Virus record (IMG/VR): IMGVR_UViG_3300025759_000081
Coordinates: 2,558 to 66,557 of that record
Reading direction: 5' to 3' (one strand)
Length of the DNA stretch: 64,000 bases
From: a virus
A program made the translations under genes and the position numbers. Numbering within the stretch: position 1 is the first letter of the stretch; each line of letters opens with the position of its first letter. Positions 1-64,000 of the stretch are shown here, piece after piece. The notes beneath the pieces were generated by a model. The model worked only from the letters and a program-made list of their open reading frames with translations. It was not told the origin of the DNA and searched no databases.

Positions 1-2
1 CA

Positions 3-1184
3 AAAGACATCGGTTGTAAGTTTGAACCAAGAGATTACCAAAACGAATATATTGTTACAGCGTTGAAAAAGAAAAGATCTCTTTCACTCTCACCAACTTC
101 TTCTGGTAAGTCTCTTATCATTTATTTGATTCAACAACATTACTATCAATGCTTTGGGCATAGAGCATTAATTATTGTTCCGACGATTGGATTAGTTCAC
201 CAAATGGCAGGTGACTTTAAAGATTATGGTTGTGATCCGGATTTGATTTATACAATTCAGGGTGGTGTCGATAAAAATACGAAAGCCCCGATTGTAATTA
301 GCACTTGGCAATCTCTTGTTAAACAACCAAAGGATTGGTTTGACCAGTTTAGAGTTGTACTTGGTGACGAAGCACATCTATTTCAAGCTAAGTCTCTTAC
401 TACGATTATGGAAAAACTTACGCATTGTAACTATAGACATGGGTTTACCGGCACTCTAAAGTCAGACGAGTCTAAAACCCATCAGCTTGTACTTGAGGGT
501 TGTTTTGGTGAAGTCAATCGCTTCGTATCGACAAAAGATTTAATTGATCGTGGTACGATTGCAGACTTTAACGTAAAGGCTATTATATTAAGTCATGCAC
601 CCGAAGCAAGAAAACAATTTAAAGATGCACTGAAAGGCATTGACACAAAAAAGAAATGGCCGGCTGAGAGACAATTCATTACTAATCACGAGAAGAGAAA
701 TCTTTTTATTCGAAATCTTGTTTGGTCTCTTGAAGGACAAAATAATCTTATTCTTTTTGATCTCGTCGAAAAGCATGGTAAAGTATTAGAACCTTTGCTG
801 CGCAAAGACGGACGTGAACTTCACTTTATCTATGGTGGAACATCTGGCGAGGATCGTGAATACATAAGACAACTGGTTGAAAATGATCCTGAAAAAAAGC
901 ATGATATTCTTGCTTCTTATGGTGTCTTTTCTACTGGAGTCAATTTAAAAAAACTTGATAACGCTATCTTTGCGTCTAGTTCTAAATCTGAAGTAAAGGT
1001 TCTCCAATCAATTGGTAGAACTTTGCGTAAAGGAAATGATGCTGATAAAGCTACACTTTATGATATCACTGATGATCTTTCTATTAATTCGTATGAAAAT
1101 TACACTCTTAAACATTTTAGGAAAAGGATTGACATATATGGCAAGGAAGAATTTCCATACCGAATCTACACTGTGGAAATATAG
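3..1184 (+). CDS. uvsW: UvsW-like SF2 DNA helicase (5' end outside the window)
   Basis: Frame is open from base 3 (KDIGCKFEPRDYQ, Q-motif). Walker A-like SPTSSGKS, DEAH box, GFTGT motif III, and QSIGRTLR motif VI. Sits next to gp55. Confidence 0.92.
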   Translation, partial: KDIGCKFEPRDYQNEYIVTALKKKRSLSLSPTSSGKSLIIYLIQQHYYQCFGHRALIIVPTIGLVHQMAGDFKDYGCDPDLIYTIQGGVDKNTKAPIVISTWQSLVKQPKDWFDQFRVVLGDEAHLFQAKSLTTIMEKLTHCNYRHGFTGTLKSDESKTHQLVLEGCFGEVNRFVSTKDLIDRGTIADFNVKAIILSHAPEARKQFKDALKGIDTKKKWPAERQFITNHEKRNLFIRNLVWSLEGQNNLILFDLVEKHGKVLEPLLRKDGRELHFIYGGTSGEDREYIRQLVENDPEKKHDILASYGVFSTGVNLKKLDNAIFASSSKSEVKVLQSIGRTLRKGNDADKATLYDITDDLSINSYENYTLKHFRKRIDIYGKEEFPYRIYTVEI

Positions 1185-1247
1185 TATTACCTATAACTCC
1201 TTTATGGGAACATGAACATTACCTTTAACTTTTTGGTGGATAAGTAG

Positions 1248-1276
1248 ATTCTACCACAACGCTCAGAAGATGTCAA
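1248..1276 (-). promoter_or_regulatory. Sigma70-type promoter on the minus strand, pointing back into uvsW
   Basis: Minus strand reads TTGACA (1276-1271), 17 bp, then TAGAAT (1253-1248) preceded by TGG, matching the five + strand early promoters. Confidence 0.6.
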
Positions 1277-1345
1277 CTACTTTATGCATTAATGTATATC
1301 AATTACCATTATTACATACTTTTTTGCATATTAATAAAAAAAAGG

Positions 1346-1374
1346 TGTACAATTCTGCTCTATTATGGTAGAAT
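1346..1374 (+). promoter_or_regulatory. Early/middle promoter for gp55-47-46
   Basis: TGTACA (1346-1351), 17 bp, TAGAAT (1369-1374), with the TGG extended -10 and an A-tract upstream. Confidence 0.7.
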
Positions 1375-1401
1375 AGCATAGTAATTTTGAGAGGTATTCT
1401 T

Positions 1402-1893
1402 ATGGCTAAAAAACGCAACTACGTTAATAACAAAGATCTTTTGCAAGCATTAATCGACTACAGAAATGAGTGTCGAGAAGCAGAAGAAATTGGCGATACA
1501 AAACCAAGAATTCCAGACTACATAGGCAAGTGTATTTTTATGATGGCGAATCGTTTAGCTACACGTCCTAATTTTTCTGGTTACTCGTATAAGGAAGATA
1601 TGATTTCAGATGGGATTGAAAATTGTATTCAATACATCCACAACTTTAATCCAGATAAGTCAGAAAATCCTTTTGCTTATTTCACACAAATTATTTGGTA
1701 CGCTTTCTTACGCCGTATTCAAAAAGAAAAAAAGCAAATGTATATTAAGTTCAAAGCTTCACAAAATATGTTTACAGACTTAGACGTTATTGACTCAGAT
1801 GATCATGCTATGATAATGAATCAACAACCCGAATACATTAGCGAGTTTATTAGTGAGTTTGAAGAAAAAGTAATGAAAAAGAAGAAAGACTAG
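1402..1893 (+). CDS. 55: gp55 late-transcription sigma factor
   Basis: NYVNNK...L, YIGKC...MANRLATRPNFSGYSYKEDMISDGIENC..Y..NFNP.KSENPFAYFTQI...AFLRRIQKEK are the gp55 signatures. ATG at 1402 follows GAGG (the ORF track starts at TTG 1387). Confidence 0.95.
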   Translation: MAKKRNYVNNKDLLQALIDYRNECREAEEIGDTKPRIPDYIGKCIFMMANRLATRPNFSGYSYKEDMISDGIENCIQYIHNFNPDKSENPFAYFTQIIWYAFLRRIQKEKKQMYIKFKASQNMFTDLDVIDSDDHAMIMNQQPEYISEFISEFEEKVMKKKKD

Positions 1894-2958
1894 ATGAAAA
1901 TTGCAATCGTAACAGACATCCACATTGGTGGTCGTGGTGATAGTCAAATCTTTTCTAAGTTTCAAGAAAAGTTCTTTATGGAAGTTTTCTTTCCCTATGT
2001 TGATGAGCACGATATAAAAGTTGTATTCGATCTTGGTGATACGTTTGATCGTAGAAAATACATTAACTATTTGAGCCTTAAAAGAAGTAAAGAGTTTCTT
2101 TTTGATCAGTTAGCAAATCGAAACATAGACTTTCATGCTTTGGTTGGTAATCATTGTACATTTTATACGAACACCAATGAAGTCAACTCAATGCAGCTTT
2201 TGCTAGACGACTATCCTACATTTAAAATTTATGAAAGTAAAGCCGAAGAGGTTACGTTTGGATCTACTACTTTCCTTATGCTCCCTTGGCTCTGCCGCGA
2301 TAACGAACAAGAAAACTTTGAAATCATTGCCAAGAGTAAAGCAAATATAGTAATGGGTCATTTAGAAGTCAGAGGATTTGAAATGATGAAAGGCATGCCT
2401 TGTAATGATGGTATTGATATGAATGTGTTTAAAAATTTTGAGTCTGTTTATTCTGGTCACTTCCATCATCCCTCACGTCACCAGAACATTGAGTATCTCG
2501 GCGCTCCTTATGAAATGACATGGTCAGATTACCAAGGTAGTCGAGGCTTTCATGTGTTTGATACAGAGACTCGTGAAGTAACTAAAATTGAAAATCCATT
2601 TAGAATGTTTCATAAAATTGAGTACGATGATTCTAATATGACGATCGATGACGTAGCTCATCTCGATACATCTAGTTATAAAGATACATATATTAAAGTC
2701 ATTGTAAAAAATAGGTCTAACGCCTACATTTACGATATGTTTATGAATAGGTTAAATGACGAAGGAGTTGCTGACATCAAAGCAATTGATGATGCACTTA
2801 ACTTAGAATCTTCTGGTGTTGAAGAAATTTTAGACGAAACGAAAGACACTACAGAAATTCTACACAACTATATTGATTCATTGGAAACAACAGCAGATAT
2901 AAACGCCGTTAAGAAAACGGTTGATGAATTATATCAAGAGGCTTTAAGTATAGCATGA
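1894..2958 (+). CDS. 47: gp47 recombination endonuclease subunit (Mre11/SbcD-like)
   Basis: Metallophosphoesterase motifs TDIH, LGDTFD, VGNH, MGH and SGHFH; directly upstream of gp46. Confidence 0.95.
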   Translation: MKIAIVTDIHIGGRGDSQIFSKFQEKFFMEVFFPYVDEHDIKVVFDLGDTFDRRKYINYLSLKRSKEFLFDQLANRNIDFHALVGNHCTFYTNTNEVNSMQLLLDDYPTFKIYESKAEEVTFGSTTFLMLPWLCRDNEQENFEIIAKSKANIVMGHLEVRGFEMMKGMPCNDGIDMNVFKNFESVYSGHFHHPSRHQNIEYLGAPYEMTWSDYQGSRGFHVFDTETREVTKIENPFRMFHKIEYDDSNMTIDDVAHLDTSSYKDTYIKVIVKNRSNAYIYDMFMNRLNDEGVADIKAIDDALNLESSGVEEILDETKDTTEILHNYIDSLETTADINAVKKTVDELYQEALSIA

Positions 2959-4667
2959 GATTACATTTTAAAACCCTGCGTTATAAAAATATATTATCGA
3001 CTGGAAACGCTTTTACTACAATAGATCTCGACAAAAAGAATTCAACACTTATTAGTGGCTCTAATGGCGCTGGTAAATCAACATTCTTAGATGCAGTCGT
3101 ATTTGGTCTATATGGTAAACCTTTTCGTAAAATTAATAAACCACAGCTTCTCAACTCTATCAACAACAAAGGATTGTTAGTTGAGTTAGAGTTTAATGTA
3201 GGAGGATCTAACTACATTGTAAGAAGAGGCATCAAACCTACAATCTTTGAAATTATTAAAGATGGTGAGATTATAAATCAAGACGCTGCAAAGAAAGACT
3301 ACCAAGCTTATCTCGAGCAAAATATTCTCGGTATTAACTATAAATCTTTTAATCAAATTGTAGTTTTAGGTAGTGCAACCTATATTCCTTTTATGGAATT
3401 GCCAGCTCATACTCGACGGGATATCATCGAAGATCTTCTTGACATTCAAGTCTTTAGTACAATGAACCTTCTTGCTAAGGAAAGGCTCAGTGCAAATAAA
3501 GAAATGATTAATGATAACAAGTATCGTTCTGAAATTGTCGAGTCAAACATTCTTTTGACCGAAGAAAACAATGCTGAAATCACAAAGATTCGTCAGGTTG
3601 AAGTTGATAAGATTAAAGATAAAATGCAAGAGCATATCAATAATATTGAAGATAAGCAAGCGTTGATTGAATCGATTGAAGATATTATCAATTTAATGAT
3701 CTCGCAAATCGAAGATAAAAGGTCGAATAAAGAAAAATTAGAAAAGACTTTATCGGTTCAAAGAGAATTGATAGCAACTAAGAAAAGGCACGAAAAAGAG
3801 ATATTATTCTACCACGATAATGATAATTGTCCTACGTGCAAACAAGGTATAGATCACGAGTTTAAAGCAAGAACAACAATCGAAAAACAAAAAAAGACAG
3901 AAGAACTTACAGCAGGTATTAAAGAACTTGAAACCAAGATTCAAGAATATCAAACTAGAGCTGATAGGATCTCAGAAGTTGAAGATCAAATCAAAGCAAA
4001 GAATCTTGATATTAGTGAACAGCGAGGTGAGATTCGAATATCTAAGAATGCTCTTAATTCATATAAAAAGGATCTCGAGCAGGCAGAAGAAGAAGTAGAA
4101 AAGGTTGATAAGACAGGTCTAAAGAAACTAAAAAAAGAAATGTGCGAGCTTCAAGCAGAGCAGCAACAATTGTTTAATGATCAAACTACGTTGAATGTTG
4201 TTTCTACTATTCTTAAGGATGGGGGTATTAAAACTCGAATTATTCGTCAATATATTCCAGTAATGAATAAGCTTATAAACAAATACCTTTCAGCTTTTGA
4301 ACTTTTCGTTGACTTTCATCTTGACGAGAATTTCAATGAAGTTATCCGCTCGCGCTTTAGAGATACGTTTTCTTATGGTTCATTTTCAGAAGGCGAAAAA
4401 CTAAGGATATCACTTTCAATCATGCTTGCTTGGAGATCGGTCGCAAAACTTCGCAACTCAGTCTCAACAAATTTATTAGTACTCGACGAAACTCTTGACG
4501 GCGCACTCGATAGTGTTGGTATTGAGTCGCTCATTGAGACTCTACATAATCTCAATACTAATGATAACATATTCGTTATATCACACAGAGGTGATCAGTT
4601 TGCTGAAAAATTTGCAAATCATATTCGTTTTCACAAAGTTAAAAACTTTAGTGAGATTGCTGCATAG
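2955..4667 (+). CDS. 46: gp46 recombination endonuclease ATPase subunit (Rad50/SbcC-like)
   Basis: Walker A GSNGAGKS, zinc hook CPTC, signature FSEGE, Walker B LVLDE, ISH motif, and coiled coils. Confidence 0.96.
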   Translation: MRLHFKTLRYKNILSTGNAFTTIDLDKKNSTLISGSNGAGKSTFLDAVVFGLYGKPFRKINKPQLLNSINNKGLLVELEFNVGGSNYIVRRGIKPTIFEIIKDGEIINQDAAKKDYQAYLEQNILGINYKSFNQIVVLGSATYIPFMELPAHTRRDIIEDLLDIQVFSTMNLLAKERLSANKEMINDNKYRSEIVESNILLTEENNAEITKIRQVEVDKIKDKMQEHINNIEDKQALIESIEDIINLMISQIEDKRSNKEKLEKTLSVQRELIATKKRHEKEILFYHDNDNCPTCKQGIDHEFKARTTIEKQKKTEELTAGIKELETKIQEYQTRADRISEVEDQIKAKNLDISEQRGEIRISKNALNSYKKDLEQAEEEVEKVDKTGLKKLKKEMCELQAEQQQLFNDQTTLNVVSTILKDGGIKTRIIRQYIPVMNKLINKYLSAFELFVDFHLDENFNEVIRSRFRDTFSYGSFSEGEKLRISLSIMLAWRSVAKLRNSVSTNLLVLDETLDGALDSVGIESLIETLHNLNTNDNIFVISHRGDQFAEKFANHIRFHKVKNFSEIAA

Positions 4668-4718
4668 TGCACTTTTACGTACATATAAGTGTCAACAAAG
4701 TGCACTTTTACGTACATA
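4666..4718 (+). repeat. Perfect 20-bp direct repeat AGTGCACTTTTACGTACATA, two copies
   Basis: Identical copies at 4666-4685 and 4699-4718 (33-bp period), just upstream of the gp43 promoter. Confidence 0.9.
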
Positions 4719-4734
4719 AAAATGTATATAGTGG

Positions 4735-4763
4735 TTGACATTTACAATTGTTTGTGGTAGAAT
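4735..4763 (+). promoter_or_regulatory. Early promoter for gp43
   Basis: TTGACA (4735-4740), 17 bp, TAGAAT (4758-4763) with TGG. The gp43 ATG is at 4770. Confidence 0.85.
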
Positions 4764-4769
4764 AGCACC

Positions 4770-7322
4770 ATGATTAAGAAATTTTATACAAATGTTGAAC
4801 GTTGGGGTAATCAAATTCTCTGGCGTGGTTATGATGAAGAAGGTAGATTTCAGCGTAAAGTTACGTTTAAACCTACCATGTATACCACTGGTAATCCTAA
4901 GAAAGAGTCGAGCCTATACAGATCTCTGATTGGCAACAAGCAACTCTTTCCCATGCAGTTCGATACTATGCGCGAGGCAAAGAACTTTATCGAAGAGTAT
5001 AAAGATGTCGGTGGCATGGAAATCTATGGTAATACTAATTTTATTTCTCAGTTCATTCAGCGAGCTTATCCTGGAGAAATTGAGTTTGATCAGGACCGAA
5101 TCAACATTGTTTCTTTTGATATTGAGGTTGACATTAGCGATGGCTATCCTAACGTTGATGAAGCTGACAAGGAAATCACCTCAATCGCATATAAGTCTTC
5201 CCTCTCTGACAAGTATATCCTACTCGGTCGCAAAGACTATGATAAGTATCAGACGACAACAGACATCGACCCCGATGATATCGAGTTCGTAAAGTTTGAC
5301 ACTGAGCTTGAATTACTTCGCTACTTTGTTAAAGTTTGGCGTAAGAATTTTCCGGATATTGTTACTGGTTGGAACGTCGAGTACTTCGATATCTCATATA
5401 TCGTGACTCGAATCATTAGGCTCTGTGGAGAAGAGATGGCTCAACAGCTCTCTCCCTGGGGCTCCATTCGAAAAACTGTGCGTGAGTTTTTTGGTAAACC
5501 TCAAAGCACTTATGAAATTAAAGGTCTCAGTGTTATTGATTACATGGATGCTTTTAAAAAGTTTGGGTATAAGTATGGTCCTCAAGAATCATACAAACTC
5601 GATCACATTGCTCATGTAGTTCTCGGTGAGAAAAAACTAGACTACTCTGAGTATGGTAACTTGACTGCACTCTATGAGCAAAACCCTCAACTCTATCTCG
5701 ATTATAACCTTAAAGACACTCAACTTATCCAACGAATGGAAGACGAGACAGGCTTGCTTGCACTCGTAATGACCGTTGCTTATGGTGGTGGTGTAAACTA
5801 TAACGACGCCTTTGGTACGGTTGGGATTTGGGAAACTACAATCTATCGTAGACTTATTAAAGATAAGATTGTTCCTCCTCTCAAACGAGGTCCTGGTCAA
5901 AGAGGCGGAGATTTAGTCGGTGGTTATGTTAAAGATCCCCAGGTTGGTCTACATCCGTGGGTTGTGTCTTTTGATTTAAACTCTCTGTATCCTCACCTAA
6001 TGTTACAATATAACATGTCACCTGAAACTTACATTTCGGATGTTCGTGAGTATGTAACACAAGACATGGTGCTAAAAGGCGAGTATAGTAATCAAAATCC
6101 GAGCATGTCTGTTTGTGCCAATGGCGTATGCTTTACGAAAGAGAATGTTGGAATTATTCCTCAAATCATTGATGAGTATTACAACAATCGTTCTCTAATC
6201 AAAAAGAATATGTTAAAAGTCGAGCAACAACTTGAAAATGAAAAAGATCCTCGACAAAAAGCTCTATTGAAAAAGGAAGTGAATCAGCTACATAATTCTC
6301 AGATGGCTATCAAGATTTCCATGAACTCTCTTTATGGTGCTACTGCTAACATCTACTTTCTTTACTATATTAATGAAATGGCTGAAGCAATCACTACATC
6401 TGGTCAGCTCAGCATTCGATACGCACAAAAGTCTGTCAATGATTATCTCAATAAGATACTCAAGACGGATGGAAAAGACTACATCGTGTACATCGATACA
6501 GATTCGATCTATGTTAACTTTGGCCCTTTAGTCAAAGAAGTGTTTGGCACAACTGACATTGATCGAAGTCAAGGCGAAGAGTTTCTTGACAAAATTTGTT
6601 CCACAAAAATCGAAGAGGTAATTGAAAACGGCTATATTGATCTCGCTAAGAAAATGGGTGTTTATCGACAAGCAATGGTTATGAAAAGAGAAAAGATCAC
6701 TGATAGATCAATCTTTATTGCTAAGAAACGCTATATTATGAATACACTTAATAGCGAAGGTGTACATTATGAAAAGCCTAAAATTTCAGTTACTGGTCTT
6801 GAGTCCGTGAGATCTTCGACACCTCAAATTTGCCGTGATAAGATGAAAGAAATTTTCTCTGTCATTATGAATGAAGGTGAGACCGAGACTCAACACTTTA
6901 TTGCAAACTTCAAACGTTTGTTTAAAACTTTACCAGCAGAAGATATTGCTAAGACATCAGGTACTGATAACATTGATAAGTATCGTGATCGGAAAACTGG
7001 TGGATATAAGAAAGGTTGTCCTATGCATGTTCGAGGTTGTATTCTTTATAACAATCAACTCATACAAAAAAGAATCGACAAAAAGTTCGAAGCAATTCGC
7101 TCAGGTGACAAGATCAAGTTCTTATATCTCAAGGTTCCAAATCCTTTACGAGAAAATATGGTTTCATTCCCAGGCGTTCTTCCTAAAGAACTTGGCCTCG
7201 ATGCATACATAGACTATGACAAGCAATTTGACAAAGTGTTTCTTTCTCCTATTGAAGCAATTCTTGAAGCTCTTAGCTGGTCGTCTGAAAAAGTCAATAC
7301 GCTTGAAGATTTTTTTAGTTGA
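4770..7322 (+). CDS. 43: gp43 family B DNA polymerase
   Basis: Exonuclease motifs DIEV, GWNVEYFD and YNLKD. Polymerase motifs SFDLNSLYP, KISMNSLYG and YIDTDS. C-terminal clamp-binding TLEDFF. No intein-sized insertion. Confidence 0.97.
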   Translation: MIKKFYTNVERWGNQILWRGYDEEGRFQRKVTFKPTMYTTGNPKKESSLYRSLIGNKQLFPMQFDTMREAKNFIEEYKDVGGMEIYGNTNFISQFIQRAYPGEIEFDQDRINIVSFDIEVDISDGYPNVDEADKEITSIAYKSSLSDKYILLGRKDYDKYQTTTDIDPDDIEFVKFDTELELLRYFVKVWRKNFPDIVTGWNVEYFDISYIVTRIIRLCGEEMAQQLSPWGSIRKTVREFFGKPQSTYEIKGLSVIDYMDAFKKFGYKYGPQESYKLDHIAHVVLGEKKLDYSEYGNLTALYEQNPQLYLDYNLKDTQLIQRMEDETGLLALVMTVAYGGGVNYNDAFGTVGIWETTIYRRLIKDKIVPPLKRGPGQRGGDLVGGYVKDPQVGLHPWVVSFDLNSLYPHLMLQYNMSPETYISDVREYVTQDMVLKGEYSNQNPSMSVCANGVCFTKENVGIIPQIIDEYYNNRSLIKKNMLKVEQQLENEKDPRQKALLKKEVNQLHNSQMAIKISMNSLYGATANIYFLYYINEMAEAITTSGQLSIRYAQKSVNDYLNKILKTDGKDYIVYIDTDSIYVNFGPLVKEVFGTTDIDRSQGEEFLDKICSTKIEEVIENGYIDLAKKMGVYRQAMVMKREKITDRSIFIAKKRYIMNTLNSEGVHYEKPKISVTGLESVRSSTPQICRDKMKEIFSVIMNEGETETQHFIANFKRLFKTLPAEDIAKTSGTDNIDKYRDRKTGGYKKGCPMHVRGCILYNNQLIQKRIDKKFEAIRSGDKIKFLYLKVPNPLRENMVSFPGVLPKELGLDAYIDYDKQFDKVFLSPIEAILEALSWSSEKVNTLEDFFS

Positions 7323-7347
7323 CATTAAATAATAACTATGATAGAAT
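7319..7347 (+). promoter_or_regulatory. Early promoter
   Basis: TTGACA (7319-7324), 17 bp, TAGAAT (7342-7347) with TGn extension; overlaps the gp43 stop. Confidence 0.8.
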
Positions 7348-7359
7348 AGGAAGTGAAAA

Positions 7360-7575
7360 ATGACAATATCCTCATCGTTTGAAACAGTTGAAGAAAAAGT
7401 ATTGAACTGGGTATCAATTATGAAAGACCCGTATTATGATGGGTTTACTGGCTGGGGTCAGAAACAGAAACTGTACTTACTAAAAAAATTAGTGGACGGT
7501 ATTCTATCTGACCCCGACCTTCCTAGTTATACAGGTGAAAAAGAATGGTTAGAAGAAATGGAGATAACTCTATGA
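7360..7575 (+). CDS. Hypothetical protein
   Basis: 71-aa ORF right after a promoter, overlapping the next gene's start. No recognisable motif. Confidence 0.65.
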   Translation: MTISSSFETVEEKVLNWVSIMKDPYYDGFTGWGQKQKLYLLKKLVDGILSDPDLPSYTGEKEWLEEMEITL

Positions 7576-7970
7576 GCAAGGATTGGGTGCAAGACATTAA
7601 CGCAATGCACAAACACTATGGAATGACCGAAAAGTTCAGGGATTTCAATGGAGAACAAAAACGACAGTTTCTTGAGTTCAGAGCTAACTTCTTGCAAGAA
7701 GAGCTTGACGAACTTAAGGCTAATATGGGAAATCCCGAAGAAATAGTGGATGCACTCATTGATCTCTGTGTTGTTGCTATTGGTACACTCGACGCTTATG
7801 GCGTGGACGCTTATAAAGCTTGGGACGAAGTACTTTGGGCTAATATGTCAAAAGAAGTTGGGATTAAGGAAGGTAGACCAAATCCATTAGGTTTACCAGA
7901 TTTGGCAAAACCTGCTGGTTGGAAGGCGCCTAGCCACGTAGGTAATCACGGGGCGCTAAGGAGCTTATAA
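7572..7970 (+). CDS. All-alpha NTP pyrophosphohydrolase (MazG/DR2231-like; candidate dCTPase/dUTPase)
   Basis: FLQEELDEL...EEIVDALIDL acidic helix motif, WDEV..ANMSK, and KP.GW..P. The ATG at 7572 is in frame with the track ORF at 7545. Confidence 0.75.
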   Translation: MSKDWVQDINAMHKHYGMTEKFRDFNGEQKRQFLEFRANFLQEELDELKANMGNPEEIVDALIDLCVVAIGTLDAYGVDAYKAWDEVLWANMSKEVGIKEGRPNPLGLPDLAKPAGWKAPSHVGNHGALRSL

Positions 7971-7974
7971 TAAA

Positions 7975-8196
7975 ATGACTGTTTTTCGTAAATCAATGTT
8001 AGAGACTTCGCGGCAATATTACAAAGCTGCTATTTCAAAGCATCGATTAAATCTTGAAGTTATGATGCAAAACGGAGTTGGTGTTGCTGAGCACCCAGAT
8101 ATCATGGAAACAATTGATGCTGAATTGGGTAGAATGGCAGAATACCACGATAAATTAGAAATGTTAGAAAAATATTTTCCTTTAGGAGATGATTAG
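7975..8196 (+). CDS. Small hypothetical protein of a type seen in T4-like phages
   Basis: 73 aa, helical, GVGVAEHPDI motif; tight packing with its neighbours. Confidence 0.7.
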   Translation: MTVFRKSMLETSRQYYKAAISKHRLNLEVMMQNGVGVAEHPDIMETIDAELGRMAEYHDKLEMLEKYFPLGDD

Positions 8197-8398
8197 TATG
8201 AATTCAAAATATAACCTACTCACTAAGCTCGATGTAATTACTGACGTAATTAAAGAAATTGAAGACAACATTCCTTCTCAAGCCGGCGGTCATTATTACA
8301 CTGCTCTTAATGTATTGGCAGAAATTGAAGACAAGACTCGGGCAGAATTGCAGTCAAGTCTCGTAAAAACTCCGGAACAAAAATCTCTTTTTAATTAA
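8189..8398 (+). CDS. Hypothetical protein
   Basis: 69-aa ORF overlapping the upstream stop. Confidence 0.6.
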   Translation: MISMNSKYNLLTKLDVITDVIKEIEDNIPSQAGGHYYTALNVLAEIEDKTRAELQSSLVKTPEQKSLFN

Positions 8399-8460
8399 TA
8401 ACTTACGTACATAGATACATAAGTTATTGTTTTTATTTGGAAAAAAATACCAAATAATAG

Positions 8461-8489
8461 TGTACAATTGTGACATTTTATTGTAGAAT
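8461..8489 (+). promoter_or_regulatory. Early promoter heading the 8552-16637 operon
   Basis: TGTACA (8461-8466), 17 bp, TAGAAT (8484-8489). A short GTCAG/CTGAC hairpin (8497-8517) and SD AGGAG precede the ATG at 8552. Confidence 0.75.
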
Positions 8490-8551
8490 GGTTCTTGTCA
8501 GTGAATTGAAAGCTGACGCCGAAAAAACCACTTAATTAGGAGTAGAAACTA

Positions 8552-9886
8552 ATGAAGCAACTCGAATATAGAAAACTCAATGCAATGGAATTGTATTTGA
8601 TGTTAGATTCCGGCGATCTGAATCCCGATCCTATCGGTCAGCGCCCACCTACATCATCTGGTCCAAAAAAATCTATTGGTATCATCAAGTCGCTAATTGA
8701 AGAATTTGGCATAGGTATGATTACTATTCGTGATATTTCCAACGATCCTATTGCGCAGGCTATATACGGCTGTAAGTATCTTGTCATCGACGGCGGTCAC
8801 CGTTGTCGTGCAATTATGCAATACTTTAAAGGTAAGATTACAGTCAACGGCGAAAGATATCTTGATTCAGATATTGATCTAAAAGATTATGACATCATTC
8901 TTGATATTCGTGAGTGTACGGCTGCTGAGTCGTGTATTTTGTTTCGTAACATTAATACGACTACTCCTACGAACTTCATGGAAATGATCATGTCTGATGA
9001 AGAATCATTGAATTGTAAGTTCATTCGAAGCCAGACCTCTTATGTTAAAGAGTATGGTAACGAAGTTCATCCTCTTTTCAAGCACCATATTGATGGTCAA
9101 GGAAATCAGAAGATTGATCACTGGGACAACAACCATATCAATCCACGAAGAAAGTGGGATGAGTATGTAGCTATCGCTTGTATTCGAGCTGCTGCAAGGG
9201 GCAACGTTGATGCTGGTCAACCAGCGATTGAAGAGTTGTCTACTGCTCCAGAAATTTCTTCACGAGTAAAAAAGGAAGTTGATAAATTCCTTAATGCTTG
9301 TGCAGACCTCCGTAAGTTTAGACAAAACGCTATGAATGCTGATGTAATGGGTGCTTTCACACTCTTTTACTTTGGCATCATGGGTGAGTTCAAGTCTGGC
9401 TTCCGCATTAACAGCAAGCGATTCTATCAAGATTTTATGCAGGCTCACTTCATACTAACTGGCAAAAAAGATAAGACTCTTGAAGATGAGATTATCCAAA
9501 CACCAGATGGAGATGCCTTTGTAAAAGAATATGTTCGTAAAAACATTAAGAACTTTGCAAACGGTCTTGATCAAGATTTTACATATACATTGTATATGTC
9601 TCAGATTAGAAATCTAGATGTAACGAAGATTGATGAAAAGCGAACAGAAACAAAAAACAACAAAGAAGAAATGCTTGCTCTTCAGGGTTATAAGGATGCA
9701 CTCACAGGCAAAGAGTTAGACTTAAACAGTTCAGCGTATAGCCATGATGTTGCGCATAGCCTTGGCGGCGAGTCGACTGACGAAAACTCTTACATTGCAG
9801 ATCAAGAGATTAACAGATTGATTGGTCTACTTGATAAGGAAAAAGCAAAAGAGTTTTTGAAACTATTGGCTGAATCGGAGGCATAA
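8552..9886 (+). CDS. DUF262/ParB-like N-terminal domain plus C-terminal HNH-like domain (GmrSD-like architecture)
   Basis: LNPDPIGQR, YLVIDGGHRCRAI (DGQ[Q/H]R-type motif) and LFRNINTTTP at the N terminus. C-terminal LQGYKDALTG..L....SHDVAHSLGG.ST.EN......EIN resembles an HNH domain that lacks the Zn cysteines. Confidence 0.65.
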   Translation: MKQLEYRKLNAMELYLMLDSGDLNPDPIGQRPPTSSGPKKSIGIIKSLIEEFGIGMITIRDISNDPIAQAIYGCKYLVIDGGHRCRAIMQYFKGKITVNGERYLDSDIDLKDYDIILDIRECTAAESCILFRNINTTTPTNFMEMIMSDEESLNCKFIRSQTSYVKEYGNEVHPLFKHHIDGQGNQKIDHWDNNHINPRRKWDEYVAIACIRAAARGNVDAGQPAIEELSTAPEISSRVKKEVDKFLNACADLRKFRQNAMNADVMGAFTLFYFGIMGEFKSGFRINSKRFYQDFMQAHFILTGKKDKTLEDEIIQTPDGDAFVKEYVRKNIKNFANGLDQDFTYTLYMSQIRNLDVTKIDEKRTETKNNKEEMLALQGYKDALTGKELDLNSSAYSHDVAHSLGGESTDENSYIADQEINRLIGLLDKEKAKEFLKLLAESEA

Positions 9887-9888
9887 AT

Positions 9889-10146
9889 ATGTTTAGATGT
9901 GTTACAATCGGTAAAGATCCACTCAAAAGTAGATGGACTAGAAAAAGCTGGCGTGGTAGTATTTGGATAAGACAAAATATTCATATGTATAATACAGTTA
10001 CTGCAACTTGTAGAGAAGCTGAATTATTGCTAATGAATTGTTTTGGATTGTGGAAAGATCGCGATGATAAAAATTATCCACGTTGGTATGTTGATGATAA
10101 AGATTTACAAGAGTTTGTTTTGAGAGAAATGAGGCGTGTAATATGA
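9889..10146 (+). CDS. Hypothetical protein
   Basis: 85 aa, 2 nt after the upstream stop, ATGA overlap with the kinase gene. Confidence 0.65.
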   Translation: MFRCVTIGKDPLKSRWTRKSWRGSIWIRQNIHMYNTVTATCREAELLLMNCFGLWKDRDDKNYPRWYVDDKDLQEFVLREMRRVI

Positions 10147-10697
10147 TACTAATTGTTGAAGGTATGGATAATTGTGGTAAGTCTACGTTAATTAAAGATC
10201 TTCGTAAAGAATACTTCACTCGTCCTACCACCATTTGTCATCACTCTACGAGTCCACCTAAGGATACTCAATTTCCTGACTTGTGGGAAGGTCGTCACTA
10301 TGGCGACCTTTTCAGCTTGTTCACTAGTATTGTTACAGAAAATCATTATGATATAGTCTTAGATAGATTTCACTTAGGTGCTATCGTCTATGGTGCTAAG
10401 TATAGAAGCTCAGATCCTCATATGATTAAAACTATTGATAAACAATATCTTCAAAATAATTTTGAATCTGCTCTTTTATTATTGACAGACTCTAATGAAG
10501 GGATTATGTCACGTGATGACGGAATGACTATTGAACAAACGTCAGAAGAATATGATGATGTTAGGCGTAGGTTTATAGATGCTTTTAGTGAGTCTCATTG
10601 CCCAAACAAACTTCATATTGATATTACAAAAGACGTTAAAACTATTGACAAAGTATTGCCAAATGTGTTAGAATGGCTTAACAAAATTGAGGAATGA
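10143..10697 (+). CDS. Deoxynucleoside monophosphate kinase (thymidylate-kinase-like; candidate hm-dCMP kinase)
   Basis: ILIVEGMDNCGKST P-loop, VLDRF motif, and its position next to dCMP hydroxymethylase. Confidence 0.8.
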   Translation: MILIVEGMDNCGKSTLIKDLRKEYFTRPTTICHHSTSPPKDTQFPDLWEGRHYGDLFSLFTSIVTENHYDIVLDRFHLGAIVYGAKYRSSDPHMIKTIDKQYLQNNFESALLLLTDSNEGIMSRDDGMTIEQTSEEYDDVRRRFIDAFSESHCPNKLHIDITKDVKTIDKVLPNVLEWLNKIEE

Positions 10698-11374
10698 AAA
10701 TGCAAACTGTAAGTGACATCCGCAAAAAGTTAATGATAAAACGCATTGAAAAAGATTACGTTATTGATAAGACCGGTGTCAAAACAATTGAACTCATCGG
10801 TGAATCATTTATTGCCGACGAAGATTGGATTATTCGCAAGCCTAACTTAGAATACGTTAAACGTGAACTTGATTGGTATCATAGTCAATCATTATATGTA
10901 AATGATATTCCAGGAGATACTCCACAAATTTGGAAACAAATTGCTTCTGACTTCGGCCAAATCAATTCAAATTATGGTCATCTTATTTGGTCAGAAGAAA
11001 ATGGTCATCAATATAATCATGTCTTGCATGAATTGAGAAATAATCCTGATAGTCGTAGAGCAACTATGATTTATAATCGGCCGAGCATGCATCTTGACTA
11101 TAACCGAGAAGGTATGAATGATTTTGTTTGTACATATGGAAATCAATTCATGATCCGTGATGATAAACTCGTATCACATTATATTATGCGATCTAACGAC
11201 GCCGTGTTTGGTTATTGTAACGATGTTCATTGGGCAATGCATGTACATGACATGCTCGCTTATGACTTAAAAATTGAAAAAGGCGACTTAATTTGGACAG
11301 CTTCATCTTTTCATATCTATGAAAGACATTTTAAATTCTTAGACAAAATGTTTGGATTAAAAGAAGATGAGTAA
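10694..11374 (+). CDS. 42: dCMP hydroxymethylase (T4 gp42-like, thymidylate synthase fold)
   Basis: INSNYG, NPDSRRA, DFVCT (catalytic Cys), MRSNDAVFGYCND and SSFHIYERH. It has Asp at the position that confers dCMP specificity in gp42, where thymidylate synthase has Asn. Confidence 0.88.
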   Translation: MKMQTVSDIRKKLMIKRIEKDYVIDKTGVKTIELIGESFIADEDWIIRKPNLEYVKRELDWYHSQSLYVNDIPGDTPQIWKQIASDFGQINSNYGHLIWSEENGHQYNHVLHELRNNPDSRRATMIYNRPSMHLDYNREGMNDFVCTYGNQFMIRDDKLVSHYIMRSNDAVFGYCNDVHWAMHVHDMLAYDLKIEKGDLIWTASSFHIYERHFKFLDKMFGLKEDE

Positions 11375-11840
11375 TAATTGGGATACGAGATTTTTATATC
11401 TTGCAAAAGAAGTTAGTACGTGGTCTAAAGATCCAAGTACTCAAATAGGGGCCGTTATTGTAAATGAGAATCGAAGAATTCTTGCTACAGGATATAATGG
11501 GTTTCCTCGTGGTATTTTTGATAAAGATGAACGACTAAATAATCGAGAAGAAAAATATAAACTCGTTGTCCACGCTGAAATGAACGCCATCTATAACGCT
11601 ACATTCAATGGCGTTTCTCTTGATAAAGCAACTTTATATGTGTGGGGTTTACCTGCTTGTTCTGAATGTGCAAAAGGTATTATCCAAGTTGGCATTAAAA
11701 AGGTTGTAATGGCTGACATAAATAAAGTTGACAGGTGGCAAAAATCGTTTGAGATTTCTAAAACTTTATTTGATGAAGCAAGTATTGAATATAAAATGGT
11801 AGAAGTGAATGGATTACAAAAGAATAGCGATAATAAGTAA
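11367..11840 (+). CDS. cd: dCMP deaminase
   Basis: SKDPSTQIGAVI, TGYNGFPRG, HAEMNA and PACSECAK zinc-deaminase motifs. Confidence 0.92.
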   Translation: MSNNWDTRFLYLAKEVSTWSKDPSTQIGAVIVNENRRILATGYNGFPRGIFDKDERLNNREEKYKLVVHAEMNAIYNATFNGVSLDKATLYVWGLPACSECAKGIIQVGIKKVVMADINKVDRWQKSFEISKTLFDEASIEYKMVEVNGLQKNSDNK

Positions 11841-12657
11841 CTGGCGAACTGGAAGTACTTATTTTACTATGAAAAAAGCACACGAACATGGTGTGCCTTT
11901 TATGGGTGAGTTATTTCATGTATCTAGACCATTTTCAATTGGAGAAGTTCCTCGTGGTTGGATCACCGAAGAGTCCATTCGAGAAGAATTAAGGCATCTT
12001 CCTGCAAAAGAAGCTTCAGACACAATGATTATTGAAGCTCTTGAAAATGGCCACCCAGGTTGTTTTAATTTACGTCCCGGTCAAATTGAAGACAAATATT
12101 GGCCTTACCTTTTTGAAAATCTTGATAAAGTCTATTACCTCTATAGAAGAAATTGGGATGCCCAAGTTAGAAGTTTTGTATCGGTTGATCTTAGAGGAGA
12201 CTGGGGTGTAACTGGTTGGTTTTTTCAAAGACCTGGAGATGAACACACTCCACCAGACCATACAGACGAAGAAATGAGAAATCAAAAAATACTTGGGACT
12301 TGGTATAATCGTACTAAACCTTACATATCTAAAGTAAGACCAACGTTTGATTTGCTTGAAGATAGAGCAGCCCTTCTTATTAGAGAATACATAAGAATGT
12401 ATCGTTGTTATAAGCAACACCCAGGTGAATTAGTTGCTTATGAAGATTGGTACACCGGTGAACAATATAGACCAGACAATAAGCACGTTTATTATCTTGG
12501 TGAAGAAGAGTTAATGTATCCAAAGTTTGACACCGTAGGTCTTTTTGAACGAGACGAATATGGCGTAATTAAAAAGGAACATACTCCTCACCCAGATCCG
12601 TGGGGCCCTCGAAATATTGAACCATCTATAGATCCTTGGAGTAAAAATAAATTATGA
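11809..12657 (+). CDS. Sulfotransferase-like protein (Stf0-like P-loop fold)
   Basis: IAIISNWRTGSTY resembles the 5'-PSB loop, followed by GELF. YYLYRRNWDAQVRS resembles the 3'-PB motif. LVAYED lies near the C terminus. Confidence 0.6.
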   Translation: MDYKRIAIISNWRTGSTYFTMKKAHEHGVPFMGELFHVSRPFSIGEVPRGWITEESIREELRHLPAKEASDTMIIEALENGHPGCFNLRPGQIEDKYWPYLFENLDKVYYLYRRNWDAQVRSFVSVDLRGDWGVTGWFFQRPGDEHTPPDHTDEEMRNQKILGTWYNRTKPYISKVRPTFDLLEDRAALLIREYIRMYRCYKQHPGELVAYEDWYTGEQYRPDNKHVYYLGEEELMYPKFDTVGLFERDEYGVIKKEHTPHPDPWGPRNIEPSIDPWSKNKL

Positions 12658-13886
12658 AAAACATTTCTATTATTATGGCCCGCGGCATTGAAGGCTGTGG
12701 TGTTACTAAGTATACTGTCGAGCAAGTTAAATGGCTCAAAAAGAATGGGTACAACGTAAAAGTTTTTGCTTCAAAAGACAAATCTTTTTCTCGCAAGAAT
12801 GCTCATGTACACGATTTTGAAGTGTTTAAATTTGCAGATGATACCCTTCTTGATGATATGATCACTCGATGTAATGAGTCTGATCTTATCATTATTAATT
12901 CTCTACCAGCCAAGGGGAACGGTAGAGGTAAAGGTGTAGGAGATAAAGCACTCGACAATTGGGTAAAGGCACTCAAGTCATTTAAGAAGCCCGTAGTGCT
13001 TATTCAACACGACCATACGGTTTACTCAATCAAAAGAAATGGTGCTCTAGAAGAAGCTATCGATGCTGCTAGCATTATCTTTGTTCATTCTACAAATAAC
13101 GACTTTTCTCAGTATGTAAAAGAATACGTTGGTGATACTGGTCTTTCTTCATTTTTTGGTGAAAGCTCTGATAAAAAAATCTTAGCCTTTCAACCCGGCA
13201 TTGACTTTGACGAACATCGAGAAAAGTATTGGAAAGATTGTAAAGAACAAGATCGATTACATCATAAGTGGATTGGTCGTACTACAAGCTGGAAAGGTTA
13301 TCAACTTATGTTTGATTGGCATACCAACTGGCTTCAAGGCGCAGGGTATGCTACTACATTCGAAGGAATTGAAAAGTCGCCGGCTTGGTTATCGTTTAAA
13401 GAATGCGGTGAATTTTTTGATGAAATGAAAAACCATCCTAATGATGTTAACATTACAGAAAGATATGGAGAAAAAGCATCTGTCTTTAGTACATTCATCC
13501 AAGACGAGCTAATGGAAAGAATGTCGAAGGTTGGATTTGGTTATCAGCTCAGTGTACTCAAGCCAAAATATATTGAACGATCAATTGAATATACCCATCA
13601 AGAAATTGTTGCAGCTGGCGCTGTTCCAGTGTTTCGAAAAGAATATGGTGAAGTATGCATACATAGAGTAACCGGCGATCCACTTATCCATTGTAAAAAC
13701 AACGGTACGCTTTGGATAGGTAATGATGTTGAAAGTCGAGCCGGTGTACTTGATCACATTAAACAACTCAATGATGATGGTTATCGAGACGCATATCGAG
13801 AAGCAGCATTTGAATTTTATAAGCAACATCAAGACGCTTCAAATACCTTTGAAGATTTGATGACAAACATTAAGGAAAACCTATGA
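12654..13886 (+). CDS. agt: DNA alpha-glucosyltransferase (T4 a-gt-like, GT-B)
   Basis: MARGIEGCGVTK, KDKSFSR, QHDH, YWKD, KWIGRTTSWKG, ERMSKVGFGYQLS, RSIEYTH and AFEFYKQHQD match T4 a-gt as remembered, along its whole length (410 aa). Confidence 0.9.
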   Translation: MKNISIIMARGIEGCGVTKYTVEQVKWLKKNGYNVKVFASKDKSFSRKNAHVHDFEVFKFADDTLLDDMITRCNESDLIIINSLPAKGNGRGKGVGDKALDNWVKALKSFKKPVVLIQHDHTVYSIKRNGALEEAIDAASIIFVHSTNNDFSQYVKEYVGDTGLSSFFGESSDKKILAFQPGIDFDEHREKYWKDCKEQDRLHHKWIGRTTSWKGYQLMFDWHTNWLQGAGYATTFEGIEKSPAWLSFKECGEFFDEMKNHPNDVNITERYGEKASVFSTFIQDELMERMSKVGFGYQLSVLKPKYIERSIEYTHQEIVAAGAVPVFRKEYGEVCIHRVTGDPLIHCKNNGTLWIGNDVESRAGVLDHIKQLNDDGYRDAYREAAFEFYKQHQDASNTFEDLMTNIKENL

Positions 13887-15076
13887 TTAAACACGCATCC
13901 ATTGTACCACTTATTGGAGGTGAAACAATAGGTTCTGAAATCGCTTTTGGCGAAGCACCTACCTATATGATGTCATACGAGGCGTTTGAAGGGAATGATG
14001 CTCATGCCCGTAACTATTACGGTGGTGTTCCATACTACGTTCTAGATAAAGGAGAGAGACCTACAGAGAGTGTTGATGTAGTATCTTCTGTATGCCCGTG
14101 TGCTGGACTATCTCAATTATCTCACGGATTTGGTGATGATAATCCAAACAATCAATGGATGCCTAAGACAGCATCATACGTATTAGAACAAATTAAACCA
14201 AAAGTATTCTGGGGTGAAAATGCACCAGGATTTGCAGGTAAGATTGGTGAAACGGTACGAAATCAGTTGAAGCAAATTGGAAAAGAAAATGGATATACAA
14301 TGAGCGTATATCGTACAAAAACTCTTCTTCACGGTGGACCACAAATTCGAGAGAGATCATTCTATTTCTTTTGGCGAGATGATAAGGTACCTTTATTGAG
14401 TTGGTTCAATAAACCTCACAAAAAGATTGAAGACGTACTTATGAGTGTGAAAGGTAATAACTTTCAAACAGATGTTATTAATCCAAAGACTCCATCAAAA
14501 GATGATCTCTATTATAAGTTTGCACTTGAGCACATTCATGGAGGCATGGAGCATAAAGACTTTGCTCAAATTGTTGAACCTCAAAAGGTGAGGAACGCCG
14601 ATATTTTTTCATATATAGAACGTATGGGTTATGATTATACTCAAGTTGGTGAATGGATGGCATCTCAAGGCTACGATAAAGAAGTTGAGAAATGTAAATA
14701 TCGAGTTGAAAAGCTTAAGGCCGGTGGTAATATTATGAGAAGAGGTACAATTATTCCTAAGGATTACATCGGGGCTTTCGTTGGCCACTATCCTACAATG
14801 TTAACTCATCCAGAAGAAGATCGTTATATCAATTATCGAGAAGCAATGACGATCATGGGTTTGCCTGAAGACTTTGAATTATTGAATCCGAAGAAGAGCG
14901 CGAATCATATCTGTCAAAATGTACCTGTGCAGACTGCCGCAGACATGGCGTCGGAAGTTAAAAAATATTTGAACAATGAGCTTCCACTAGTTGACACCGA
15001 CTATGTTTTACAGTATAATAAAGGTCAAAAATCTGAATACATTGAAAAAAAGTCAACTCTTGAGGCGTTTATATGA
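13883..15076 (+). CDS. C5-cytosine DNA methyltransferase homologue with non-canonical motif I
   Basis: Motif IV VCPCAGLS, VI GENAPG, VIII QIRER, IX RYINYREAMTIMGLPEDF, X CQNVPV. Motif I reads VPLIGG instead of FxGxGG. Confidence 0.78.
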   Translation: MIKHASIVPLIGGETIGSEIAFGEAPTYMMSYEAFEGNDAHARNYYGGVPYYVLDKGERPTESVDVVSSVCPCAGLSQLSHGFGDDNPNNQWMPKTASYVLEQIKPKVFWGENAPGFAGKIGETVRNQLKQIGKENGYTMSVYRTKTLLHGGPQIRERSFYFFWRDDKVPLLSWFNKPHKKIEDVLMSVKGNNFQTDVINPKTPSKDDLYYKFALEHIHGGMEHKDFAQIVEPQKVRNADIFSYIERMGYDYTQVGEWMASQGYDKEVEKCKYRVEKLKAGGNIMRRGTIIPKDYIGAFVGHYPTMLTHPEEDRYINYREAMTIMGLPEDFELLNPKKSANHICQNVPVQTAADMASEVKKYLNNELPLVDTDYVLQYNKGQKSEYIEKKSTLEAFI

Positions 15077-15684
15077 AACATTTAATATTTGATTTTGAAA
15101 CAATGGGCTCAGACCCTAGTAATTGCGCAGTCGTTGACGTTTCTGCAATGGTGTTTGATTGGGATAGATTTGAAACAAATCCTTACACTTGCAAAGATAT
15201 TAGTATGACTCGAAAATTTAAATTGTCTGTTAGCGATCAAGTAAAAAACTATGGATTTAAAATAGAACAAAGTGTACTTGATTTTTGGGAATCTCAACCT
15301 AAAGAAGTAAAGAAAAACATTGTTCCCAAGAAGACTGACTTGTCAGTTAAAGAATTCGTCCAAGAGTTTCATGATTTCTTAATTGACGCCGGCCAAATTG
15401 GTCATTGGTGGACTCGATCAAATACGTTTGATCCTGTTATATTAACTCGGCTCTTCGCTGCAGAAAATAAAAAGTCTCACATGGAAGAGTACCTTAAGTA
15501 TTATCTCGTTCGTGATACACGTACATGGATTGATGCTAAACTTAATTTCCCTAAAAAGAATGGATTTATAATTGATGAGTGGCAAGAAAGTTTTAAAGCT
15601 CACGATAGTTCTTGGGATATTTTAATTGATGTGTTGCGATTACAAAAATTACATCGGGTAGAATTTGATTTAGAGGATGAATAA
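15073..15684 (+). CDS. dexA: DexA-like DEDDh 3'-5' exonuclease
   Basis: LIFDFET, SNTFDPVIL, VRDTRTWI and HDSSWDILID motifs. Confidence 0.8.
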   Translation: MKHLIFDFETMGSDPSNCAVVDVSAMVFDWDRFETNPYTCKDISMTRKFKLSVSDQVKNYGFKIEQSVLDFWESQPKEVKKNIVPKKTDLSVKEFVQEFHDFLIDAGQIGHWWTRSNTFDPVILTRLFAAENKKSHMEEYLKYYLVRDTRTWIDAKLNFPKKNGFIIDEWQESFKAHDSSWDILIDVLRLQKLHRVEFDLEDE

Positions 15685-16637
15685 TGACAGAAGAAAATAC
15701 TAAAATTACTATAGACCAGCTTCAACCTTATAGTCTTTTTCTTGCCACTCCAATGTATGGTGGGCAATGTACGGGAACTTATACAAAAGCTGTTACAGAA
15801 TTATCAATGATGTGTGCGACAAACGGAATTAAAATTAAACATTACTTTTTATTTAATGAGAGCTTAATACAACGTGCAAGAAACTATTGTGTAGACGAAT
15901 TTATGAGATCTGATTGCACTCATTTATTGTTTATTGACGCAGACGTATCTTTTAATCCAAAAGATGTTCTTACAATGTTAGCTATTCAGATTTCTAATCC
16001 AGAAAAATATGATATTGTAAGTGGCGCTTATCCAAAGAAAACGATTGCTTGGGAAAAAGTAGTGACGGCTGTGCGCAATGGAAGGGCGGAAAACTCTCCT
16101 TTCGATCTTGATCAATACATTGGTGATTTTACGTTTAATCCTATTCAAAATGGTGAGCAACAAAAATTTGCTGTAACAGATCCTATTGAAGTAGCAGAAG
16201 CTGCAACTGGGTTTATGCTCATACCTAGATATGCTCTTGAAAAATACAGAGATGAATATCCAGAATTATCGTATAAACCAGATCATGCAAGAACAGAAAA
16301 CTTTGATGGAACAAGAGAAATAACCGCTTTCTTTGATTGTGGCATTGATCCGGAATCAAAAAGATATCTTTCAGAAGACTATTTCTTTAGTCATAAAGCA
16401 AGAGCAATTGGTCTTAATTTGTGGATGTGTCCTTGGATTAATCTTAACCACATGGGTTCGTATGTGTTTAAAGGTAATCTTCCAGCCGTTAGTTCATTAC
16501 CTAATACGTCTGCGACTGCTTCAAAACAATCTATGAAAAGTTATTATCAACAAAAAGACGATTTAACTGGGATAAAAGCAAGTCCCTTACCATCCACTTT
16601 AAGAAACCAAAAGAAAAGAAATCGTAAAAAGTCATGA
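15684..16637 (+). CDS. GT-A fold glycosyltransferase
   Basis: LFLATPMYGG, NESLIQRARN, HLLFIDAD (DxD), ATGFMLI, YLSEDYFF, and a late H.G motif. Confidence 0.8.
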   Translation: MTEENTKITIDQLQPYSLFLATPMYGGQCTGTYTKAVTELSMMCATNGIKIKHYFLFNESLIQRARNYCVDEFMRSDCTHLLFIDADVSFNPKDVLTMLAIQISNPEKYDIVSGAYPKKTIAWEKVVTAVRNGRAENSPFDLDQYIGDFTFNPIQNGEQQKFAVTDPIEVAEAATGFMLIPRYALEKYRDEYPELSYKPDHARTENFDGTREITAFFDCGIDPESKRYLSEDYFFSHKARAIGLNLWMCPWINLNHMGSYVFKGNLPAVSSLPNTSATASKQSMKSYYQQKDDLTGIKASPLPSTLRNQKKRNRKKS

Positions 16638-16646
16638 CTAGTAATT

Positions 16647-16654
16647 TATAAATA
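16647..16654 (+). promoter_or_regulatory. T4-type late promoter TATAAATA
   Basis: Exact gp55 consensus just upstream of the 16663/16684 ORF. Confidence 0.7.
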
Positions 16655-16662
16655 TTTAGAAA

Positions 16663-17151
16663 ATGACTTTAGACACTTACCCAATGAAAATGTTCAAAAC
16701 ATTTATTAATGAAGTATTAAATAAGCCCTATCCTTATTCTGCAATAAAAAAGTGGAGTGATCCTACTGCAGACAAAGCGTATAGATCTTATTTTGAAACT
16801 GATGATGGTTCAGAGATTGATGTTTTATTTACAGGCAAGGAACATATGGATGACTATGATCATCTTGACTGGGAGATAGAATTCAAGCGAAATGGATCTC
16901 TTGAAGTCACAGGTGAAGGTGATGCTCTGCGTATTATTGCAACTGTGATGAAGATAGTAAGAGATTTTATCAAGCTTGAAAATCCAAAATATATGAATCT
17001 AATGGCAGCAAAGCCTAAAGGCTCTAATAAAAAACTATCTGGTCGAGAGCGTCTTTATAGCCGATTGATACAAAAAGAAGTCGGTAGTAAATATAAGGTA
17101 CGGGTTGATAATAGTTCGTCTGGAACTGCCTGGAATATAGAAAAAAAGTAA
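16663..17151 (+). CDS. Hypothetical late protein, possible head-internal protein (likely start 16684)
   Basis: Follows a late promoter. An internal ATG at 16684 gives MKMFKTFINE, resembling a T4 capsid-targeting sequence. Confidence 0.65.
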   Translation: MTLDTYPMKMFKTFINEVLNKPYPYSAIKKWSDPTADKAYRSYFETDDGSEIDVLFTGKEHMDDYDHLDWEIEFKRNGSLEVTGEGDALRIIATVMKIVRDFIKLENPKYMNLMAAKPKGSNKKLSGRERLYSRLIQKEVGSKYKVRVDNSSSGTAWNIEKK

Positions 17152-17219
17152 CAAAATTATAATTGGCATCACAACAGTAGCTACATACTTAAAATTTTAG
17201 TAGTTAAACCAAAAAACAG

Positions 17220-17248
17220 TTGACATTTTGCCTACACTATGGTAGAAT
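17220..17248 (+). promoter_or_regulatory. Early promoter for the gp45 operon
   Basis: TTGACA (17220-17225), 17 bp, TAGAAT (17243-17248) with TGG. Confidence 0.82.
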
Positions 17249-17280
17249 AGCACTTGATTATGACAGGAGAAACTTATATT

Positions 17281-17946
17281 ATGAAATTCAGTGATTCAAC
17301 TCTTACTGTGCTTAAGAGTTTTTCGACAATCAATCGGTCGATACAACTCCAGCCGGGTAACACACTTAAAACTATTACCCCCGAAAAGACATTAATTGCT
17401 ACAGCTAAAATTGGAGATGAAATTCCCTCTGAAGCTTGCATTTATGATCTTTCAAGATTTTTATCGATTTTATCTTTATATTCTAATCCAGACGTGGAAT
17501 TTCATGATAAATACTTTACTATATCTGAGGGAAAGCGTAAGACGAAATATGTTTACGCTGACATTTCAATGATTCATGTGCCTCCTCAAAAGGATATTCA
17601 TATCCCTGAAGAAGATGTTGTTGTTGATGTCAAGTGGGATGATCTTCAATCTGTAGTAAAAGCAGCTGGAGTCCTTCAGTTTAGTGAGATAGCATTCGTT
17701 GGTACCGACGGTAAATGTTATCTCAAAGCAATCTCATCTGAGCAAGAAGGTGCCGATGATTACGGTATCGAAATTGGTGAGACTGCTGATGAGTTTAAGA
17801 TTATTATTAAAACTGATAATCTCAAGCTCTTGCCTCAAGATTATAGAGTTGCCTTATGCTCAAAGGGTATTTCAGAATTTCGAGGCGAACAAGCTAGCTA
17901 CTTTGTAGCTATTGATTCTAAGTCGACTTACACAAAAGGAAGTTAA
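17281..17946 (+). CDS. 45: gp45 sliding clamp
   Basis: MKFSDSTLTVLKSFSTIN.SI....GN, IYDLSRFLSILSL and KTDNLKLLP.DY.V. SD AGGAG precedes the ATG at 17281. Confidence 0.93.
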   Translation: MKFSDSTLTVLKSFSTINRSIQLQPGNTLKTITPEKTLIATAKIGDEIPSEACIYDLSRFLSILSLYSNPDVEFHDKYFTISEGKRKTKYVYADISMIHVPPQKDIHIPEEDVVVDVKWDDLQSVVKAAGVLQFSEIAFVGTDGKCYLKAISSEQEGADDYGIEIGETADEFKIIIKTDNLKLLPQDYRVALCSKGISEFRGEQASYFVAIDSKSTYTKGS

Positions 17947-17948
17947 TT

Positions 17949-18230
17949 ATGAGTGAAATGGAAATGGGCCAACAACAGGCCGAACCGGTAAGCGTTACTC
18001 TGAACGATATCGCATCAATTGTACAAATCATTGATGTTGTATCGCGTCGTGGTGGTATCCAAGGTAACGAAATGGCAGGAGTAGGTATGCTCCGTAACAA
18101 ATTGGAAACTTTTCTTCAGCAGAATATGCCTGAAGGGATGGGCCAGCAAGCACAAGCAGACGCTGCTGCAACTCCAGTTGATGTTGAATCACCACTTGAA
18201 GGTGAACTTGCAGGTAGGGTTGTACAATAA
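17949..18230 (+). CDS. Hypothetical protein
   Basis: 93 aa, 2 nt after gp45, followed by a terminator. Confidence 0.7.
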   Translation: MSEMEMGQQQAEPVSVTLNDIASIVQIIDVVSRRGGIQGNEMAGVGMLRNKLETFLQQNMPEGMGQQAQADAAATPVDVESPLEGELAGRVVQ

Positions 18231-18242
18231 TTCTATCTCTGC

Positions 18243-18270
18243 AGAGGGGACTATGAGTCCCCTCTTTTTT
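18243..18270 (+). terminator. Rho-independent terminator
   Basis: AGAGGGGAC-tatga-GTCCCCTCT stem followed by a T run. Confidence 0.85.
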
Positions 18271-18295
18271 ATATTATGATTAAGGTGAATATATT

Positions 18296-19246
18296 ATGGT
18301 GGATGTTAAATCCAACGAAGTTCTGTGGGTCGAGAAATACCGACCACAAAAAATTGATGATACGATCCTTCCCGAAAAAACAAAAGCAATGTTCAAAAAG
18401 TTTGTTGCTGATGACAGTGTTCCAAACCTTCTTTTAACCGGTGGTCCAGGTGTAGGTAAAACTACGATTGCAAAAGCAATGCTAGAAGAACTTGGTTGTG
18501 ATTACATAGTCAAAAACGGCTCTCTTAACGTTAATATTGATTCAATCAGATATGATATTTCTACGTTTGCTTCTGCAGTATCTTTAACAGGCGGAAGAAA
18601 ATATGTAATCTTTGATGAAGCAGATTATTTGAATGCTGCAAACGTACAACCGGCTCTACGTAACTTTATCGAAGAATACTCTTCTAATTGTGGATTTATT
18701 TTTACGTGCAACTTTAAGAATAGAATCATTGAGCCTCTTCGTTCTCGTTTATCTGAGGTTGATTTTACGATTGAACAAACAGATAGACCTCAACTTGCAA
18801 TGCAATTCTTCAAGCGAGTCAATCTCATTCTTCAAAACGAAAGTGTTGATTTCGATAAAAAAGTTGTTGCTAAAGTAATTGAAAAACATTTTCCTGATTT
18901 TCGTAGGGTATTGACTGAGTTACAATCGTACTCAGCAACCGGTACAATCGATGAAGGTATCTTTATCAATTTACGAGAAGAATCTATCGATGAACTTTTT
19001 AATCATCTCAAAGGTAAAGACTTTACCAACATGAGAAAATGGGTTGCTAAAAACTCTGATCAAGATATGAATGAAATGTTTCGTCGTATCTATGACGCTG
19101 CTACAGATAAAATAGAGTTTAGAACCTTACCCGGTTTTTGTGTTACGCTTGCAGATTATATGTACAAATCAAGTTTTGTTGCTGATCCTGAAATTAACAT
19201 GGTTGCGTTTTTGACTGAAGTAATGATTGAATCGGAGTACAAATAA
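18296..19246 (+). CDS. 44: gp44 clamp loader AAA+ subunit
   Basis: LWVEKYRP, GGPGVGKTT, IFDEAD, LRSR (SRC-like) and FPDFRR. Confidence 0.96.
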   Translation: MVDVKSNEVLWVEKYRPQKIDDTILPEKTKAMFKKFVADDSVPNLLLTGGPGVGKTTIAKAMLEELGCDYIVKNGSLNVNIDSIRYDISTFASAVSLTGGRKYVIFDEADYLNAANVQPALRNFIEEYSSNCGFIFTCNFKNRIIEPLRSRLSEVDFTIEQTDRPQLAMQFFKRVNLILQNESVDFDKKVVAKVIEKHFPDFRRVLTELQSYSATGTIDEGIFINLREESIDELFNHLKGKDFTNMRKWVAKNSDQDMNEMFRRIYDAATDKIEFRTLPGFCVTLADYMYKSSFVADPEINMVAFLTEVMIESEYK

Positions 19247-19434
19247 TGATTTTAAATCTTAAATGTTTTAATTGTTCAAAGAAACTCAAAGGTGAACTCG
19301 ATACTTATACGGTTACTATGAATACTTTAGAAGGAAAACATAAAGTAAAAATGTGTAGTAATTGCGCCATGCAACTTGATGACATCTTAAAAAATATCGA
19401 GGATATTCATAATGAAGGATCTGAGCCCATTTGA
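19246..19434 (+). CDS. Small putative Zn-binding protein
   Basis: 62 aa with CFNC and CSNC pairs; overlaps both the gp44 stop and the gp62 start. Confidence 0.6.
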   Translation: MILNLKCFNCSKKLKGELDTYTVTMNTLEGKHKVKMCSNCAMQLDDILKNIEDIHNEGSEPI

Positions 19435-19807
19435 TTTTATGAATGCTGCTTCTTTTTCAAAAGAAGATCTCATACATGATAGCGAATATCCAGAACTAAT
19501 TGAAAAGCAATATAACCCATACATTGTAAATCGTGGGTTTACTAATTTTGAAGATACGATACTACACGCAAATGAAATGAATCGGTGTCATCATCTTTTC
19601 CCAGCTGCTCAGTTTGATTATTATCGTTCTGTTTTGAGAAAAAGAAAAAGATTTAGTAAATGGCCAAAAGCAGATAAGGACCAAAAGCTCGACACTATAC
19701 AACAAATCTATTCATGTAACCGTACAGTTGCTAAACTTTTAGCAAAAGCTCTTACAGAAAAAGATATGAAATGCCTATATAGTAAAATGGAAAAGGGTGG
19801 AAACTAA
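19412..19807 (+). CDS. 62: gp62 clamp loader small subunit
   Basis: LSPFDF, YNPYIVNRG, LHANEMN, QFDYY and RKRKRFSKWPK; lies between gp44 and regA. Confidence 0.9.
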   Translation: MKDLSPFDFMNAASFSKEDLIHDSEYPELIEKQYNPYIVNRGFTNFEDTILHANEMNRCHHLFPAAQFDYYRSVLRKRKRFSKWPKADKDQKLDTIQQIYSCNRTVAKLLAKALTEKDMKCLYSKMEKGGN

Positions 19808-19875
19808 GATTTAAATAAATAAATCTATGTAACTTTGTCATGTTACCCACTAAGAATTTATAATAAAGGCGTTTT

Positions 19876-20277
19876 ATGGAAGAGGATATTTTTAAAGGTG
19901 TGGGCGTTGAAATACGTTTACCTACCCAAGATAGTTTCTTAAAAATTAAAGAAACTCTTACCCGTATTGGGATTAGTTCAAGGAAAGAAAAAAAGCTCTA
20001 TCAGTCTTGTCATATCTTACACAAAAAAGGTAGATATTCGATTTTACATTTTAAAGAGTTGTTTATTCTCGATGGCAAGAAGAATACGTTTACTGAAGAA
20101 GATAAGGCTCGTAGAAATACTATTGTGAATCTTTTAGAAGAATGGGAGTTAATTGAAATTATTGATAAAAACCAAACAGAAGATCCAATAGCATCGTTAA
20201 ATCAAATTAAAATCATTCCTTTTAAAGATAAAGAAAATTGGGATCTAGCAGTAAAGTATAATATAGGGAAAAAGTGA
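19876..20277 (+). CDS. regA: RegA translational repressor
   Basis: FLKIKETLTRIGISSRKEKKLYQSCHILHK.GRY.ILHFKELF.LDG and W.L..KY.IG. Confidence 0.96.
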   Translation: MEEDIFKGVGVEIRLPTQDSFLKIKETLTRIGISSRKEKKLYQSCHILHKKGRYSILHFKELFILDGKKNTFTEEDKARRNTIVNLLEEWELIEIIDKNQTEDPIASLNQIKIIPFKDKENWDLAVKYNIGKK

Positions 20278-20897
20278 ATAAGTATATCATTCCGCCCGCG
20301 GAAAGAGATATGCTTCCCGATGATATTCATGGTTTAACAGTTTTAGATTTTGGTGCCAAAGCAAATCCGCGTGGCACTTATCGGGAAGAATATCTTAATT
20401 TATATAATGTGAGGGAATATCATTGTGTTGATATTCAAGCTATACATGGTTCTCATGTAGTAGATTTAAGATCAGAAACTGCTGCAAAGAGAATACAGGA
20501 ATTGACAGGTCATAAAACTTTTGATTTATTATGTAACGTTGGCACAAGTGAACACGTTTCGATTCAAAGAACATTCTATCAAGCTGTGCATAAACTTGCT
20601 CATCCTGGCAGTTACATTTTTCATTGGACTCCAATGGCTGAGAAAATGTTATGGCATGGTGCCCACGGTTCTCTATGGCACTGTCAACCAGAATTTTTTG
20701 AATGGTTGGCAAATAGAAACGGATATGAAATTGTTAAGAGAGCTTTTCCTCGAAATGAAGTTTCTGCTGTATTATATAAGGTAAAAGAAAAAAAAGATTT
20801 TCAATGGCATCCAGCTTGGACGGATACTTTTTGGAAGAATCCAAATTACGTTGATTTTGACAACATTAATGCACATAAACAAAAGGCTATACTATGA
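20274..20897 (+). CDS. Class I SAM-dependent methyltransferase-like protein
   Basis: VLDFGA (motif I-like), VDIQ, VVDL and FDLLCNVGTSEHV. GTGA overlap with regA. Confidence 0.6.
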   Translation: MNKYIIPPAERDMLPDDIHGLTVLDFGAKANPRGTYREEYLNLYNVREYHCVDIQAIHGSHVVDLRSETAAKRIQELTGHKTFDLLCNVGTSEHVSIQRTFYQAVHKLAHPGSYIFHWTPMAEKMLWHGAHGSLWHCQPEFFEWLANRNGYEIVKRAFPRNEVSAVLYKVKEKKDFQWHPAWTDTFWKNPNYVDFDNINAHKQKAIL

Positions 20898-21343
20898 AAT
20901 TTATTATTGAATCAGAAAGAGCGGTCGATCCTAAATTAGATTCTTGGAATTTTATTGATTTTGCACCAGTGTTTGGAGCAGGCCAAAGAATGTCGGCCTA
21001 CAACGCTTGGAACAAAGAATTTCCCATTGTTTCTAAAACGACTCGTAATGCTCCTAGCTTGCACTTACCACCAGAAACTCGGATGGCCTTGCCTACTGGC
21101 ATTGTTGTTGAAGATTTACCAGAAGATCATATATTAGAAGTGTCAGTTATTTCATCGGCTACGATGCAAATGGGTATACATTGCCCTGCTCCTTTACGAG
21201 TAATGAATGGAGAGCCTATTTTTATTAATGTACATAATATATCAGATACTCTGGTACAAATCACTTCTGGGGCATATCTAGGCCTAGGAAGGTTAATTCA
21301 TGTACCAAAAGATGAAGTACTTTCTGTAAAATCGTATAAATAA
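20894..21343 (+). CDS. Degenerate trimeric dUTPase-fold protein
   Basis: LPPETRMALPTGI.V..P..H...V...SS...MGI and IFINVHN....VQITSG follow the dUTPase pattern, but the RS and G.ID.DY.G catalytic motifs are absent. Confidence 0.45.
   Translation: MKFIIESERAVDPKLDSWNFIDFAPVFGAGQRMSAYNAWNKEFPIVSKTTRNAPSLHLPPETRMALPTGIVVEDLPEDHILEVSVISSATMQMGIHCPAPLRVMNGEPIFINVHNISDTLVQITSGAYLGLGRLIHVPKDEVLSVKSYK
21335..21342 (+). promoter_or_regulatory. Late promoter TATAAATA upstream of hsp20
   Basis: Exact consensus overlapping the upstream stop. Confidence 0.7.
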
Positions 21344-21347
21344 AAAT

Positions 21348-21417
21348 TGAGATGCCGTAAGGGTCTCATTTAACCGCCGGGCTGTTGCCGGCATACTTAA
21401 TCTTGCTTAAAAGGAGA
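21348..21417 (+). promoter_or_regulatory. Structured 5' UTR, ROSE-like RNA thermometer
   Basis: Three hairpins: 21348-21368 (GUAA loop), 21376-21392 (GCCGG/CCGGC), and 21401-21417 UCUUGCUU-AA-AAGGAGA, where UUGCU pairs with the SD leaving a bulged G. Confidence 0.65.
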
Positions 21418-21424
21418 TGAAGCA

Positions 21425-21907
21425 ATGACTCGATTTAACCTTAATACGTTAACCCCCTATTCCGTTGGTTTTGACCGCGTGTTCGACAGGCTTATGGAGC
21501 TTGAGCACGGGCCCAACGGCCATCCTAATAATCAAGGGTTTCCCCCTTATAACATACGCAGATCTGAAGATGAGTTCTTCATCGACATTGCGTTAGCAGG
21601 TGTAGCACCTGAAGATATCGACATTGAACACAAAGAAAACATTTTAACTGTCAAATCAAACTGGGCAGAAAATAATGATCATTTCTCTGATGCTGCTGGC
21701 GAATATCTGCATCGTGGTATTTCAAGAAAAAAATTCACACGTAAATTTACTCTCACAGATGATATTGAAGTAAGAGGTGCTGACTTTATAAATGGTCTTT
21801 TAACTATCTCATTGGAAAGAATTATTCCCGAAGAAAAAAGACCAAAGAAAATTGCTATTAATTCTACCCCAAAGAAAAAGGGGAAAAAAGAATTATTAAT
21901 TGATTAA
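21425..21907 (+). CDS. hsp20: Small heat shock protein Hsp20 (IbpA-like)
   Basis: GFDRVF, FPPYNI, IALAG, YLHRGIS.KKF.R.F.L and A...NGLL.I.L. Confidence 0.95.
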   Translation: MTRFNLNTLTPYSVGFDRVFDRLMELEHGPNGHPNNQGFPPYNIRRSEDEFFIDIALAGVAPEDIDIEHKENILTVKSNWAENNDHFSDAAGEYLHRGISRKKFTRKFTLTDDIEVRGADFINGLLTISLERIIPEEKRPKKIAINSTPKKKGKKELLID

Positions 21908-21924
21908 TTGAAGGAGATTATATT

Positions 21925-22506
21925 ATGTCAAGCATTAATGGTAAAATTTTACCAGACGTAGTTTTTAAAACTCGTGTACGTGATGAGTCAATTAGTGGTG
22001 ACAACCCATATCGTTGGGAAGATGTAACAACAGAAGATCTTTTTGGAAAAAAAAGAATTGTTGTGTTTAGTCTTCCTGGCGCGTTTACTCCTACTTGCTC
22101 AACCTTTCAAGTACCTGGTTTCGAAGAAGCATACGAAGAAATTAAGTCAAATTTCGTAGATGATATCTATTGTGTCTCAGTTAACGACGCATTTGTCATG
22201 AACGCTTGGGCGAAAGCACAGGGCGTCAAAAACATTAAAATGGTACCTGACGGCTCTGGAAAATTCACCGAAGCACTTGGAATGCTCGTTGATAAAGACA
22301 ATCTTGGATTTGGTAAAAGATCTTGGAGATACGCCGCTGTTATTACAGACAGCGTTGTCGAAAAAGAATTCGTAGAGCCAGGATTTATGGATAATTGTCC
22401 AGAAGATCCTTATGGTGAAACAAGTCCAGAAACGGTGTTGACTTATTTAAAAGAAGTTGCTTTTCGTTTCGAAGCTAAAAGCAAAGAAGGTGAAAAAGCT
22501 GCGTGA
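21925..22506 (+). CDS. Peroxiredoxin (Prx5/AhpC-like)
   Basis: VFSLPGAFTPTCS peroxidatic motif, CVSVNDAFVM.AW, DGSG.FT and RSWRYA. Confidence 0.92.
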   Translation: MSSINGKILPDVVFKTRVRDESISGDNPYRWEDVTTEDLFGKKRIVVFSLPGAFTPTCSTFQVPGFEEAYEEIKSNFVDDIYCVSVNDAFVMNAWAKAQGVKNIKMVPDGSGKFTEALGMLVDKDNLGFGKRSWRYAAVITDSVVEKEFVEPGFMDNCPEDPYGETSPETVLTYLKEVAFRFEAKSKEGEKAA

Positions 22507-22508
22507 AC

Positions 22509-22536
22509 AAAAAGGGACCGAAAGGTCCCTTTTTTT
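22509..22536. terminator. Bidirectional Rho-independent terminator between convergent operons
   Basis: AAAAAGGGACC-GAAA-GGTCCCTTTTTTT, with A/T runs on both sides. Confidence 0.9.
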
Positions 22537-24442
22537 AATCTGAGCCCGCAGTTAATATAAGAGTTTTAGATCTTCCACCACCGCCACCACCACCACCTAC
22601 AACACTCGATGCTATACTAGTAGTTGAGCCTTTCGAAGCATTAACATGTTGAACGCTTGTGCCACCAACCGCAGTTGAAGAATCAATGTAAGTAAATCCT
22701 TGACCTCGGCCGAGGTAAGCGGGGTGTTGCCTAGCCGTTTCGATTCGTTCCAGCATTTCAAGTGCCTGATTCTCTCTGTCAGCCAAGCGATCCAAACTAT
22801 TTTGGCCAAAAAGTGCTTTGACATTTTCAACAATACCTTTTGGCGATTCATAAATAAAATCACGTTCTGATAATTTACCTGCAGAATTGGCTATTCTGTC
22901 TTGGATAACTTGTCGAATAGTTTCAATCTCTGCTTCTAATTCTGTGTTCCTAGCAACAAATTCAGCTTCTATTTCAGCCATCTCTATTGCACTCAGATCT
23001 CTTTCATCTACAAACCCTCCACCGGGCATTGGAGTTCTAAAACTAGGACCAGATTTTTGTCTATTTGCTAACGTCTGTTTAGCCTTTGCGTATTGTTCTC
23101 CTATTTCTTGATTTGTGTCAGATTCTAATTGACTGTTATCTATTTCATCATGTTTATACGCAGCTCGTCTTTCAAGATTTGCTCGCATTTCCGGTGACAT
23201 TTCTTTACCATTGCGCGCATAGTCATCTAACATTTTTTGCGCCGCGTCACGGTCGGCTTCTTTCCTAGCTCTAGCATCTGCTTGTTCTTGTAGTCTAGCT
23301 GCTTTTTCAGCGAGGGCTTGCAGAGCTGCTTCTTCGTTTGATCTACCAATTACTTCAGCAACTTTTCTTGTTATTCCAACTGCTCCACCAATAATAAGCC
23401 CAGCAAGAGCTCCTTTAGGACCAAATAAAGAACCAAACGTAAGTGCACCTCCTGCCGCAGCTGCAAGTATACCACCAGTATCTACTACTTCACTTGCTGC
23501 AATTTCTTCAGGAGACATGTTTGCAGCTTCTGCTGCAATAAACTCTGCAATCTCATCACCATAAGCCATAACACCTACACCAGCAGCTGCTAATAATGCG
23601 CGGGCAATAGCGAATCCTTTCATTTTATTTTTGGTAGGGTTTCCATCTGGATCTGCGTCGGTTTGAGGCACTTGAGGCACAGTAGGTGGTAGACCTCCAC
23701 GATCGAAAAGTCCTCGTACAGCGCCAGATGCAACGCCAGCTGCAGCGCCACGCGCAATACCACCTGAGAGGAGATCGGCGCCTAGTCCTGCAGCGCCAAT
23801 CCCAAGTAATACTCCAGCTGGACTTTTTATGAATTCTGTAATTGCAGTAAGAGCTTCTGGAACCTTTTCAGCGAATTGAACAAAAGACGAACCAACCGCA
23901 GACCAATCAACTTTCTTAAAAGTTTCAATCATACTATCTTCAAACTCAGTGAATGCTCCATTAGATTTTTCGTCGATAAAACCTTTCACAAAATTATAAG
24001 CTAAGAACATACCACCACCAGCCATTGCAAGATTTTTCATCATATTACCACTAGGTAAAATAGATTTAAGTAAGCTAGTTACTCCACCGCTTTCTGTTTT
24101 CTCTTTTCTTGTTTTTTGAGAGGTATCTTCTGAAACTGAATTCGTTGATTCTGAAGCGTCTGGCGCGACCTGTTTAAGCGCTTCTTCGTTTTTTTGTTGT
24201 TCTAATAGCTCTTTATTCATATTACCCATTTTGTCAAAATAATCTTTTTGACCGTCAAGGGCTGTAGCTATTCGATTAAACACTCCGTCGAATTTTGCTA
24301 AATCTGCGCGAATGTTTTTTAAACTGTGGGTTCTGCCGTCGGTACGAAGTAGCTTGCCTTCTTTTTCTAGCGTATCGATGATAGCTTGAGTTTGAGGAGA
24401 CAATTGTGATTGCTCTTTTCGATCTTCTCGTTTAGATGGCAT
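22535..24442 (-). CDS. Putative tape measure / baseplate hub protein (gp29-like)
   Basis: 635 aa, helical with Gly/Ala-rich hydrophobic segments; follows gp26 and gp51. Assignment rests mainly on synteny and size. Confidence 0.55.
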   Translation of the reverse strand: MPSKREDRKEQSQLSPQTQAIIDTLEKEGKLLRTDGRTHSLKNIRADLAKFDGVFNRIATALDGQKDYFDKMGNMNKELLEQQKNEEALKQVAPDASESTNSVSEDTSQKTRKEKTESGGVTSLLKSILPSGNMMKNLAMAGGGMFLAYNFVKGFIDEKSNGAFTEFEDSMIETFKKVDWSAVGSSFVQFAEKVPEALTAITEFIKSPAGVLLGIGAAGLGADLLSGGIARGAAAGVASGAVRGLFDRGGLPPTVPQVPQTDADPDGNPTKNKMKGFAIARALLAAAGVGVMAYGDEIAEFIAAEAANMSPEEIAASEVVDTGGILAAAAGGALTFGSLFGPKGALAGLIIGGAVGITRKVAEVIGRSNEEAALQALAEKAARLQEQADARARKEADRDAAQKMLDDYARNGKEMSPEMRANLERRAAYKHDEIDNSQLESDTNQEIGEQYAKAKQTLANRQKSGPSFRTPMPGGGFVDERDLSAIEMAEIEAEFVARNTELEAEIETIRQVIQDRIANSAGKLSERDFIYESPKGIVENVKALFGQNSLDRLADRENQALEMLERIETARQHPAYLGRGQGFTYIDSSTAVGGTSVQHVNASKGSTTSIASSVVGGGGGGGGRSKTLILTAGSD

Positions 24443-24444
24443 TT

Positions 24445-24612
24445 TTATTTGCTCTTTTCGTTTTGTTCTTCTATAAAGTTAATTAGCATTTTAAAATAAA
24501 GATCACGTTCATAAGGCATTAAACTTTCTATATCACTTATTGAGTATTTATGGTGCTGTGCCAATGCGAACACAATTTGATAGTAATCGCCGAGACTAAG
24601 ATGGCACAGCAT
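24445..24612 (-). CDS. 51: gp51-like baseplate hub assembly catalyst (not in the ORF track)
   Basis: Read by hand: MLCHLSLGDYYQIVFALAQHHKYSISDIESLMPYERDLYFKMLINFIEEQNEKSK (55 aa). Its ATG overlaps the gp26 stop (TAATG). Confidence 0.8.
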   Translation of the reverse strand: MLCHLSLGDYYQIVFALAQHHKYSISDIESLMPYERDLYFKMLINFIEEQNEKSK

Positions 24613-25313
24613 TACATAAAAAAACTGCGCATACCTTCTAGTACAAACACTTGTTCTTTATTTTCCTTATTAGTATAATGCATTTCGTGTCGAAGTCTTG
24701 GCATTGTTTCAAAAAAATCTTGAATACCTTTAACTACTTCACCTGACATGCCATCCATAAAATTATGAATTTCATCTTCACTATAATCTTTAAAATCGTA
24801 AACGTCTTCATCAGACGCAAGTTTGTCTAAGCAAGAAACCATTATGTAATAATTTGACAATGGGTCGTTTGAATCATAAGTAGCAACTTGAAGAAATTCA
24901 TCAATTGATGGATACTTAAGAAACAAATAAAAATCATCGTTTATTTTAACTTTATTTGTATGACTTGGATTTCGTGTTATAGTAATATTTTCAATATCAA
25001 TTTCAAGATCTACTTTTTCGTCTGTATCAGGATCTCTTATAGAAAAATTGATTGCGTTATCTATAGACCTAGCTCTTAAACAAAGCATAATATATTCTAG
25101 ATCAAACATTGGTAAATCACCAATGTCCTTTCCAACTAAGCAATTATTTACGATTTGTTTCGCGGCAAGGATTTCTTGCTCAATATCATTTGATTCTTGA
25201 GCAATTAAAAGAATTTTTTCTTCTTTAACACTAAAGGGCCTGTATTTAATCTTCTCTCCGGTTGATGGTAATTCCAACTCAAAAAGTGGAAGATCGATTT
25301 TTGGTAAAACCAT
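24612..25313 (-). CDS. 26: gp26 baseplate hub subunit
   Basis: LPKI..P.FELELPSTGEKIKYRPF.VKEEKILL, FDLEY..L.LRARS, and LEG...FF. Confidence 0.88.
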   Translation of the reverse strand: MVLPKIDLPLFELELPSTGEKIKYRPFSVKEEKILLIAQESNDIEQEILAAKQIVNNCLVGKDIGDLPMFDLEYIMLCLRARSIDNAINFSIRDPDTDEKVDLEIDIENITITRNPSHTNKVKINDDFYLFLKYPSIDEFLQVATYDSNDPLSNYYIMVSCLDKLASDEDVYDFKDYSEDEIHNFMDGMSGEVVKGIQDFFETMPRLRHEMHYTNKENKEQVFVLEGMRSFFM

Positions 25314-25337
25314 AATATATTCTCCTAATCAATCGCT

Positions 25338-26105
25338 TTAAATACGATCTGAAATGTTGTCAAACGAGTTTCTTACTCGATTCAATCTATTAACTGCATC
25401 CTGAATGCTCGTTGGGCTGTTTCCTTGATTTATAGTTTGTCTTACTACGTCTGTAAAACCAGCAACAGCACCAATTAACCCTAATAATCCATCACCTCTA
25501 TTTAAACGTCCTCTTCCTCCTACTTTTTCTCCACTATAAGAAATGCGGTCGTAAGAAAAACTGATTGGCATTTGAAGAAAAGAATCGTTTTCACTCCATG
25601 CTAATTGAACATCGCCAACTGCAATTGGAAACGCTTTTTCTAATTTTGTTTCATAATATCTCGATTCAAAGCTATCAGTAGTATAGTGATGGATTGTAAT
25701 ATCCGTTGAATACTCGTCTTTATAACCTACTTCATAGGGTAACTTTCCATCTACTTCAGAAAAATTGCCACCAGCTGTTCCATAGTTAATTATTTGCTGT
25801 GCCCATTGATGAAAAAACGAGATGATTTGATGACTCGAATCACAAAGAAAAAGTCCACTCACTGGCTCTGTAGTAATTCCCATTGGATATACTTTTTGCC
25901 TTTGGCCTACATGAATTTGAGTTGCTTGTTCAAAATTAATTCCAGGAACCGAAATTTGCGAGCAAAAGAATCTAAAATCTCTTGGAGATACAAGAGCAGA
26001 AACTCCTCGAGGAAGTCGATTAATTCTTACTTCAAAAAGATTTGTTCGAGCGGGGCCGCCAAATCGATCGAAAGTAGATTTAAAATCACTTATGTTGAAT
26101 GGCAT
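25338..26105 (-). CDS. 54: Tail tube initiator (gp54-like, tail-tube fold)
   Basis: GPARTNLFEV.I, FFCSQISVPG and AFPI.VG..QL.W.....FLQ....FSY; adjacent to gp2 and gp26. Confidence 0.65.
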   Translation of the reverse strand: MPFNISDFKSTFDRFGGPARTNLFEVRINRLPRGVSALVSPRDFRFFCSQISVPGINFEQATQIHVGQRQKVYPMGITTEPVSGLFLCDSSHQIISFFHQWAQQIINYGTAGGNFSEVDGKLPYEVGYKDEYSTDITIHHYTTDSFESRYYETKLEKAFPIAVGDVQLAWSENDSFLQMPISFSYDRISYSGEKVGGRGRLNRGDGLLGLIGAVAGFTDVVRQTINQGNSPTSIQDAVNRLNRVRNSFDNISDRI

Positions 26106-26717
26106 TTACTTAAATCTCCCTGCTATAATATTTTTAGATTCGCGCCAAACTTGTCTCTTATCTGCACCTTCAAATCTAGCAGTTGGTAAGAAGAGTGCAA
26201 TGTCCCATTCTGCGGGTTCAACTAATATAAATCTAGTTCTAATTTGTGAATCTAAATAATGTTTAAAAGTTGGTGCAAATTCTCTATATTTTCTTACGCT
26301 ATTCAAAATGTCATAACTGATTTTAATTCGAGTTGTTTCATCATATTTTTTATTAGTAACAGTAGTATAAAGTGCGTCCATTAATTTTGCACGTAAAAGA
26401 GGCGGAAGATAGTGCATATTTAAGCCCTGAAATCCACCTTCTGTTCTATTTATTGGAAACACGAGAGGGAATGTGTCATAGTATGGAAGAGTCTTTTTAT
26501 GTTTTGGATCGTATCGAAACATATACATAGATCCGAGTCTAATTTCGTAAGTAGCAGAAGCTCGTTTTTCACGAATAATTTTCTTAGGATCGGCTTCTGC
26601 AACTGTAAATCTTTTTGCTTGATTACGATACCAACTACGGGCGTCTTTTGTTCGACCCGGCGCTTTACCGGATTTTATTCCTTTCAATAAGATTTCATCG
26701 AATGTTGATGCTGCCAT
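26106..26717 (-). CDS. 2: gp2 DNA end protector
   Basis: G.MYMFRYDPKHKKTLPYYDTFPLV, GLNMHYLPP.LR, and KHYL..QI. Confidence 0.92.
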   Translation of the reverse strand: MAASTFDEILLKGIKSGKAPGRTKDARSWYRNQAKRFTVAEADPKKIIREKRASATYEIRLGSMYMFRYDPKHKKTLPYYDTFPLVFPINRTEGGFQGLNMHYLPPLLRAKLMDALYTTVTNKKYDETTRIKISYDILNSVRKYREFAPTFKHYLDSQIRTRFILVEPAEWDIALFLPTARFEGADKRQVWRESKNIIAGRFK

Positions 26718-27179
26718 CTACTTAATCCCTAATTCGTGTTCTGTATATATTGCAAATTCCCAACCTTTACTTTCACAAAATTGTCTAGCTGCTTTCCACT
26801 TAGCTTCATTGACTCCCCACGTTTTAACCTCGTTCAAATATCTTCTCGATATTCTTCCAGATTTCGTAGCATTTTTTTTACTCACATCTGGCGGTTTAGT
26901 CTGAGCTTTAGGTTTAATTTCAATCATAATTGTTTTTGGGACACTAGTTTTTTTATCTCTTACATGGACAATTACATCAGGAAAATATCTGTGTGACTTT
27001 CCATCGATTGGTGATCTATATGGAACGATCACTTCTTCAGATTGCCACCAAATAACATCCGGATGCTTGTCTACATGACGAAAAAATTTAAACTCCCAAA
27101 GGGACCTATAAATTATTTTTGTAGGATCTCCTTTGTACTTTCCAGGGTTTTCTGGTCGAAATCTACCTTTGTATGCCAT
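26718..27179 (-). CDS. 4: gp4 head completion nuclease (TnsA-like)
   Basis: AYKGRFRP.NP.KYKGDPT.IIYRSLWE, HRYFPD, IEIKP, and N.AKW.AA. Confidence 0.93.
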   Translation of the reverse strand: MAYKGRFRPENPGKYKGDPTKIIYRSLWEFKFFRHVDKHPDVIWWQSEEVIVPYRSPIDGKSHRYFPDVIVHVRDKKTSVPKTIMIEIKPKAQTKPPDVSKKNATKSGRISRRYLNEVKTWGVNEAKWKAARQFCESKGWEFAIYTEHELGIK

Positions 27180-27191
27180 TTAAAAAATCAA

Positions 27192-27199
27192 TATAAATA
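27192..27199 (+). promoter_or_regulatory. Late promoter TATAAATA for gp48 and downstream genes
   Basis: Exact consensus in the divergent gp4/gp48 gap. A minus-strand variant, GATAAATA (27230-27223), may serve gp4. Confidence 0.7.
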
Positions 27200-27247
27200 A
27201 GTGGATAGAGTTAGCTCAATACTATTTATCTTAGTTAGGAAAAACAA

Positions 27248-28351
27248 ATGTCATCAACGCGACCAGAAATCGTTATTAATCGTGCAAAAGGTAATACGCG
27301 AATTGGTAGGTTTAGCTTTCCAGCTGTGCCATATCCGCACACGATTTTGTTAAACTTTAAAAAATACGATTATAAAAATATTGATGAAAGATATAATCAA
27401 CAAGTAGCACAAAATATTGGCAGTGTCAACGCAGAAGGAAGATTTGAAGCTGCAACGTCCTTAAGAGAACAAACCACAATTGAACTTCCGTTTCCAAATC
27501 AAATATTAGATAGTCTCAGTATTAACATAGTAGGTATGGAAAGAGATGTTATTGTAGATACAATTGCTTCAGGCCTTGGAAGTTTGATAAACAGTGATGC
27601 TTCGCTAGCTTCTGTTCCAGGTCAACTTGGAGACGCAGCCCAGAAAATAGCCAAGCTTACCGAAGACGCGGGTAAAGCTTTTGCGAGAATGACATCAAAT
27701 GAAAACGGAGGTATGGCTGCCGGACTTATGGACGGAATTACGTCAGCATTAGAAGATTTGAAAATTTCTTCTGCAGCTCAAGCAGCTACATATTTAGTAA
27801 GTAGTCTAAGCCCAGCAATCGGTCAATCAGTCAATAATATTACTGGCACAGCAATGAATCCTCGTGAAACACTTACGTTTAGAGGAGTTAATTTGAGAAG
27901 CTTTACGTTTAACTGGGATATGTATCCTTCTAATGAAGCAGACTCTGAACAAATTAGACAAATCATAGCTACACTAAAAAGAAACGCATTACCTAGTACA
28001 GAAACGTTAGGCGATGAAAATGGTGTTGGTATTTCAAGATTGTTTTTTAATTATCCAGCAACCGTTGAATTATCGCTTCTTGGCATAGATCCGTCATTTT
28101 TCCCAAGATTCAAACCGTGTATGATAAGTCAAGTAGATGTTAACTACGGTGGAAATTCCGCTGCGCTTCCAATTATTAAAGGCGGTAAGCCTGGTGTAGT
28201 AAGTTTAACAGTAGCATTTACAGAACTTAACACTGAATCTGCTGAAGATTATCAGACTGTAGGTGCTGGAACACCGGCCGTATCAGAAACTGAATCACCA
28301 AATTTTGATGAACTAGGTAGTTTCGGGATACCCGGAACTGCCCAGGCCTAA
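27248..28351 (+). CDS. 48: gp48 baseplate tail-tube cap
   Basis: I.LP.PN.I.D, NPRETLTF.GVNLRSF.F.W...P.N..DS..I.QI, and FKPC.I..V.VNY. Confidence 0.8.
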   Translation: MSSTRPEIVINRAKGNTRIGRFSFPAVPYPHTILLNFKKYDYKNIDERYNQQVAQNIGSVNAEGRFEAATSLREQTTIELPFPNQILDSLSINIVGMERDVIVDTIASGLGSLINSDASLASVPGQLGDAAQKIAKLTEDAGKAFARMTSNENGGMAAGLMDGITSALEDLKISSAAQAATYLVSSLSPAIGQSVNNITGTAMNPRETLTFRGVNLRSFTFNWDMYPSNEADSEQIRQIIATLKRNALPSTETLGDENGVGISRLFFNYPATVELSLLGIDPSFFPRFKPCMISQVDVNYGGNSAALPIIKGGKPGVVSLTVAFTELNTESAEDYQTVGAGTPAVSETESPNFDELGSFGIPGTAQA

Positions 28352-28375
28352 AGAAGAGCGTAAAAGGAGTAAAAG

Positions 28376-28750
28376 TTGAAATATTTTGAACATTTTCCCG
28401 TTATAACATATCAAGGTGTACGTGTAAAAGATATTACTCGACGTGCTGAGTTTGTTAAAACTATTTCTAACAATCCATATTTGCACTTACCATATACTGT
28501 TAAAGAAAATGAAAGACCTCAAGATATTGCACTTGATTATTATGGAAGTGTTGATTATGATTGGTTAGTTCTTTTAGCTAATAATATTATTGATCCTTAT
28601 TACCAATGGCCTTTATCAGATAAAGATTTTAAAAACTATTTGATTGAAAAATATACAGATCAATCTGGTGAAGAAGGTGAGGCAGTTATTGATTGGCTTA
28701 GAGATCAAACAATAGAAGACAACGTTGTCTATTATTATAAACCGTTATAA
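28376..28750 (+). CDS. 53: gp53 baseplate wedge, N-terminal part (TTG start)
   Basis: YF..FP.I.Y, Y.VKENERPQDIA.DYYG...YDWLVLLANNIIDPYYQWP. SD AGGAG lies 6 nt before the TTG. Confidence 0.82.
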   Translation: MKYFEHFPVITYQGVRVKDITRRAEFVKTISNNPYLHLPYTVKENERPQDIALDYYGSVDYDWLVLLANNIIDPYYQWPLSDKDFKNYLIEKYTDQSGEEGEAVIDWLRDQTIEDNVVYYYKPL

Positions 28751-28761
28751 GGATATTGTAA

Positions 28762-29013
28762 ATGGCTCTTGAACAGCTTATCTTATCTCCGGATTCTTTC
28801 CAAACAATTTATCTTCGTAAAGAAGACCGAGTTATTATACGTACTGAAAAAGGCGAAAAGATTATTATTAAAAGAATCATTCCAGATGATTGGGTTGCTT
28901 ATCGCTTGTATGATTATGAAGTTGATTTAAACGATAATAAAAAAGAAATTCTTTTATTCGATAAGAAATATTTGAATCAAATTAACAGAGAATTCAAAGC
29001 AGCGGTAAGCTAA
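28762..29013 (+). CDS. Probable C-terminal part of gp53 encoded as a separate gene
   Basis: YDYEVDLNDNKKEILL.DKKYL.QI..EF resembles the usual gp53 C terminus. It has its own SD (AAGGA) and ATG. Confidence 0.6.
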   Translation: MALEQLILSPDSFQTIYLRKEDRVIIRTEKGEKIIIKRIIPDDWVAYRLYDYEVDLNDNKKEILLFDKKYLNQINREFKAAVS

Positions 29014-29014
29014 A

Positions 29015-30376
29015 ATGGCAGAAGAATTTGCACCTGCATCGATACGTATTACAAAAGCTGAGTTAATATCGTATACTGAAAAATCTCAAGATATTATTCC
29101 ATTGATTGTATCGGTTCAAATATCTCAGTCAATGAGTTCTTCTCGTTGGGTGGGAACAATGCAGGTTTTAGACCACGTTGGTTTACTTGAAACATGGCCT
29201 TTAAGAGGAGAAGAAAAACTTAATTTAAGTTTAATTGGTGATGACTTAGGTACCGAAGTTGATTTAGAGTGTCAAGTTTTAGTGGTTGACAACGTTCAGC
29301 CAGCAGAAAATGGTACTGGCCTTTTTTATAGAATAATGTTTGTTTCAAGATTAACTTACTTATCTGGATTGAAAAACGTTATAGAACCACACTCAAAAGT
29401 ACTCGCTTCAGAAGCAGCTAAAAAAGTTTTTGATAAACATTATGCTAATACTATTGATCCAGTAGAAACAGACACTCTAACAAAAAACGAGACGCTTGCC
29501 TTTGATACGAAAAAATTTAATATTAGCAATCATAAAAACAAAAAGCTTTACATACAAAAATCTGAAGGACAAATTAAAGCAATTATACCAAATTTAGATC
29601 CAGCTTCTTCGATGGATTTTTTAGCATCGCGGTGTTACAGTCCTAATTCACCATCGAGTTCATTTAGATTTTTTGAAACTCTAAGAAATTTTTATTTTGT
29701 AACAGATGAATTTTTAGTTAAAAGAGCAATAGATAATCCAACACAAATTAAGCCCTTTAAATATGGTGCTTATACAACTCAACTTCCTAACGAACCTCTT
29801 GCTCAAATCGAAACACTATTTACTATGAATAACGATAGAAGAATTGATACTGGTTCTGATATATTAAATGGCGGATATCGAAACAGCGCTTTTGAAATAG
29901 ATATAGTAAGAAGAACGGCAAAGTATAGACACTTTAATTATTTAGAAAAAGGCGGTTATCTTGATATGGAAGGTAAAGTAAGAAAAGTTCAAGATGATCT
30001 TCACTCAGAAGAGTACCTTAAAGATAGCTCGGTTTTTTCTTCTGAGAATGGATTTGAGTTTTTAATTTTTAGAGACTATCAACAATCTGGTGCGATTCCA
30101 GGTTCATTGAGATCAGATCAATATTTTACTGAAATTACTTCTAATAAAATTTCATATCGTCATCATTTAAATAAATTAATAGTAAGTGCTTCTTGCGCTG
30201 GTAGATTAGATATTGAACCAGGAATGGTTGTTAATGTTGAAGCAAGAGAAATGGGTGCACAAAGAGAATTAAAAGAAAATCAAAAGCTATCTGGTAATTA
30301 TTTAGTTTTTGGAACGAGTCACGATATTCAAGCTGGAAATTGTAGTACTTCTTTATCATTGGTTAAATACGGGTAA
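29015..30376 (+). CDS. Baseplate hub protein (gp27-like position)
   Basis: 453 aa between gp53 and gp5, ending in LSG.YLV....H.I. Assignment is mainly by synteny. Confidence 0.55.
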   Translation: MAEEFAPASIRITKAELISYTEKSQDIIPLIVSVQISQSMSSSRWVGTMQVLDHVGLLETWPLRGEEKLNLSLIGDDLGTEVDLECQVLVVDNVQPAENGTGLFYRIMFVSRLTYLSGLKNVIEPHSKVLASEAAKKVFDKHYANTIDPVETDTLTKNETLAFDTKKFNISNHKNKKLYIQKSEGQIKAIIPNLDPASSMDFLASRCYSPNSPSSSFRFFETLRNFYFVTDEFLVKRAIDNPTQIKPFKYGAYTTQLPNEPLAQIETLFTMNNDRRIDTGSDILNGGYRNSAFEIDIVRRTAKYRHFNYLEKGGYLDMEGKVRKVQDDLHSEEYLKDSSVFSSENGFEFLIFRDYQQSGAIPGSLRSDQYFTEITSNKISYRHHLNKLIVSASCAGRLDIEPGMVVNVEAREMGAQRELKENQKLSGNYLVFGTSHDIQAGNCSTSLSLVKYG

Positions 30377-30379
30377 AAC

Positions 30380-32107
30380 ATGGCACTAGGTTTAGATCAT
30401 CCACTATTTTTTATCGGCGTTGTCGAAAACAATGACGATCCGCAGCTCGAAGGAAGAGTGCAGGTCCGTGCGTTTGGCATTCATGGAACAAGAGATCAAG
30501 TACCCACGACCGAATTACCTTGGGCATTATGTTCTCGAGGAGAATATGGATTAATTTTTAATCTTCCTGGGCTTAATTCATTTGTATGGGGTATGTTTGT
30601 AGACGGTGAAGAAGCTCAACAACCTATTATTCTTGGTCTATTGCCTTCTCAATTGGCCGAACCGATATCTCCTGCACAAAATGGCTGGGGTGTTATTCCT
30701 CATAGAGATGGAAATCTTTTAGCTCAAGGCTCGGCTCCAAGAGATTTTGGACAGCCTCAAAACTCAAGACTCACGCGCGGCGAAGATCTTCAGGAAACAT
30801 ATGTTCTTGGCCAAGAAATGAATCGCTGCGAAGACATGAAAATTGCAGGAACAGATGAAGTGTGGTCTGAACCTTCTTCAGCTTACGCTACTAATTATCC
30901 TCATAATAAAACTATTGAAACAACGCATCACTCGATTGAACTCGATGATACACCTGGTGCTGAACGTATCATGATTCGCCATAAAGAAGGCGGTTATATA
31001 CAAATTGATTCAAAAGGTAATATGACTCAAAAAGCAACAGGTGATCAATTTGATGTTAGCTGTGGAAATAAACACGAATATGTAGAATGCAAACACGTCG
31101 TCACGATTGGTGGGGATGCCCGTGTATATGTAAAAGGTAATAAGATAGAAGAAATCGAAGGAGATTATACACAAATTGTTCATGGAAACGCGCTATATTC
31201 TTCTGGTGGGCAGGTAACAATATTAGGAAGTGAACAGGTTCAAATTGCAGCTGCTGATGTTAAGTTAGAAGCAAAAGTTGGTACACTTGGTATAAAGGCA
31301 GTTAAAAACATACAATTAGATTCTCTTTCTGCAATTAACATGACATCATTAAGAGAAATGCATACAACAGCGTTTACTTATGAAGTTACCTCAGGCCAAG
31401 TGATTAATATGATCACTGGCACGGGTGGAGCCTTTGGTGATATTAACATGACGAGTTCGAACATGTTTATTACCACGACTGGTGCTGCTCCTCCAGTAAC
31501 TCCAAATCCTCTTATTGCAGTAGGTACACCATTAGGACTTACACCAGAGCCAACTAAAACTGCTGCATATGCTCTACAACCTGGGTTTTTCATGACGGCC
31601 GCAAACGCAAACATTCAAACTCTAGGAATAACATCAATCAACTCTCTCGGTGTTTTAGAAATCGAAGCAGCAGGTTTAATTAATATTAACGCTTTAGCAG
31701 CTATGAATATTAAATCTACAAGTTTTGCAGTGGATGCTGGATCTATTCAATTAGAAGCAGATGCGTTTTTAAACTTAAGTTCATCGCTTGCAACGGAAAT
31801 TAAAGGAACTACAACAGCATTAGAAGGCACAACATCAGTAGATATATTAGGTGCGGATGTAGCAATCGATACTTTAGTTAATATTGGTTCTGGAGTAGCT
31901 AGCTCAGCAAATATTACTCAAATAGTTCCTATACCGACGACAATAGTTCCTTCTTGGATTCCGACTGTGCCATTCCCAATACTACCTACTGAAGGTACGA
32001 AAGTTCCAAATCCTCCGGCAAAAAGTACTAAAATTCAATTGACTAATCCTTGTGGATCTGGTGGGTCAGGCGGGTTTGTTTCACCAGATCCAGACGTAGA
32101 GAGCTAA
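30380..32107 (+). CDS. 5: gp5 baseplate hub / tail spike without a lysozyme domain
   Basis: OB-fold start FFIGVVENNDDP..EGRVQVR.FG.H...ELPWA, YP.NKTI.T..H.IELDDTPGAERI..RH..G, and beta-repeats. No T4-lysozyme insert was seen. Confidence 0.88.
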   Translation: MALGLDHPLFFIGVVENNDDPQLEGRVQVRAFGIHGTRDQVPTTELPWALCSRGEYGLIFNLPGLNSFVWGMFVDGEEAQQPIILGLLPSQLAEPISPAQNGWGVIPHRDGNLLAQGSAPRDFGQPQNSRLTRGEDLQETYVLGQEMNRCEDMKIAGTDEVWSEPSSAYATNYPHNKTIETTHHSIELDDTPGAERIMIRHKEGGYIQIDSKGNMTQKATGDQFDVSCGNKHEYVECKHVVTIGGDARVYVKGNKIEEIEGDYTQIVHGNALYSSGGQVTILGSEQVQIAAADVKLEAKVGTLGIKAVKNIQLDSLSAINMTSLREMHTTAFTYEVTSGQVINMITGTGGAFGDINMTSSNMFITTTGAAPPVTPNPLIAVGTPLGLTPEPTKTAAYALQPGFFMTAANANIQTLGITSINSLGVLEIEAAGLININALAAMNIKSTSFAVDAGSIQLEADAFLNLSSSLATEIKGTTTALEGTTSVDILGADVAIDTLVNIGSGVASSANITQIVPIPTTIVPSWIPTVPFPILPTEGTKVPNPPAKSTKIQLTNPCGSGGSGGFVSPDPDVES

Positions 32108-32118
32108 GGAGAATTTAA

Positions 32119-33681
32119 ATGATTGACGATTGCGATACTTCACAAACAGCACAAAGCAATTTAAATCGGGCCCGCGGCCCTTTTACTAATGTAAATGGCG
32201 AATTTAATCTCGACCAAGTGGATAAATTTGCAGAAGAGCTTGCTCAAAGTATCCTAGAAGAAAGACAAACTAATCCAGAAGTCATTCTTTTTAATAGATA
32301 TGGTGACTCCTTTTATGATTCAAATAAAGCCTTAAATGGCAGTATTAAGAATAGATTGATTGGTTCTGGTGCTTTAGCTCAATATCCCGATCTTGCATCT
32401 CGGTGGGATAAAGGAAACATAAGCACACTTGAAACTGCTTTATTTTTAGAAAATGCGAATCTTACGCCGCAAGGTTTGATCGATAAATCTAATGATGGCG
32501 GTATTGATAATTTAGCTTTTCAATTAGACGCTTATTATAAGAATTCTTTTACTCAAAGTATTATGGGAGGTTTTTGTTCTTCTTTACCAGGATTGTTTGG
32601 CGCGATTGACGCGTTCTTTGATATTATTGATAAAATAGATGGATTGATTGACGATGCTATTAGTTTCTTAAATAAAATTAAAAATTATGAAGATCCTCTT
32701 AAAGCAGCGATAGAAGGTATAACGGTTCAAGCTTTACTTAAAAAAATTAAAGAATTAGTTACAGAATCAATAACTAAAATTTTTGATAAAATTATGAGCG
32801 CTATTGAAAACTTCAATATTGAAAATATTATTGGAGATATCAATACATTTGTTAGAGAAGATGTAATTAAAAGAATCGTTACAGCAAAAGAGCGGATGTG
32901 TCTTTTCTTTAATGATGAGAATAAGAAAAAAATTCAAAATAAAGTAAAGGGCTTAATTGATTACATCACTGGAATATTTGATAGTCCAGGAATTCAAGAG
33001 ATTCAATTTATGCTTACTAAGTTTTGTTCTTTGATTGGACAAATCGAAGGACTAATGAATGACATTAAAAAACCACTCGACACTTTTGGTGGAAAATATA
33101 GTCGAATATCAAATAGACTTCAAAGAATTTCAAATATCAATACCTCATCTGCCGTAAGAGCAGGTGCGATTCGTTTTTCTAATGAAAAGAAAAAAGAGGT
33201 AATAAATACTATAGAAGAAGATTGGGAAAGCGAAGCTTCCGAAGTTTTTACACCAACTGGAGAAAAACCAGTTAATGCAAAGCCACCGACCCTCGCTGAG
33301 TATGGAAAGCTACCAAAGTGTAAAGCTGTAAAAAATGGAAGCGAGCCACGAGTTAAAATCTCTGGCGATTGGGTTGATGATGAAGATTGTGGATTAGAAG
33401 GATGGGTAAATATTGATGTTGATTTAAAAGTCTATCTTATGAGAGTACAATCAGAGGTAGGTGGACAACTTAATGTTATTTCTGGGTATAGAAGTCAACA
33501 ATATAACGCAAAAATAGGTGGAGCTGCAGAATCAAGTCATATGACCGGATTAGTAATAGATATTGAACCGGTTAAAGATTCAGAAGCTTTTGCAAAAATA
33601 GCACTTACAAAAGGTTTTAAAACAGTTAAAGTTTATTCAGATAGAATCCACTTAAGTATACAACCAAGGCCAGCGGCATGA
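32119..33681 (+). CDS. Structural protein with C-terminal peptidase M15A domain
   Basis: VISGYRS..YNAKIGGA..SSHM.G..ID...RIH.SI is the Zn D-Ala-D-Ala peptidase pattern. The N-terminal region is helical. Confidence 0.75.
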   Translation: MIDDCDTSQTAQSNLNRARGPFTNVNGEFNLDQVDKFAEELAQSILEERQTNPEVILFNRYGDSFYDSNKALNGSIKNRLIGSGALAQYPDLASRWDKGNISTLETALFLENANLTPQGLIDKSNDGGIDNLAFQLDAYYKNSFTQSIMGGFCSSLPGLFGAIDAFFDIIDKIDGLIDDAISFLNKIKNYEDPLKAAIEGITVQALLKKIKELVTESITKIFDKIMSAIENFNIENIIGDINTFVREDVIKRIVTAKERMCLFFNDENKKKIQNKVKGLIDYITGIFDSPGIQEIQFMLTKFCSLIGQIEGLMNDIKKPLDTFGGKYSRISNRLQRISNINTSSAVRAGAIRFSNEKKKEVINTIEEDWESEASEVFTPTGEKPVNAKPPTLAEYGKLPKCKAVKNGSEPRVKISGDWVDDEDCGLEGWVNIDVDLKVYLMRVQSEVGGQLNVISGYRSQQYNAKIGGAAESSHMTGLVIDIEPVKDSEAFAKIALTKGFKTVKVYSDRIHLSIQPRPAA

Positions 33682-34094
33682 CGATAGATGTTTTTACACC
33701 TACGACTAAAAAAGTCTCAATTTATTCTGACTTTCGTAAAGATTTGTCGCGCAGCCCATTGTCTGAAGATATAATTATTCTTAAAGACGAAGATGCAGTT
33801 AAAGAATCTATTAAAAATCTTTTGTTAACAGATCCAAGAGAAAGACCAATGCAACCGTTTCTCGGTGCCGGCCTTAGACAACTTCTCTTTGAAAATATTA
33901 CACCATCTACAATTAAGATTATAGAAGATAAAGTAAAAACGACAATTGAACTATATGAACCTCGTGCAGAATTAATAGATGTTCAAGTCACCTCTGCAAT
34001 AGATGATAACACGGTCAGAATTTTAGTGAAATTCTATATAATTAATGTTTCTCAGCCAATTACTCTAGACCTTATTTTAGAAAGGATAAGATAA
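33678..34094 (+). CDS. 25: gp25 baseplate wedge subunit
   Basis: DEDAVKESIKNLLLT...ERP.QP..G..L..LLFE and YEPRA.L..V.V. Confidence 0.93.
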   Translation: MTIDVFTPTTKKVSIYSDFRKDLSRSPLSEDIIILKDEDAVKESIKNLLLTDPRERPMQPFLGAGLRQLLFENITPSTIKIIEDKVKTTIELYEPRAELIDVQVTSAIDDNTVRILVKFYIINVSQPITLDLILERIR

Positions 34095-35924
34095 ATGACA
34101 ACCCCGAACGCTTCAATCACAGACTTAGATTTTGCTTCGATTAAAAATAGTTTAAAGAACTATCTCAAGTCTCAAACGCAGTTCAAAGATTACAATTTTG
34201 AGGGATCAAATTTGAATGCTTTGCTCGACGTCCTTGCGTTTAATACATACCAAAACAATTTTTACACTAATATGGCTATCAACGAAATGTTTCTTGATAC
34301 TGCAGTGTTAAAGAACTCAATTGTTTCACACGCAAAAGAATTAAATTACTTACCTCGGTCAAGAAAATCTCCAAAAGCTGTTATTAATGTAAACATTTTT
34401 TCAGAAACTCTTGATACAGAAACTTATACTATACCGCAATATAGTGTTTTTAGTAGTACTTACCTAGGACAAAACTTTACTTTCATTACAAATAAATCGT
34501 ATATTGCTCGTAGAATTGCTACTAACACTTATCAAGCAGATAATGTCGAAATTTTTGAAGGACAAATTCTGACAAGCTTTCAAAGAGAAGGCTTTATTGT
34601 AGATGACGAAGGAAAATTAAGAGTTTATTTGAGTAACGATAACGCAGATATAGATACTCTCGAAGTTTTCGTTAACGCTGAAGCAACCGATGACTTAAAC
34701 ATTTTTACTTATGCTAAAGATATATTTGGAGTAGAAGCAGATAGCAAAGTTTTTTATGTAGAACCTTATTTTGATGATCGTTATTCTATTTACTTTGGTA
34801 ATGATGTTTATGGGATTCAACCTAAAGATTTTGAAGATGTTCGTGTAAGATATAGAATTACGAGTGGTGAAGAAGCAAATGGTGCTAGTGCATTTACTGC
34901 TACGTTTTTAGAAAATGGAACTATCACATGTACTACAGTCGCTGCTGCGGCCGGTGGTGCTGAAAGGGAATCACTCGAATCAATTCGATTCAATGCACCT
35001 AAATCATTGCAAATTCAAGAAAGAGCTATTACAAGTACAGACTATGAAATCTTGTTAAAGCAAAAGTTTCCAACAATTAAAGCAGTGGCTGCTTATAGTG
35101 GTGACCAACTTGATCCTCCACAATTCGGTAAAGTTGCGGTTTCGGTTTTCTTAAACGATAGGACACAATTAATATCATCTACTCTAGCAAACAGTTATAT
35201 TGAATATTTAGAGGGAAGAAGTCCAATTGGTATTGAACCCATTTTTGTTCAAACTAAATATGTGTATGCCGATTTAGAAATTCAAGCCTATTATACTAAT
35301 AAGTTTTTGGATAAGTCAATAGATGAACTTGAAACTTTAATCAGGGCTCAAGTTCAAACATATTCTGATTTATATCTCGAAGATTTCAATAAAACTTTTA
35401 GAGCTTCAAATTTATCTACTCAAATAGATTCAATTGATACTGCTATTTTAAGTAATGACGTTATTGCAATGCCAATTATTGAATACGCGCCTATTCTTAA
35501 TATTGCAACAAATCCAGTATTTAAATTTGAATCAGAATTGATTAAGCCATATCCTTTTGATCAATCAACCGGATTTAAAGACTATAAACCTGCAATTCAA
35601 AGTAACGAATTTGATATAGAAGGCGCGTGTGTTTATATTCAAGACGATGGCTTAGGTAATATTCAAATCATTACTTCTGATATAACAAATCCACAAATTG
35701 TAAGAAAAGATGCCGGTACAGTAAATTACAACACCGGTGAAGTAAAACTTACTAAGTTTGTTGTAGAAAGTTATACAGGAACGGGTATTAAAATTAAAGC
35801 TCGCGTTAAGTCAAGTGATATTGAAGCTCCGCAAGGTAGAGTGTTCATCCTAAGAGATCAAGACGTAAAAGTAACTTTAAATTTAAGTGACAAAACAGGA
35901 ACAAAAACAAGCGCAGGAAGCTAA
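34095..35924 (+). CDS. 6: gp6 baseplate wedge subunit
   Basis: LDF..IK..LK.YL..Q..FKDYNFEGS.L..LLDVLA.NT, EMFLDTA....SIVSHAK.L.Y.P, and ESIRF.AP.....Q.RA.T..DY. Confidence 0.95.
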   Translation: MTTPNASITDLDFASIKNSLKNYLKSQTQFKDYNFEGSNLNALLDVLAFNTYQNNFYTNMAINEMFLDTAVLKNSIVSHAKELNYLPRSRKSPKAVINVNIFSETLDTETYTIPQYSVFSSTYLGQNFTFITNKSYIARRIATNTYQADNVEIFEGQILTSFQREGFIVDDEGKLRVYLSNDNADIDTLEVFVNAEATDDLNIFTYAKDIFGVEADSKVFYVEPYFDDRYSIYFGNDVYGIQPKDFEDVRVRYRITSGEEANGASAFTATFLENGTITCTTVAAAAGGAERESLESIRFNAPKSLQIQERAITSTDYEILLKQKFPTIKAVAAYSGDQLDPPQFGKVAVSVFLNDRTQLISSTLANSYIEYLEGRSPIGIEPIFVQTKYVYADLEIQAYYTNKFLDKSIDELETLIRAQVQTYSDLYLEDFNKTFRASNLSTQIDSIDTAILSNDVIAMPIIEYAPILNIATNPVFKFESELIKPYPFDQSTGFKDYKPAIQSNEFDIEGACVYIQDDGLGNIQIITSDITNPQIVRKDAGTVNYNTGEVKLTKFVVESYTGTGIKIKARVKSSDIEAPQGRVFILRDQDVKVTLNLSDKTGTKTSAGS

Positions 35925-35927
35925 CCA

Positions 35928-38231
35928 ATGGCTGATGAAGAACTCATAGTCAAAAATATATCGCTCTTTACTGAGAACCATTTTCCAAACATATACTTAG
36001 AAGATGGCAGTGAATTGGTCGACCTTGCGCGACAGTATTATAAATGGCTTGAAACAGATCAAAGCCAATCAATTTATAATGCAAGAAGAATGTTTGAGTA
36101 TCGAGATATTTCTACAACTCTCGAAAAAATGCTTGTTTTTTATAAGAAAAAATTCTTAGCAGATCTTCCTTATAATAAAGATACTATTTCATTTGTTGTT
36201 AGAAATATTCTTGATCTTTATCAAAGAAAAGGAACGAGTGACGGTATAGAGTTATTTTTTAAACTCTTTTATGATGAAACTGCGCTCATTACTTATCCAG
36301 CAACACAAATGCTCAAGCCTTCTAATTCTCAATGGAATACTGGAAATTATTTACAGCTGTTTGCAAATAGTAACGAATTCTTTTCTGAATCCGGACAAAA
36401 ATATACTTACGCAGATCTTATTGCTCGTAATGTTCAAGGATCATTATCAGAAGCAAAAGCGGCAGTAAGGGCTGTTAACTTAGTTGTTTTAAATGGTGGC
36501 TTAATACCAATCATTTATATTGATCAAGTGCAAGGAATATTTCAGAGATACGATCAACTATCTACGTATATTAACGGGGAATTTGTAGTTTTCGGACAAA
36601 TGAATGGTTCTTTAACTAATATTAATATGGATTTAGATTATAATCAAGCTACAACCGGAAATAAAGTTGGAGATATACTTAACGTTGTAACTTCAGATAC
36701 TGCTGTCGGTGGAAAGGTTATTGTGACCGGTATAACGACAAAAATTACTGGAGAAATTAAATACAGAATCGAAAATGGCGGATGGGGCTATACACTTGAA
36801 AATACCGCGCTTGAAGTTTCAAATCAAGTAGTATTTCCAGTTTTTGGTGGCTCATATGCAACTATGGATGATATTGCACCAGTTCCTCTTGAAAGAGTTA
36901 CTAATGGATCATTAACTGGAGAAATCATAGGTTATTCCGACGAAGTTATTGCTATTAAAGTAAATGATCCTGGAGGTATTGGGTATCTTACCGCCGATAC
37001 AATTACAACACTTGACCGTGTAGACGATCAAGGAAATCCAAATAATATTTCTTTCACAGTTTTACAAGCTTCTGAATTTAACAATACTTCACCTGGTGAC
37101 TTATTTCCAGACACTGGCGATCCATTAGACGTAGCTGTTAATACCCTTACAAACGTAGAAGCAATTAATGTTATAACAGACCCAATAGCCCCATATCTTT
37201 CTATTACAGTCGATGCTGCAGATTATGGAGCAGCCACTCCGATGTCAGGTTCTGCGTCTCCAGTTAACTATACTACTGTTTTATCAGACGCTTTTGATCT
37301 TACATCAATTAATGTTGGAACAATTGACACATTTAAAAACGTTGTTCCAGGGTCTGGATATAAGTTTGATGTTTGGGCAATTGCACGAGATCCTGTTATA
37401 TCATCTTTATCAAGATATGATCAAGAAATATCATTTCCAAATCCGGCTACTGCTGGTGCATTTAATATTAATGAAATCATAACTGAACAAAGCACTGGTG
37501 TACAAGGTATAATTAGAAAAACAAATTCTTCATTAGGTTATATTACTGTTACTCCTTATTCATATTATGGATTTTCAGGTGGACCAATTGTTAGAGGCGG
37601 AGGAGTCGGTGACGTATATGTCGTTTTAGATGTTAACAGAGATTATTCTTCAACTGTTGCAGGCTTAAATGCAGATATTGAAACTGTAACATCTTTTGCC
37701 GCCGGTAAGATTGAAACTGTAGCGGTAAGAGGATCTGGATTCGGTTATTTAAATGATGAAGTAGCAACACTTACAAACGATCTAGGTGAACCACAAGCAC
37801 AAGGTCTTGTTGATGCAACACGAATGGGTGTAACTGCTGGTTATTGGGCCGAGTATTCATCACACTTAAACGGATTTACAAAAACGTTAGCCGAAGATGG
37901 AGAAGATGAATATTACGAAGGAAATATGAGAATACAAGATAGTGATTATTTCCAAGAATATTCTTATGTTATTAAATCTAAAATTGATCCGGGCAAATAT
38001 CAAAAGCTTTTACGAGAAAGTGTCCACCTAGCTGGAACAAAGCCATTTAGTCAATTTTTATTAAGATCAAAAACTGGCACGGTTTCAAGTGGCAATTTTA
38101 TCAGATACTTTAATGACGATGGTCAAGGTAGTCCATTTGATCAAGCTGAGTTAAATGAAATTACTTCAGATATCATTAACTTTACTGTAGATTCAGATAC
38201 TCTGACCTCAGATAACGAACCAACACCATAA
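35928..38231 (+). CDS. 7: gp7-like baseplate wedge initiator
   Basis: Follows gp6. Contains LY.RKGT..GI..FF.LF and the C-terminal IQDS.Y.QEYSY.IKS.......Y...L...VH.AG motif. Confidence 0.72.
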   Translation: MADEELIVKNISLFTENHFPNIYLEDGSELVDLARQYYKWLETDQSQSIYNARRMFEYRDISTTLEKMLVFYKKKFLADLPYNKDTISFVVRNILDLYQRKGTSDGIELFFKLFYDETALITYPATQMLKPSNSQWNTGNYLQLFANSNEFFSESGQKYTYADLIARNVQGSLSEAKAAVRAVNLVVLNGGLIPIIYIDQVQGIFQRYDQLSTYINGEFVVFGQMNGSLTNINMDLDYNQATTGNKVGDILNVVTSDTAVGGKVIVTGITTKITGEIKYRIENGGWGYTLENTALEVSNQVVFPVFGGSYATMDDIAPVPLERVTNGSLTGEIIGYSDEVIAIKVNDPGGIGYLTADTITTLDRVDDQGNPNNISFTVLQASEFNNTSPGDLFPDTGDPLDVAVNTLTNVEAINVITDPIAPYLSITVDAADYGAATPMSGSASPVNYTTVLSDAFDLTSINVGTIDTFKNVVPGSGYKFDVWAIARDPVISSLSRYDQEISFPNPATAGAFNINEIITEQSTGVQGIIRKTNSSLGYITVTPYSYYGFSGGPIVRGGGVGDVYVVLDVNRDYSSTVAGLNADIETVTSFAAGKIETVAVRGSGFGYLNDEVATLTNDLGEPQAQGLVDATRMGVTAGYWAEYSSHLNGFTKTLAEDGEDEYYEGNMRIQDSDYFQEYSYVIKSKIDPGKYQKLLRESVHLAGTKPFSQFLLRSKTGTVSSGNFIRYFNDDGQGSPFDQAELNEITSDIINFTVDSDTLTSDNEPTP

Positions 38232-38263
38232 TAAATAGTAAATAAAATAATTTCGGAGAAATC

Positions 38264-39904
38264 ATGGCAAAGCAACTAGTTGACACAGGTTTAGTAGCCA
38301 ACGACGGGACAGGCGATCCTATACGCACTGCGATGACGAAAGTCAACGAAAATACTACTGAAATCTATAACGCTCTTGGAGGTAATACTCTTACCAACCT
38401 TGTAAATGGTAGTGGTGAAATTGAATTACTTCTTACAGCCAACAAGATTTCATTTCTTTATAATACAGAAGCTCAAGTATTAGCATTAGATACAACTGCA
38501 CATCATGGCGTTATAGCTCATGCACACGACACCGGGGCGCTGTATTATTGCCACGGCGAATGGAGAAAATTACTTACAGATAATTCTGCTATGGATGTTA
38601 CAAGCTATACCGATCCATTAGACCTTCATTCATATATCGATAACGTTACTAATGTTGGTGCAGCAACTCAAGTGCTTGTATCAAACGGCGATGGAACATT
38701 TACTTGGTCTAATCAATCGGGTGGTGGCGGTGGTGTTACAGTTGAAGATGAAGGTGTTGCTTTATCTACAGATGCTAGTACTCTTAACTTCACAGGTTCT
38801 GGTGTCACGGTTACCGGCAACGGTGCAACTAAAACAATCACAATCGCCGGTGGATCCGGTGTAGCAACTTCTCTCGATTTAACAGATACTCCAAGTTCTT
38901 ATGGTACTGCCGGACAGTCTCTTGTAGTTAACTCAGGTGCTAATGGTTTAGAATTTGCAACAGTCTCAACCGCCTCAGTTTCTATGACTAGCCTTACTGA
39001 TACAGATATATCAAATGTTCAAACCAATCAGGTATTAAAATGGAATGGTAATGATTGGCAAAATTTTGATCTCAATCCAACTTTTGCCGGTCTCACAGAT
39101 CAACCTGCTGCTCAATCAGATCAACAATCATTTGAAAATATTTGGAAAAATGCTTCAACTGTATTGACTGTTTCTGCAAATGGATCAACTGCATATCGAT
39201 TCGATCAATACGGAACAACAGATAACCCAACAATTTATGTTAAAGCAGGTACTACGATTGGATTTGATTTATCTTATGATCCAAGCGGCACACACCCATT
39301 TAAAATTCAGACTACTGGCGGTTCAGATATTGCAGATGGAATCTTTGAACTGACAAGCGGTAACGCATATAATGACTTCACACAAGGTGGTGCATACGGT
39401 GGAACATTATTTTGGAAAGTTCCTGCGTCTTTCTCAGGAAACTACCAATATATCTGTACAGCCCACGGGGGAATGATTGGTACCATTGTTGTTGAAGCTG
39501 CTGCAGGTGGTGGCGGTAGTACTCCTTCTCGTTCAACATCTAATGGAGCAACTTCTGGTACTCATGCAAATAATACTGATGAAAACTTAGATATTACCGG
39601 GTTTAAATCTTACTCTCTTCTTAAAATTGCTACAGACAGAGCAGCATGGGTAAGACTTTACATTACAAGCGCTAAAAGAACTTCAGACGCAAGTAGATTA
39701 CAAACACAAGATCCAGCCCCAACCGCCGGCGTAATTGCAGAAGTTGTCACAACTGGTGCTGAAACAGTTGACTTTACACCAGCGGCTCTCGGTTGGAATG
39801 GAGATGCGACACCTGGTACAACAATTTATGCGGCAGTACGAAATCTATCGGGATCAACTTCTGCGGTTGATGTAACATTAACACTTCTTCAATTAGAAGC
39901 TTAA
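38264..39904 (+). CDS. Baseplate/fibre structural protein with a gp9/gp10-like N terminus and a cupredoxin-like motif
   Basis: N-terminal G..ANDGTGDPIRTA..KVN.N..EIY. Internal THPF...YQYICTAHGGMIGTIVV motif. Confidence 0.65.
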   Translation: MAKQLVDTGLVANDGTGDPIRTAMTKVNENTTEIYNALGGNTLTNLVNGSGEIELLLTANKISFLYNTEAQVLALDTTAHHGVIAHAHDTGALYYCHGEWRKLLTDNSAMDVTSYTDPLDLHSYIDNVTNVGAATQVLVSNGDGTFTWSNQSGGGGGVTVEDEGVALSTDASTLNFTGSGVTVTGNGATKTITIAGGSGVATSLDLTDTPSSYGTAGQSLVVNSGANGLEFATVSTASVSMTSLTDTDISNVQTNQVLKWNGNDWQNFDLNPTFAGLTDQPAAQSDQQSFENIWKNASTVLTVSANGSTAYRFDQYGTTDNPTIYVKAGTTIGFDLSYDPSGTHPFKIQTTGGSDIADGIFELTSGNAYNDFTQGGAYGGTLFWKVPASFSGNYQYICTAHGGMIGTIVVEAAAGGGGSTPSRSTSNGATSGTHANNTDENLDITGFKSYSLLKIATDRAAWVRLYITSAKRTSDASRLQTQDPAPTAGVIAEVVTTGAETVDFTPAALGWNGDATPGTTIYAAVRNLSGSTSAVDVTLTLLQLEA

Positions 39905-39905
39905 T

Positions 39906-41618
39906 ATGGCACTTAAAGAATATATTGTCACTCTTCACAATAGAGAAGACCTAGAAGATTTCTATGATGACATGGAAACGCCGGGCGGTAGTCTTTATAT
40001 TCCTGATAGATCAGTTGGTTTACATTTAAGAAGAACAATCAGTCGTAACACGCATTATATGTTAACTACTGAAGAAGCAAAAGAAATACGTAAAGACGAA
40101 AGAGTAAGAGCAGTAACTTTAGCAGAGTTTATTAACAATTTAAAACAAGTTGATTATGGTTATAGCGCGGATGGTACATATGAAAGAACTTCTGGAAATG
40201 CTACCGCTAATCTTCAATGGGGTATTTTAAGACATACGATCAGAGATAACGTAGTAAATTGGGGATGGGATGGAACAACCACAGCCTCTAGTAATTTTAA
40301 TATAACAGCTTCCGGAAAAAACGTAGATGTTTTAGTGTTTGACGGATTTGTTGAAATAAATCATCCAGAATTTGCAGTAAACGCAGACGGAACTGGAGGA
40401 ACCCGCGTTACTCAATTTAATTGGTTTTCTTTAACTGCACAACTCGGTTATGGAACTAATGGAACATATGATTATACACATAGACCAGAAGATTCCAGTA
40501 GTAGTAATCACGGAACAAGTGTAGCATCAGTTATAGCCGGGAATCGCTTAGGTTGGGCAAGAGACGCAAACATATTTAATTTTAGATCTTATACAGGTGC
40601 CACACCAAATTATAACGCAGATGGAGGAAACAGATTAACGCAAGCAAATTCTTGGGATTATATAAGAGAATGGCATAATACAAAAGCAGTTAATTCTGAA
40701 ACGGGTAGAAGAAATCCAACTGTAGTTAATGCAAGTTTCGGGCCATCGACCACCGAGGCTGACATAACATCGTCATATGATGGAATTGCAGCTATAAGTT
40801 ATAGAGGGGCTTATTTTGCCCCAGGAAGAGTATTAACTGATGGTGAACTTACTGCTAGAGGTGTTGCAGTATATAATGGAAATTGGTATATGCAACCCGG
40901 CATTAACGAAGAAGATAATGACGCATACTTCGACGCAATAGAAGCTGATATTGAAGATGCTTTTGACGATGGAATCATATTGATCTGTGCCACCGGAAAC
41001 GAGTTTACCAGACTGGTCAAGCCCACAAATCAAGACTACAATAACGTTGCGTTTTTGCAAGACTTGGGTGGAGGAGCTATAAGTGATGGAATATATCCAA
41101 ATAGAGCTGGAGGTAGTGCCAACGGTCAAACAGTTCCAGAAACAATTAGTGTAGGTAATTCTTCTTATCACGTAAATGACAGAAGAAGACTTGATAGCAA
41201 TCAAGGAGATAGAATTGATCTCTGGGCTGCTGGTACCGCTATTCAAGCAGCGGTTAGAACAAGTGGAACTTTTAATGATCCTAGAAACGCATCTTATGAG
41301 ATTCAAAAAAGATACGGAACAAGTTTTGCCTCGCCACAAGTTGCAGGCGTAATAGCGCTTTTATTAGAAAGTAATCAAGGATTAACTCAAACTGAAGCTA
41401 AGGAATGGTTAATTTCTAATGCGTCTACAAATAAAATGTTTGATTCTGGCGCTTCAGACATGTCAGATTTTACTAGCTTACATGGCGCCCCTAACTTATT
41501 ATTATATTGGGAAAATCAAAGACCGGAATCTGGAACAATAGTACCAAAATTAAATAGTAAAGCAAGACCCACTTCGGGTCGAGCGTGGCCCCGTCCTAGG
41601 ATACGCGCGAAAGGGTAA
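39906..41618 (+). CDS. Subtilisin-like (S8) serine protease
   Basis: Triad motifs VDVLVFDG, NHGTSVASVIAG and GTSFASPQVAG, oxyanion ATGN, and a propeptide-like N terminus (KEYIVTL). Confidence 0.87.
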   Translation: MALKEYIVTLHNREDLEDFYDDMETPGGSLYIPDRSVGLHLRRTISRNTHYMLTTEEAKEIRKDERVRAVTLAEFINNLKQVDYGYSADGTYERTSGNATANLQWGILRHTIRDNVVNWGWDGTTTASSNFNITASGKNVDVLVFDGFVEINHPEFAVNADGTGGTRVTQFNWFSLTAQLGYGTNGTYDYTHRPEDSSSSNHGTSVASVIAGNRLGWARDANIFNFRSYTGATPNYNADGGNRLTQANSWDYIREWHNTKAVNSETGRRNPTVVNASFGPSTTEADITSSYDGIAAISYRGAYFAPGRVLTDGELTARGVAVYNGNWYMQPGINEEDNDAYFDAIEADIEDAFDDGIILICATGNEFTRLVKPTNQDYNNVAFLQDLGGGAISDGIYPNRAGGSANGQTVPETISVGNSSYHVNDRRRLDSNQGDRIDLWAAGTAIQAAVRTSGTFNDPRNASYEIQKRYGTSFASPQVAGVIALLLESNQGLTQTEAKEWLISNASTNKMFDSGASDMSDFTSLHGAPNLLLYWENQRPESGTIVPKLNSKARPTSGRAWPRPRIRAKG

Positions 41619-41647
41619 TAAATAACCAAAGGATAATAGGTTGAATC

Positions 41648-43303
41648 ATGCCAGAAATATTAACAACAGAATTTAAAACAGATACGACAAGAAAGGTCGT
41701 AGTTGATGCTTTAGCGAGTGACTATTTTGTTTTTGTTTCTGCTATTGAAAATATTACACCAGAAAATTCTATTAAATCACAAAACGAATTTTTAGCTAAA
41801 ACTCTTTTTGGAAAAATAGTGAATAATATTGATACAAAATATATGATCAAATATTATCCGTGGCAAGCCGGAGAAACATATGTTCAATATGACGACTCTG
41901 TTGATCTTGAAGGTGAAAAATTTTATGCTGTCGTAGGACCTACGAATAACGATACAGGTGATTATAGAGTTTATAAGTGTTTGTTTAATAACTTTGAAAG
42001 TCCAACAATTGCTCCTCCGGTTTGGGATACAAACCAACCAGACCAAACATATGGAACTGGTGACGGATACGTTTGGAAATTCATGTATTCTTTAAGTTTA
42101 ATTGAATTTGAAGCTTATAACGCGCTGGGCTATATTCCTATAACAGGTACTTTTGATGCAGATCCGGTTCCAACTTCTGGAGGATCTCAAATTAATATTA
42201 TTCAGGTAGAAAATCCCGATGCAAACTTTGGATATTCTAAAAAGACGGGGACACTAAGTCAAACACCAGATTTAGACGGAACTGTTAATACTCGAGAAGA
42301 TCCTACTCTTGCATTAGGTGAAGATTATTACGCAGGACAATCAATTTATTTTGTTAAGTCAAACGGCTCTTTTGAATTATACGAAATCGATACTTATGAT
42401 TTTGATACACAAACAAACCGTGCATCAATTAGAGTTAAAGACAACATTGACTTAATCACTTATCCTGGAGGACGAGCAGCAAATCCTACCGCACCCGGAT
42501 TACCTGCACAAGACGGTGTTGGAGTTAATAATGCTTTTTCAATTTTTCCAAGAGTATTAATAGAAGGAGATGGTACTGGAGCACGAGCAATTCCTAATGT
42601 TGACTCTGAAGGTAGAATTCGTACTATTACAATTCTTAGCGCTGGTGACGGATATAATACAGTTCAAGCTAGCGTTGTAGATCCTCTTTATGATTTTGAT
42701 CCATCTGCTACTAATTCTACTGATGTGAGAGCAACTGTTCGTCCGATACTTTCTCCAACGGACGGGCACGGTACAGATTTAGTAGACGAACTTAAGTGTC
42801 ACCATTATCTTTTATATGGTTATATTTTATCTGATGATAATGAATCAATTGGTGATACAAATACATATACCGGCGTAGGTATAGTTAAAGATCCTGATTT
42901 TACTGGTGTTACACCAAGCGTATTTGATAATAGAATTGCAGTCAATTCTCCAGATTACAATAAAGTCACTGTAAATAGTATTATAACTCAGGTAAACCAG
43001 CAAAATGAAACTACCTTTTCAGGTATAGTACACGAAATAGATTCAGCAAATGAAATTATTTACATTGCTGAATATAATAACATCTATCCTAATCAAGTTG
43101 GTCAAGATACAGCCTTTGATCTTACAAAAGACTTATTCAACGAAACAGGTCAGATCGTAGTAATAAATACTCCAATAGTAGATAACGTTACTTTTTCAGA
43201 GTATGTTCAACGTACGGGTAAAGTATATTATATGGAAGATTTTTTCCCGTTAGCAAGAAATGAACTTTCGAGAGAAGAATTCAAAATTGTCTTTGAATTT
43301 TAA
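41648..43303 (+). CDS. 8: gp8-like baseplate wedge subunit
   Basis: W..GETY.QYD, FY.V......YRVYKCL.N....PT..P, and DGYVWKFMY. Confidence 0.8.
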   Translation: MPEILTTEFKTDTTRKVVVDALASDYFVFVSAIENITPENSIKSQNEFLAKTLFGKIVNNIDTKYMIKYYPWQAGETYVQYDDSVDLEGEKFYAVVGPTNNDTGDYRVYKCLFNNFESPTIAPPVWDTNQPDQTYGTGDGYVWKFMYSLSLIEFEAYNALGYIPITGTFDADPVPTSGGSQINIIQVENPDANFGYSKKTGTLSQTPDLDGTVNTREDPTLALGEDYYAGQSIYFVKSNGSFELYEIDTYDFDTQTNRASIRVKDNIDLITYPGGRAANPTAPGLPAQDGVGVNNAFSIFPRVLIEGDGTGARAIPNVDSEGRIRTITILSAGDGYNTVQASVVDPLYDFDPSATNSTDVRATVRPILSPTDGHGTDLVDELKCHHYLLYGYILSDDNESIGDTNTYTGVGIVKDPDFTGVTPSVFDNRIAVNSPDYNKVTVNSIITQVNQQNETTFSGIVHEIDSANEIIYIAEYNNIYPNQVGQDTAFDLTKDLFNETGQIVVINTPIVDNVTFSEYVQRTGKVYYMEDFFPLARNELSREEFKIVFEF

Positions 43304-43316
43304 AGGAACAAAATAA

Positions 43317-46300
43317 ATGCCAATCAATACTAATCTTAATACAGCACCATATTTTGATGATTTTGATCTAGAAAATCAATATTATAGAGTTTTATTTAAA
43401 CCAGGGTATGCGCTGCAAGCAAGAGAATTAACACAACTTCAATCTGTATTGCAATCGCAGATTGAACAATTTGGTGATAATATCTTTCAAGAAGGCAGTA
43501 TTGTTAAAGGCTGCAACTTTACAAACTTAAATGATCTAAAATTCGTAAGATTGCAAGATGATTCTGTTAACGAAGGAACAGAATTTAACCCAACAGAATT
43601 TATTAGTAGAAGAGTATCGACTATCGAACTTCCTGGTGGAGGCGTCGGCGCAGAAGAAATTGAATATGATTGGGTTTTTCAAATTGTTGGTGCAACCACC
43701 GGCCTTATAGCAAACGTTGTTTCTGCAGCCCAAGGTTTTGAATCTAGACCACCAGATCTCAATACGTTCTTTATTAATTATTTAAATTCTAACGAAAGCG
43801 CTGGATATAAAGAATTCCAAGATGGTGAATTACTTACAATCAATAAGTATTGGTATAAGACCGGTGTTCTTGAGCCTACTGAAACAAATCCGGTTTATTC
43901 AGAATCTGGTGTTGATCAAATTGCATGCTCACAATTAGCACCAGCGCTTTTAGCAACAGGAAATTCTTTTGGTGTTCAAGCAGCGCCAGGTGTTATTTTC
44001 CAAAAAGGACATTTTCTTTTTGCCGATGCACAAACACTTGTTGTTTCTAAATACGATGGCGCACCAGATGGAAAGGCTGTTGGCTATCAAGTTACTGAAA
44101 ATCTTGTTACTGCTTTACAAGATGCTAGTCTTTACGATAACGCGAATGGCTCAACTAATGAAAACGCGCCAGGCGCAGATAGATTAAGACTAACTCCTCA
44201 GCTAGTAGTTCTTAATCAAACCGTTGCAGATAATGATCCTACATTTTTTAGTTTAATTAAATACAGAAACGGTAATGCCGTTACTATTCGAGACGTCTCT
44301 CAATATAATGTTATTGGTACTGAGATGGCTAGAAGAACATACGAAGAATCTGGCAATTATATTCTTCAGGATTTTAATATTAAAACAGATAGAAGAAATG
44401 GCGACTTAAAGGCTCTCGTGGGTGCTGGTACAGCGTACGTTAAAGGTTACAGAGTAGAATCTACTTCTCCACAAGAATTTACTATCGATCCAATTTCTGG
44501 CACTGACACAATAGAACAAGTTCCAATTGGTGTTGATTATGGAAGCTTTATTAAATTAGATCCTGTTTCAGCGCACAATGGTGCATTAGAGCTCGATTTT
44601 ATCGCTGTAGATTTAATGAATAGCGGGACGCCAATTGGTACTGGATTTGTTGCAAACGTAACACCTACTAAGGTATACATTTTTGGCGCTCGAATGGATA
44701 ACGGACAATCATTTAGTAGCGTAAATAGAATTCGTAGAACATCTACTGGAACATATGTAGAGTTTTCTGCAGGCGCAACTCTTGAAGAATCACGGCGTGC
44801 TCCTAAAGTTTTTACATCAGGTATGACTAATGTTTCTGCAACTTCTAACGTCACAATACCAGAACGTAAAGTAGTTACTGGCGCAACTCCTACAGGAAAC
44901 GATTTTGTATTAACACCAGCGGGTGGAAATAACTTTGCACTTAATCAAAGTGATGTTTTAGTTATTGATGGAAGTGGTGTTTATCACGCAGTATCTAATA
45001 TTTCATACAATGTTGGCTTCACACAAATGACAATTACTTGTGCCACAACGCCGGCTTCAGGCGCTACTATTTTCTATAATGAAAATAATGTAGGTGTCAC
45101 ACCTTATGGTAAAGTTAGCGCAACCACTACCGTAAGGCCAACATATCAGTCAAATAAGAAAAGATATTCTCTCGGTGCACCTGACGTTTATAGGTTAGTA
45201 AGTGTAACAGACGTGAATGGTCGTGATGTTACGCCAAGTTTCAGATTAATTAATAACCAAAAAGATCATTACTACGATTGGTCTTATATTGAATATGTAT
45301 CAGGTTCAGGAGAACCACCAGCAGGAACAGTCATTGAAGTAGAAATTGAAGTATTCCAAATTAATTCAACAACAGGTGAATATTATTTCACTGTTGACAG
45401 TTATCCTAACGGATTAAATCCAAGCGATATTCCAATTTATGTCGCAGAAAATGGTAACAGATACAACTTAAGAGAGTGTTTTGACTTCAGACCTTACATT
45501 AGTCCACATCCAAGCTTTGGCTATGTAGATGTTGGTGCTAATTTTATTAACGATAACGTTGATACTCTCGATAGAGACTTTACTACTTGGGGAGCACCAT
45601 TAGTTCCAGCACAAGGATCATACGGACAAGCAGATATTGATTATTATTTGTCAAGATATGATCTTATTGTATTAAGCTCTTATGGCAACATGGAACTTAT
45701 CAAAGGTGAAGAAGAATTAACGGCTGCACCGCCAAAAGTTGAATCCGATAAACTGGCAATTGCAGAAATTTTTATTCCCGGAAATCCTGCGTTAAGTCAA
45801 GCTGAAGCTGCAAATCAAGGTAAAAGGGAATACGGAGTAAAAGCGAAACCTTTGGGCGCTCGAAATTATACGATGAAAGATCTTCAAAAAATTGAAAGAA
45901 AAATTGAAGGCTTAGAATATTATATTTCATTAAATCAATTAGAATCAGAAACTTCTAATTTAGTAGTTACTGACGAAAATGGTTTAAACAGATTTAAAAA
46001 TGGATTTGTTGTAGAGCCATTTAACGATTTGAATTTAGCCGATATTCGAAATCCTCGATATAGCGCAGCAGTCAAATTTAATCAAAAGATTCTTACTCCA
46101 GCAGTTATAACGTTCCCAATTGATTTGAAATATGCTAGCTCAACTAATTCATCTATTTTCCCTGCGCTTGGAGATACTCAAGTAGTTACACTTGAAAGAA
46201 ATTCTCACGTAGATATTATCAATCAACCATTCGCTACAAACTCAAGAAATTGCGTAAGTAATTTTTATAAGTACGTAGGTTTAGGATACGTATCTCCTCC

Positions 46301-48686
46301 TTATGATGGGGCTTACGACACTACAGTTAATCCTGTTAATATCGATATAGATTTAACTGAGCCTTTAACTGAGCTTATTGATAACATTCAAGAAATTTCG
46401 CCATTAACAGACACTACAGTTACTACTACTGGCGCAAATGTATGGACCGGTGGTGGTACACAGACTACAGTAACTTCAAGCTTAGAAATTTCTGGCGGGG
46501 CATCTATTACACAAGAAGTTGGAGAGTTCGTTACAGACTTTTCAATGAATCCTTACATGGCTGCACGAGATATTAAAATCTTTATGTCGGGTTTGAGACC
46601 AGATACAAGACATTATTTTTGGTTTGATAAAGTAGACATTAATAATAGAGTCCATCCTGGCTCAGCAGCAAATAAAGTAGAACTTGTATCACGACAAGGT
46701 GCTAGAGGTGCTGCAGTTACTTCAGATTCAAATGGAGTATTAAGAGCAGTCTTTGCATTGCCTGCAAATACGTTCTTTGTTGGTGAAAGAATATTAGAAA
46801 TTTATGATGTTAGTCAATATACAAATATCGAATCTGCTTCTACTTCTGGAGGTTTTTGCTCTTATAACGCATATAATTTTTCAATCGAAAAAGCTTCATT
46901 AACTGCAACAACGAGATTCCCAACTTATGATGTTTCTCAGGTTACTACAGTAAGGAACTTACCACAAAGACCAATAGTAACTAACGATCCATTAGCACAA
47001 ACATTCTTTATTAAAGAAGGAATGGGTGCAGGATCTAAAACAGTTTATGTTTCTAAAATTGATTTGTACTTTAAGAGAAAGAGTGCGATCAACGGCGTTA
47101 CGGTTCAATTAAGAGAAGTCTTAAATGGATATCCTACAAGCAAGATTATTCCTTTCTCATCTATTCATCTTACGGCTGGGGAAGTAGCAACATCAGATGA
47201 TGCATCTGCAGTAACAACTGTTGAATTCCAAGCACCTGTAAGACTTGATACTGAAAAAGAATATTGTTTTGTTGTTCAGCCAGATGCTAACGATCCAGAT
47301 TATTTGATCTTTACATCTAAGGTTGGTAATTTAGACTTAACGCCTGGACCAACTAACGGACTTCCGGTAGTACAAGATTGGGGTGACGGTGTTCTCTTTA
47401 CTTCGACTAATAACAGAGCCTGGAAATCTTATCAAGACGAAGATGTTAAATTTACTCTATATCGTCATAATTTTAATCAGTCTAGTGGTTCTGTTACCCT
47501 TACGAATAATGACAATGAGTTTTTAACAGTATCTAATCCAACTGGTAGATTCGACAAAGGTGAAATGATTTATGCTCTTAAGCCTTTACAAGGTTCTACG
47601 CAGTCTAACATTAGTATGGTTCTTGGAACAAACATTATTACTGGTGTAGACTTAGATGATACTTATCAAGTTGGTGAATACATTTTCGTTGAAAACGCAG
47701 GACAAACTGAAAAAGATCTTTTTGAAATTGAATTAGTAACTGCCACACAAATTACCACAGTTAAACCATCATCGTTCACAACTAACATTACGGGTGGAAC
47801 TGGTACTCCGGCGGTTGTCGGCAATTTATCTTATTATAATTTTAGAAATCCAACTACAATGTACTTAGAAGCTTCCTCTGCATCTACAAAAGTTTTCGCA
47901 GCTAGCGATACTATTGTTGGTCTTGATAGTGACTCTCAAGCTACTATCGTTTCAGTAGATGATATTTCTATTAGTTATTTTCAGCCGCTTATTAACAAAT
48001 CAAATGATGCAGCTACAAAAACTACTCTTACAGGAGAGTTTATTGATCCAGCCGCGCCATTATCTTCTTATACAACACCGCTTAAATTTGCTGACGATAA
48101 TGTGTTTAATACGAAAGGTGCACTTATCTATAGTCATTCAAATGATCCAACAAACTTAAAAGCATTCAATATAATAGTAAACGCCCAAAACGGTGGAAAT
48201 AATACTAGTACTCCAATTATTGACGTTGAAACTTCTAAGCTTTTATGTTATCAATATAAAATTACTAATAGCCCAGATACTACTGCAGCTTACATTGGTA
48301 AAAGAATTGAGCTTGCTGCAGATTTAGATGCAGAAGACATTCAAGTTATATTGACTGCCTATAAGCCAATTGATACCGATATTAAAGTTTATGCTCGACC
48401 ACAAAATATTCACGATAGTGATAGTTTTGATTCGATTCCTTGGATTGAATTAGAATTAATAGAAGGAGTTGGAGTTTTTTCTTCTTCTACAAATATAAGA
48501 GACTGGAGAGAATTTACGTATAAAATTCCAGATTCATCTAAGGTTGGCGGGGTTACTAGTTATGTAACACCTACAGGTGGAACGTTTGAAGGATTTAGGA
48601 GGTTTGCAATTAAAATTGAATTGTTGTCTGAAAACAATTATGTCGTTCCAAGATGTAAAGACTTTAGAGCATTGGCACTATCATGA
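43317..48686 (+). CDS. Large VrlC-like (DUF4815-type) structural protein
   Basis: N.APYFDDF.....YYRVLFKPG..LQARELTQLQS.LQ.Q...FG, A.G..AYVKGY.V, NRFKNGF.V..F, and DPLAQTF. Confidence 0.8.
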   Translation: MPINTNLNTAPYFDDFDLENQYYRVLFKPGYALQARELTQLQSVLQSQIEQFGDNIFQEGSIVKGCNFTNLNDLKFVRLQDDSVNEGTEFNPTEFISRRVSTIELPGGGVGAEEIEYDWVFQIVGATTGLIANVVSAAQGFESRPPDLNTFFINYLNSNESAGYKEFQDGELLTINKYWYKTGVLEPTETNPVYSESGVDQIACSQLAPALLATGNSFGVQAAPGVIFQKGHFLFADAQTLVVSKYDGAPDGKAVGYQVTENLVTALQDASLYDNANGSTNENAPGADRLRLTPQLVVLNQTVADNDPTFFSLIKYRNGNAVTIRDVSQYNVIGTEMARRTYEESGNYILQDFNIKTDRRNGDLKALVGAGTAYVKGYRVESTSPQEFTIDPISGTDTIEQVPIGVDYGSFIKLDPVSAHNGALELDFIAVDLMNSGTPIGTGFVANVTPTKVYIFGARMDNGQSFSSVNRIRRTSTGTYVEFSAGATLEESRRAPKVFTSGMTNVSATSNVTIPERKVVTGATPTGNDFVLTPAGGNNFALNQSDVLVIDGSGVYHAVSNISYNVGFTQMTITCATTPASGATIFYNENNVGVTPYGKVSATTTVRPTYQSNKKRYSLGAPDVYRLVSVTDVNGRDVTPSFRLINNQKDHYYDWSYIEYVSGSGEPPAGTVIEVEIEVFQINSTTGEYYFTVDSYPNGLNPSDIPIYVAENGNRYNLRECFDFRPYISPHPSFGYVDVGANFINDNVDTLDRDFTTWGAPLVPAQGSYGQADIDYYLSRYDLIVLSSYGNMELIKGEEELTAAPPKVESDKLAIAEIFIPGNPALSQAEAANQGKREYGVKAKPLGARNYTMKDLQKIERKIEGLEYYISLNQLESETSNLVVTDENGLNRFKNGFVVEPFNDLNLADIRNPRYSAAVKFNQKILTPAVITFPIDLKYASSTNSSIFPALGDTQVVTLERNSHVDIINQPFATNSRNCVSNFYKYVGLGYVSPPYDGAYDTTVNPVNIDIDLTEPLTELIDNIQEISPLTDTTVTTTGANVWTGGGTQTTVTSSLEISGGASITQEVGEFVTDFSMNPYMAARDIKIFMSGLRPDTRHYFWFDKVDINNRVHPGSAANKVELVSRQGARGAAVTSDSNGVLRAVFALPANTFFVGERILEIYDVSQYTNIESASTSGGFCSYNAYNFSIEKASLTATTRFPTYDVSQVTTVRNLPQRPIVTNDPLAQTFFIKEGMGAGSKTVYVSKIDLYFKRKSAINGVTVQLREVLNGYPTSKIIPFSSIHLTAGEVATSDDASAVTTVEFQAPVRLDTEKEYCFVVQPDANDPDYLIFTSKVGNLDLTPGPTNGLPVVQDWGDGVLFTSTNNRAWKSYQDEDVKFTLYRHNFNQSSGSVTLTNNDNEFLTVSNPTGRFDKGEMIYALKPLQGSTQSNISMVLGTNIITGVDLDDTYQVGEYIFVENAGQTEKDLFEIELVTATQITTVKPSSFTTNITGGTGTPAVVGNLSYYNFRNPTTMYLEASSASTKVFAASDTIVGLDSDSQATIVSVDDISISYFQPLINKSNDAATKTTLTGEFIDPAAPLSSYTTPLKFADDNVFNTKGALIYSHSNDPTNLKAFNIIVNAQNGGNNTSTPIIDVETSKLLCYQYKITNSPDTTAAYIGKRIELAADLDAEDIQVILTAYKPIDTDIKVYARPQNIHDSDSFDSIPWIELELIEGVGVFSSSTNIRDWREFTYKIPDSSKVGGVTSYVTPTGGTFEGFRRFAIKIELLSENNYVVPRCKDFRALALS

Positions 48687-48877
48687 GCGATTTTAAAAAA
48701 GATCCTAGTAGCGGTGCAGTTTTAAATACTGATCGTGAAGCCTTAAATAAATACAAATTAGAAAGAGCGTATTATAGAAAAATAGATACGCTCTATCATG
48801 ACGTAGTTGAAATTAAAAAGACTATCCTTGCTATAAGCGAAAGAATAGAAAAATTGGAATCAAAAGAAAATGTCTAA
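48683..48877 (+). CDS. Small conserved hypothetical protein
   Basis: KKDP.SGAVLNTD...L..Y; overlaps both neighbours. Confidence 0.7.
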   Translation: MSDFKKDPSSGAVLNTDREALNKYKLERAYYRKIDTLYHDVVEIKKTILAISERIEKLESKENV

Positions 48878-50297
48878 AGCTATAACAAATATTACAACTA
48901 GCCAAACGTTTCAAGCTTGGTTTGAAAAAACCAATGAAATGGTAGATATTTTTGCATCTGACGCAGTAACCGCATCTGCTAGTGGTGATACAACAACCGG
49001 AAGTGCTACTTTAACAGGTAATTTTACAGCTGATACGTTGATCGGTAATGTTTCGACAGATCAAATATCAGCGGCTACACCTGGACAAACGATTACATCA
49101 TCAGCACCAATTTCGATTACAAATGGGTCGGGAGCAACATGCGCAACTTTTAATTATGGCTCTGGTGGTGGAAGAACGAGTTATACAAATGGGTCGTTAA
49201 CTTGGGAAACTGGTTTAGAAAGCAATTCCCCAGGTAATTTTATTATCGATACAGGATCCGGTACTCGAAAGTTTTTATTATCAACAACGGGCGCGCTTAC
49301 TGTTCCCTATCTAACAACAACTGACACTATTACATGTGGCACAGATATGGATGTGAGTGGAACACTTACAGTTGATGGTTTGGCAACGTTTAGTGGCGGA
49401 ATCGATGGATTAGATACTACGGGTGTAACAGAAGACCCTAGTGGAACATACTCATCTGGCACTTTATATTTTACAAGAGCAAGGGCTGGAGAAGCACTCA
49501 GTTCTGGCACAAACATTTCTTTAACTGATGTTGCCGATGATAAAAAACAAATTAGTGTATCAAATACGCCAGCTTTTACAACTATTAGAGTAGCTGAGGG
49601 AGTTGCAACGAACGGATTCGACGCATCTGGTCTAGGTGCTCAATTAACTACGATTTCAACCGGCACTGGTGGGTTTGATGAAACCCGTGCGGTGATTAAT
49701 GTTGGACACGGTCCAAATGCACTTGGTAATGGTCCAAGCCAATATCTGAAAGCAATGGAGATTGGTTTTATACAATCGTCAGTTCCAAACAAATTTTATG
49801 TAGGATCAGACCTTTACGTTGGCGGTGATATTAGCCACGGATCCGGAGCTGAGCCTGCGTACATTTTGGTTAGGAATCAGATAAGAATAAACAGCTCGGA
49901 TAGTGCAGGTCTCGGAGAAACAATTCGATTAAATGGTGAAGACGGATCTATCGTTGCCGAAGGCGATATCACAGCGTTTGGTTCAGTATCTGATATTAAT
50001 TTAAAAGAAAACATTGAGGTTATTCCCAACGCACTCGATAAAGTAGCACAAATTAGAGGTGTTACGTTTAACTACAAAGATAAGCCTAAAGAAAAAATGA
50101 CTGGCTTGATCGCTCAAGAAGTAGAACAAATACTTCCAGGAGTTGTTTATAATGTTGAAAATGACAATAAGACAAATTTCAAAGCTCTTCGTTATGGACA
50201 GGTTGTTGGACTTCTCGTAGAAGCAATTAAAGAACTTCAAACAAAAGTGGACGAACTGGAGAAAAAATGCTCGTGTAATAACGATCAGAATTCTTAG
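48870..50297 (+). CDS. Tail fibre with C-terminal intramolecular chaperone (peptidase S74)
   Basis: GDITAFGSVSDINLKENI..I.NAL..V..I.GV.F, G.IAQEVE..LP.VV and LLVEAIKEL coiled coil. Confidence 0.85.
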   Translation: MSKAITNITTSQTFQAWFEKTNEMVDIFASDAVTASASGDTTTGSATLTGNFTADTLIGNVSTDQISAATPGQTITSSAPISITNGSGATCATFNYGSGGGRTSYTNGSLTWETGLESNSPGNFIIDTGSGTRKFLLSTTGALTVPYLTTTDTITCGTDMDVSGTLTVDGLATFSGGIDGLDTTGVTEDPSGTYSSGTLYFTRARAGEALSSGTNISLTDVADDKKQISVSNTPAFTTIRVAEGVATNGFDASGLGAQLTTISTGTGGFDETRAVINVGHGPNALGNGPSQYLKAMEIGFIQSSVPNKFYVGSDLYVGGDISHGSGAEPAYILVRNQIRINSSDSAGLGETIRLNGEDGSIVAEGDITAFGSVSDINLKENIEVIPNALDKVAQIRGVTFNYKDKPKEKMTGLIAQEVEQILPGVVYNVENDNKTNFKALRYGQVVGLLVEAIKELQTKVDELEKKCSCNNDQNS

Positions 50298-50316
50298 TAA
50301 ATTGATTATTTGGTCT

Positions 50317-50324
50317 TATAAATA
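50317..50324 (+). promoter_or_regulatory. Late promoter TATAAATA for the 4141-aa gene
   Basis: Exact consensus 31 nt upstream of the ATG at 50355. Confidence 0.72.
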
Positions 50325-50354
50325 AGAAATAACGATAAGGTACAAGGCTAAAGC

Positions 50355-53300
50355 ATGGCTAAGATTTCAGAATTACCTCCTATTACTGGTGCCAATACCA
50401 GAACAGAAGACCTGTTCGTTATCGTCAATCTTGTTCAAGGTGACGATGGTACTAGTAATATTACTAGAAAGGAATTAGTCGAAGCAATTCAGTACGAGAT
50501 ATTCTCTCGCATTACAATCACTGGAGGTACTATCTCTGGTGTAACCATGTTTAATTCTCTTATTCGTAACGTCGTCATTGACGATTCGAATATAGAAGAC
50601 TCTTTCATAACTCGCACAGATTTTAATGAAGGTACTTTAAGAAATTCTGATGGTGACAATTTAGATATTATTAATTCAACGTTTAATGAAGGTACATTAG
50701 ACGATAACGATCAAACAAATCAACGAATTTCGGATTCTTCATTTACCCTTGGCTCGATTACAGATAGCACAGCAGCTAATGTAACAATCACAGATTCTTC
50801 ATATAGTGATGGCGTAATTTTTGACGTTGTTGCTAATACGATGACGATTACTGATTCATCTTTTGATGACGGTACTGCAAATAATATTGTTATCACCAAC
50901 TCTGAGTTTAATGATGGCACTGGTAACAATGTCGTACTAACAAACTCTACTATCGATGATTCGACAATCACTGATTCAACTGCCAACAATGTTTCGATTA
51001 CTCAATCGACATTTACTGATGGTGCAATCTTCGATAGCACAGCAAACAACGTTACAATTACACAATCAGTATTTGATCTTGGTGACGTTACTAATTCAAA
51101 TGGTGATAATTTAACTATCATTAACTCTTCGTTTGCTGATGGTACAATTACTACAACTGATATTACTAGTAGCAATTTTTCGAATGGTGATATTTTTGAT
51201 TCTAATGCCAACAACGTAACAATTACACAATCATTGTTTACTGATGGTAATATCACCGATTCTAATGCCAACAACGTAACAATTACACAATCATTGTTTA
51301 CTGATGGTAATATCACCGATTCTAATGCTAATAATGTAACGATTACGCAATCATTATTTACTGATGGCACTATTACAGATTCAACCGCTAATAATGTAAC
51401 GATTACTCAGTCAGATTTTAGCGATGGAACTGGAAACAACAATTTATTTACTAGCACCACACTCGATAATTCTATTATCATTAACTCCGATTTTAGTGAT
51501 GGTACTGGTAATAATAACGTATTTACTAATACAACGTTAGATCAATCAACTATTCAAAACTCTATTGGTCTCGATCTTAATATTAGCGAATCAAAGTTTG
51601 ATGAAGGTACTTTATCTCAATCTACCTTCTCAGGCGGTCAAATTATTGACTCGGAACTTGCTAACTTCGAAATGGAGTTGGAAGAAATCTTTGATCCTAA
51701 TATAGACGAAGAGTCTTGGTTTGCATTAAAGAACGTGCAAACCGGTGAAACTGAAAAAATTACTTATAGACAGTTCTTTGATGAGATTTCTAAAACAGTT
51801 TCTCAAGCTCTTAAAATTCACGTAGATGCATCATCTGGTAGAGATGAGTGGCCGGGTAGTTCACTTCAGCCCGTTAAAACATTGGAAAGAGCTTGTGAAT
51901 TAGCCCTTGAAAAGGCCGGCGGTGTATTTGATAGAAACGATGTTAATAATGCTGTACATATTTCTGTTGGCCCAGGGACTTATTACACTAAGGGTAATCT
52001 TGCAATTCCAGATGATTGTTCTGCAACATCTACATCTGGACAATACGCCACAGTAATCGAGGCTTTGCCTGGTTACGAAAACAGCAACTGTTGGCTAGTA
52101 GGTTCAGGTTGTTATTTACAGGGTTTCTCATATACGAATTGGAAAGTTGACAACTTCGATTATCCAGAAGGTGGATTTGCTGTAGCTTATCGACCCGGCG
52201 CAAAACTAAGACGTTCACCATATTTGAGGGACTCATCTCAGCTATCTAACTTCTTACGTGCTGATGTAGAACCACCTCTCAACCCCTTCAATTCTAAGGG
52301 AACTATTGCTGACTTAGGTTTTGAATTCATTTTAGAAGTTGGACATACAGGACAATTTATTGAAGGTGATTGGATTAAATTCTCAAGCGGCGCTGAAGCC
52401 TATATTTCTTGGGACGATTCAATGGACGCCGCATTAGGTTTGCCTGGTGACTTAGCCACTTTGAGAAAAATCAGAGTTCGCAACCTTAAAAATGGTCAAG
52501 GCTACTCGATAGGAGATACTGTTTTAAGTCAATCTGGCGGCATTGGTACTATTGAATCTATTGGTATTGATGACTTTCCAAATAGAGAAGTTGGACGTGG
52601 TGGAGGTTGTTTCTTAGGAGATCGCCGTGTACTCGATCCAGATTCACTTTATACTTATTGTTTGTGTTTTGGTTTTACACCGCGTACTCAAAACGGCATC
52701 GGATATGTTGCTCGAGATGGTGCTGGTGTTAACGGTATTGGTTCATTGTCAATCTTCACACGTTGTGCATTTTATGCATTGAACGGCGGTCAGGTCACGT
52801 TGAACAACTCGGGTTCTCAGTTTGGTGACATTTCAATGAGAGCTAAAGGATCTACACGAGTCTTCCAACCAAAAGGGATGAACGAAGCATTACTTCTTAA
52901 GAACGAAGCTTTTGCTGATACAATTCAAGAAAATGCAAACACTATCATTGATGACGTCGTTGATTTCTTAACTGCAAACACCGCAGACGGTGGATTAGGT
53001 TATACCGGATATAATGCAGGAAAATGTGAAAGAGACGCTGGAATTATTATTGATGGTGTTGGATTAGACGTACAATTAAATTCAAACTATTGGGGTAGAC
53101 TTGCAGGTATTACATATCGAAGCCCAATTTCATATACAGTTATTAATGACCAATTAGAACCAACCATAGGTGCTAATCAATATCTTCAAGAAAGAATTCA
53201 AAACATATTTTCTACTAACTCGGAAATTATATCTCGAGCAAATACGAGTTTCCAAGAACTTTATAATATTACTGAATACGGTGAAGAATATGATAATGGA

Positions 53301-56300
53301 TTAATTTTAACGCCTACCGGCAATACTCAAATGACTGCCGCTGCAGAGTTAATCCAAGACAACAAAGAATTTATTCAAAACGAATTTATCGATTGGATTG
53401 ATAATAACGATTTATATTTTACTTATGATAGTGCTAAGTGTCGTAGAGATACCGAGGATTATATTATTCCTGCTGTTTATTACGATACATTATTAGACAC
53501 TAACTATAATTCAATCACAGCTGGTGGCGCATACTATATGTCAACGGCTGCTAAAGTTATTGACAAACAAAAAGAAGAAACAATATCAGCTTATAAGAGG
53601 CTTAAAGATCAAATTAACTTGGTCGTAGAAAATATTTCTCCTGAAGCTACAATTAAAACTGATAAATCAATGGACTATATCATTGATATTTTAGCTAATG
53701 CTGGAATTAAGTTTAGTCCTACCAATGCAACATATGATCCTATTACTGGATATATGATGTTAAAAATTGGAACTCATAGTTTACAAGTTGGACAAAAGAT
53801 TTTAATTGCTCCAAATAGCATTACATTCACTTGTTTGAGCGATAATAATGTTGTACAAATTTCTCATCCTCGAGTAACAGATCCAATTTATAATAAGCCA
53901 GTTTATATTGAAGCTGTAACTGGAACAACTATTACAGTTAACGTTGGTAATGCAAACGGTTATACTGGTGTTCATACGTTTGTAAGTGCTCAAGAAAATT
54001 CAATTTCAATCGTCGGCGAGGAAATTACTTTTAGTGATAACCCTGCTATTGACGTATCGAGAAGAAACGCTCGTAAACAACTTCAGTCAAATCGTGGTTA
54101 TATTGAAGATAATTTAGTTGGTTGGATCAATAATAACTATTATGTTTATGATCAAAACAAATGTAAGAGAGACACCAGCGAATATATTTTACCTGCTGTT
54201 CAAAGAGATCTTATATTAGGAACTAACTATAACTCTGTTCAGGCTGGAAAAACTTATTATACGGGCATTGCTTCTAAAGTAATTAATGATCAAAAAGTTG
54301 AAACATCATCTGCGTTCAGTGATCTTAAGTCTAATGTTCTTGCTCTAGTTTCTGATACTTCAAAAGATAGAGCTAATACAGCGTTTAATGAAATTATCGA
54401 TATTCTTGATAATGGATTAGGAAACGCAGATACGATTACATGGTCTGATCCAGCTTCTTATAGAGCAAGGTATACACCAACCTTTGCAACTTATAATCCT
54501 ACAAATGGCCAGGCAGTTATTACTCTCGGTAATCACAGCGTTGCTGTTGGAGAATATATTGAAATTCTTCCATACGGATTAACGTTTACTTGTTCGCAAG
54601 ACGGAGATGCAACGGAGCATTCTTATCCTAGAATTGGTGATGGAAACTACTTAGTACCAGTTGTCGTAACAGCAAATACTGCAACATCAATTACTTGTAA
54701 TGTAGGTGTAGGTGCTGGTGGAGTTCATACTTTTGTAAGCGCGCTTGAACAATCTGTTTCTTCTAGAAGTTATAACTCTAATGGACAATATGCAAGAGAG
54801 CAATTACAAGCAAATAGAAGTTTCTTGCAAGAAGAAGTAATTGCTTATCTTGACGCCAATTACTTTACATTCGATGGCGATAAGTGTTCTCGAGATACTG
54901 GTCTTATTTTAGATGCGGTTCGTAGAGATGTTGCAACTGGATCTAACTATAATTCGGTTTTTGCTGGATTAGCGTATCGATCAGGTAACGCTTCAACAGA
55001 AGTCGTGATTAATGAACAGCTTACAGAAACTGTAGCAGCAATTACTTATGTCAAGCTTCAAATTGCTCAAGAATTATCAGGTGCTTCTTTAACAAGATCT
55101 AACGCTGCGTTTGATGAAATTATTGATATTCTTAATAACGGCACAGGTAACGCCGATCCTATTACATTCGGCACTGCATCAGTTAGCGCTAACGAAGGGC
55201 AAGCTCAAGCTACACTTCAGGCAAACAAAACATTTTTACAGGCTGAAATTACCGCTTGGTTAGCTATCAACCATCCTAATCTAGTTTATGATCAAGCTAA
55301 ATGCGAAAGAGATGTTGGATATATTGTAGACTCAGCCTCTTGGGATATTTACAATGGTTCTAATGCAGCGTCAATTAATAATGCTAGACTTTATTTTGAT
55401 AACGCTGTAGCAATTTTACCAGAAGATCAAAGAGTTCCAACTTCAGAAGCGTTTAAGCATTTGGCCTACGTTGCTGGAGAGATTGTTCGAAATAACAGTG
55501 TTGTTCCTAGCGAGGGTAATGCACAATCTCAAACTCTTACGTCAGACGCTGGTATTACAGTTTCAGGAAAAGTACGATCATTAATTAGAATCGTAAGTGA
55601 TGCTATCGAAAGTGAAAGATTCGAGTTCCCGGCTTATGTAGAACCAACAACAGAAGCTGGTTTTGAAAATGCAGTAAGAGATATTTTTGGCCAGACTTTA
55701 CGTCTTCAAGATGACGTTATTGAGTATTTACAAAGAGATCAAAACGGTCTTGCTTATAACGAATCTAAGTGTAAAAGAGACATTGGTCTTATAGTTGACG
55801 CAATATGTAAAGATGTCGAATACGGTGGTAATGAATCTTCTATTGAAGCTGCTTTATATTATTTTGAAGCAAGATCTTCTTTTGATATTGCTGATAGCAC
55901 ACCTATCATTGAAAAGTTCAATATTCTTCCTCCTGAACAAAGAGCTCCAACACAGGCTGCGTTTACACATTTAGCAAGTGTTGCGAGTGATATTGTACAA
56001 GAAATTTCTGTTACACCAACTGCTGGTAATCTTATAACACAAGACACTACTGGAACCCCAGCAAACGCTGCAACTGGCGCAATTGTTTCTGATCTTATTA
56101 CAATTATTGTTGATAATATTGGAATTGGATCACCAGATAATATTCCTAGTATCATTGAACCTAACTTTGATCCTAATAGAACTGTAGCTAGACAAGCAAT
56201 TCAAGCCAATAAAGAATTCTTAACAAATGAAGTTATTAATTTCATCAACGACAAATACTTTGTTTATGATGATGCTAAGTGTTCAAGAGATGTTGGTTAT

Positions 56301-59300
56301 TTGCTCGACGCTGTTAAAAGAGACGTTCTTACTGGGTCTAACTTTAATTCAGTATTCAACGGTTTATCATATCGTTCCGGCACACTTGGAACAGATAAAG
56401 TTGTAGATTTTCAATTGTCTGAAACAATTGCAGCCCTCGAGTATGTTAAGACTCAAGCAGCAGCGCAAATTACTTCAGTTAATGCCCAAGCAAGATTTAA
56501 TGCGGGTTTCGACGAAATCATTGATATTATGAAAAACGGTCAAGCCTCTGCTGACGTGATTAGCTTTGGTACACAAGGCCTTGCAAACAATAGATTGTTT
56601 GCAGCAAGCAACCTTCAAGACAACGTTGAATTCTTAAAGAAAGAAATGACTGCATATTTGCAGGATAATTATTTCACATACGATGACGCTAAGTGCAGAA
56701 GAGATGTTGGTTTAATTTTAGACGCGGTTCAAATAGATTTGTTAACCGGATCTAATTTTGCTTCAGTATACGCCGGTCAAGCATATGTAAATGGTGCAGC
56801 TGCACAAACTCTTGCAAACGAAAAAGTACAAACGATTGCATCTTTCTCAAGATTAAAAGAAGAAGTAGCAAACGACATTAATGCTACTGCTGCTATTAGA
56901 ACAGATGCAGCCTTTGATGAAATCATTGATATCATTGATAATGGCTCAGGTAACGCCGATCCTCTCGTCTTTACAGACCCAGGACTTGTTACTGAAAGAC
57001 TATATGCTCGCCAGCAACTTCAAGCAAACCGAGCATTTATCATTCAAGAAATTACTGCTTGGATTGCAGAAAACTTACCGGAATATGATGCAGTTAAGTG
57101 TGAAAGAGATATTGGTTACATTATCGACGCAGTAAGAAGAGATTTAATTCTTGGCACTAATCATAATACTATTACAGCTGGTGACGCGTATTTGAGATCT
57201 AATTCTGCATACGTACTCAGTGATCAAAGTGTGTATACGATTGCGGGTGTAGAATACGCAAGGGACCAAGTTAAAGCTCTTGCAAATGTTACTCAAGATG
57301 CTCTTATTGATACTCTTTTCCAAAGGGTAATCGATGTTTTGAATGGAACAGTTACTACATATACAGTTCCTTCTTATCCAACAACATCTGGAGCAACTTA
57401 TCAAGATGCAACTAGGATAGCTGCAGTAACAGCCATTAGAACAAATAGATCTGTAATCGTTAGTGACGTGATTGCAGGAATCGCAACATTCTACCCAGAA
57501 CTTGAATACGATCAAGCCAAATGTCAGAGAGATGTTGGTTATATTATTGATGCAATTTCACATGACGTTAAGTATGGTGGTAACTCTGCTACGATTAGAG
57601 CAGCGGATGCTTATTTTGCCGGCACAGTATCTCAATTAGGCGCAGAAGAAGTTATTCCAACAATTTATGCTTACACTAATTTGAAGAGCTTAATCAACGG
57701 GTATGTTACTACACAAACTGAGCAAGATAACGTCAATGATCTTATTGATATTATTATAAACGTTATTGATGCTGGAACTGTAGCAGGATTACCCGTAGTG
57801 GTTGAACCAACACTTGCAGGTTTAACTACTACAGAGCACGACGATATTCTTGCTAACCAATCAACGATTGCTACTAATACACCAACATACATTAACACAA
57901 ATTATCCGGTGTATGATGTAGCTAAGTGTGAAAGAGATGTCGGTTTTATTGTAGACGCTATATCGCATGACGTTCAATACGGAACAAATAGAGGCACTCG
58001 TTCAACGGCTCTTATGTATTTTAATAATGAAGAAACCAATGTATTACCGATTCTTCAGAGATCTGAAACAAATAGTGCTTATGAACGCTTAGCATCTATT
58101 ATGAGTGACATTGTTACTGAGACTTTAATAACCCCTTCAACCGGCGTAATATTGACTCAGGACACTTCAGGAACACCTGCAACCGCTACTGAAGCAGCTA
58201 CTGTTTTAGAATTAGCAACTGCAATTGCTAACGCTGTTGCTGCTGAAACTCCAGATAATATTCCGGCGGCTATTGAGCCAGATCAATCTTGGGTTGCTGC
58301 AGATTATCAATCTGCTAGTGATCTTATCGTTGCTACTAAGTCAACTTATCAAGATTACATTGTTCAAGAATTCTTGGCAATTAATTACTCAAATGAAGTT
58401 TGTGAAAGAGATCTTAACTATGTAATTGATGCAGTAAGAAGAGACCTAGTTATTAATAGTAATCATCATACAGCAACAGCTGCTAATGCATTCTTAAGAG
58501 CTTCTTATGTTGATAGTGCTCTTGGCCGAGAAGCCGAGCTTGTAGTTATTAACTTTGCAAGAGAACAAATTAAAGCTTTACCTAATATAACAAGTGATGC
58601 GACAGTTGATGTACTCTTTAATACTATCACCGACGTTTTAGATGGAAGTACTACTAGCATTATACCTTCTGTGTTTAATAATACGGCTGGATCAACTTAC
58701 GAAACAGCAGATAGAATAGCTGCAGCTACAGCCCTCGTTAATAACAGATCTACAATACTCAGCGATCTTACGACTTGGATTCAAGCTAATCGTCCAGAAA
58801 TTTATTATGATAACGCCAAATGTACACGAGACATGGGTTACATTATTGACGCTGTACGTAGGGATCTTATTTTAGGTGGTGATTATAATACAATTACCGC
58901 AGGTAACGCATACCTTAGACCTACTAGTGGTTATCCAGATAATGAACAGGTTGAAGCAACACTTGCTGCGATTAATTACACTAGAGACTTAATAACTCAA
59001 CTACCTGGTGTTCAAAGTGTTGGTGAAATATTTGATCTCTTTAGAACTGTTACTCAGTGTGTTGATGGTACGGTAACGTCTATTCAATTCCCAACATTCC
59101 CAGCAACACCTGGTGCAACTTATCAAACAGATGATAGGCAACAAACAGTAGGTTTGTTGCAAGGTGCAAAAGAAAATATAGTTGAACAAGTAATAGAATA
59201 TGTTGCTGCGACTTATCCTGCATTAGTTTATGATCAAGCTAAGTGTGAAAGAGATACTAGGTTTGTCATTGATGGATTGTGTCATGATGTTTTATACGGC

Positions 59301-62300
59301 GGTAACACAGCAAGTAGGCTTGTAGCAGATTCATATTTCGAAGGAACTAATATTCTCCTAGGTTCTAGTCAAGAACAGACTGCGACTGCAGACGTCTACG
59401 GTCAATTGAAAACCTTCATAGGTGCTTATACTAGTATTGTTGCTGCACAAATTCAAACAGATATTGAAGCTTTGCTCGATATTACTATTGATGCAATCAC
59501 AGCTGGTTCTACTGCTGGCATCCCTGCAGAAATAGAAATTGATACATCTGGTTTAGATATTACTGAGTTTGATGAAATGTCTAATAATCAAGCTTCAGTC
59601 ATCTCTGATGTAGTTGCTTGGGTTAATACCAATTTCCCAACTTATGATGTTGCTAAGTGTGAAAGAGATGCAGGATTTGTAATTGACGCAGCAGCTTATG
59701 ATACTAAGTACGGTGGTAACACGGCAAGTAGGTTGGCTGCTATTGCGTATTTTGACGGAACAGTAAGTCAGCTTGGAGATGCTGCCGAGGTTGCTGCATC
59801 TATTGCGGCTTACACAGAATTAAAATCTCTTGCAACCGCATATGTTGTAACGGGAGTAGAACAAACAAGAGTTGAAGATTCTATCGATATTGTAATAGAT
59901 GCACTTGTTGCTGGAAATACAGACTCAATACCGGCGGCAGTTGAACCAACTACAACAGGATTGTCAATTGTCGAATGGGATGAAATTCTTTCTAATCAAG
60001 CAACTGTTATAACAGATTCTATTACTTTTGCTAATGAAACTTATCCTAGAAGTTTAGGATATAATGTTGCTAAGTGCGAAAGAGATCTTGGTTACTTAAT
60101 CGACTCTGTGACTTGGGATATACAACACGATTCAAATACTGCTTCTATTAATAACGCGCAAATCTATTTTGAAAATGCAACAAGTGTGTTGCCAGTTGGT
60201 CAAAGACCGGCAACGGCTGATGCATTCAATCACATTGCTTCGGTTGCAAGCTTAATTGCTCAGGATATTGCAGTAACACCTACAACTGGTAATCCTGAAT
60301 CACAAGTGTTTGGTATAACTAGTGGACCTGCTGCAGGTGCGCTTGTTGAAGATTTATTCCAAATTGTTGCTAATGCTATTACAGCCGGAAATTTAGATTC
60401 TTTACCGGCTGCTGATGAGCCAACACAAACACCTTATGATCAAGAATATATTGATGCGGTTGCTGAAATTGACGCAATTAAGCCAGAACTTCAAGCAAAA
60501 GTTATTAGCTTTATTCAAGAAGAGTTTAATGGTTTGGGCTATGATCAGGCTAAGTGTGAAAGAGATACGGGTTATATCCTTGATGGTATTTCACACGATA
60601 TTCAATATGCAGGTAATGCTGCTACTTACATTAACGCTCAAGTTTACTTTGAAAATGCAATCAATGTATTGCCAACAACGCAAAGAGAGCCTACTCAAGC
60701 AGCATGGACTTACTTAGGTGATATGCTTGAAAAAGTTGTACAAAGACAAGAAGTTAGTGCTCACGTTCTCAATACTACTAAGCAAGATACATCATTCGTT
60801 GGTGGTAACCCAAACATTGCTTTAGAAGCTAAGGGACTTGCTCGAATGATTGCAGACCAAGCATATGAAAGTACTTCTGCTAGACTCCCAGAAAGAATAG
60901 ATCCGGATACTTCTTGGCAAGCACCACAATATGTAATAGACAAAGAAGCAATTGAAGATGCATCTATAACTTTAACTAATGGAATCGTTACTTATATTGC
61001 GGAAAACTTAAACGGATTAGGTTACGATGAATTAAGATGTCGTAGAGATGTTCAGTTTATTGTAAACGGATTATCACATGATATTCAGTACGGCGGAAAC
61101 CATGCAACACGAATTAATGCGCAAATTTACTTTGAAAATGCATTAAGTGTATTGTCACTTGGAACAAGAAGACAAACAGCAGATGCTTATGAATATCTAG
61201 GTGAATTAGTAAGAGATATTGTTCAAGGCGTTGATACTCAGACTAACGCTTATACTACAACATTACAAGACTTTACTAATACACCTTCTAATTCTACTGA
61301 AGGTGCGCGAGTTCAAAACCTTGTTCAAATAATTGAAGACACGATTAGGAATGATGATGTTAACACAATTCCAGAACTTGTACAACCTGATTTCTCTTGG
61401 GTAGATGCAACAACTAAACAAGCTGCTGACTTAATGGTAGAAAAGACTCCAGAACTTTCTCAGGATTTAATTGACTGGATTGCATCGGAGTTTACTGTTC
61501 TTGACTATAATAGAGATAAGTGTAGAAGAGACACATTCTATATCTTAGACGCGTTTAGTTACGACCTCAATTATGGCGGTAACTTAGCTACACGCTGGAA
61601 CACAGACTTTTATTATTGGAACGACACTTTTAGAATTCCAGAAGATCAAAGAGAACCTACTGGGCAGGCTTATCGACAACTTGGTTTAATTTGCGAACAA
61701 ATCGTTAAAGGTACTTATCCTGGTCAAGTGGTTAAAGGCGAAATTGCAACAAACATTGAAGGTAATAAAGTTAGAAGGTTTGGACAAAATCTTTACGAAG
61801 TATTATATTTTAATGATGTTAAAAAACTTCCTCTTAAGCAACAGCCTGATACTAGTTGGATAGATAAAATTTACATCGATGCTCGACAAACGCTTAGCGT
61901 TTTTAAAACAGATCTTGCTTTTGATGTAGTAAGATTTGTTGGAGCTACATACGGGTTTGTTGATATACCATTAACGAGAAGAGATACGTATAACTTACTA
62001 CAAGCAATACAAAACGACTTTAATTATGAAAACTACGCATTAGGTGATCAAGGTGGTCAAAATGCTGTAAGAACATTCACTGCATCACTCTTTGATTATA
62101 ACGCAAATATTGTATTCCCTGTATTTAATCCTCCAACTTCTGTAGCAGATATTGGATTAGTATACAAAGGTTCTATAGACGTAGTTGGAGCATTACCCGA
62201 TGGAAGCACTCTGCAGCCTAGAAAATACAGAGATGCTTATATTGTAGCATCAAATTTCTTAACTAGTGACTGGGCTGGAGATATATATTACTGGAACGGT

Positions 62301-62780
62301 GTTGCTTGGGTTAATGTCGGTCCAAATAATACAGAATTACTTGAAGCGTTTGTGGGATGTTGGGAAAGAATTCGTGACTTTATTATTTCAAACTACTCAC
62401 CAAATTCAGATGTAAGCGCTATGTTAACAGGCTTAATCAATGATTGTTTGATTGATAATGTATTGAAGCCACAGACACTCGTATTCGGTGCTCTTGTAGA
62501 ATCAATTGCTCACCAGTTTAACGGTGCATCAGCAGGTGTTAATAGAAACGCGCTTCCTTTGAATTTTAGAAACTTGGGTACTGCAATTTCAGCTTTAGCT
62601 TCTGTATTGTATGAAGAAGGTGGAAGAATTAGATGGTCCGGTTCAGACGAATTGAACAACCAGTATTTTGCACGAGGATTAAGAATTAATGGTAGAACAG
62701 GCCGAATTGAAGGACGGCCATTTACATCTTCCGTACGTAAACTTGCAAGACGTGCTTCTCAGAGTAGAGCTTTCGTCTAA
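50355..62780 (+). CDS. Giant (4141 aa) virion fibre/structural protein with beta-helical and repeat domains
   Basis: Uninterrupted ORF. Fibre-like N terminus (KISELP), S/T/N/D-rich 5-residue coils, G.D...G....PVKTL.RA beta-helix start, then about 19-20 Y...KC.RD repeat modules. Confidence 0.85.
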   Translation: MAKISELPPITGANTRTEDLFVIVNLVQGDDGTSNITRKELVEAIQYEIFSRITITGGTISGVTMFNSLIRNVVIDDSNIEDSFITRTDFNEGTLRNSDGDNLDIINSTFNEGTLDDNDQTNQRISDSSFTLGSITDSTAANVTITDSSYSDGVIFDVVANTMTITDSSFDDGTANNIVITNSEFNDGTGNNVVLTNSTIDDSTITDSTANNVSITQSTFTDGAIFDSTANNVTITQSVFDLGDVTNSNGDNLTIINSSFADGTITTTDITSSNFSNGDIFDSNANNVTITQSLFTDGNITDSNANNVTITQSLFTDGNITDSNANNVTITQSLFTDGTITDSTANNVTITQSDFSDGTGNNNLFTSTTLDNSIIINSDFSDGTGNNNVFTNTTLDQSTIQNSIGLDLNISESKFDEGTLSQSTFSGGQIIDSELANFEMELEEIFDPNIDEESWFALKNVQTGETEKITYRQFFDEISKTVSQALKIHVDASSGRDEWPGSSLQPVKTLERACELALEKAGGVFDRNDVNNAVHISVGPGTYYTKGNLAIPDDCSATSTSGQYATVIEALPGYENSNCWLVGSGCYLQGFSYTNWKVDNFDYPEGGFAVAYRPGAKLRRSPYLRDSSQLSNFLRADVEPPLNPFNSKGTIADLGFEFILEVGHTGQFIEGDWIKFSSGAEAYISWDDSMDAALGLPGDLATLRKIRVRNLKNGQGYSIGDTVLSQSGGIGTIESIGIDDFPNREVGRGGGCFLGDRRVLDPDSLYTYCLCFGFTPRTQNGIGYVARDGAGVNGIGSLSIFTRCAFYALNGGQVTLNNSGSQFGDISMRAKGSTRVFQPKGMNEALLLKNEAFADTIQENANTIIDDVVDFLTANTADGGLGYTGYNAGKCERDAGIIIDGVGLDVQLNSNYWGRLAGITYRSPISYTVINDQLEPTIGANQYLQERIQNIFSTNSEIISRANTSFQELYNITEYGEEYDNGLILTPTGNTQMTAAAELIQDNKEFIQNEFIDWIDNNDLYFTYDSAKCRRDTEDYIIPAVYYDTLLDTNYNSITAGGAYYMSTAAKVIDKQKEETISAYKRLKDQINLVVENISPEATIKTDKSMDYIIDILANAGIKFSPTNATYDPITGYMMLKIGTHSLQVGQKILIAPNSITFTCLSDNNVVQISHPRVTDPIYNKPVYIEAVTGTTITVNVGNANGYTGVHTFVSAQENSISIVGEEITFSDNPAIDVSRRNARKQLQSNRGYIEDNLVGWINNNYYVYDQNKCKRDTSEYILPAVQRDLILGTNYNSVQAGKTYYTGIASKVINDQKVETSSAFSDLKSNVLALVSDTSKDRANTAFNEIIDILDNGLGNADTITWSDPASYRARYTPTFATYNPTNGQAVITLGNHSVAVGEYIEILPYGLTFTCSQDGDATEHSYPRIGDGNYLVPVVVTANTATSITCNVGVGAGGVHTFVSALEQSVSSRSYNSNGQYAREQLQANRSFLQEEVIAYLDANYFTFDGDKCSRDTGLILDAVRRDVATGSNYNSVFAGLAYRSGNASTEVVINEQLTETVAAITYVKLQIAQELSGASLTRSNAAFDEIIDILNNGTGNADPITFGTASVSANEGQAQATLQANKTFLQAEITAWLAINHPNLVYDQAKCERDVGYIVDSASWDIYNGSNAASINNARLYFDNAVAILPEDQRVPTSEAFKHLAYVAGEIVRNNSVVPSEGNAQSQTLTSDAGITVSGKVRSLIRIVSDAIESERFEFPAYVEPTTEAGFENAVRDIFGQTLRLQDDVIEYLQRDQNGLAYNESKCKRDIGLIVDAICKDVEYGGNESSIEAALYYFEARSSFDIADSTPIIEKFNILPPEQRAPTQAAFTHLASVASDIVQEISVTPTAGNLITQDTTGTPANAATGAIVSDLITIIVDNIGIGSPDNIPSIIEPNFDPNRTVARQAIQANKEFLTNEVINFINDKYFVYDDAKCSRDVGYLLDAVKRDVLTGSNFNSVFNGLSYRSGTLGTDKVVDFQLSETIAALEYVKTQAAAQITSVNAQARFNAGFDEIIDIMKNGQASADVISFGTQGLANNRLFAASNLQDNVEFLKKEMTAYLQDNYFTYDDAKCRRDVGLILDAVQIDLLTGSNFASVYAGQAYVNGAAAQTLANEKVQTIASFSRLKEEVANDINATAAIRTDAAFDEIIDIIDNGSGNADPLVFTDPGLVTERLYARQQLQANRAFIIQEITAWIAENLPEYDAVKCERDIGYIIDAVRRDLILGTNHNTITAGDAYLRSNSAYVLSDQSVYTIAGVEYARDQVKALANVTQDALIDTLFQRVIDVLNGTVTTYTVPSYPTTSGATYQDATRIAAVTAIRTNRSVIVSDVIAGIATFYPELEYDQAKCQRDVGYIIDAISHDVKYGGNSATIRAADAYFAGTVSQLGAEEVIPTIYAYTNLKSLINGYVTTQTEQDNVNDLIDIIINVIDAGTVAGLPVVVEPTLAGLTTTEHDDILANQSTIATNTPTYINTNYPVYDVAKCERDVGFIVDAISHDVQYGTNRGTRSTALMYFNNEETNVLPILQRSETNSAYERLASIMSDIVTETLITPSTGVILTQDTSGTPATATEAATVLELATAIANAVAAETPDNIPAAIEPDQSWVAADYQSASDLIVATKSTYQDYIVQEFLAINYSNEVCERDLNYVIDAVRRDLVINSNHHTATAANAFLRASYVDSALGREAELVVINFAREQIKALPNITSDATVDVLFNTITDVLDGSTTSIIPSVFNNTAGSTYETADRIAAATALVNNRSTILSDLTTWIQANRPEIYYDNAKCTRDMGYIIDAVRRDLILGGDYNTITAGNAYLRPTSGYPDNEQVEATLAAINYTRDLITQLPGVQSVGEIFDLFRTVTQCVDGTVTSIQFPTFPATPGATYQTDDRQQTVGLLQGAKENIVEQVIEYVAATYPALVYDQAKCERDTRFVIDGLCHDVLYGGNTASRLVADSYFEGTNILLGSSQEQTATADVYGQLKTFIGAYTSIVAAQIQTDIEALLDITIDAITAGSTAGIPAEIEIDTSGLDITEFDEMSNNQASVISDVVAWVNTNFPTYDVAKCERDAGFVIDAAAYDTKYGGNTASRLAAIAYFDGTVSQLGDAAEVAASIAAYTELKSLATAYVVTGVEQTRVEDSIDIVIDALVAGNTDSIPAAVEPTTTGLSIVEWDEILSNQATVITDSITFANETYPRSLGYNVAKCERDLGYLIDSVTWDIQHDSNTASINNAQIYFENATSVLPVGQRPATADAFNHIASVASLIAQDIAVTPTTGNPESQVFGITSGPAAGALVEDLFQIVANAITAGNLDSLPAADEPTQTPYDQEYIDAVAEIDAIKPELQAKVISFIQEEFNGLGYDQAKCERDTGYILDGISHDIQYAGNAATYINAQVYFENAINVLPTTQREPTQAAWTYLGDMLEKVVQRQEVSAHVLNTTKQDTSFVGGNPNIALEAKGLARMIADQAYESTSARLPERIDPDTSWQAPQYVIDKEAIEDASITLTNGIVTYIAENLNGLGYDELRCRRDVQFIVNGLSHDIQYGGNHATRINAQIYFENALSVLSLGTRRQTADAYEYLGELVRDIVQGVDTQTNAYTTTLQDFTNTPSNSTEGARVQNLVQIIEDTIRNDDVNTIPELVQPDFSWVDATTKQAADLMVEKTPELSQDLIDWIASEFTVLDYNRDKCRRDTFYILDAFSYDLNYGGNLATRWNTDFYYWNDTFRIPEDQREPTGQAYRQLGLICEQIVKGTYPGQVVKGEIATNIEGNKVRRFGQNLYEVLYFNDVKKLPLKQQPDTSWIDKIYIDARQTLSVFKTDLAFDVVRFVGATYGFVDIPLTRRDTYNLLQAIQNDFNYENYALGDQGGQNAVRTFTASLFDYNANIVFPVFNPPTSVADIGLVYKGSIDVVGALPDGSTLQPRKYRDAYIVASNFLTSDWAGDIYYWNGVAWVNVGPNNTELLEAFVGCWERIRDFIISNYSPNSDVSAMLTGLINDCLIDNVLKPQTLVFGALVESIAHQFNGASAGVNRNALPLNFRNLGTAISALASVLYEEGGRIRWSGSDELNNQYFARGLRINGRTGRIEGRPFTSSVRKLARRASQSRAFV
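51201..51380 (+). repeat. In-frame 60-bp tandem repeat (20-aa unit SNANNVTITQSLFTDGNITD)
   Basis: 51201-51260 and 51261-51320 are identical, 51321-51380 is a diverged copy, and more degenerate copies flank them. Confidence 0.9.
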
Positions 62781-62795
62781 GGAATAAATAAAGAC

Positions 62796-63218
62796 ATGGT
62801 TATAAGAGTAGTCACATCACAGGCCCCAGACGCCAAACCGGTCGCGGTCAATCTTGAATTAGACACGCAAGGGCAGGTTATTTTCGAAGTTCCGGAATAT
62901 GAAGTTCCTGAACTCGTATTTGGTGGTTCGACAGTTGTTGAACCGGGCGTTGGTGAAATTATTTCACCTCTTATAGTTTGTAATGTAACAGCAAACACGG
63001 TGAGCGTTGATGTTGAAGTGTATAGGTTTATAGAAAATAGATATTTTTCTCTTATAAAAAACATGCCCGTGCCAGGCTATGAAACAATTCCCATTCCATT
63101 GAACGGACAATTTTTAAAAACTGGGGATTGGCTTGAGGCTAGATGTAGTGCGAATAACGCAATTCATTCGACGTTATCGTTTACACTTGGCCAATCAGAA
63201 GAAGATGACGTCGTTTAA
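62796..63218 (+). CDS. Hypothetical (probably virion) protein
   Basis: 140-aa beta-rich ORF between the giant protein and the collagen-like gene; AATAAATA just upstream. Confidence 0.7.
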   Translation: MVIRVVTSQAPDAKPVAVNLELDTQGQVIFEVPEYEVPELVFGGSTVVEPGVGEIISPLIVCNVTANTVSVDVEVYRFIENRYFSLIKNMPVPGYETIPIPLNGQFLKTGDWLEARCSANNAIHSTLSFTLGQSEEDDVV

Positions 63219-63232
63219 TTTAGGAAAGCATA

Positions 63233-64000
63233 ATGCCCAGCTCGTTTAGAACGATCACAGGCCTATCGAAAACGTTAGGCCAGGGAATTCCACAACAGTT
63301 CCCTATACAATTAGATCCTGCTCCATTCGAGGGCGCAATTGTATATGCTGATAACGGCGAGCTTAGATATTCAGATGGTAGTTCGTGGCTTCCTTTAGGT
63401 ACAGGTCCGCAAGGAACAACGGGTTTTCAAGGTCCACAGGGCACTCAAGGTTTACAGGGCGATTATGGCCCTGGTTTCACAATCATTGGTTCAGTACCCG
63501 ACGTTGATGCTGGTGGCGATCCTCAAGCAACTCTTAATACAGCGTTTCCATCAGCTAACGTTGGTGAAGGCGTTATTGATGATGCTGACGATGAGCTTTG
63601 GATTTATGATGGAGCTAATTGGGTAAACATTGGTTCTTTTAGAGGTGTTCAAGGTTTCCAAGGTGTTCAAGGACCACAAGGTCTGCAGGGACCAGAAGGC
63701 GATAAAGGTGTACAAGGGTATCGTGGATTGCGAGGTTTCCAAGGTGAGCGCGGTATTCAAGGCGCTCAGGGCCCAAAAGGTGAGCGTGGTTTCCAAGGTA
63801 TTCAAGGAAGACGTGGACCTCAAGGTTATCAAGGCGTACAAGGTGATTTTGGTATACAAGGTGATCAAGGAACGCAGGGTCTACAAGGATTACAAGGTCC
63901 ACAAGCTTCTCAAGGTATTCAAGGTAATATAGGGTTTCAAGGTCCGCAAGGGTCACAAGGAACTCAAGGCCTTCAAGGTCCCCAAGGAACGCAAGGTCTT
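63233..64000 (+). CDS. Collagen-like fibre protein (truncated by the window end; not in the ORF track)
   Basis: ATG at 63233 after AGGA. Reads MPSSFRTITG... then long Gly-X-Y runs, mostly G-x-Q; open to base 64000. Confidence 0.88.
   Translation, partial: MPSSFRTITGLSKTLGQGIPQQFPIQLDPAPFEGAIVYADNGELRYSDGSSWLPLGTGPQGTTGFQGPQGTQGLQGDYGPGFTIIGSVPDVDAGGDPQATLNTAFPSANVGEGVIDDADDELWIYDGANWVNIGSFRGVQGFQGVQGPQGLQGPEGDKGVQGYRGLRGFQGERGIQGAQGPKGERGFQGIQGRRGPQGYQGVQGDFGIQGDQGTQGLQGLQGPQASQGIQGNIGFQGPQGSQGTQGLQGPQGTQGL

What the first reader, a model, noticed from the sequence alone, without database searches (positions are those of the whole stretch)
11809..12657. Sulfotransferase-like gene coupled to the DNA alpha-glucosyltransferase
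The protein has a PAPS-binding-like loop (SNWRTGST) and a 3'-PB-like segment (LYRRNWDAQVRS), as in Stf0-type sugar sulfotransferases. Its start lies inside cd and its stop overlaps the a-gt start (ATGA). Stf0 sulfates a glucose-based sugar (trehalose), and a-gt places glucose on hmC, so the DNA-linked glucose is a plausible substrate. I know of no described sulfated DNA base or sugar, but cannot check the literature. Alternative: phage sulfotransferases also occur in surface-glycan gene islands.
Basis: partly seen in the sequence, partly recalled or inferred. Interest (0 to 1): 0.85.

Follow-up and report, generated by a model that had tools for sequence, protein, structure and literature searches.

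The report
Phage sulfotransferase inside hydroxymethylcytosine-glucosylation operon
An uncultured T4-like water phage carries, wedged between its dCMP deaminase and its DNA alpha-glucosyltransferase genes, a gene of a virus-only, unannotated branch of the sugar-sulfotransferase family; it very probably transfers sulfate, but whether it sulfates the sugar on the phage's DNA (which would be a new DNA chemistry) is unproven, and the link to that glucosyltransferase is confined to this one lineage.

Summary
ORF 11809-12657 (+, 282 aa) starts 32 nt inside cd and its TGA overlaps the first ATG of a-gt.

The sulfotransferase reading is supported:
- The protein itself has no Pfam, PHROG, NCBIfam or PDB sequence hit.
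- A profile of 45 relatives aligns to the NodH family (hhalign 90%, E 1.4e-6, 160 columns).
- The AF2 model (pLDDT 84) matches Stf0 best (Z 9.8).
- Both PAPS motifs and a candidate catalytic Glu are near-invariant, and there is no Walker-A lysine.

The DNA-glucose reading is weakened:
- None of 81 related loci has an a-gt homologue.
- The nearest relative (L002) runs straight from X into the C5-methyltransferase-like gene.
- The family always lies in the early replication and nucleotide-metabolism module of one clade of aquatic T4-like phages. Most large contigs of that clade encode a T-even-type dCMP hydroxymethylase.
- In every arrangement with at least 14 called genes, a glycosyltransferase(-like) or sugar-nucleotide gene lies in the same locus, often a few genes from X, but the kind differs.
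- X persists whichever sugar cassette is present, and its divergence does not track the cassette.

My odds: active sulfotransferase about 0.85; acceptor is the DNA-borne sugar about 0.3. No paper on sulfated DNA was found. Earlier notes of this scan on other phages proposed a small PAPS-synthesis gene pair. I found that pair in relatives, but not in this record.

The parts
11809..12657 (+). Gene X: 282-aa NodH/Stf0-like sulfotransferase-family protein. It belongs to a virus-only family with no Pfam or PHROG model.
   Evidence: ORF. No direct family hit. hhalign of the family profile against NodH: 90%, E 1.4e-6. AF2 model pLDDT 84. Best PDB match Stf0, Z 9.8. AFDB cluster hits are mostly sulfotransferases.
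11836..11859 (+). 5'-phosphosulfate-binding (PSB) loop, SNWRTGST. It is the arginine type (R13-T-G-S16-T), as in Stf0 and NodH.
   Evidence: R13 in 45/45 and S16 in 44/45 relatives. Aligns to NodH PRTGTH. [quoted passage not shown]
11905..11910 (+). G33-E34, the candidate catalytic base after strand 2.
   Evidence: E in 43/45 relatives and H in the other two, P0002 and P0003. Aligns to the invariant NodH G38-E39. Glu or His are the known bases (PMC11625862). The role here is inferred.
12067..12084 (+). Strand motif FNLRPG. The family has a near-invariant Lys at position 87; in X and its three nearest relatives the basic residue sits at position 89 instead.
   Evidence: K87 in 41/45 relatives. 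P0001-P0004 have N or I at 87 and R or K at 89. K87 aligns to the invariant NodH K83.
12139..12174 (+). 3'-phosphate-binding (3'-PB) strand-turn-helix, LYRRNWDAQVRS (R114-x7-S122).
   Evidence: R113 in 44/45 and S122 in 44/45 relatives. Aligns to NodH IRRNTLESLRS.
12558..12654 (+). C-terminal tail (about residues 251-282) found only in this lineage and predicted disordered.
   Evidence: pLDDT below 50 for residues 265-282. Absent from the other family members in the alignment.
11367..11840 (+). dCMP deaminase (cd), whose 3' end overlaps the start of X.
   Evidence: PF00383 at 2.3e-21; coordinates.
12654..13886 (+). DNA alpha-glucosyltransferase (a-gt), whose first ATG overlaps the stop of X.
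   Evidence: PF11440 at 2.3e-77 over the full model length. phrog_2888 at 2.5e-95. 40-41% identity to T-even a-gt. No homologue in 81 related loci.
10694..11374 (+). dCMP hydroxymethylase (gp42-type), the source of hm-dCMP.
   Evidence: 52-59% identical to the gp42 of T-even-type phages over about 94% of its length. PF00303 at 4.9e-21.
10143..10697 (+). dNMP kinase-like P-loop kinase.
   Evidence: PF02223 at 1.2e-6.
13883..15076 (+). C5-cytosine methyltransferase-like gene that closes the variable sugar slot.
   Evidence: PF00145 at 1e-19. Conserved after the sugar genes in relatives.
15684..16637 (+). GT-A-like protein, present in every large X-bearing contig checked.
   Evidence: Only weak Pfam and NCBIfam hits. 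59-63% identical copies in 5 of 5 large X-bearing contigs, and in all related loci that reach gp45.

Best explanation
Gene X encodes an active PAPS-dependent O-sulfotransferase of the bacterial carbohydrate type (NodH/Stf0-like). R13 and S16 of the strand-loop-helix would hold the 5'-phosphosulfate. R114 and S122 would hold the 3'-phosphate. E34 would deprotonate the acceptor hydroxyl for in-line sulfuryl transfer. The gene is made with the early nucleotide-metabolism and DNA-modification genes, packed between cd and a-gt.

My single most likely acceptor is a sugar hydroxyl of the glycosylated hydroxymethylcytosine that this phage builds: gp42 makes hm-dCMP, the kinase and polymerase put hmC into DNA, and a-gt adds alpha-glucose. 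The product would be a sulfated glycosyl-hmC. PAPS would come from the host in this phage.

Shown: the gene, its conservation, the fold, the PAPS motifs, the gene context, and the identities of gp42 and a-gt.
Inferred: catalytic activity (about 0.85), a sugar acceptor (about 0.6), and that the sugar is the one on DNA (about 0.3). The confidence given below is for the whole chain.
For: Enzyme class:
- hhalign of the 45-sequence family profile against an 18-sequence NodH profile gives 90.3%, E 1.4e-6 over 160 columns. It puts RTGST on RTGTH, GE on GE, K87 on K83 and RRxxxxxxxS on RRNTLESLRS.
- 7, 3 and 1 of 45 members give weak hits to PF09037, PF13469 and PF00685 respectively, and no other family recurs.
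- The AF2 model has pLDDT 84 and pTM 0.81.
- The best solved structure is Stf0 (Z 9.8), then the OLS sulfotransferase domain (Z 8.8).
- NodH is top in AFDB Swiss-Prot at 6.2e-5.
- The AFDB cluster hits are dominated by sulfotransferases.
- The protein-atlas feature and structure neighbours are Stf0 and Sulfotransfer_3 clusters.
- The motif residues are near-invariant, and E34 changes only to His, the other known catalytic base.

Sugar acceptor: the characterised relatives NodH and Stf0 sulfate GlcNAc and trehalose (PMC11625862).

DNA context:
- gp42 is 52-59% identical to that of T-even-type phages, and a-gt is a full-length PF11440 match.
- X overlaps cd and abuts or overlaps a-gt.
- All 81 related loci place X in the early replication and nucleotide-metabolism module: after gp43, after cd, or between RNase H/DUF6433 and an NT5C-like gene.
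- Every gene arrangement printed in full (loci with at least 14 called genes) has a glycosyltransferase(-like) or sugar-nucleotide gene in the same locus. These are a-gt, a GT4-like protein, TAGT with an epimerase and a UDP-glucose dehydrogenase, UDP-galactopyranose mutase, a cytidylyltransferase with a weakly GT-like protein, GT1 or the GT-A-like gene.
- In the window, in L016 and in the after-cd arrangement (type C), X directly heads the sugar slot between cd and the C5-methyltransferase-like gene.

Expression: a metatranscriptome assembly holds a 298-nt contig inside X. This is weak evidence, because DNA carry-over is not excluded.
Against: - X itself passes no curated family threshold.
- By structure alone, P-loop kinases score almost as well as sulfotransferases (Z 8.6 against 9.8; a mixed list).
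- X lacks the family's Lys87. It has Arg89 instead, so compensation is assumed.
- a-gt is absent from all 81 related loci.
- The closest relative has no glycosyltransferase between X and the C5-methyltransferase-like gene.
- X keeps company with very different sugar cassettes, and its divergence does not track the cassette. For example, two TAGT phages with 88% identical gp43 have 58% identical X, while a UGM phage and a GT4-like phage with 93% identical gp43 have 53% identical X.
- One large X-bearing contig (G002, gene arrangement E) shows no gp42 or C5-methyltransferase-like gene in the 118 kb recovered.
- Distant family members sit in unrelated early regions, for example next to rIIB.
- There is no DNA-binding domain.
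- No paper in the searched library describes sulfated DNA.
- No PAPS-synthesis gene is present in the 68 kb of this record.
- Early regions of T4-like phages hold many unrelated accessory genes.
Confidence: 0.3

Rival explanations
1. X is an active sulfotransferase, but its acceptor is not on DNA. It would sulfate a host or phage glycan (an LPS, capsule or envelope precursor), a protein or a small metabolite during early infection, for example to change the cell surface or host metabolism. Its place beside a-gt would be an accident of a gene-shuffling early region.
For: - X is independent of a-gt and of the kind of sugar cassette.
- Its position moves between at least five arrangements.
- Distant members lie in other early regions, such as next to rIIB.
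- The known relatives NodH and LpsS-type enzymes act on glycolipids and LPS (the names).
- X evolves much faster than its neighbours: 44% identity against 76-94% between the window and L002. That fits an arms-race surface function as well as a DNA one.
Against: - No locus found lies in a glycan-synthesis, structural or lysis module.
- X is always co-directional and tightly packed with replication and nucleotide genes.
- In three arrangements it directly heads the sugar genes that sit between cd and the C5-methyltransferase-like gene.
- There is no signal peptide or membrane segment in the model.
Confidence: 0.35
2. X sulfates the 5-hydroxymethyl group itself, on hm-dCMP or on hmC in DNA. This would make a sulfate ester that serves as a leaving group for a later substitution. 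It would be the sulfate counterpart of the 5-hmdU DNA kinase step in thymidine hypermodification. The conserved C5-methyltransferase-like enzyme or another neighbour would then act on it.
For: - gp42 and the C5-methyltransferase-like gene are present in 4 of 5 large X-bearing contigs.
- This would explain why X does not depend on which sugar cassette is present.
- The kinase-activation pathway is described in PMC5889632; I saw only its title and abstract, and the mechanism is from my own knowledge.
Against: - The nearest characterised relatives act on sugar hydroxyls, not benzylic-type alcohols.
- If hmC were activated and substituted, an a-gt that needs free hmC would compete for it.
- Gene arrangement E, and the after-gp43 loci that carry TAGT, have X but no gp42 in the module.
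- There is no precedent.
Confidence: 0.08
3. X is not a sulfotransferase in function. It would be a P-loop-fold kinase-like or nucleotide-binding protein, or a degenerate PAP(S)-binding protein without transfer activity.
For: - Shikimate, adenylate and gluconate kinases score close to the sulfotransferases in the structure searches.
- X gives no hit to any curated sulfotransferase model.
- The family's Lys87 is Asn in X.
Against: - There is no Walker-A GxxxxGK[ST]; the loop is xRTGST, with Arg where sulfotransferases have Lys or Arg.
- The R-x7-S 3'-PB motif is present and near-invariant.
- The profile-profile match to NodH covers 160 columns, including all motif positions.
- In the same four sequences the loss of K87 is matched by a gain of R or K at position 89.
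Confidence: 0.12

Closest known systems
NodH (Sinorhizobium meliloti Nod-factor GlcNAc 6-O-sulfotransferase; Pfam PF13469 Sulfotransfer_3)
   Same: It is the best sequence-profile relative: hhalign 90%, E 1.4e-6 over 160 columns. It shares the arginine-type PSB loop (RTG[ST]), a GE after strand 2, a basic residue on the third strand and RRxxxxxxxS. Its size is similar at 247 aa. It is the top AFDB Swiss-Prot structural hit.
   Different: - X is under 20% identical to it and does not reach any Pfam threshold.
- X belongs to a virus-only family.
- NodH works with dedicated PAPS genes (nodPQ) on a lipochitooligosaccharide; X sits among DNA-metabolism genes.
- X has an insert at about residues 137-175 and a disordered tail.
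Stf0 (mycobacterial trehalose 2-O-sulfotransferase; PDB 1TEX; Pfam PF09037)
   Same: It is the best solved-structure match: Z 9.8, 166 residues aligned, rmsd 4.2. It has an Arg-type PSB loop (PMC11625862). Its acceptor is a glucose-based sugar. Seven of 45 family members give weak PF09037 hits.
   Different: X itself gives no PF09037 hit, even at E up to 0.1. Sequence identity is about 10%. The Z score is only about 1 above unrelated P-loop kinases.
T-even phage glucosyl-hmC pathway (gp42, gp1, gp56, alpha- and beta-glucosyltransferase)
   Same: The window has gp42 (52-59% identity), a dNMP kinase-like gene, a PRA-PH/MazG-type NTP pyrophosphatase-like gene, cd and a true a-gt.
   Different: The T-even pathway as I know it has no sulfotransferase step (my own knowledge, not checked here). 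X also gave no tblastn match in 50,697 deposited phage records. Here a-gt is flanked by X and a C5-methyltransferase-like gene. Relatives of this phage swap a-gt for other sugar cassettes.
5-hmdU DNA kinase step of thymidine hypermodification (PMC5889632)
   Same: It is a P-loop-fold transferase encoded beside a hydroxymethyl-pyrimidine pathway that adds an anionic group after replication. This is a possible functional analogy.
   Different: It is a true Walker-A kinase that uses ATP and acts on the hydroxymethyl group. X has sulfotransferase motifs and no Walker-A lysine. The analogy comes from my own knowledge of that pathway and was not tested here.
Phage-annotated sulfotransferases (for example Synechococcus phage S-SCSM1 'Sulfotransferase' and sulfotransferase entries of uncultured marine viruses in BFVD)
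   Same: They are viral and have the same general fold.
   Different: The structural similarity is only weak (E 0.015 to 0.07). As far as I could find, none has a described function or a DNA-modification context.

Membership tests
PAPS-dependent sulfotransferase superfamily | Alpha/beta fold with a central parallel sheet that carries the PAPS site. | tested here: met
   AF2 model with pLDDT 84. Best PDB match is Stf0 at Z 9.8, then the OLS sulfotransferase domain at Z 8.8. AFDB cluster hits are mostly sulfotransferases. Kinases of the same fold class score close behind, so the fold alone does not decide.
PAPS-dependent sulfotransferase superfamily | PSB strand-loop-helix with a conserved Lys or Arg plus Ser/Thr. 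| tested here: met
   R13-T14-G15-S16-T17 follows strand 1. R13 is kept in 45/45 and S16 in 44/45 relatives. The loop aligns to the NodH PSB. The feature is defined in PMC11625862.
PAPS-dependent sulfotransferase superfamily | 3'-PB strand-turn-helix with Arg and a helix Ser (R-x7-S). | tested here: met
   R114 to S122. R113 is kept in 44/45 and S122 in 44/45 relatives. The motif aligns to NodH RRNTLESLRS.
PAPS-dependent sulfotransferase superfamily | Catalytic base, His or Glu. | tested here: inconclusive
   E34 is kept in 43/45 relatives and replaced only by His. It aligns to the invariant NodH E39. Its position relative to PAPS could not be checked in three dimensions, and no activity data exist.
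PAPS-dependent sulfotransferase superfamily | Significant sequence-profile match to a curated sulfotransferase family. | tested here: inconclusive
   X has no Pfam or NCBIfam hit. Among relatives, 11 of 45 give sub-threshold hits, the best at 9e-5 and 23.3 bits against a cut-off of 27. The profile-profile match to NodH is significant (90%, E 1.4e-6).
PAPS-dependent sulfotransferase superfamily | PAPS-dependent sulfuryl transfer. | not testable with these tools
   This needs the purified protein and 35S-PAPS or a PAP-release assay.
Stf0 family (Pfam PF09037) | Match to the family model above its gathering score. | tested here: not met
   X has no PF09037 hit, even at E up to 0.1 in Pfam or E up to 10 in a search of the phage record. 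Only weak hits come from 7 relatives. X is a sister group, not a member.
P-loop nucleotide/small-molecule kinases (the rival) | Walker A GxxxxGK[ST] with the catalytic lysine. | tested here: not met
   The loop reads ISNWRTGSTY. The family consensus is TNYRTGST, with no Lys at the Walker position.
T-even-type glucosyl-hmC DNA modification system (context) | dCMP hydroxymethylase, a kinase and a DNA glucosyltransferase in one phage. | tested here: met
   gp42-type hydroxymethylase at 52-59% identity. PF02223 kinase and PF11440 a-gt. a-gt is 40-41% identical to that of T-even phages. That the DNA really carries glc-hmC is inferred.
   No a-gt homologue in any of the 81 related loci. In L002, X is followed directly by the C5-methyltransferase-like gene.

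The most novel reading that the evidence does not exclude
X and its family sulfate the sugar, or another hydroxyl, of glycosylated hydroxymethylcytosine in phage DNA. A widespread clade of aquatic T4-like phages would then carry a sulfate-ester DNA hypermodification, a chemistry I could not find described for any DNA. The rapid divergence of X would reflect an arms race with modification-dependent restriction.
Probability: 0.27. Interest if true: 0.9.

Novelty: new variant of a known kind. Interest (0 to 1): 0.6.

Why it matters
Known phage DNA hypermodifications add sugars, amino acids, polyamines, carbamoyl or carboxymethyl groups. I found no report of a sulfate ester on DNA. A sulfated glycosyl-hmC would add a strong negative charge in the major groove. 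That could block enzymes that recognise glc-hmC, such as GmrSD-type ones, and it would affect sequencing and enzymatic handling of environmental phage DNA.

Even if the acceptor is not DNA, this work defines a virus-only sulfotransferase family of at least 52 cluster representatives that no Pfam or PHROG model covers. It also shows that one clade of aquatic T4-like phages combines a T-even-type hmC pathway with a highly variable sugar cassette.

The question can be tested directly. T4 DNA is a ready alpha-glucosyl-hmC substrate, and E. coli makes PAPS (my own knowledge).

Tried and rejected
- Direct family searches with X found nothing: Pfam, PHROGs, NCBIfam, PDB sequences, and tblastn against 50,697 phage records.
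- The first AF2 run, with a 2-sequence alignment, was unusable (pLDDT 43.6).
- A PDB profile search with the 45-sequence alignment gave only E above 0.1. NodH appeared at E 1.2 over the N-terminal 44 residues.
- The word-indexed homologue search with the profile added little.
- Foldseek against PDB and BFVD was weak and mixed.
- PF09037 was not found in the phage record. Its control genomes were also silent, so that call is uninformative.
- The first attempt at search for related loci failed because the alignment was too diverse.
- I tested whether an APS-kinase-like gene and an adjacent HxGH nucleotidyltransferase-like gene mark a phage PAPS supply tied to X.
  - The pair lies about 7 kb upstream of X in many relatives.
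  - It is absent from this phage's 68 kb.
  - It occurs in 475 IMG/VR stretches, including five large contigs without X.
  - No ATP sulfurylase was found.
  - I therefore do not count the pair as evidence for X.
- I tested whether X divergence tracks the sugar cassette. It does not.
- The contexts of three distant family members were uninformative or unrelated.
- I considered whether the conserved C-terminal D-[VI]-E-x-[LI]-F could be a clamp-binding tail. I dropped this because NodH has a similar C-terminal FFE, so it is probably part of the fold.
- I did not run complex prediction for X with a-gt, because I do not claim that they bind.
Full report
**1. The observation**

The ORF 11809..12657 on the + strand encodes 282 aa. 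It begins 32 nt before the stop of the dCMP deaminase gene (11367..11840). Its TGA overlaps the ATG at 12654 of the 410-aa alpha-glucosyltransferase frame. One gene caller starts a-gt at Met 8 instead, which leaves an 18-nt gap (L003). Either way the genes are tightly packed and co-directional. SNWRTGST is residues 10-17 and LYRRNWDAQVRS is residues 111-122.

The window is part of a 68.3-kb IMG/VR virus record estimated at 32% complete. Its DNA polymerase is about 44% identical to those of T4-like cyanophages. The surrounding genes are:
- a PRA-PH/MazG-like protein, a DUF262-like protein and a dNMP kinase-like protein;
- a thymidylate-synthase-fold protein, then cd, X and a-gt;
- a C5-methyltransferase-like protein, an exonuclease and a GT-A-like protein;
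- then gp45 and gp44.

The thymidylate-synthase-fold protein is 52-59% identical to the gp42 dCMP hydroxymethylase of T-even-type phages. The a-gt matches PF11440 over its full length at 2.3e-77 and is 40-41% identical to T-even a-gt. The phage therefore almost certainly makes alpha-glucosyl-hmC DNA.

**2. Is X real and conserved?**

The identical protein is called on at least 10 contigs from JGI, ENA and Logan assemblies. DNA runs from 17 studies of freshwater, estuary and marine samples hold the stretch or part of it.

X itself has no Pfam, PHROG, NCBIfam or PDB-sequence hit, and no tblastn match in 50,697 deposited phage genomes. An exhaustive HMMER search of 1.84 billion representatives found 52 relatives, 10 of them below 1e-30. 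A scan of IMG/VR found 94 encoding stretches.

In a 45-sequence alignment (A2) the conserved blocks are TNYRTGST, GE, fKlMPxQ, YLYRRDFxAQxxS, PGExxCxED and PYN. R13 is invariant. S16, R113, S122 and E212 are each kept in 44 of 45, and E34 in 43 of 45.

**3. What is X?**

Four lines of evidence point the same way.

(a) Sequence profiles. Seven members hit PF09037 (Stf0), three hit PF13469 and one hits PF00685. All are below threshold, but no other family recurs. I fetched S. meliloti NodH from pSymA and built an 18-sequence NodH alignment. hhalign of the X family against it gives 90.3% probability, E 1.4e-6, over 160 columns. With the single NodH sequence it gives 50% and 1.6e-4. The alignment superposes the PSB loop, the GE, the basic residue of the third strand and the R-x7-S 3'-PB motif.

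(b) Structure. With the 45-sequence alignment, AF2 gives pLDDT 84.2 and pTM 0.81.
- The alignment-independent search of 48,161 PDB chains ranks Stf0 first (Z 9.8) and the OLS sulfotransferase domain second (Z 8.8). Shikimate kinases follow at 8.6-8.2.
- In AFDB Swiss-Prot the top three hits are NodH, at 6e-5 to 2e-4.
- In AFDB fold clusters most of the top 30 are sulfotransferases, including Stf0-domain and NodH entries.
- Foldseek against PDB is weak and mixed.

(c) Language-model and Atlas-structure neighbours are Stf0 and Sulfotransfer_3 clusters.

(d) Motif logic. A review of polysaccharide sulfotransferases defines the class by three features: a PSB Lys or Arg (Arg in Stf0, an RXG motif in NodH), a Ser on the PB helix, and a His or Glu base (PMC11625862). 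X has R13-T-G-S16, R114-x7-S122 and E34. There is no Walker-A lysine, which argues against a kinase. Two details fit function rather than drift:
- E34 is replaced only by His, in P0002 and P0003.
- The four sequences that lack Lys87 (X among them) all have Arg or Lys at position 89, two residues along the same strand.

I put about 0.85 on an active PAPS-dependent sulfotransferase. X is a sister group of the Stf0 and NodH families, not a member of either Pfam family.

**4. What does the context say about the acceptor?**

I searched the 81 related loci with the window's own proteins, clustered their ORFs and annotated cluster representatives.

- a-gt has no homologue in any of the 81 loci.
- In the closest relative (L002) most neighbouring genes are 76-94% identical to the window's (the kinase 60%), but X is only 44% identical. 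There X runs straight into the C5-methyltransferase-like gene.

For a link to DNA modification:
- Every locus places X in the early replication and nucleotide-metabolism module. In 28 loci it follows gp43. In 11 it follows cd. In 32 it lies between RNase H/DUF6433 and an NT5C-like gene. Two rarer arrangements account for 9 more.
- Four of five large X-bearing contigs carry gp42 and a C5-methyltransferase-like gene, and all five carry the GT-A-like gene.
- The stretch between cd and the C5-methyltransferase-like gene is a variable sugar slot. It holds a-gt here and a GT4-like protein in L016, L046 and L080. In L012 it holds an epimerase, a 363-aa unknown protein and UDP-galactopyranose mutase. 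In the after-cd arrangement (type C) it holds a cytidylyltransferase and a 413-aa weakly GT-like protein.
- The after-gp43 loci that lack gp42 in the module carry a TET-associated glycosyltransferase (3.7e-44), mostly with an epimerase, plus a UDP-glucose dehydrogenase-like protein.
- In the window, in L016 and in type C, X directly heads the sugar slot.

However, X is kept whichever cassette is present. Its divergence saturates at about 40-58% identity as soon as gp43 drops below about 93%, whether or not the cassette is the same. X is simply a fast-evolving gene, and the window's X together with that of L002 forms a long-branch clade.

**5. PAPS supply**

Four of five large relatives encode a 144-aa protein that passes the APS-kinase model (about 36 bits, N-terminal half only). 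It is followed by a 154-aa HxGH nucleotidyltransferase-like protein and a peptide deformylase. Earlier notes of this scan on other phages (e1-3274572, e1-3408483) had proposed such a pair as a minimal PAPS synthase.

I confirmed that the pair lies about 7 kb upstream of X in gene arrangements A, C and E, and elsewhere on an arrangement-B contig. It is missing from this phage's 68 kb, including the syntenic site between gp55 and the gene before gp43. It also occurs in 475 IMG/VR stretches, among them five large contigs without X. No ATP sulfurylase was found. So it is a lead, not support for X. This phage would depend on host PAPS unless the genes lie in the unrecovered two thirds of the genome.

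**6. Expression and signals**

- A metatranscriptome assembly holds contigs over much of the cluster, including 11826-12123 inside X. DNA carry-over cannot be excluded.
- Promoter-like and terminator-like matches in 8200-17400 are no more frequent than in shuffles (41 against 35.4 ± 6.3, and 6 against 4.5 ± 2.0).
- No convincing terminator separates cd, X and a-gt.

**7. Verdict**

'Coupled to a-gt' is a lineage-specific arrangement.

The acceptor is open. A sugar is the most likely class, because the characterised relatives sulfate sugars. The DNA-borne sugar is the best single candidate because of the constant embedding in the hmC and sugar module. I give it about 0.3 and a non-DNA acceptor about 0.35.

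I found no paper on sulfated DNA or on a sulfotransferase in a phage DNA-modification pathway. The library does not cover subscription journals.

Noticed in passing
L092:1498-1932 and L092:2092-2556 (same genes in L012:2875-3930); absent from window 1-4770: Relatives encode a 144-aa APS-kinase-like protein (PF01583, 36 bits, N-terminal half only) next to a 154-aa HxGH nucleotidyltransferase-like protein and a peptide deformylase, about 7 kb upstream of X. The pair occurs in 475 IMG/VR stretches, including contigs without X, and is missing at the syntenic site of this window.
   Followed up: partly
window 12654-13886 and the equivalent slot in L012:13962-16859, L016:10754-11971, L024:5959-7185 and L073:10295-11533: Across the clade, the stretch between cd and the C5-methyltransferase-like gene is a hypervariable sugar cassette. 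It holds a-gt in the window and a GT4-like protein in L016. L012 has an epimerase, a 363-aa unknown protein and UDP-galactopyranose mutase. L073 has a cytidylyltransferase and a weakly GT-like protein. L024 instead has a TET-associated glycosyltransferase with an epimerase and a UDP-glucose dehydrogenase. This suggests many different sugars on hmC.
   Followed up: partly
window 15684-16637: The GT-A-like protein has only weak family hits. It is 59-63% identical in all five large X-bearing contigs and is present in every related locus that reaches gp45. It looks like a core gene of the clade, unlike the variable sugar cassette.
   Followed up: partly
window 11809-12657 compared with L002:6271-7026: X is 44% identical between this phage and its nearest relative, while gp43, PRA-PH, cd, gp42 and the C5-methyltransferase-like gene are 76-94% identical. 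Across the clade, phage pairs with 97% identical gp43 have X at only 54-76%. X is a fast-evolving gene whose PAPS motifs stay fixed.
   Followed up: yes
L037:4718-5302 (and 31 similar loci): In the largest group of relatives, the gene directly after X is an NT5C-like HAD 5'(3')-nucleotidase (E 1.5e-4). Whether it could remove the PAP by-product is pure speculation.
   Followed up: no
window 13883-15076: The C5-cytosine methyltransferase-like gene is 91% identical in L002 and sits after the sugar slot in most relatives, in phages whose C5 should already carry hydroxymethyl. A recent paper describes a phage C5-carboxymethyltransferase (PMC12783734); I saw only its title and abstract.
   Followed up: no
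window 14991-15019: A perfect 12-of-12 sigma-70-type promoter match (TTGACA, 17 nt, TATAAT) lies inside the 3' end of the C5-methyltransferase-like gene, just upstream of the exonuclease gene. Overall, promoter-like matches in the region are no more frequent than in shuffles.
   Followed up: no
window 8400-17200: A freshwater metatranscriptome assembly holds contigs over much of the cluster at 99-100% identity, including one inside X (11826-12123). This hints at expression in nature, but DNA carry-over is not excluded.
   Followed up: partly
window 8552-9886: Homologues of the DUF262/GmrSD-N-like 444-aa protein (47-50% identity) recur in six related loci between PRA-PH and gp42. It is therefore a conserved part of this module and not unique to the window.
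   Followed up: no

Follow-up and report, generated by a model that had tools for sequence, protein, structure and literature searches.

A C5-cytosine methyltransferase homologue with variant cofactor motifs in the hydroxymethylcytosine module of marine T4-like phages

The window analyzed here, a 64,000-nucleotide stretch of DNA from an uncultured marine T4-like phage, encodes a protein with a C5-cytosine methyltransferase fold. Judged from its sequence, this PLIGG enzyme, so called after its variant motif I, belongs to a distinct and virus-dominated branch of the C5-methyltransferase family. DNA in which C5 of the cytosines is already substituted should offer a C5-methyltransferase nothing to act on, yet the family has been kept; it is strongly conserved, and its genes almost always close the modules for replacing and glycosylating cytosine that abundant marine phages carry. 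The explanation that we favour, tentatively and at somewhat less than even probability, is that the PLIGG enzyme is an active component of the hydroxymethylcytosine (hmC) module, independent of the sugar, which performs a SAM-type methylation of the cytosines that escape replacement. Since thousands of relatives occur in similar modules, phage DNA modification probably includes the PLIGG enzyme as a component that has gone unrecognised.

Gene, fold and motifs of the PLIGG enzyme

The open reading frame described in an earlier note on this DNA is present as given there, on the plus strand at positions 13883-15076, and encodes 397 amino acids. An AAGGA ribosome-binding site lies 8 nt upstream of its ATG at 13883, which overlaps the stop codon of the alpha-glucosyltransferase gene (ATGA); at the other end, its stop codon overlaps the gene that begins at 15073. 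The gene is translationally coupled to the DNA alpha-glucosyltransferase gene, and lies three genes downstream of the gene for a dCMP hydroxymethylase of the T4 gp42 type.

The Pfam match to PF00145 (E 1e-19) spans profile positions 59-323 only and leaves motif I outside. The AF2 model of the protein (pLDDT 95.5) covers both domains of the C5-methyltransferase fold (Foldseek E 8e-14): residues 2-363 superpose on residues 1-324 of M.HaeIII (1dct) with Z 27.3, and residues 1-366 on residues 11-325 of M.HhaI with Z 25.6 (VIA). As the model matches M.HaeIII and M.HhaI end to end, the predicted structure identifies the protein as a C5-cytosine methyltransferase homologue.

The catalytic motifs, which the earlier note had read as intact, align with those of solved enzymes, and their residues are 99-100% conserved among 125 representatives of the family. 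Motif IV (P72-C73, 14096-14101) aligns with the PPC of solved methylases, and its catalytic nucleophile C73 is found in 99% of the family. Motif VI (E112-N-A-P115, 14216-14227) aligns with the ENV of HhaI and HaeIII, E112 being invariant and N113 conserved in 98%. In motif VIII (Q154-I-R156-E-R158, 14342-14356), aligned to the QxRxR of the same two enzymes, both R156 and R158 are invariant. Motif IX is recognizable in the translation as R319-E320...M325-G-L-P328. The same note had also taken motifs IX and X to be intact; this was borne out for motif IX and for the Asn of motif X, but not for the Gly of motif X, which is changed to Gln. Motif X therefore reads Q345-N-V-P348 (14915-14926) in place of the canonical G-N, with Q345 in 98% and N346 in 95% of members, and aligns with GNAVP of HaeIII and GRMVP of CmoX.

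Motif I reads V8-P-L-I-G-G13 (13904-13921) and departs from the canonical F-x-G-x-G-G, as had been noticed before. An alignment with Dcm families had been proposed as a check; by hhalign, a single Dcm sequence was aligned over motifs IV-VIII only, so that a profile of the Dcm family was needed to reach motif I. The profile-profile alignment (probability 92.9%) places IVPLIGG on LFAGIGG, a register in which F is replaced by V, A by P and the first G by L, and the structural superposition agrees. P9 and L10 are conserved in 98% of the representatives, G12 and G13 in 97-98%.

Canonical C5-methyltransferases hold the ribose hydroxyls with an acidic residue of motif II, which terminates strand 2. 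No conserved acidic residue was found at this position across the PLIGG family, where, in a register that is provisional, S/T31 is the last residue of strand 2 and precedes Y/F/W32 (aromatic in 94%) and a variable position 33. D/E39 (97%), in the next helix, aligns with the second Asp of the HaeIII 'NEYD', again in a provisional register, and D55, acidic in about 79% of members, aligns with the Asp of the HaeIII GDI. Together, D55, the aromatic residue 32 and N346 appear to be retained counterparts of canonical residues that bind the adenosyl group or adjoin the methyl group. No solved methylase was matched by a profile built on the first 78 residues, or by the N-terminal peptide when searched against PDB sequences.

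Motif decay or a pseudogene can be ruled out, because the PLIGG and QN residues are 95-98% conserved across the 125 representatives, which reach down to 31% identity, and because the sliding clamp is less well conserved than this protein. In the same genome pairs the protein also surpasses the alpha-glucosyltransferase in conservation, and it is under strong purifying selection.

The modification module in the window and in related phages

The premise that this phage carries an hmC toolkit of the T4 type proved sound, as the window contains both a dCMP-specific thymidylate synthase (TS) homologue and a DNA glucosyltransferase. The former (10694-11374, plus strand, as for the glucosyltransferase, deaminase, cassette, kinase-like, MazG-like, exonuclease and phrog_1574 genes below) matches structures of T4 dCMP hydroxymethylase with E 1e-74 and is 54% identical to T4 gp42; it has Asp at the site of ThyA N177, aligned GYCND and NDFVC segments, and an acidic residue at L143. 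The sequence may also be compatible with a 5-hydroxy-dCMP synthase (PMC13326640). The latter, the DNA alpha-glucosyltransferase (12654-13886), matches PF11440 AGT with E 2e-77 and phrog_2888 with E 2.5e-95. Between the two lie a dCMP deaminase gene (11367-11840; PF00383 E 2e-21, phrog_174) and a cassette gene for 282 amino acids (11809-12657) with no match in Pfam, PHROG or NCBIfam. Just upstream of the TS homologue is a dNMP/thymidylate kinase-like gene (10143-10697; PF02223 E 1e-6, phrog_761 E 7e-17), and further upstream a gene for a MazG-like nucleotide pyrophosphohydrolase (7545-7970; PF01503, phrog_671), a candidate dCTPase that is kept upstream of the TS gene in relatives. The search for a dCTPase also gave an ORF at 20894-21343, which weakly resembles a dUTPase-like protein of sister phages (33% identity); a PF00692 search gave no match. 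No TET/JBP gene was found among the annotated ORFs of the window, and the only methyltransferase-like ORF nearby matched no NCBIfam family. Downstream, the methylase gene is coupled to a gene for an Rv2179c-like 3'-5' exonuclease (15073-15684; PF16473 E 2e-17, phrog_255), which is followed by a gene for a conserved 317-amino-acid protein (15684-16637; phrog_1574 E 7e-57, 44-64% identity in relatives). This phrog_1574 protein follows the methylase in most T4-like relatives.

At 90% identity, the PLIGG family falls into about 2,400 clusters. Where related loci have enough flanking sequence, nearly all show the same order, namely an Asp-type TS homologue, a dCMP deaminase, a variable sugar cassette and the methylase, and 16 of the 18 loci that were seeded with gp42 and had room for it carry a PLIGG gene. 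Whether the subfamily is always linked to gp42 and the alpha-glucosyltransferase had been raised as a question: gp42-type TS and sugar-transfer genes are indeed present at almost every phage locus examined, but the cassette is not always AGT. At least four cassette types are exchanged beside the retained methylase: AGT; an NTP-transferase with a GT-B-like protein; an epimerase with UDP-galactopyranose mutase; and an inositol-phosphate-synthase with an HMUDK-like protein. The methylase persists beside these unrelated transferases and, since the switches also occur inside methylase clades, a tie to one type of sugar is ruled out; its job is therefore not dependent on the sugar used.

In at least five lineages the family is linked to Asp-type TS homologues and to DNA sugar genes, at identities down to 31% and on backbones that include a PolIII-alpha phage (L125), TIM5-like cyanophages and Pseudoalteromonas phage XG4. 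T4-like phages with a strongly conserved gene order make up most of the carriers; in a TIM5-like cyanophage, which is not T4-like, the methylase, TS homologue and sugar genes are dispersed. Methylase alleles of two deep clades fill the same slot on near-identical backbones, and some phages (L073, L064) carry tandem pairs of diverged PLIGG paralogues. One branch, eukaryote-like, carries CXXC and C2H2 fingers, and this suggests that ordinary DNA methylases can occur among PLIGG enzymes. In P0399, on a single contig, a PLIGG enzyme is fused to the helical domain of PF18723 HMUDK (5-hmdU-DNA-kinase; E 6e-11); in many T4-like relatives this domain has a gene of its own, one or two genes upstream. 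These HMUDK-like partners have no Walker A motif, and searches for PF18723 in the window's own record, in S-TIM61 and in XG4 gave no match. Three look-ups of distant or fused members reached short contigs only, which carried no gene context. A literature search for the PLIGG motif returned nothing relevant.

Possible substrates and cofactors

In the module, gp42, the kinase, the MazG-like pyrophosphatase and the deaminase would replace dC by 5-hydroxymethyl-dC, which would then be glycosylated. In the reaction that we infer for the PLIGG enzyme, Cys73 would attack C6 by ordinary covalent catalysis, Glu112 would protonate N3, Arg156 and Arg158 would hold the flipped base, and a methyl group from SAM or a close SAM-like donor would be transferred to cytosines with a free C5. 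The substrates would be those residues of the phage DNA that had escaped replacement, and no unmodified cytosine would remain exposed. The changes in motifs I, II and X would reflect a pocket of different build around the ribose and methionine end of the cofactor.

The predicted HaeIII/HhaI fold over the whole chain and the near-invariant Cys, ENV Glu and RxR argue for this reading, as does the retention of D55, the aromatic residue 32 and N346, which would occupy the canonical positions on the adenine and methyl side. That the methylase stays while the cassette type changes fits a role at the level of the base, such as methylation of leftover C, at least as well as action on hmC. The tandem paralogues, a variable target-recognition region that resembles that of sequence-specific methylases, the CXXC/C2H2 branch and the strong purifying selection point the same way. 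Against it stand the family-wide changes of the motif I Gly to Leu, of the stacking Phe to Val/Ile and of the motif X Gly to Gln, the lack of a conserved motif II Glu, and the N-terminal profile with no counterpart among solved methylases. Also, with a MazG-like pyrophosphatase and a kinase in the module, replacement may be near complete and leave little free cytosine; T4 does without such an enzyme; and the near-exclusive link to Asp-type TS homologues, like the HMUDK-domain fusion, hints at hydroxymethylated bases. If methylation of leftover cytosine is the true function, cytosine replacement in these phages is only partial, and the rest is patched with 5mC.

The main rival, which we hold to be somewhat less likely, is that the fold has been repurposed, so that the enzyme acts on 5hmC or an activated derivative of it, or uses a one-carbon donor other than SAM. 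In one version, Cys73 would add to C6 of hmC, giving an exocyclic methylene intermediate to which a nucleophile is coupled; in another, cytosine left over in the DNA would be converted to hmC and opened to glycosylation. The bulky residues at the motif I and X glycines, the apparent loss of the motif II Glu, the 95-98% conservation of the new residues and the undetectable similarity of the cofactor-side motifs I-III to solved methylases are all consistent with such a change. The same is true of the tie to Asp-type TS homologues and DNA sugar genes, which holds even where these are dispersed, and of the P0399 fusion and the separate PF18723 genes, which fit a role on hydroxymethylated pyrimidines. 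Precedents are provided by C5-methylases that hydroxymethylate C or couple thiols to 5hmC in vitro (PMC7176277) and by the phage homologue CmoX, which uses carboxy-SAM (PMC12783734). However, the retention of N346, D55 and the aromatic residue that follows strand 2 is what an adenosyl-methyl donor would lead one to expect; plain AGT cassettes, where activation chemistry is not needed, also occur with the enzyme; the HMUDK-like partners lack a Walker A motif, and the fusion is confined to one contig; and no candidate gene for cofactor synthesis is conserved alongside. In its boldest form, to which we give about the same probability, PLIGG enzymes would be the first natural enzymes of the C5-methyltransferase fold to go beyond simple SAM methylation, acting on 5hmC through an exocyclic methylene (in some phages with an HMUDK-like partner) or hydroxymethylating leftover C from a non-SAM donor, as a universal finishing step for glycosylated-cytosine DNA in thousands of marine phages. 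The methylase fold would then have been rebuilt for a new hmC chemistry, and the family would offer a natural enzyme class of use in 5hmC labelling and sequencing methods.

It seems improbable that the enzyme is a SAM-dependent methylase with host rather than phage DNA as its target. As C5 of the phage DNA is blocked, promiscuous methylation would be safe, and the host chromosome could be marked or disabled, for example for methyl-dependent nucleases; phages would thus turn a methylase on the host. This would explain why the family is almost confined to phages with C5-substituted cytosines, and it agrees with the intact catalytic residues and with an early-type nucleotide-metabolism operon, expressed while host DNA is present. 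Nevertheless, such a role is without precedent and leaves the altered cofactor motifs unexplained, and the nuclease candidate (ORF 8552-9886) has no Pfam match at E 0.01 and is absent from many relatives.

Similarly improbable, finally, is an ordinary orphan anti-restriction methylase that adjoins hmC genes only through inherited T4-like replication and nucleotide-metabolism synteny: it would suit the mostly T4-like carriers with their conserved gene order, the eukaryote-like members not linked to hmC genes (on short contigs) and the MetaGPA tables, whose list of Pfams enriched in fully cytosine-modified contigs does not include DNA_methylase (methyltransferases are not mentioned in the text of that paper either), but the link holds at 31% identity on L125, TIM5-like and XG4 backbones, the two deep clades share one slot, and the gp42-seeded loci nearly all carry the gene. 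The choice between these functions and the methylation of leftover cytosine is directly testable, as cultured carriers are available among the TIM5-like cyanophages and in Pseudoalteromonas phage XG4.

Comparison with known systems

With canonical C5-methyltransferases (M.HhaI, M.HaeIII, E. coli Dcm; PF00145), the PLIGG enzyme has in common the two-domain fold (Z 25-27), PC, the ENV-type Glu, QxRxR, motif IX and the motif X Asn. It differs in IVPLIGG for FxGxGG, QN for GN, a motif II Glu that is not conserved, Ala/Ser for the Gln of PCQ, and a target-recognition region that is largely helical. It also has no restriction partner and is embedded in a module for cytosine replacement and glycosylation.

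CmoX, the DNA cytosine C5-carboxymethyltransferase of Synechococcus phage S-B43 (PDB 8YF3; PMC12783734), is likewise a phage C5-methylase homologue used for hypermodification. It superposes on the model of the window protein with Z 24 and is the only solved chain whose sequence-profile similarity reaches before motif IX (profile 239-360, E 8e-14). CmoX keeps Phe25, Glu47 and Asp69 for the cofactor and Arg350 for its carboxyl group (PMC12783734). The window protein has Asn346 in place of this Arg, at the position of HhaI N304, and VCPC in place of SPPC, and no CmoA or CmoY neighbour was found (the contig is 32% complete); an identity with CmoX is therefore ruled out.

Without SAM, M.HhaI hydroxymethylates C and M.SssI couples thiols to 5hmC, reactions of the same fold and covalent mechanism in which the active site handles a C5 hydroxymethyl group (PMC7176277). 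Canonical enzymes carry them out in vitro, as side reactions. To our knowledge, no natural enzyme uses them.

In the part of the literature on phage hypermodification considered here, 5mC is converted to 5hmC by a C5-methylase, a TET dioxygenase and a glycosyltransferase, and the C5-methylase gene lies beside DNA glycosyltransferase genes, as in the window (PMC8256090). In those phages the precursor arises on the DNA through the methylase and is then oxidised by TET, whereas here the hydroxymethyl group would come from a TS homologue at the nucleotide level.

A close counterpart of the module is the hmC pathway of T4 (gp42, gp1, gp56, alpha- and beta-glucosyltransferases), with which the window shares the gp42 orthologue (54% identity) and, in one operon, an AGT-family transferase, a dCMP deaminase and a kinase-like gene. 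The window module differs in its variable sugar cassette and in a MazG-like enzyme that replaces or adds to the gp56 type, and the window phage has a C5-methylase homologue, whereas T4 has none.

The methyltransferase-like gene and its family

The window covers 64 kb out of a 68.3-kb IMG/VR contig (estimated completeness 32%) originating from an uncultured T4-like phage, and it contains genes for DNA polymerase B, gp45, gp44/62 and RegA. One ORF of 4,141 aa is found in the structural region (50355-62780). The C5-methyltransferase-like gene (13883-15076, + strand, 397 aa, hereafter the query) is preceded by an AAGGA ribosome-binding site and overlaps both of its neighbours, its ATG with the stop codon of the gene before it and its own stop codon with the start of the one that follows. 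Pfam PF00145 matched the query at E 1e-19, from profile position 59 onward only, and the NCBIfam dcm model gave 28 bits, far under the cut-off of 100.

The earlier note had described the PC, EN(A), QxRxR and IX-X motifs as intact, and all were seen in the translation and alignments (IV, P72-C73; VI, E112-N-A-P; VIII, Q154-x-R-x-R; IX and X). It had also read motif I as VPLIGG in place of F-x-G-x-G-G, a register supported by the profile-profile alignment of IVPLIGG with LFAGIGG of the Dcm family (probability 92.9%). Val therefore takes the place of the stacking Phe, and Leu that of the first Gly in F-x-G-x-G. Motif X reads Q-N, the canonical form being G-N, and strand 2 ends with S/T31, aromatic residue 32 and a variable position, so that the ribose-binding Glu appears to have no conserved counterpart. 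Aromatic residue 32, Asn346 and D55, aligned to the Asp of the HaeIII GDI motif, are kept. Searching solved structures with a profile of residues 1-78 recovered no methylase. The AlphaFold2 model of the whole query, built from 114 family members (mean pLDDT 95.5), matched M.HaeIII (1dct, Z 27.3, model 2-363 on chain 1-324), M.HhaI (Z 25.6, 1-366 on 11-325) and CmoX (8yf3, Z 24.0, 1-366 on 18-372).

Relatives of the query numbered 2,386 at E < 1e-5 in a 90%-identity database, and an exhaustive HMMER scan gave 840 50%-cluster representatives at E < 1e-3. Among 125 full-length representatives (31-59% identity), E112, R156 and R158 were conserved at 100%, C73 at 99%, P9, L10, G12 and Q345 at 98%, G13 at 97% and N346 at 95%. 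Motif decay in the query was ruled out, as the variant residues (those of motif I, P9-L-I-G-G13, hereafter PLIGG, and Q345 of motif X) are the signature of the family in these 125 representatives. Atlas clusters of the PLIGG family were labeled viral at 100%, and cultured-phage matches fell in three groups only: TIM5-like cyanophages, Pseudoalteromonas phage vB_Psh_XG4 and, more weakly, Bacillus phage G. In pairs of genomes bearing a DNA alpha-glucosyltransferase (AGT), the methylase was better conserved than the AGT and the sliding clamp (76%, 62% and 44% identity, respectively, between the window and contig L098). Judged from its sequence, the query is an intact, strongly constrained enzyme of the cytosine-C5 covalent-catalysis type, the cofactor side of which is rebuilt.

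Cytosine-replacement genes and gene order

The hmC gene set expected from the earlier note is present. The gp42-type dCMP hydroxymethylase (10694-11374; E 1e-74 against T4 dCMP hydroxymethylase structures, 54% identity with T4 gp42) retains the Asp that makes such enzymes specific for dCMP instead of dUMP (GYCND), together with an acidic residue at the third position ahead of the catalytic Cys, and the AGT (12654-13886) matched PF11440 at E 2e-77. The gp42-type thymidylate-synthase (TS) homologues of RB69 and DLP3 yield 5-hydroxy-dCMP, not 5-hydroxymethyl-dCMP (PMC13326640); for ORF 10694-11374 the two products are indistinguishable by sequence, and C5 is occupied either way. We also detected a dCMP deaminase (11367-11840), a kinase-like gene (10143-10697) and a MazG-like pyrophosphohydrolase (7545-7970). 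A 149-aa ORF (20894-21343), without match in Pfam and PHROG scans, is a divergent, weak relative (33% identity) of the dUTPase/DCD-like protein whose gene comes after regA in sister phages, which makes it a candidate gp56-like dCTPase; the preceding ORF (20274-20897, 207 aa) weakly matched Methyltransf_23. The first gene of the operon (8552-9886, 444 aa) is kept in only some relatives; it drew no Pfam match at E 0.01 and no more than a weak match to a PHROG of unknown function, and these scans do not bear out a GmrSD-like identity.

Among 62 IMG/VR loci with a methylase of at least 50% identity, a gp42 homologue lay on the same strand in all those with sufficient upstream DNA. It is followed by, usually, a dCMP deaminase, then a variable stretch and the methylase, 3' of which usually come an exonuclease and a phrog_1574 protein, then gp45. 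A search seeded with gp42 found the methylase in 16 of the 18 loci with downstream room. Distant members (30-33% identity), twelve contigs binned into bacterial MAGs among them, repeat the pattern; further examples are L073 (TS, AGT, two tandem methylases), L077 (TS, deaminase, NTP-transferase, GT-B-like, methylase), phage XG4 (TS, NTP-transferase, GT-like, methylase) and L075 (GT-B-like, NeuB, methylase). The tandem PLIGG genes of L073 (5951-8321) are diverged, and such a pair also occurs in L064. A small UDG-superfamily gene (PF03167, E 3e-8; L046 4524-4952) often adjoins the dCMP deaminase of the module, with homologues in L043, L056, L098-L100, L105-L109 and L113. In the 425-kb contig L082, binned as a Pacearchaeota MAG, NeuB-like and epimerase-like genes accompany a PLIGG methylase, and an Asp-type TS-like gene (Asp at the ThyA N177 site, as in T4 gp42) lies 7 kb away; the contig could represent a jumbo phage or a virus placed in the wrong bin.

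In cyanophage S-TIM61 (L009), which is not T4-like, the module genes are scattered, yet the sole annotated 'ThyA' (5766-6602, - strand; record position 6624-7010) has Asp at the N177 position (GVPLD) and an AGT-family gene is present. From these two genes, the cultured TIM5-like cyanophages probably carry C5-modified, glucosylated cytosine in their DNA.

Sugar cassettes and the HMUDK-like partner

At least four types of cassette precede the methylase: an AGT; an NTP-transferase with a GT-B-like protein; an epimerase with UDP-galactopyranose mutase; and an inositol-1-phosphate-synthase-like protein with a protein bearing the helical domain of 5-hmdU DNA kinase (HMUDK) and a 380-aa protein. In a maximum-likelihood tree the methylases formed two deep clades, within which cassette labels switch repeatedly (6 changes for AGT, 21 for all labels together). 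Either clade can occur on near-identical backbones: L095 shares 83% identity with the window in both gp42 and gp44, and only 32% in the methylase.

The fourth cassette (myo-inositol-1-phosphate-synthase-like gene, HMUDK-helical-domain gene lacking a Walker A motif, conserved 360-380-aa GDSH-motif protein) recurs upstream of the methylase in L046 (5047-9954) and L125 (6622-12670), and was found in L048, L050, L051, L053, L083-L088, L097 and L112, the last with no methylase within 10 kb. This cassette may specify an undescribed cytosine hypermodification.

In the 889-aa protein P0399, PF18723 (HMUDK helical domain, E 6e-11) is fused with a PLIGG enzyme that shares 36% identity with the query. 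Its contig carries a PolIII-alpha replicase, an Asp-type TS homologue and a dUTPase-like gene, as well as an inositol-phosphate synthase, an FkbM-type methyltransferase and an epimerase. In T4-like relatives, a free-standing 426-aa gene located two genes before the methylase is homologous to the N-terminal part of P0399 (E 3e-25). The Walker A motif is absent from these HMUDK-like partners, so that their kinase activity is doubtful.

Possible activities of the PLIGG enzymes

Several longer PLIGG members on short marine contigs, a eukaryote-like branch, present CXXC or C2H2-type fingers and low-complexity tails, among them P0210, P0172, P0180, P0395 and P0188 (contigs L080, L123 and L124), with Lys/Glu-rich tails. 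Probably DNA methylases of eukaryotes or giant viruses from within this subfamily, they suggest that PLIGG enzymes are able to act as ordinary DNA methylases. We tentatively favor a role of this kind in the phage, where the PLIGG enzyme would methylate the cytosines of phage DNA with a still-free C5.

It is possible, with a lower probability, that the enzyme performs chemistry on 5hmC or takes a donor other than SAM; the changed cofactor motifs, the HMUDK-domain fusion, in-vitro precedents (PMC7176277) and the precedent of CmoX (PMC12783734) all point in this direction. Methylation of host DNA seems unlikely, and an incidental orphan methylase appears the least probable reading. The position of the PLIGG gene is fixed within modules of cytosine replacement and glycosylation, whichever the sugar. 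In the MetaGPA tables, TS, deaminase and PRA-PH were enriched in fully cytosine-modified contigs and DNA_methylase was not among the enriched Pfams listed, a result neutral toward every reading of the PLIGG clade. As for known enzymes, the carboxy-SAM enzyme CmoX touches the transferred group with Arg350 (PMC12783734), whereas the query presents Asn346 at the same position.
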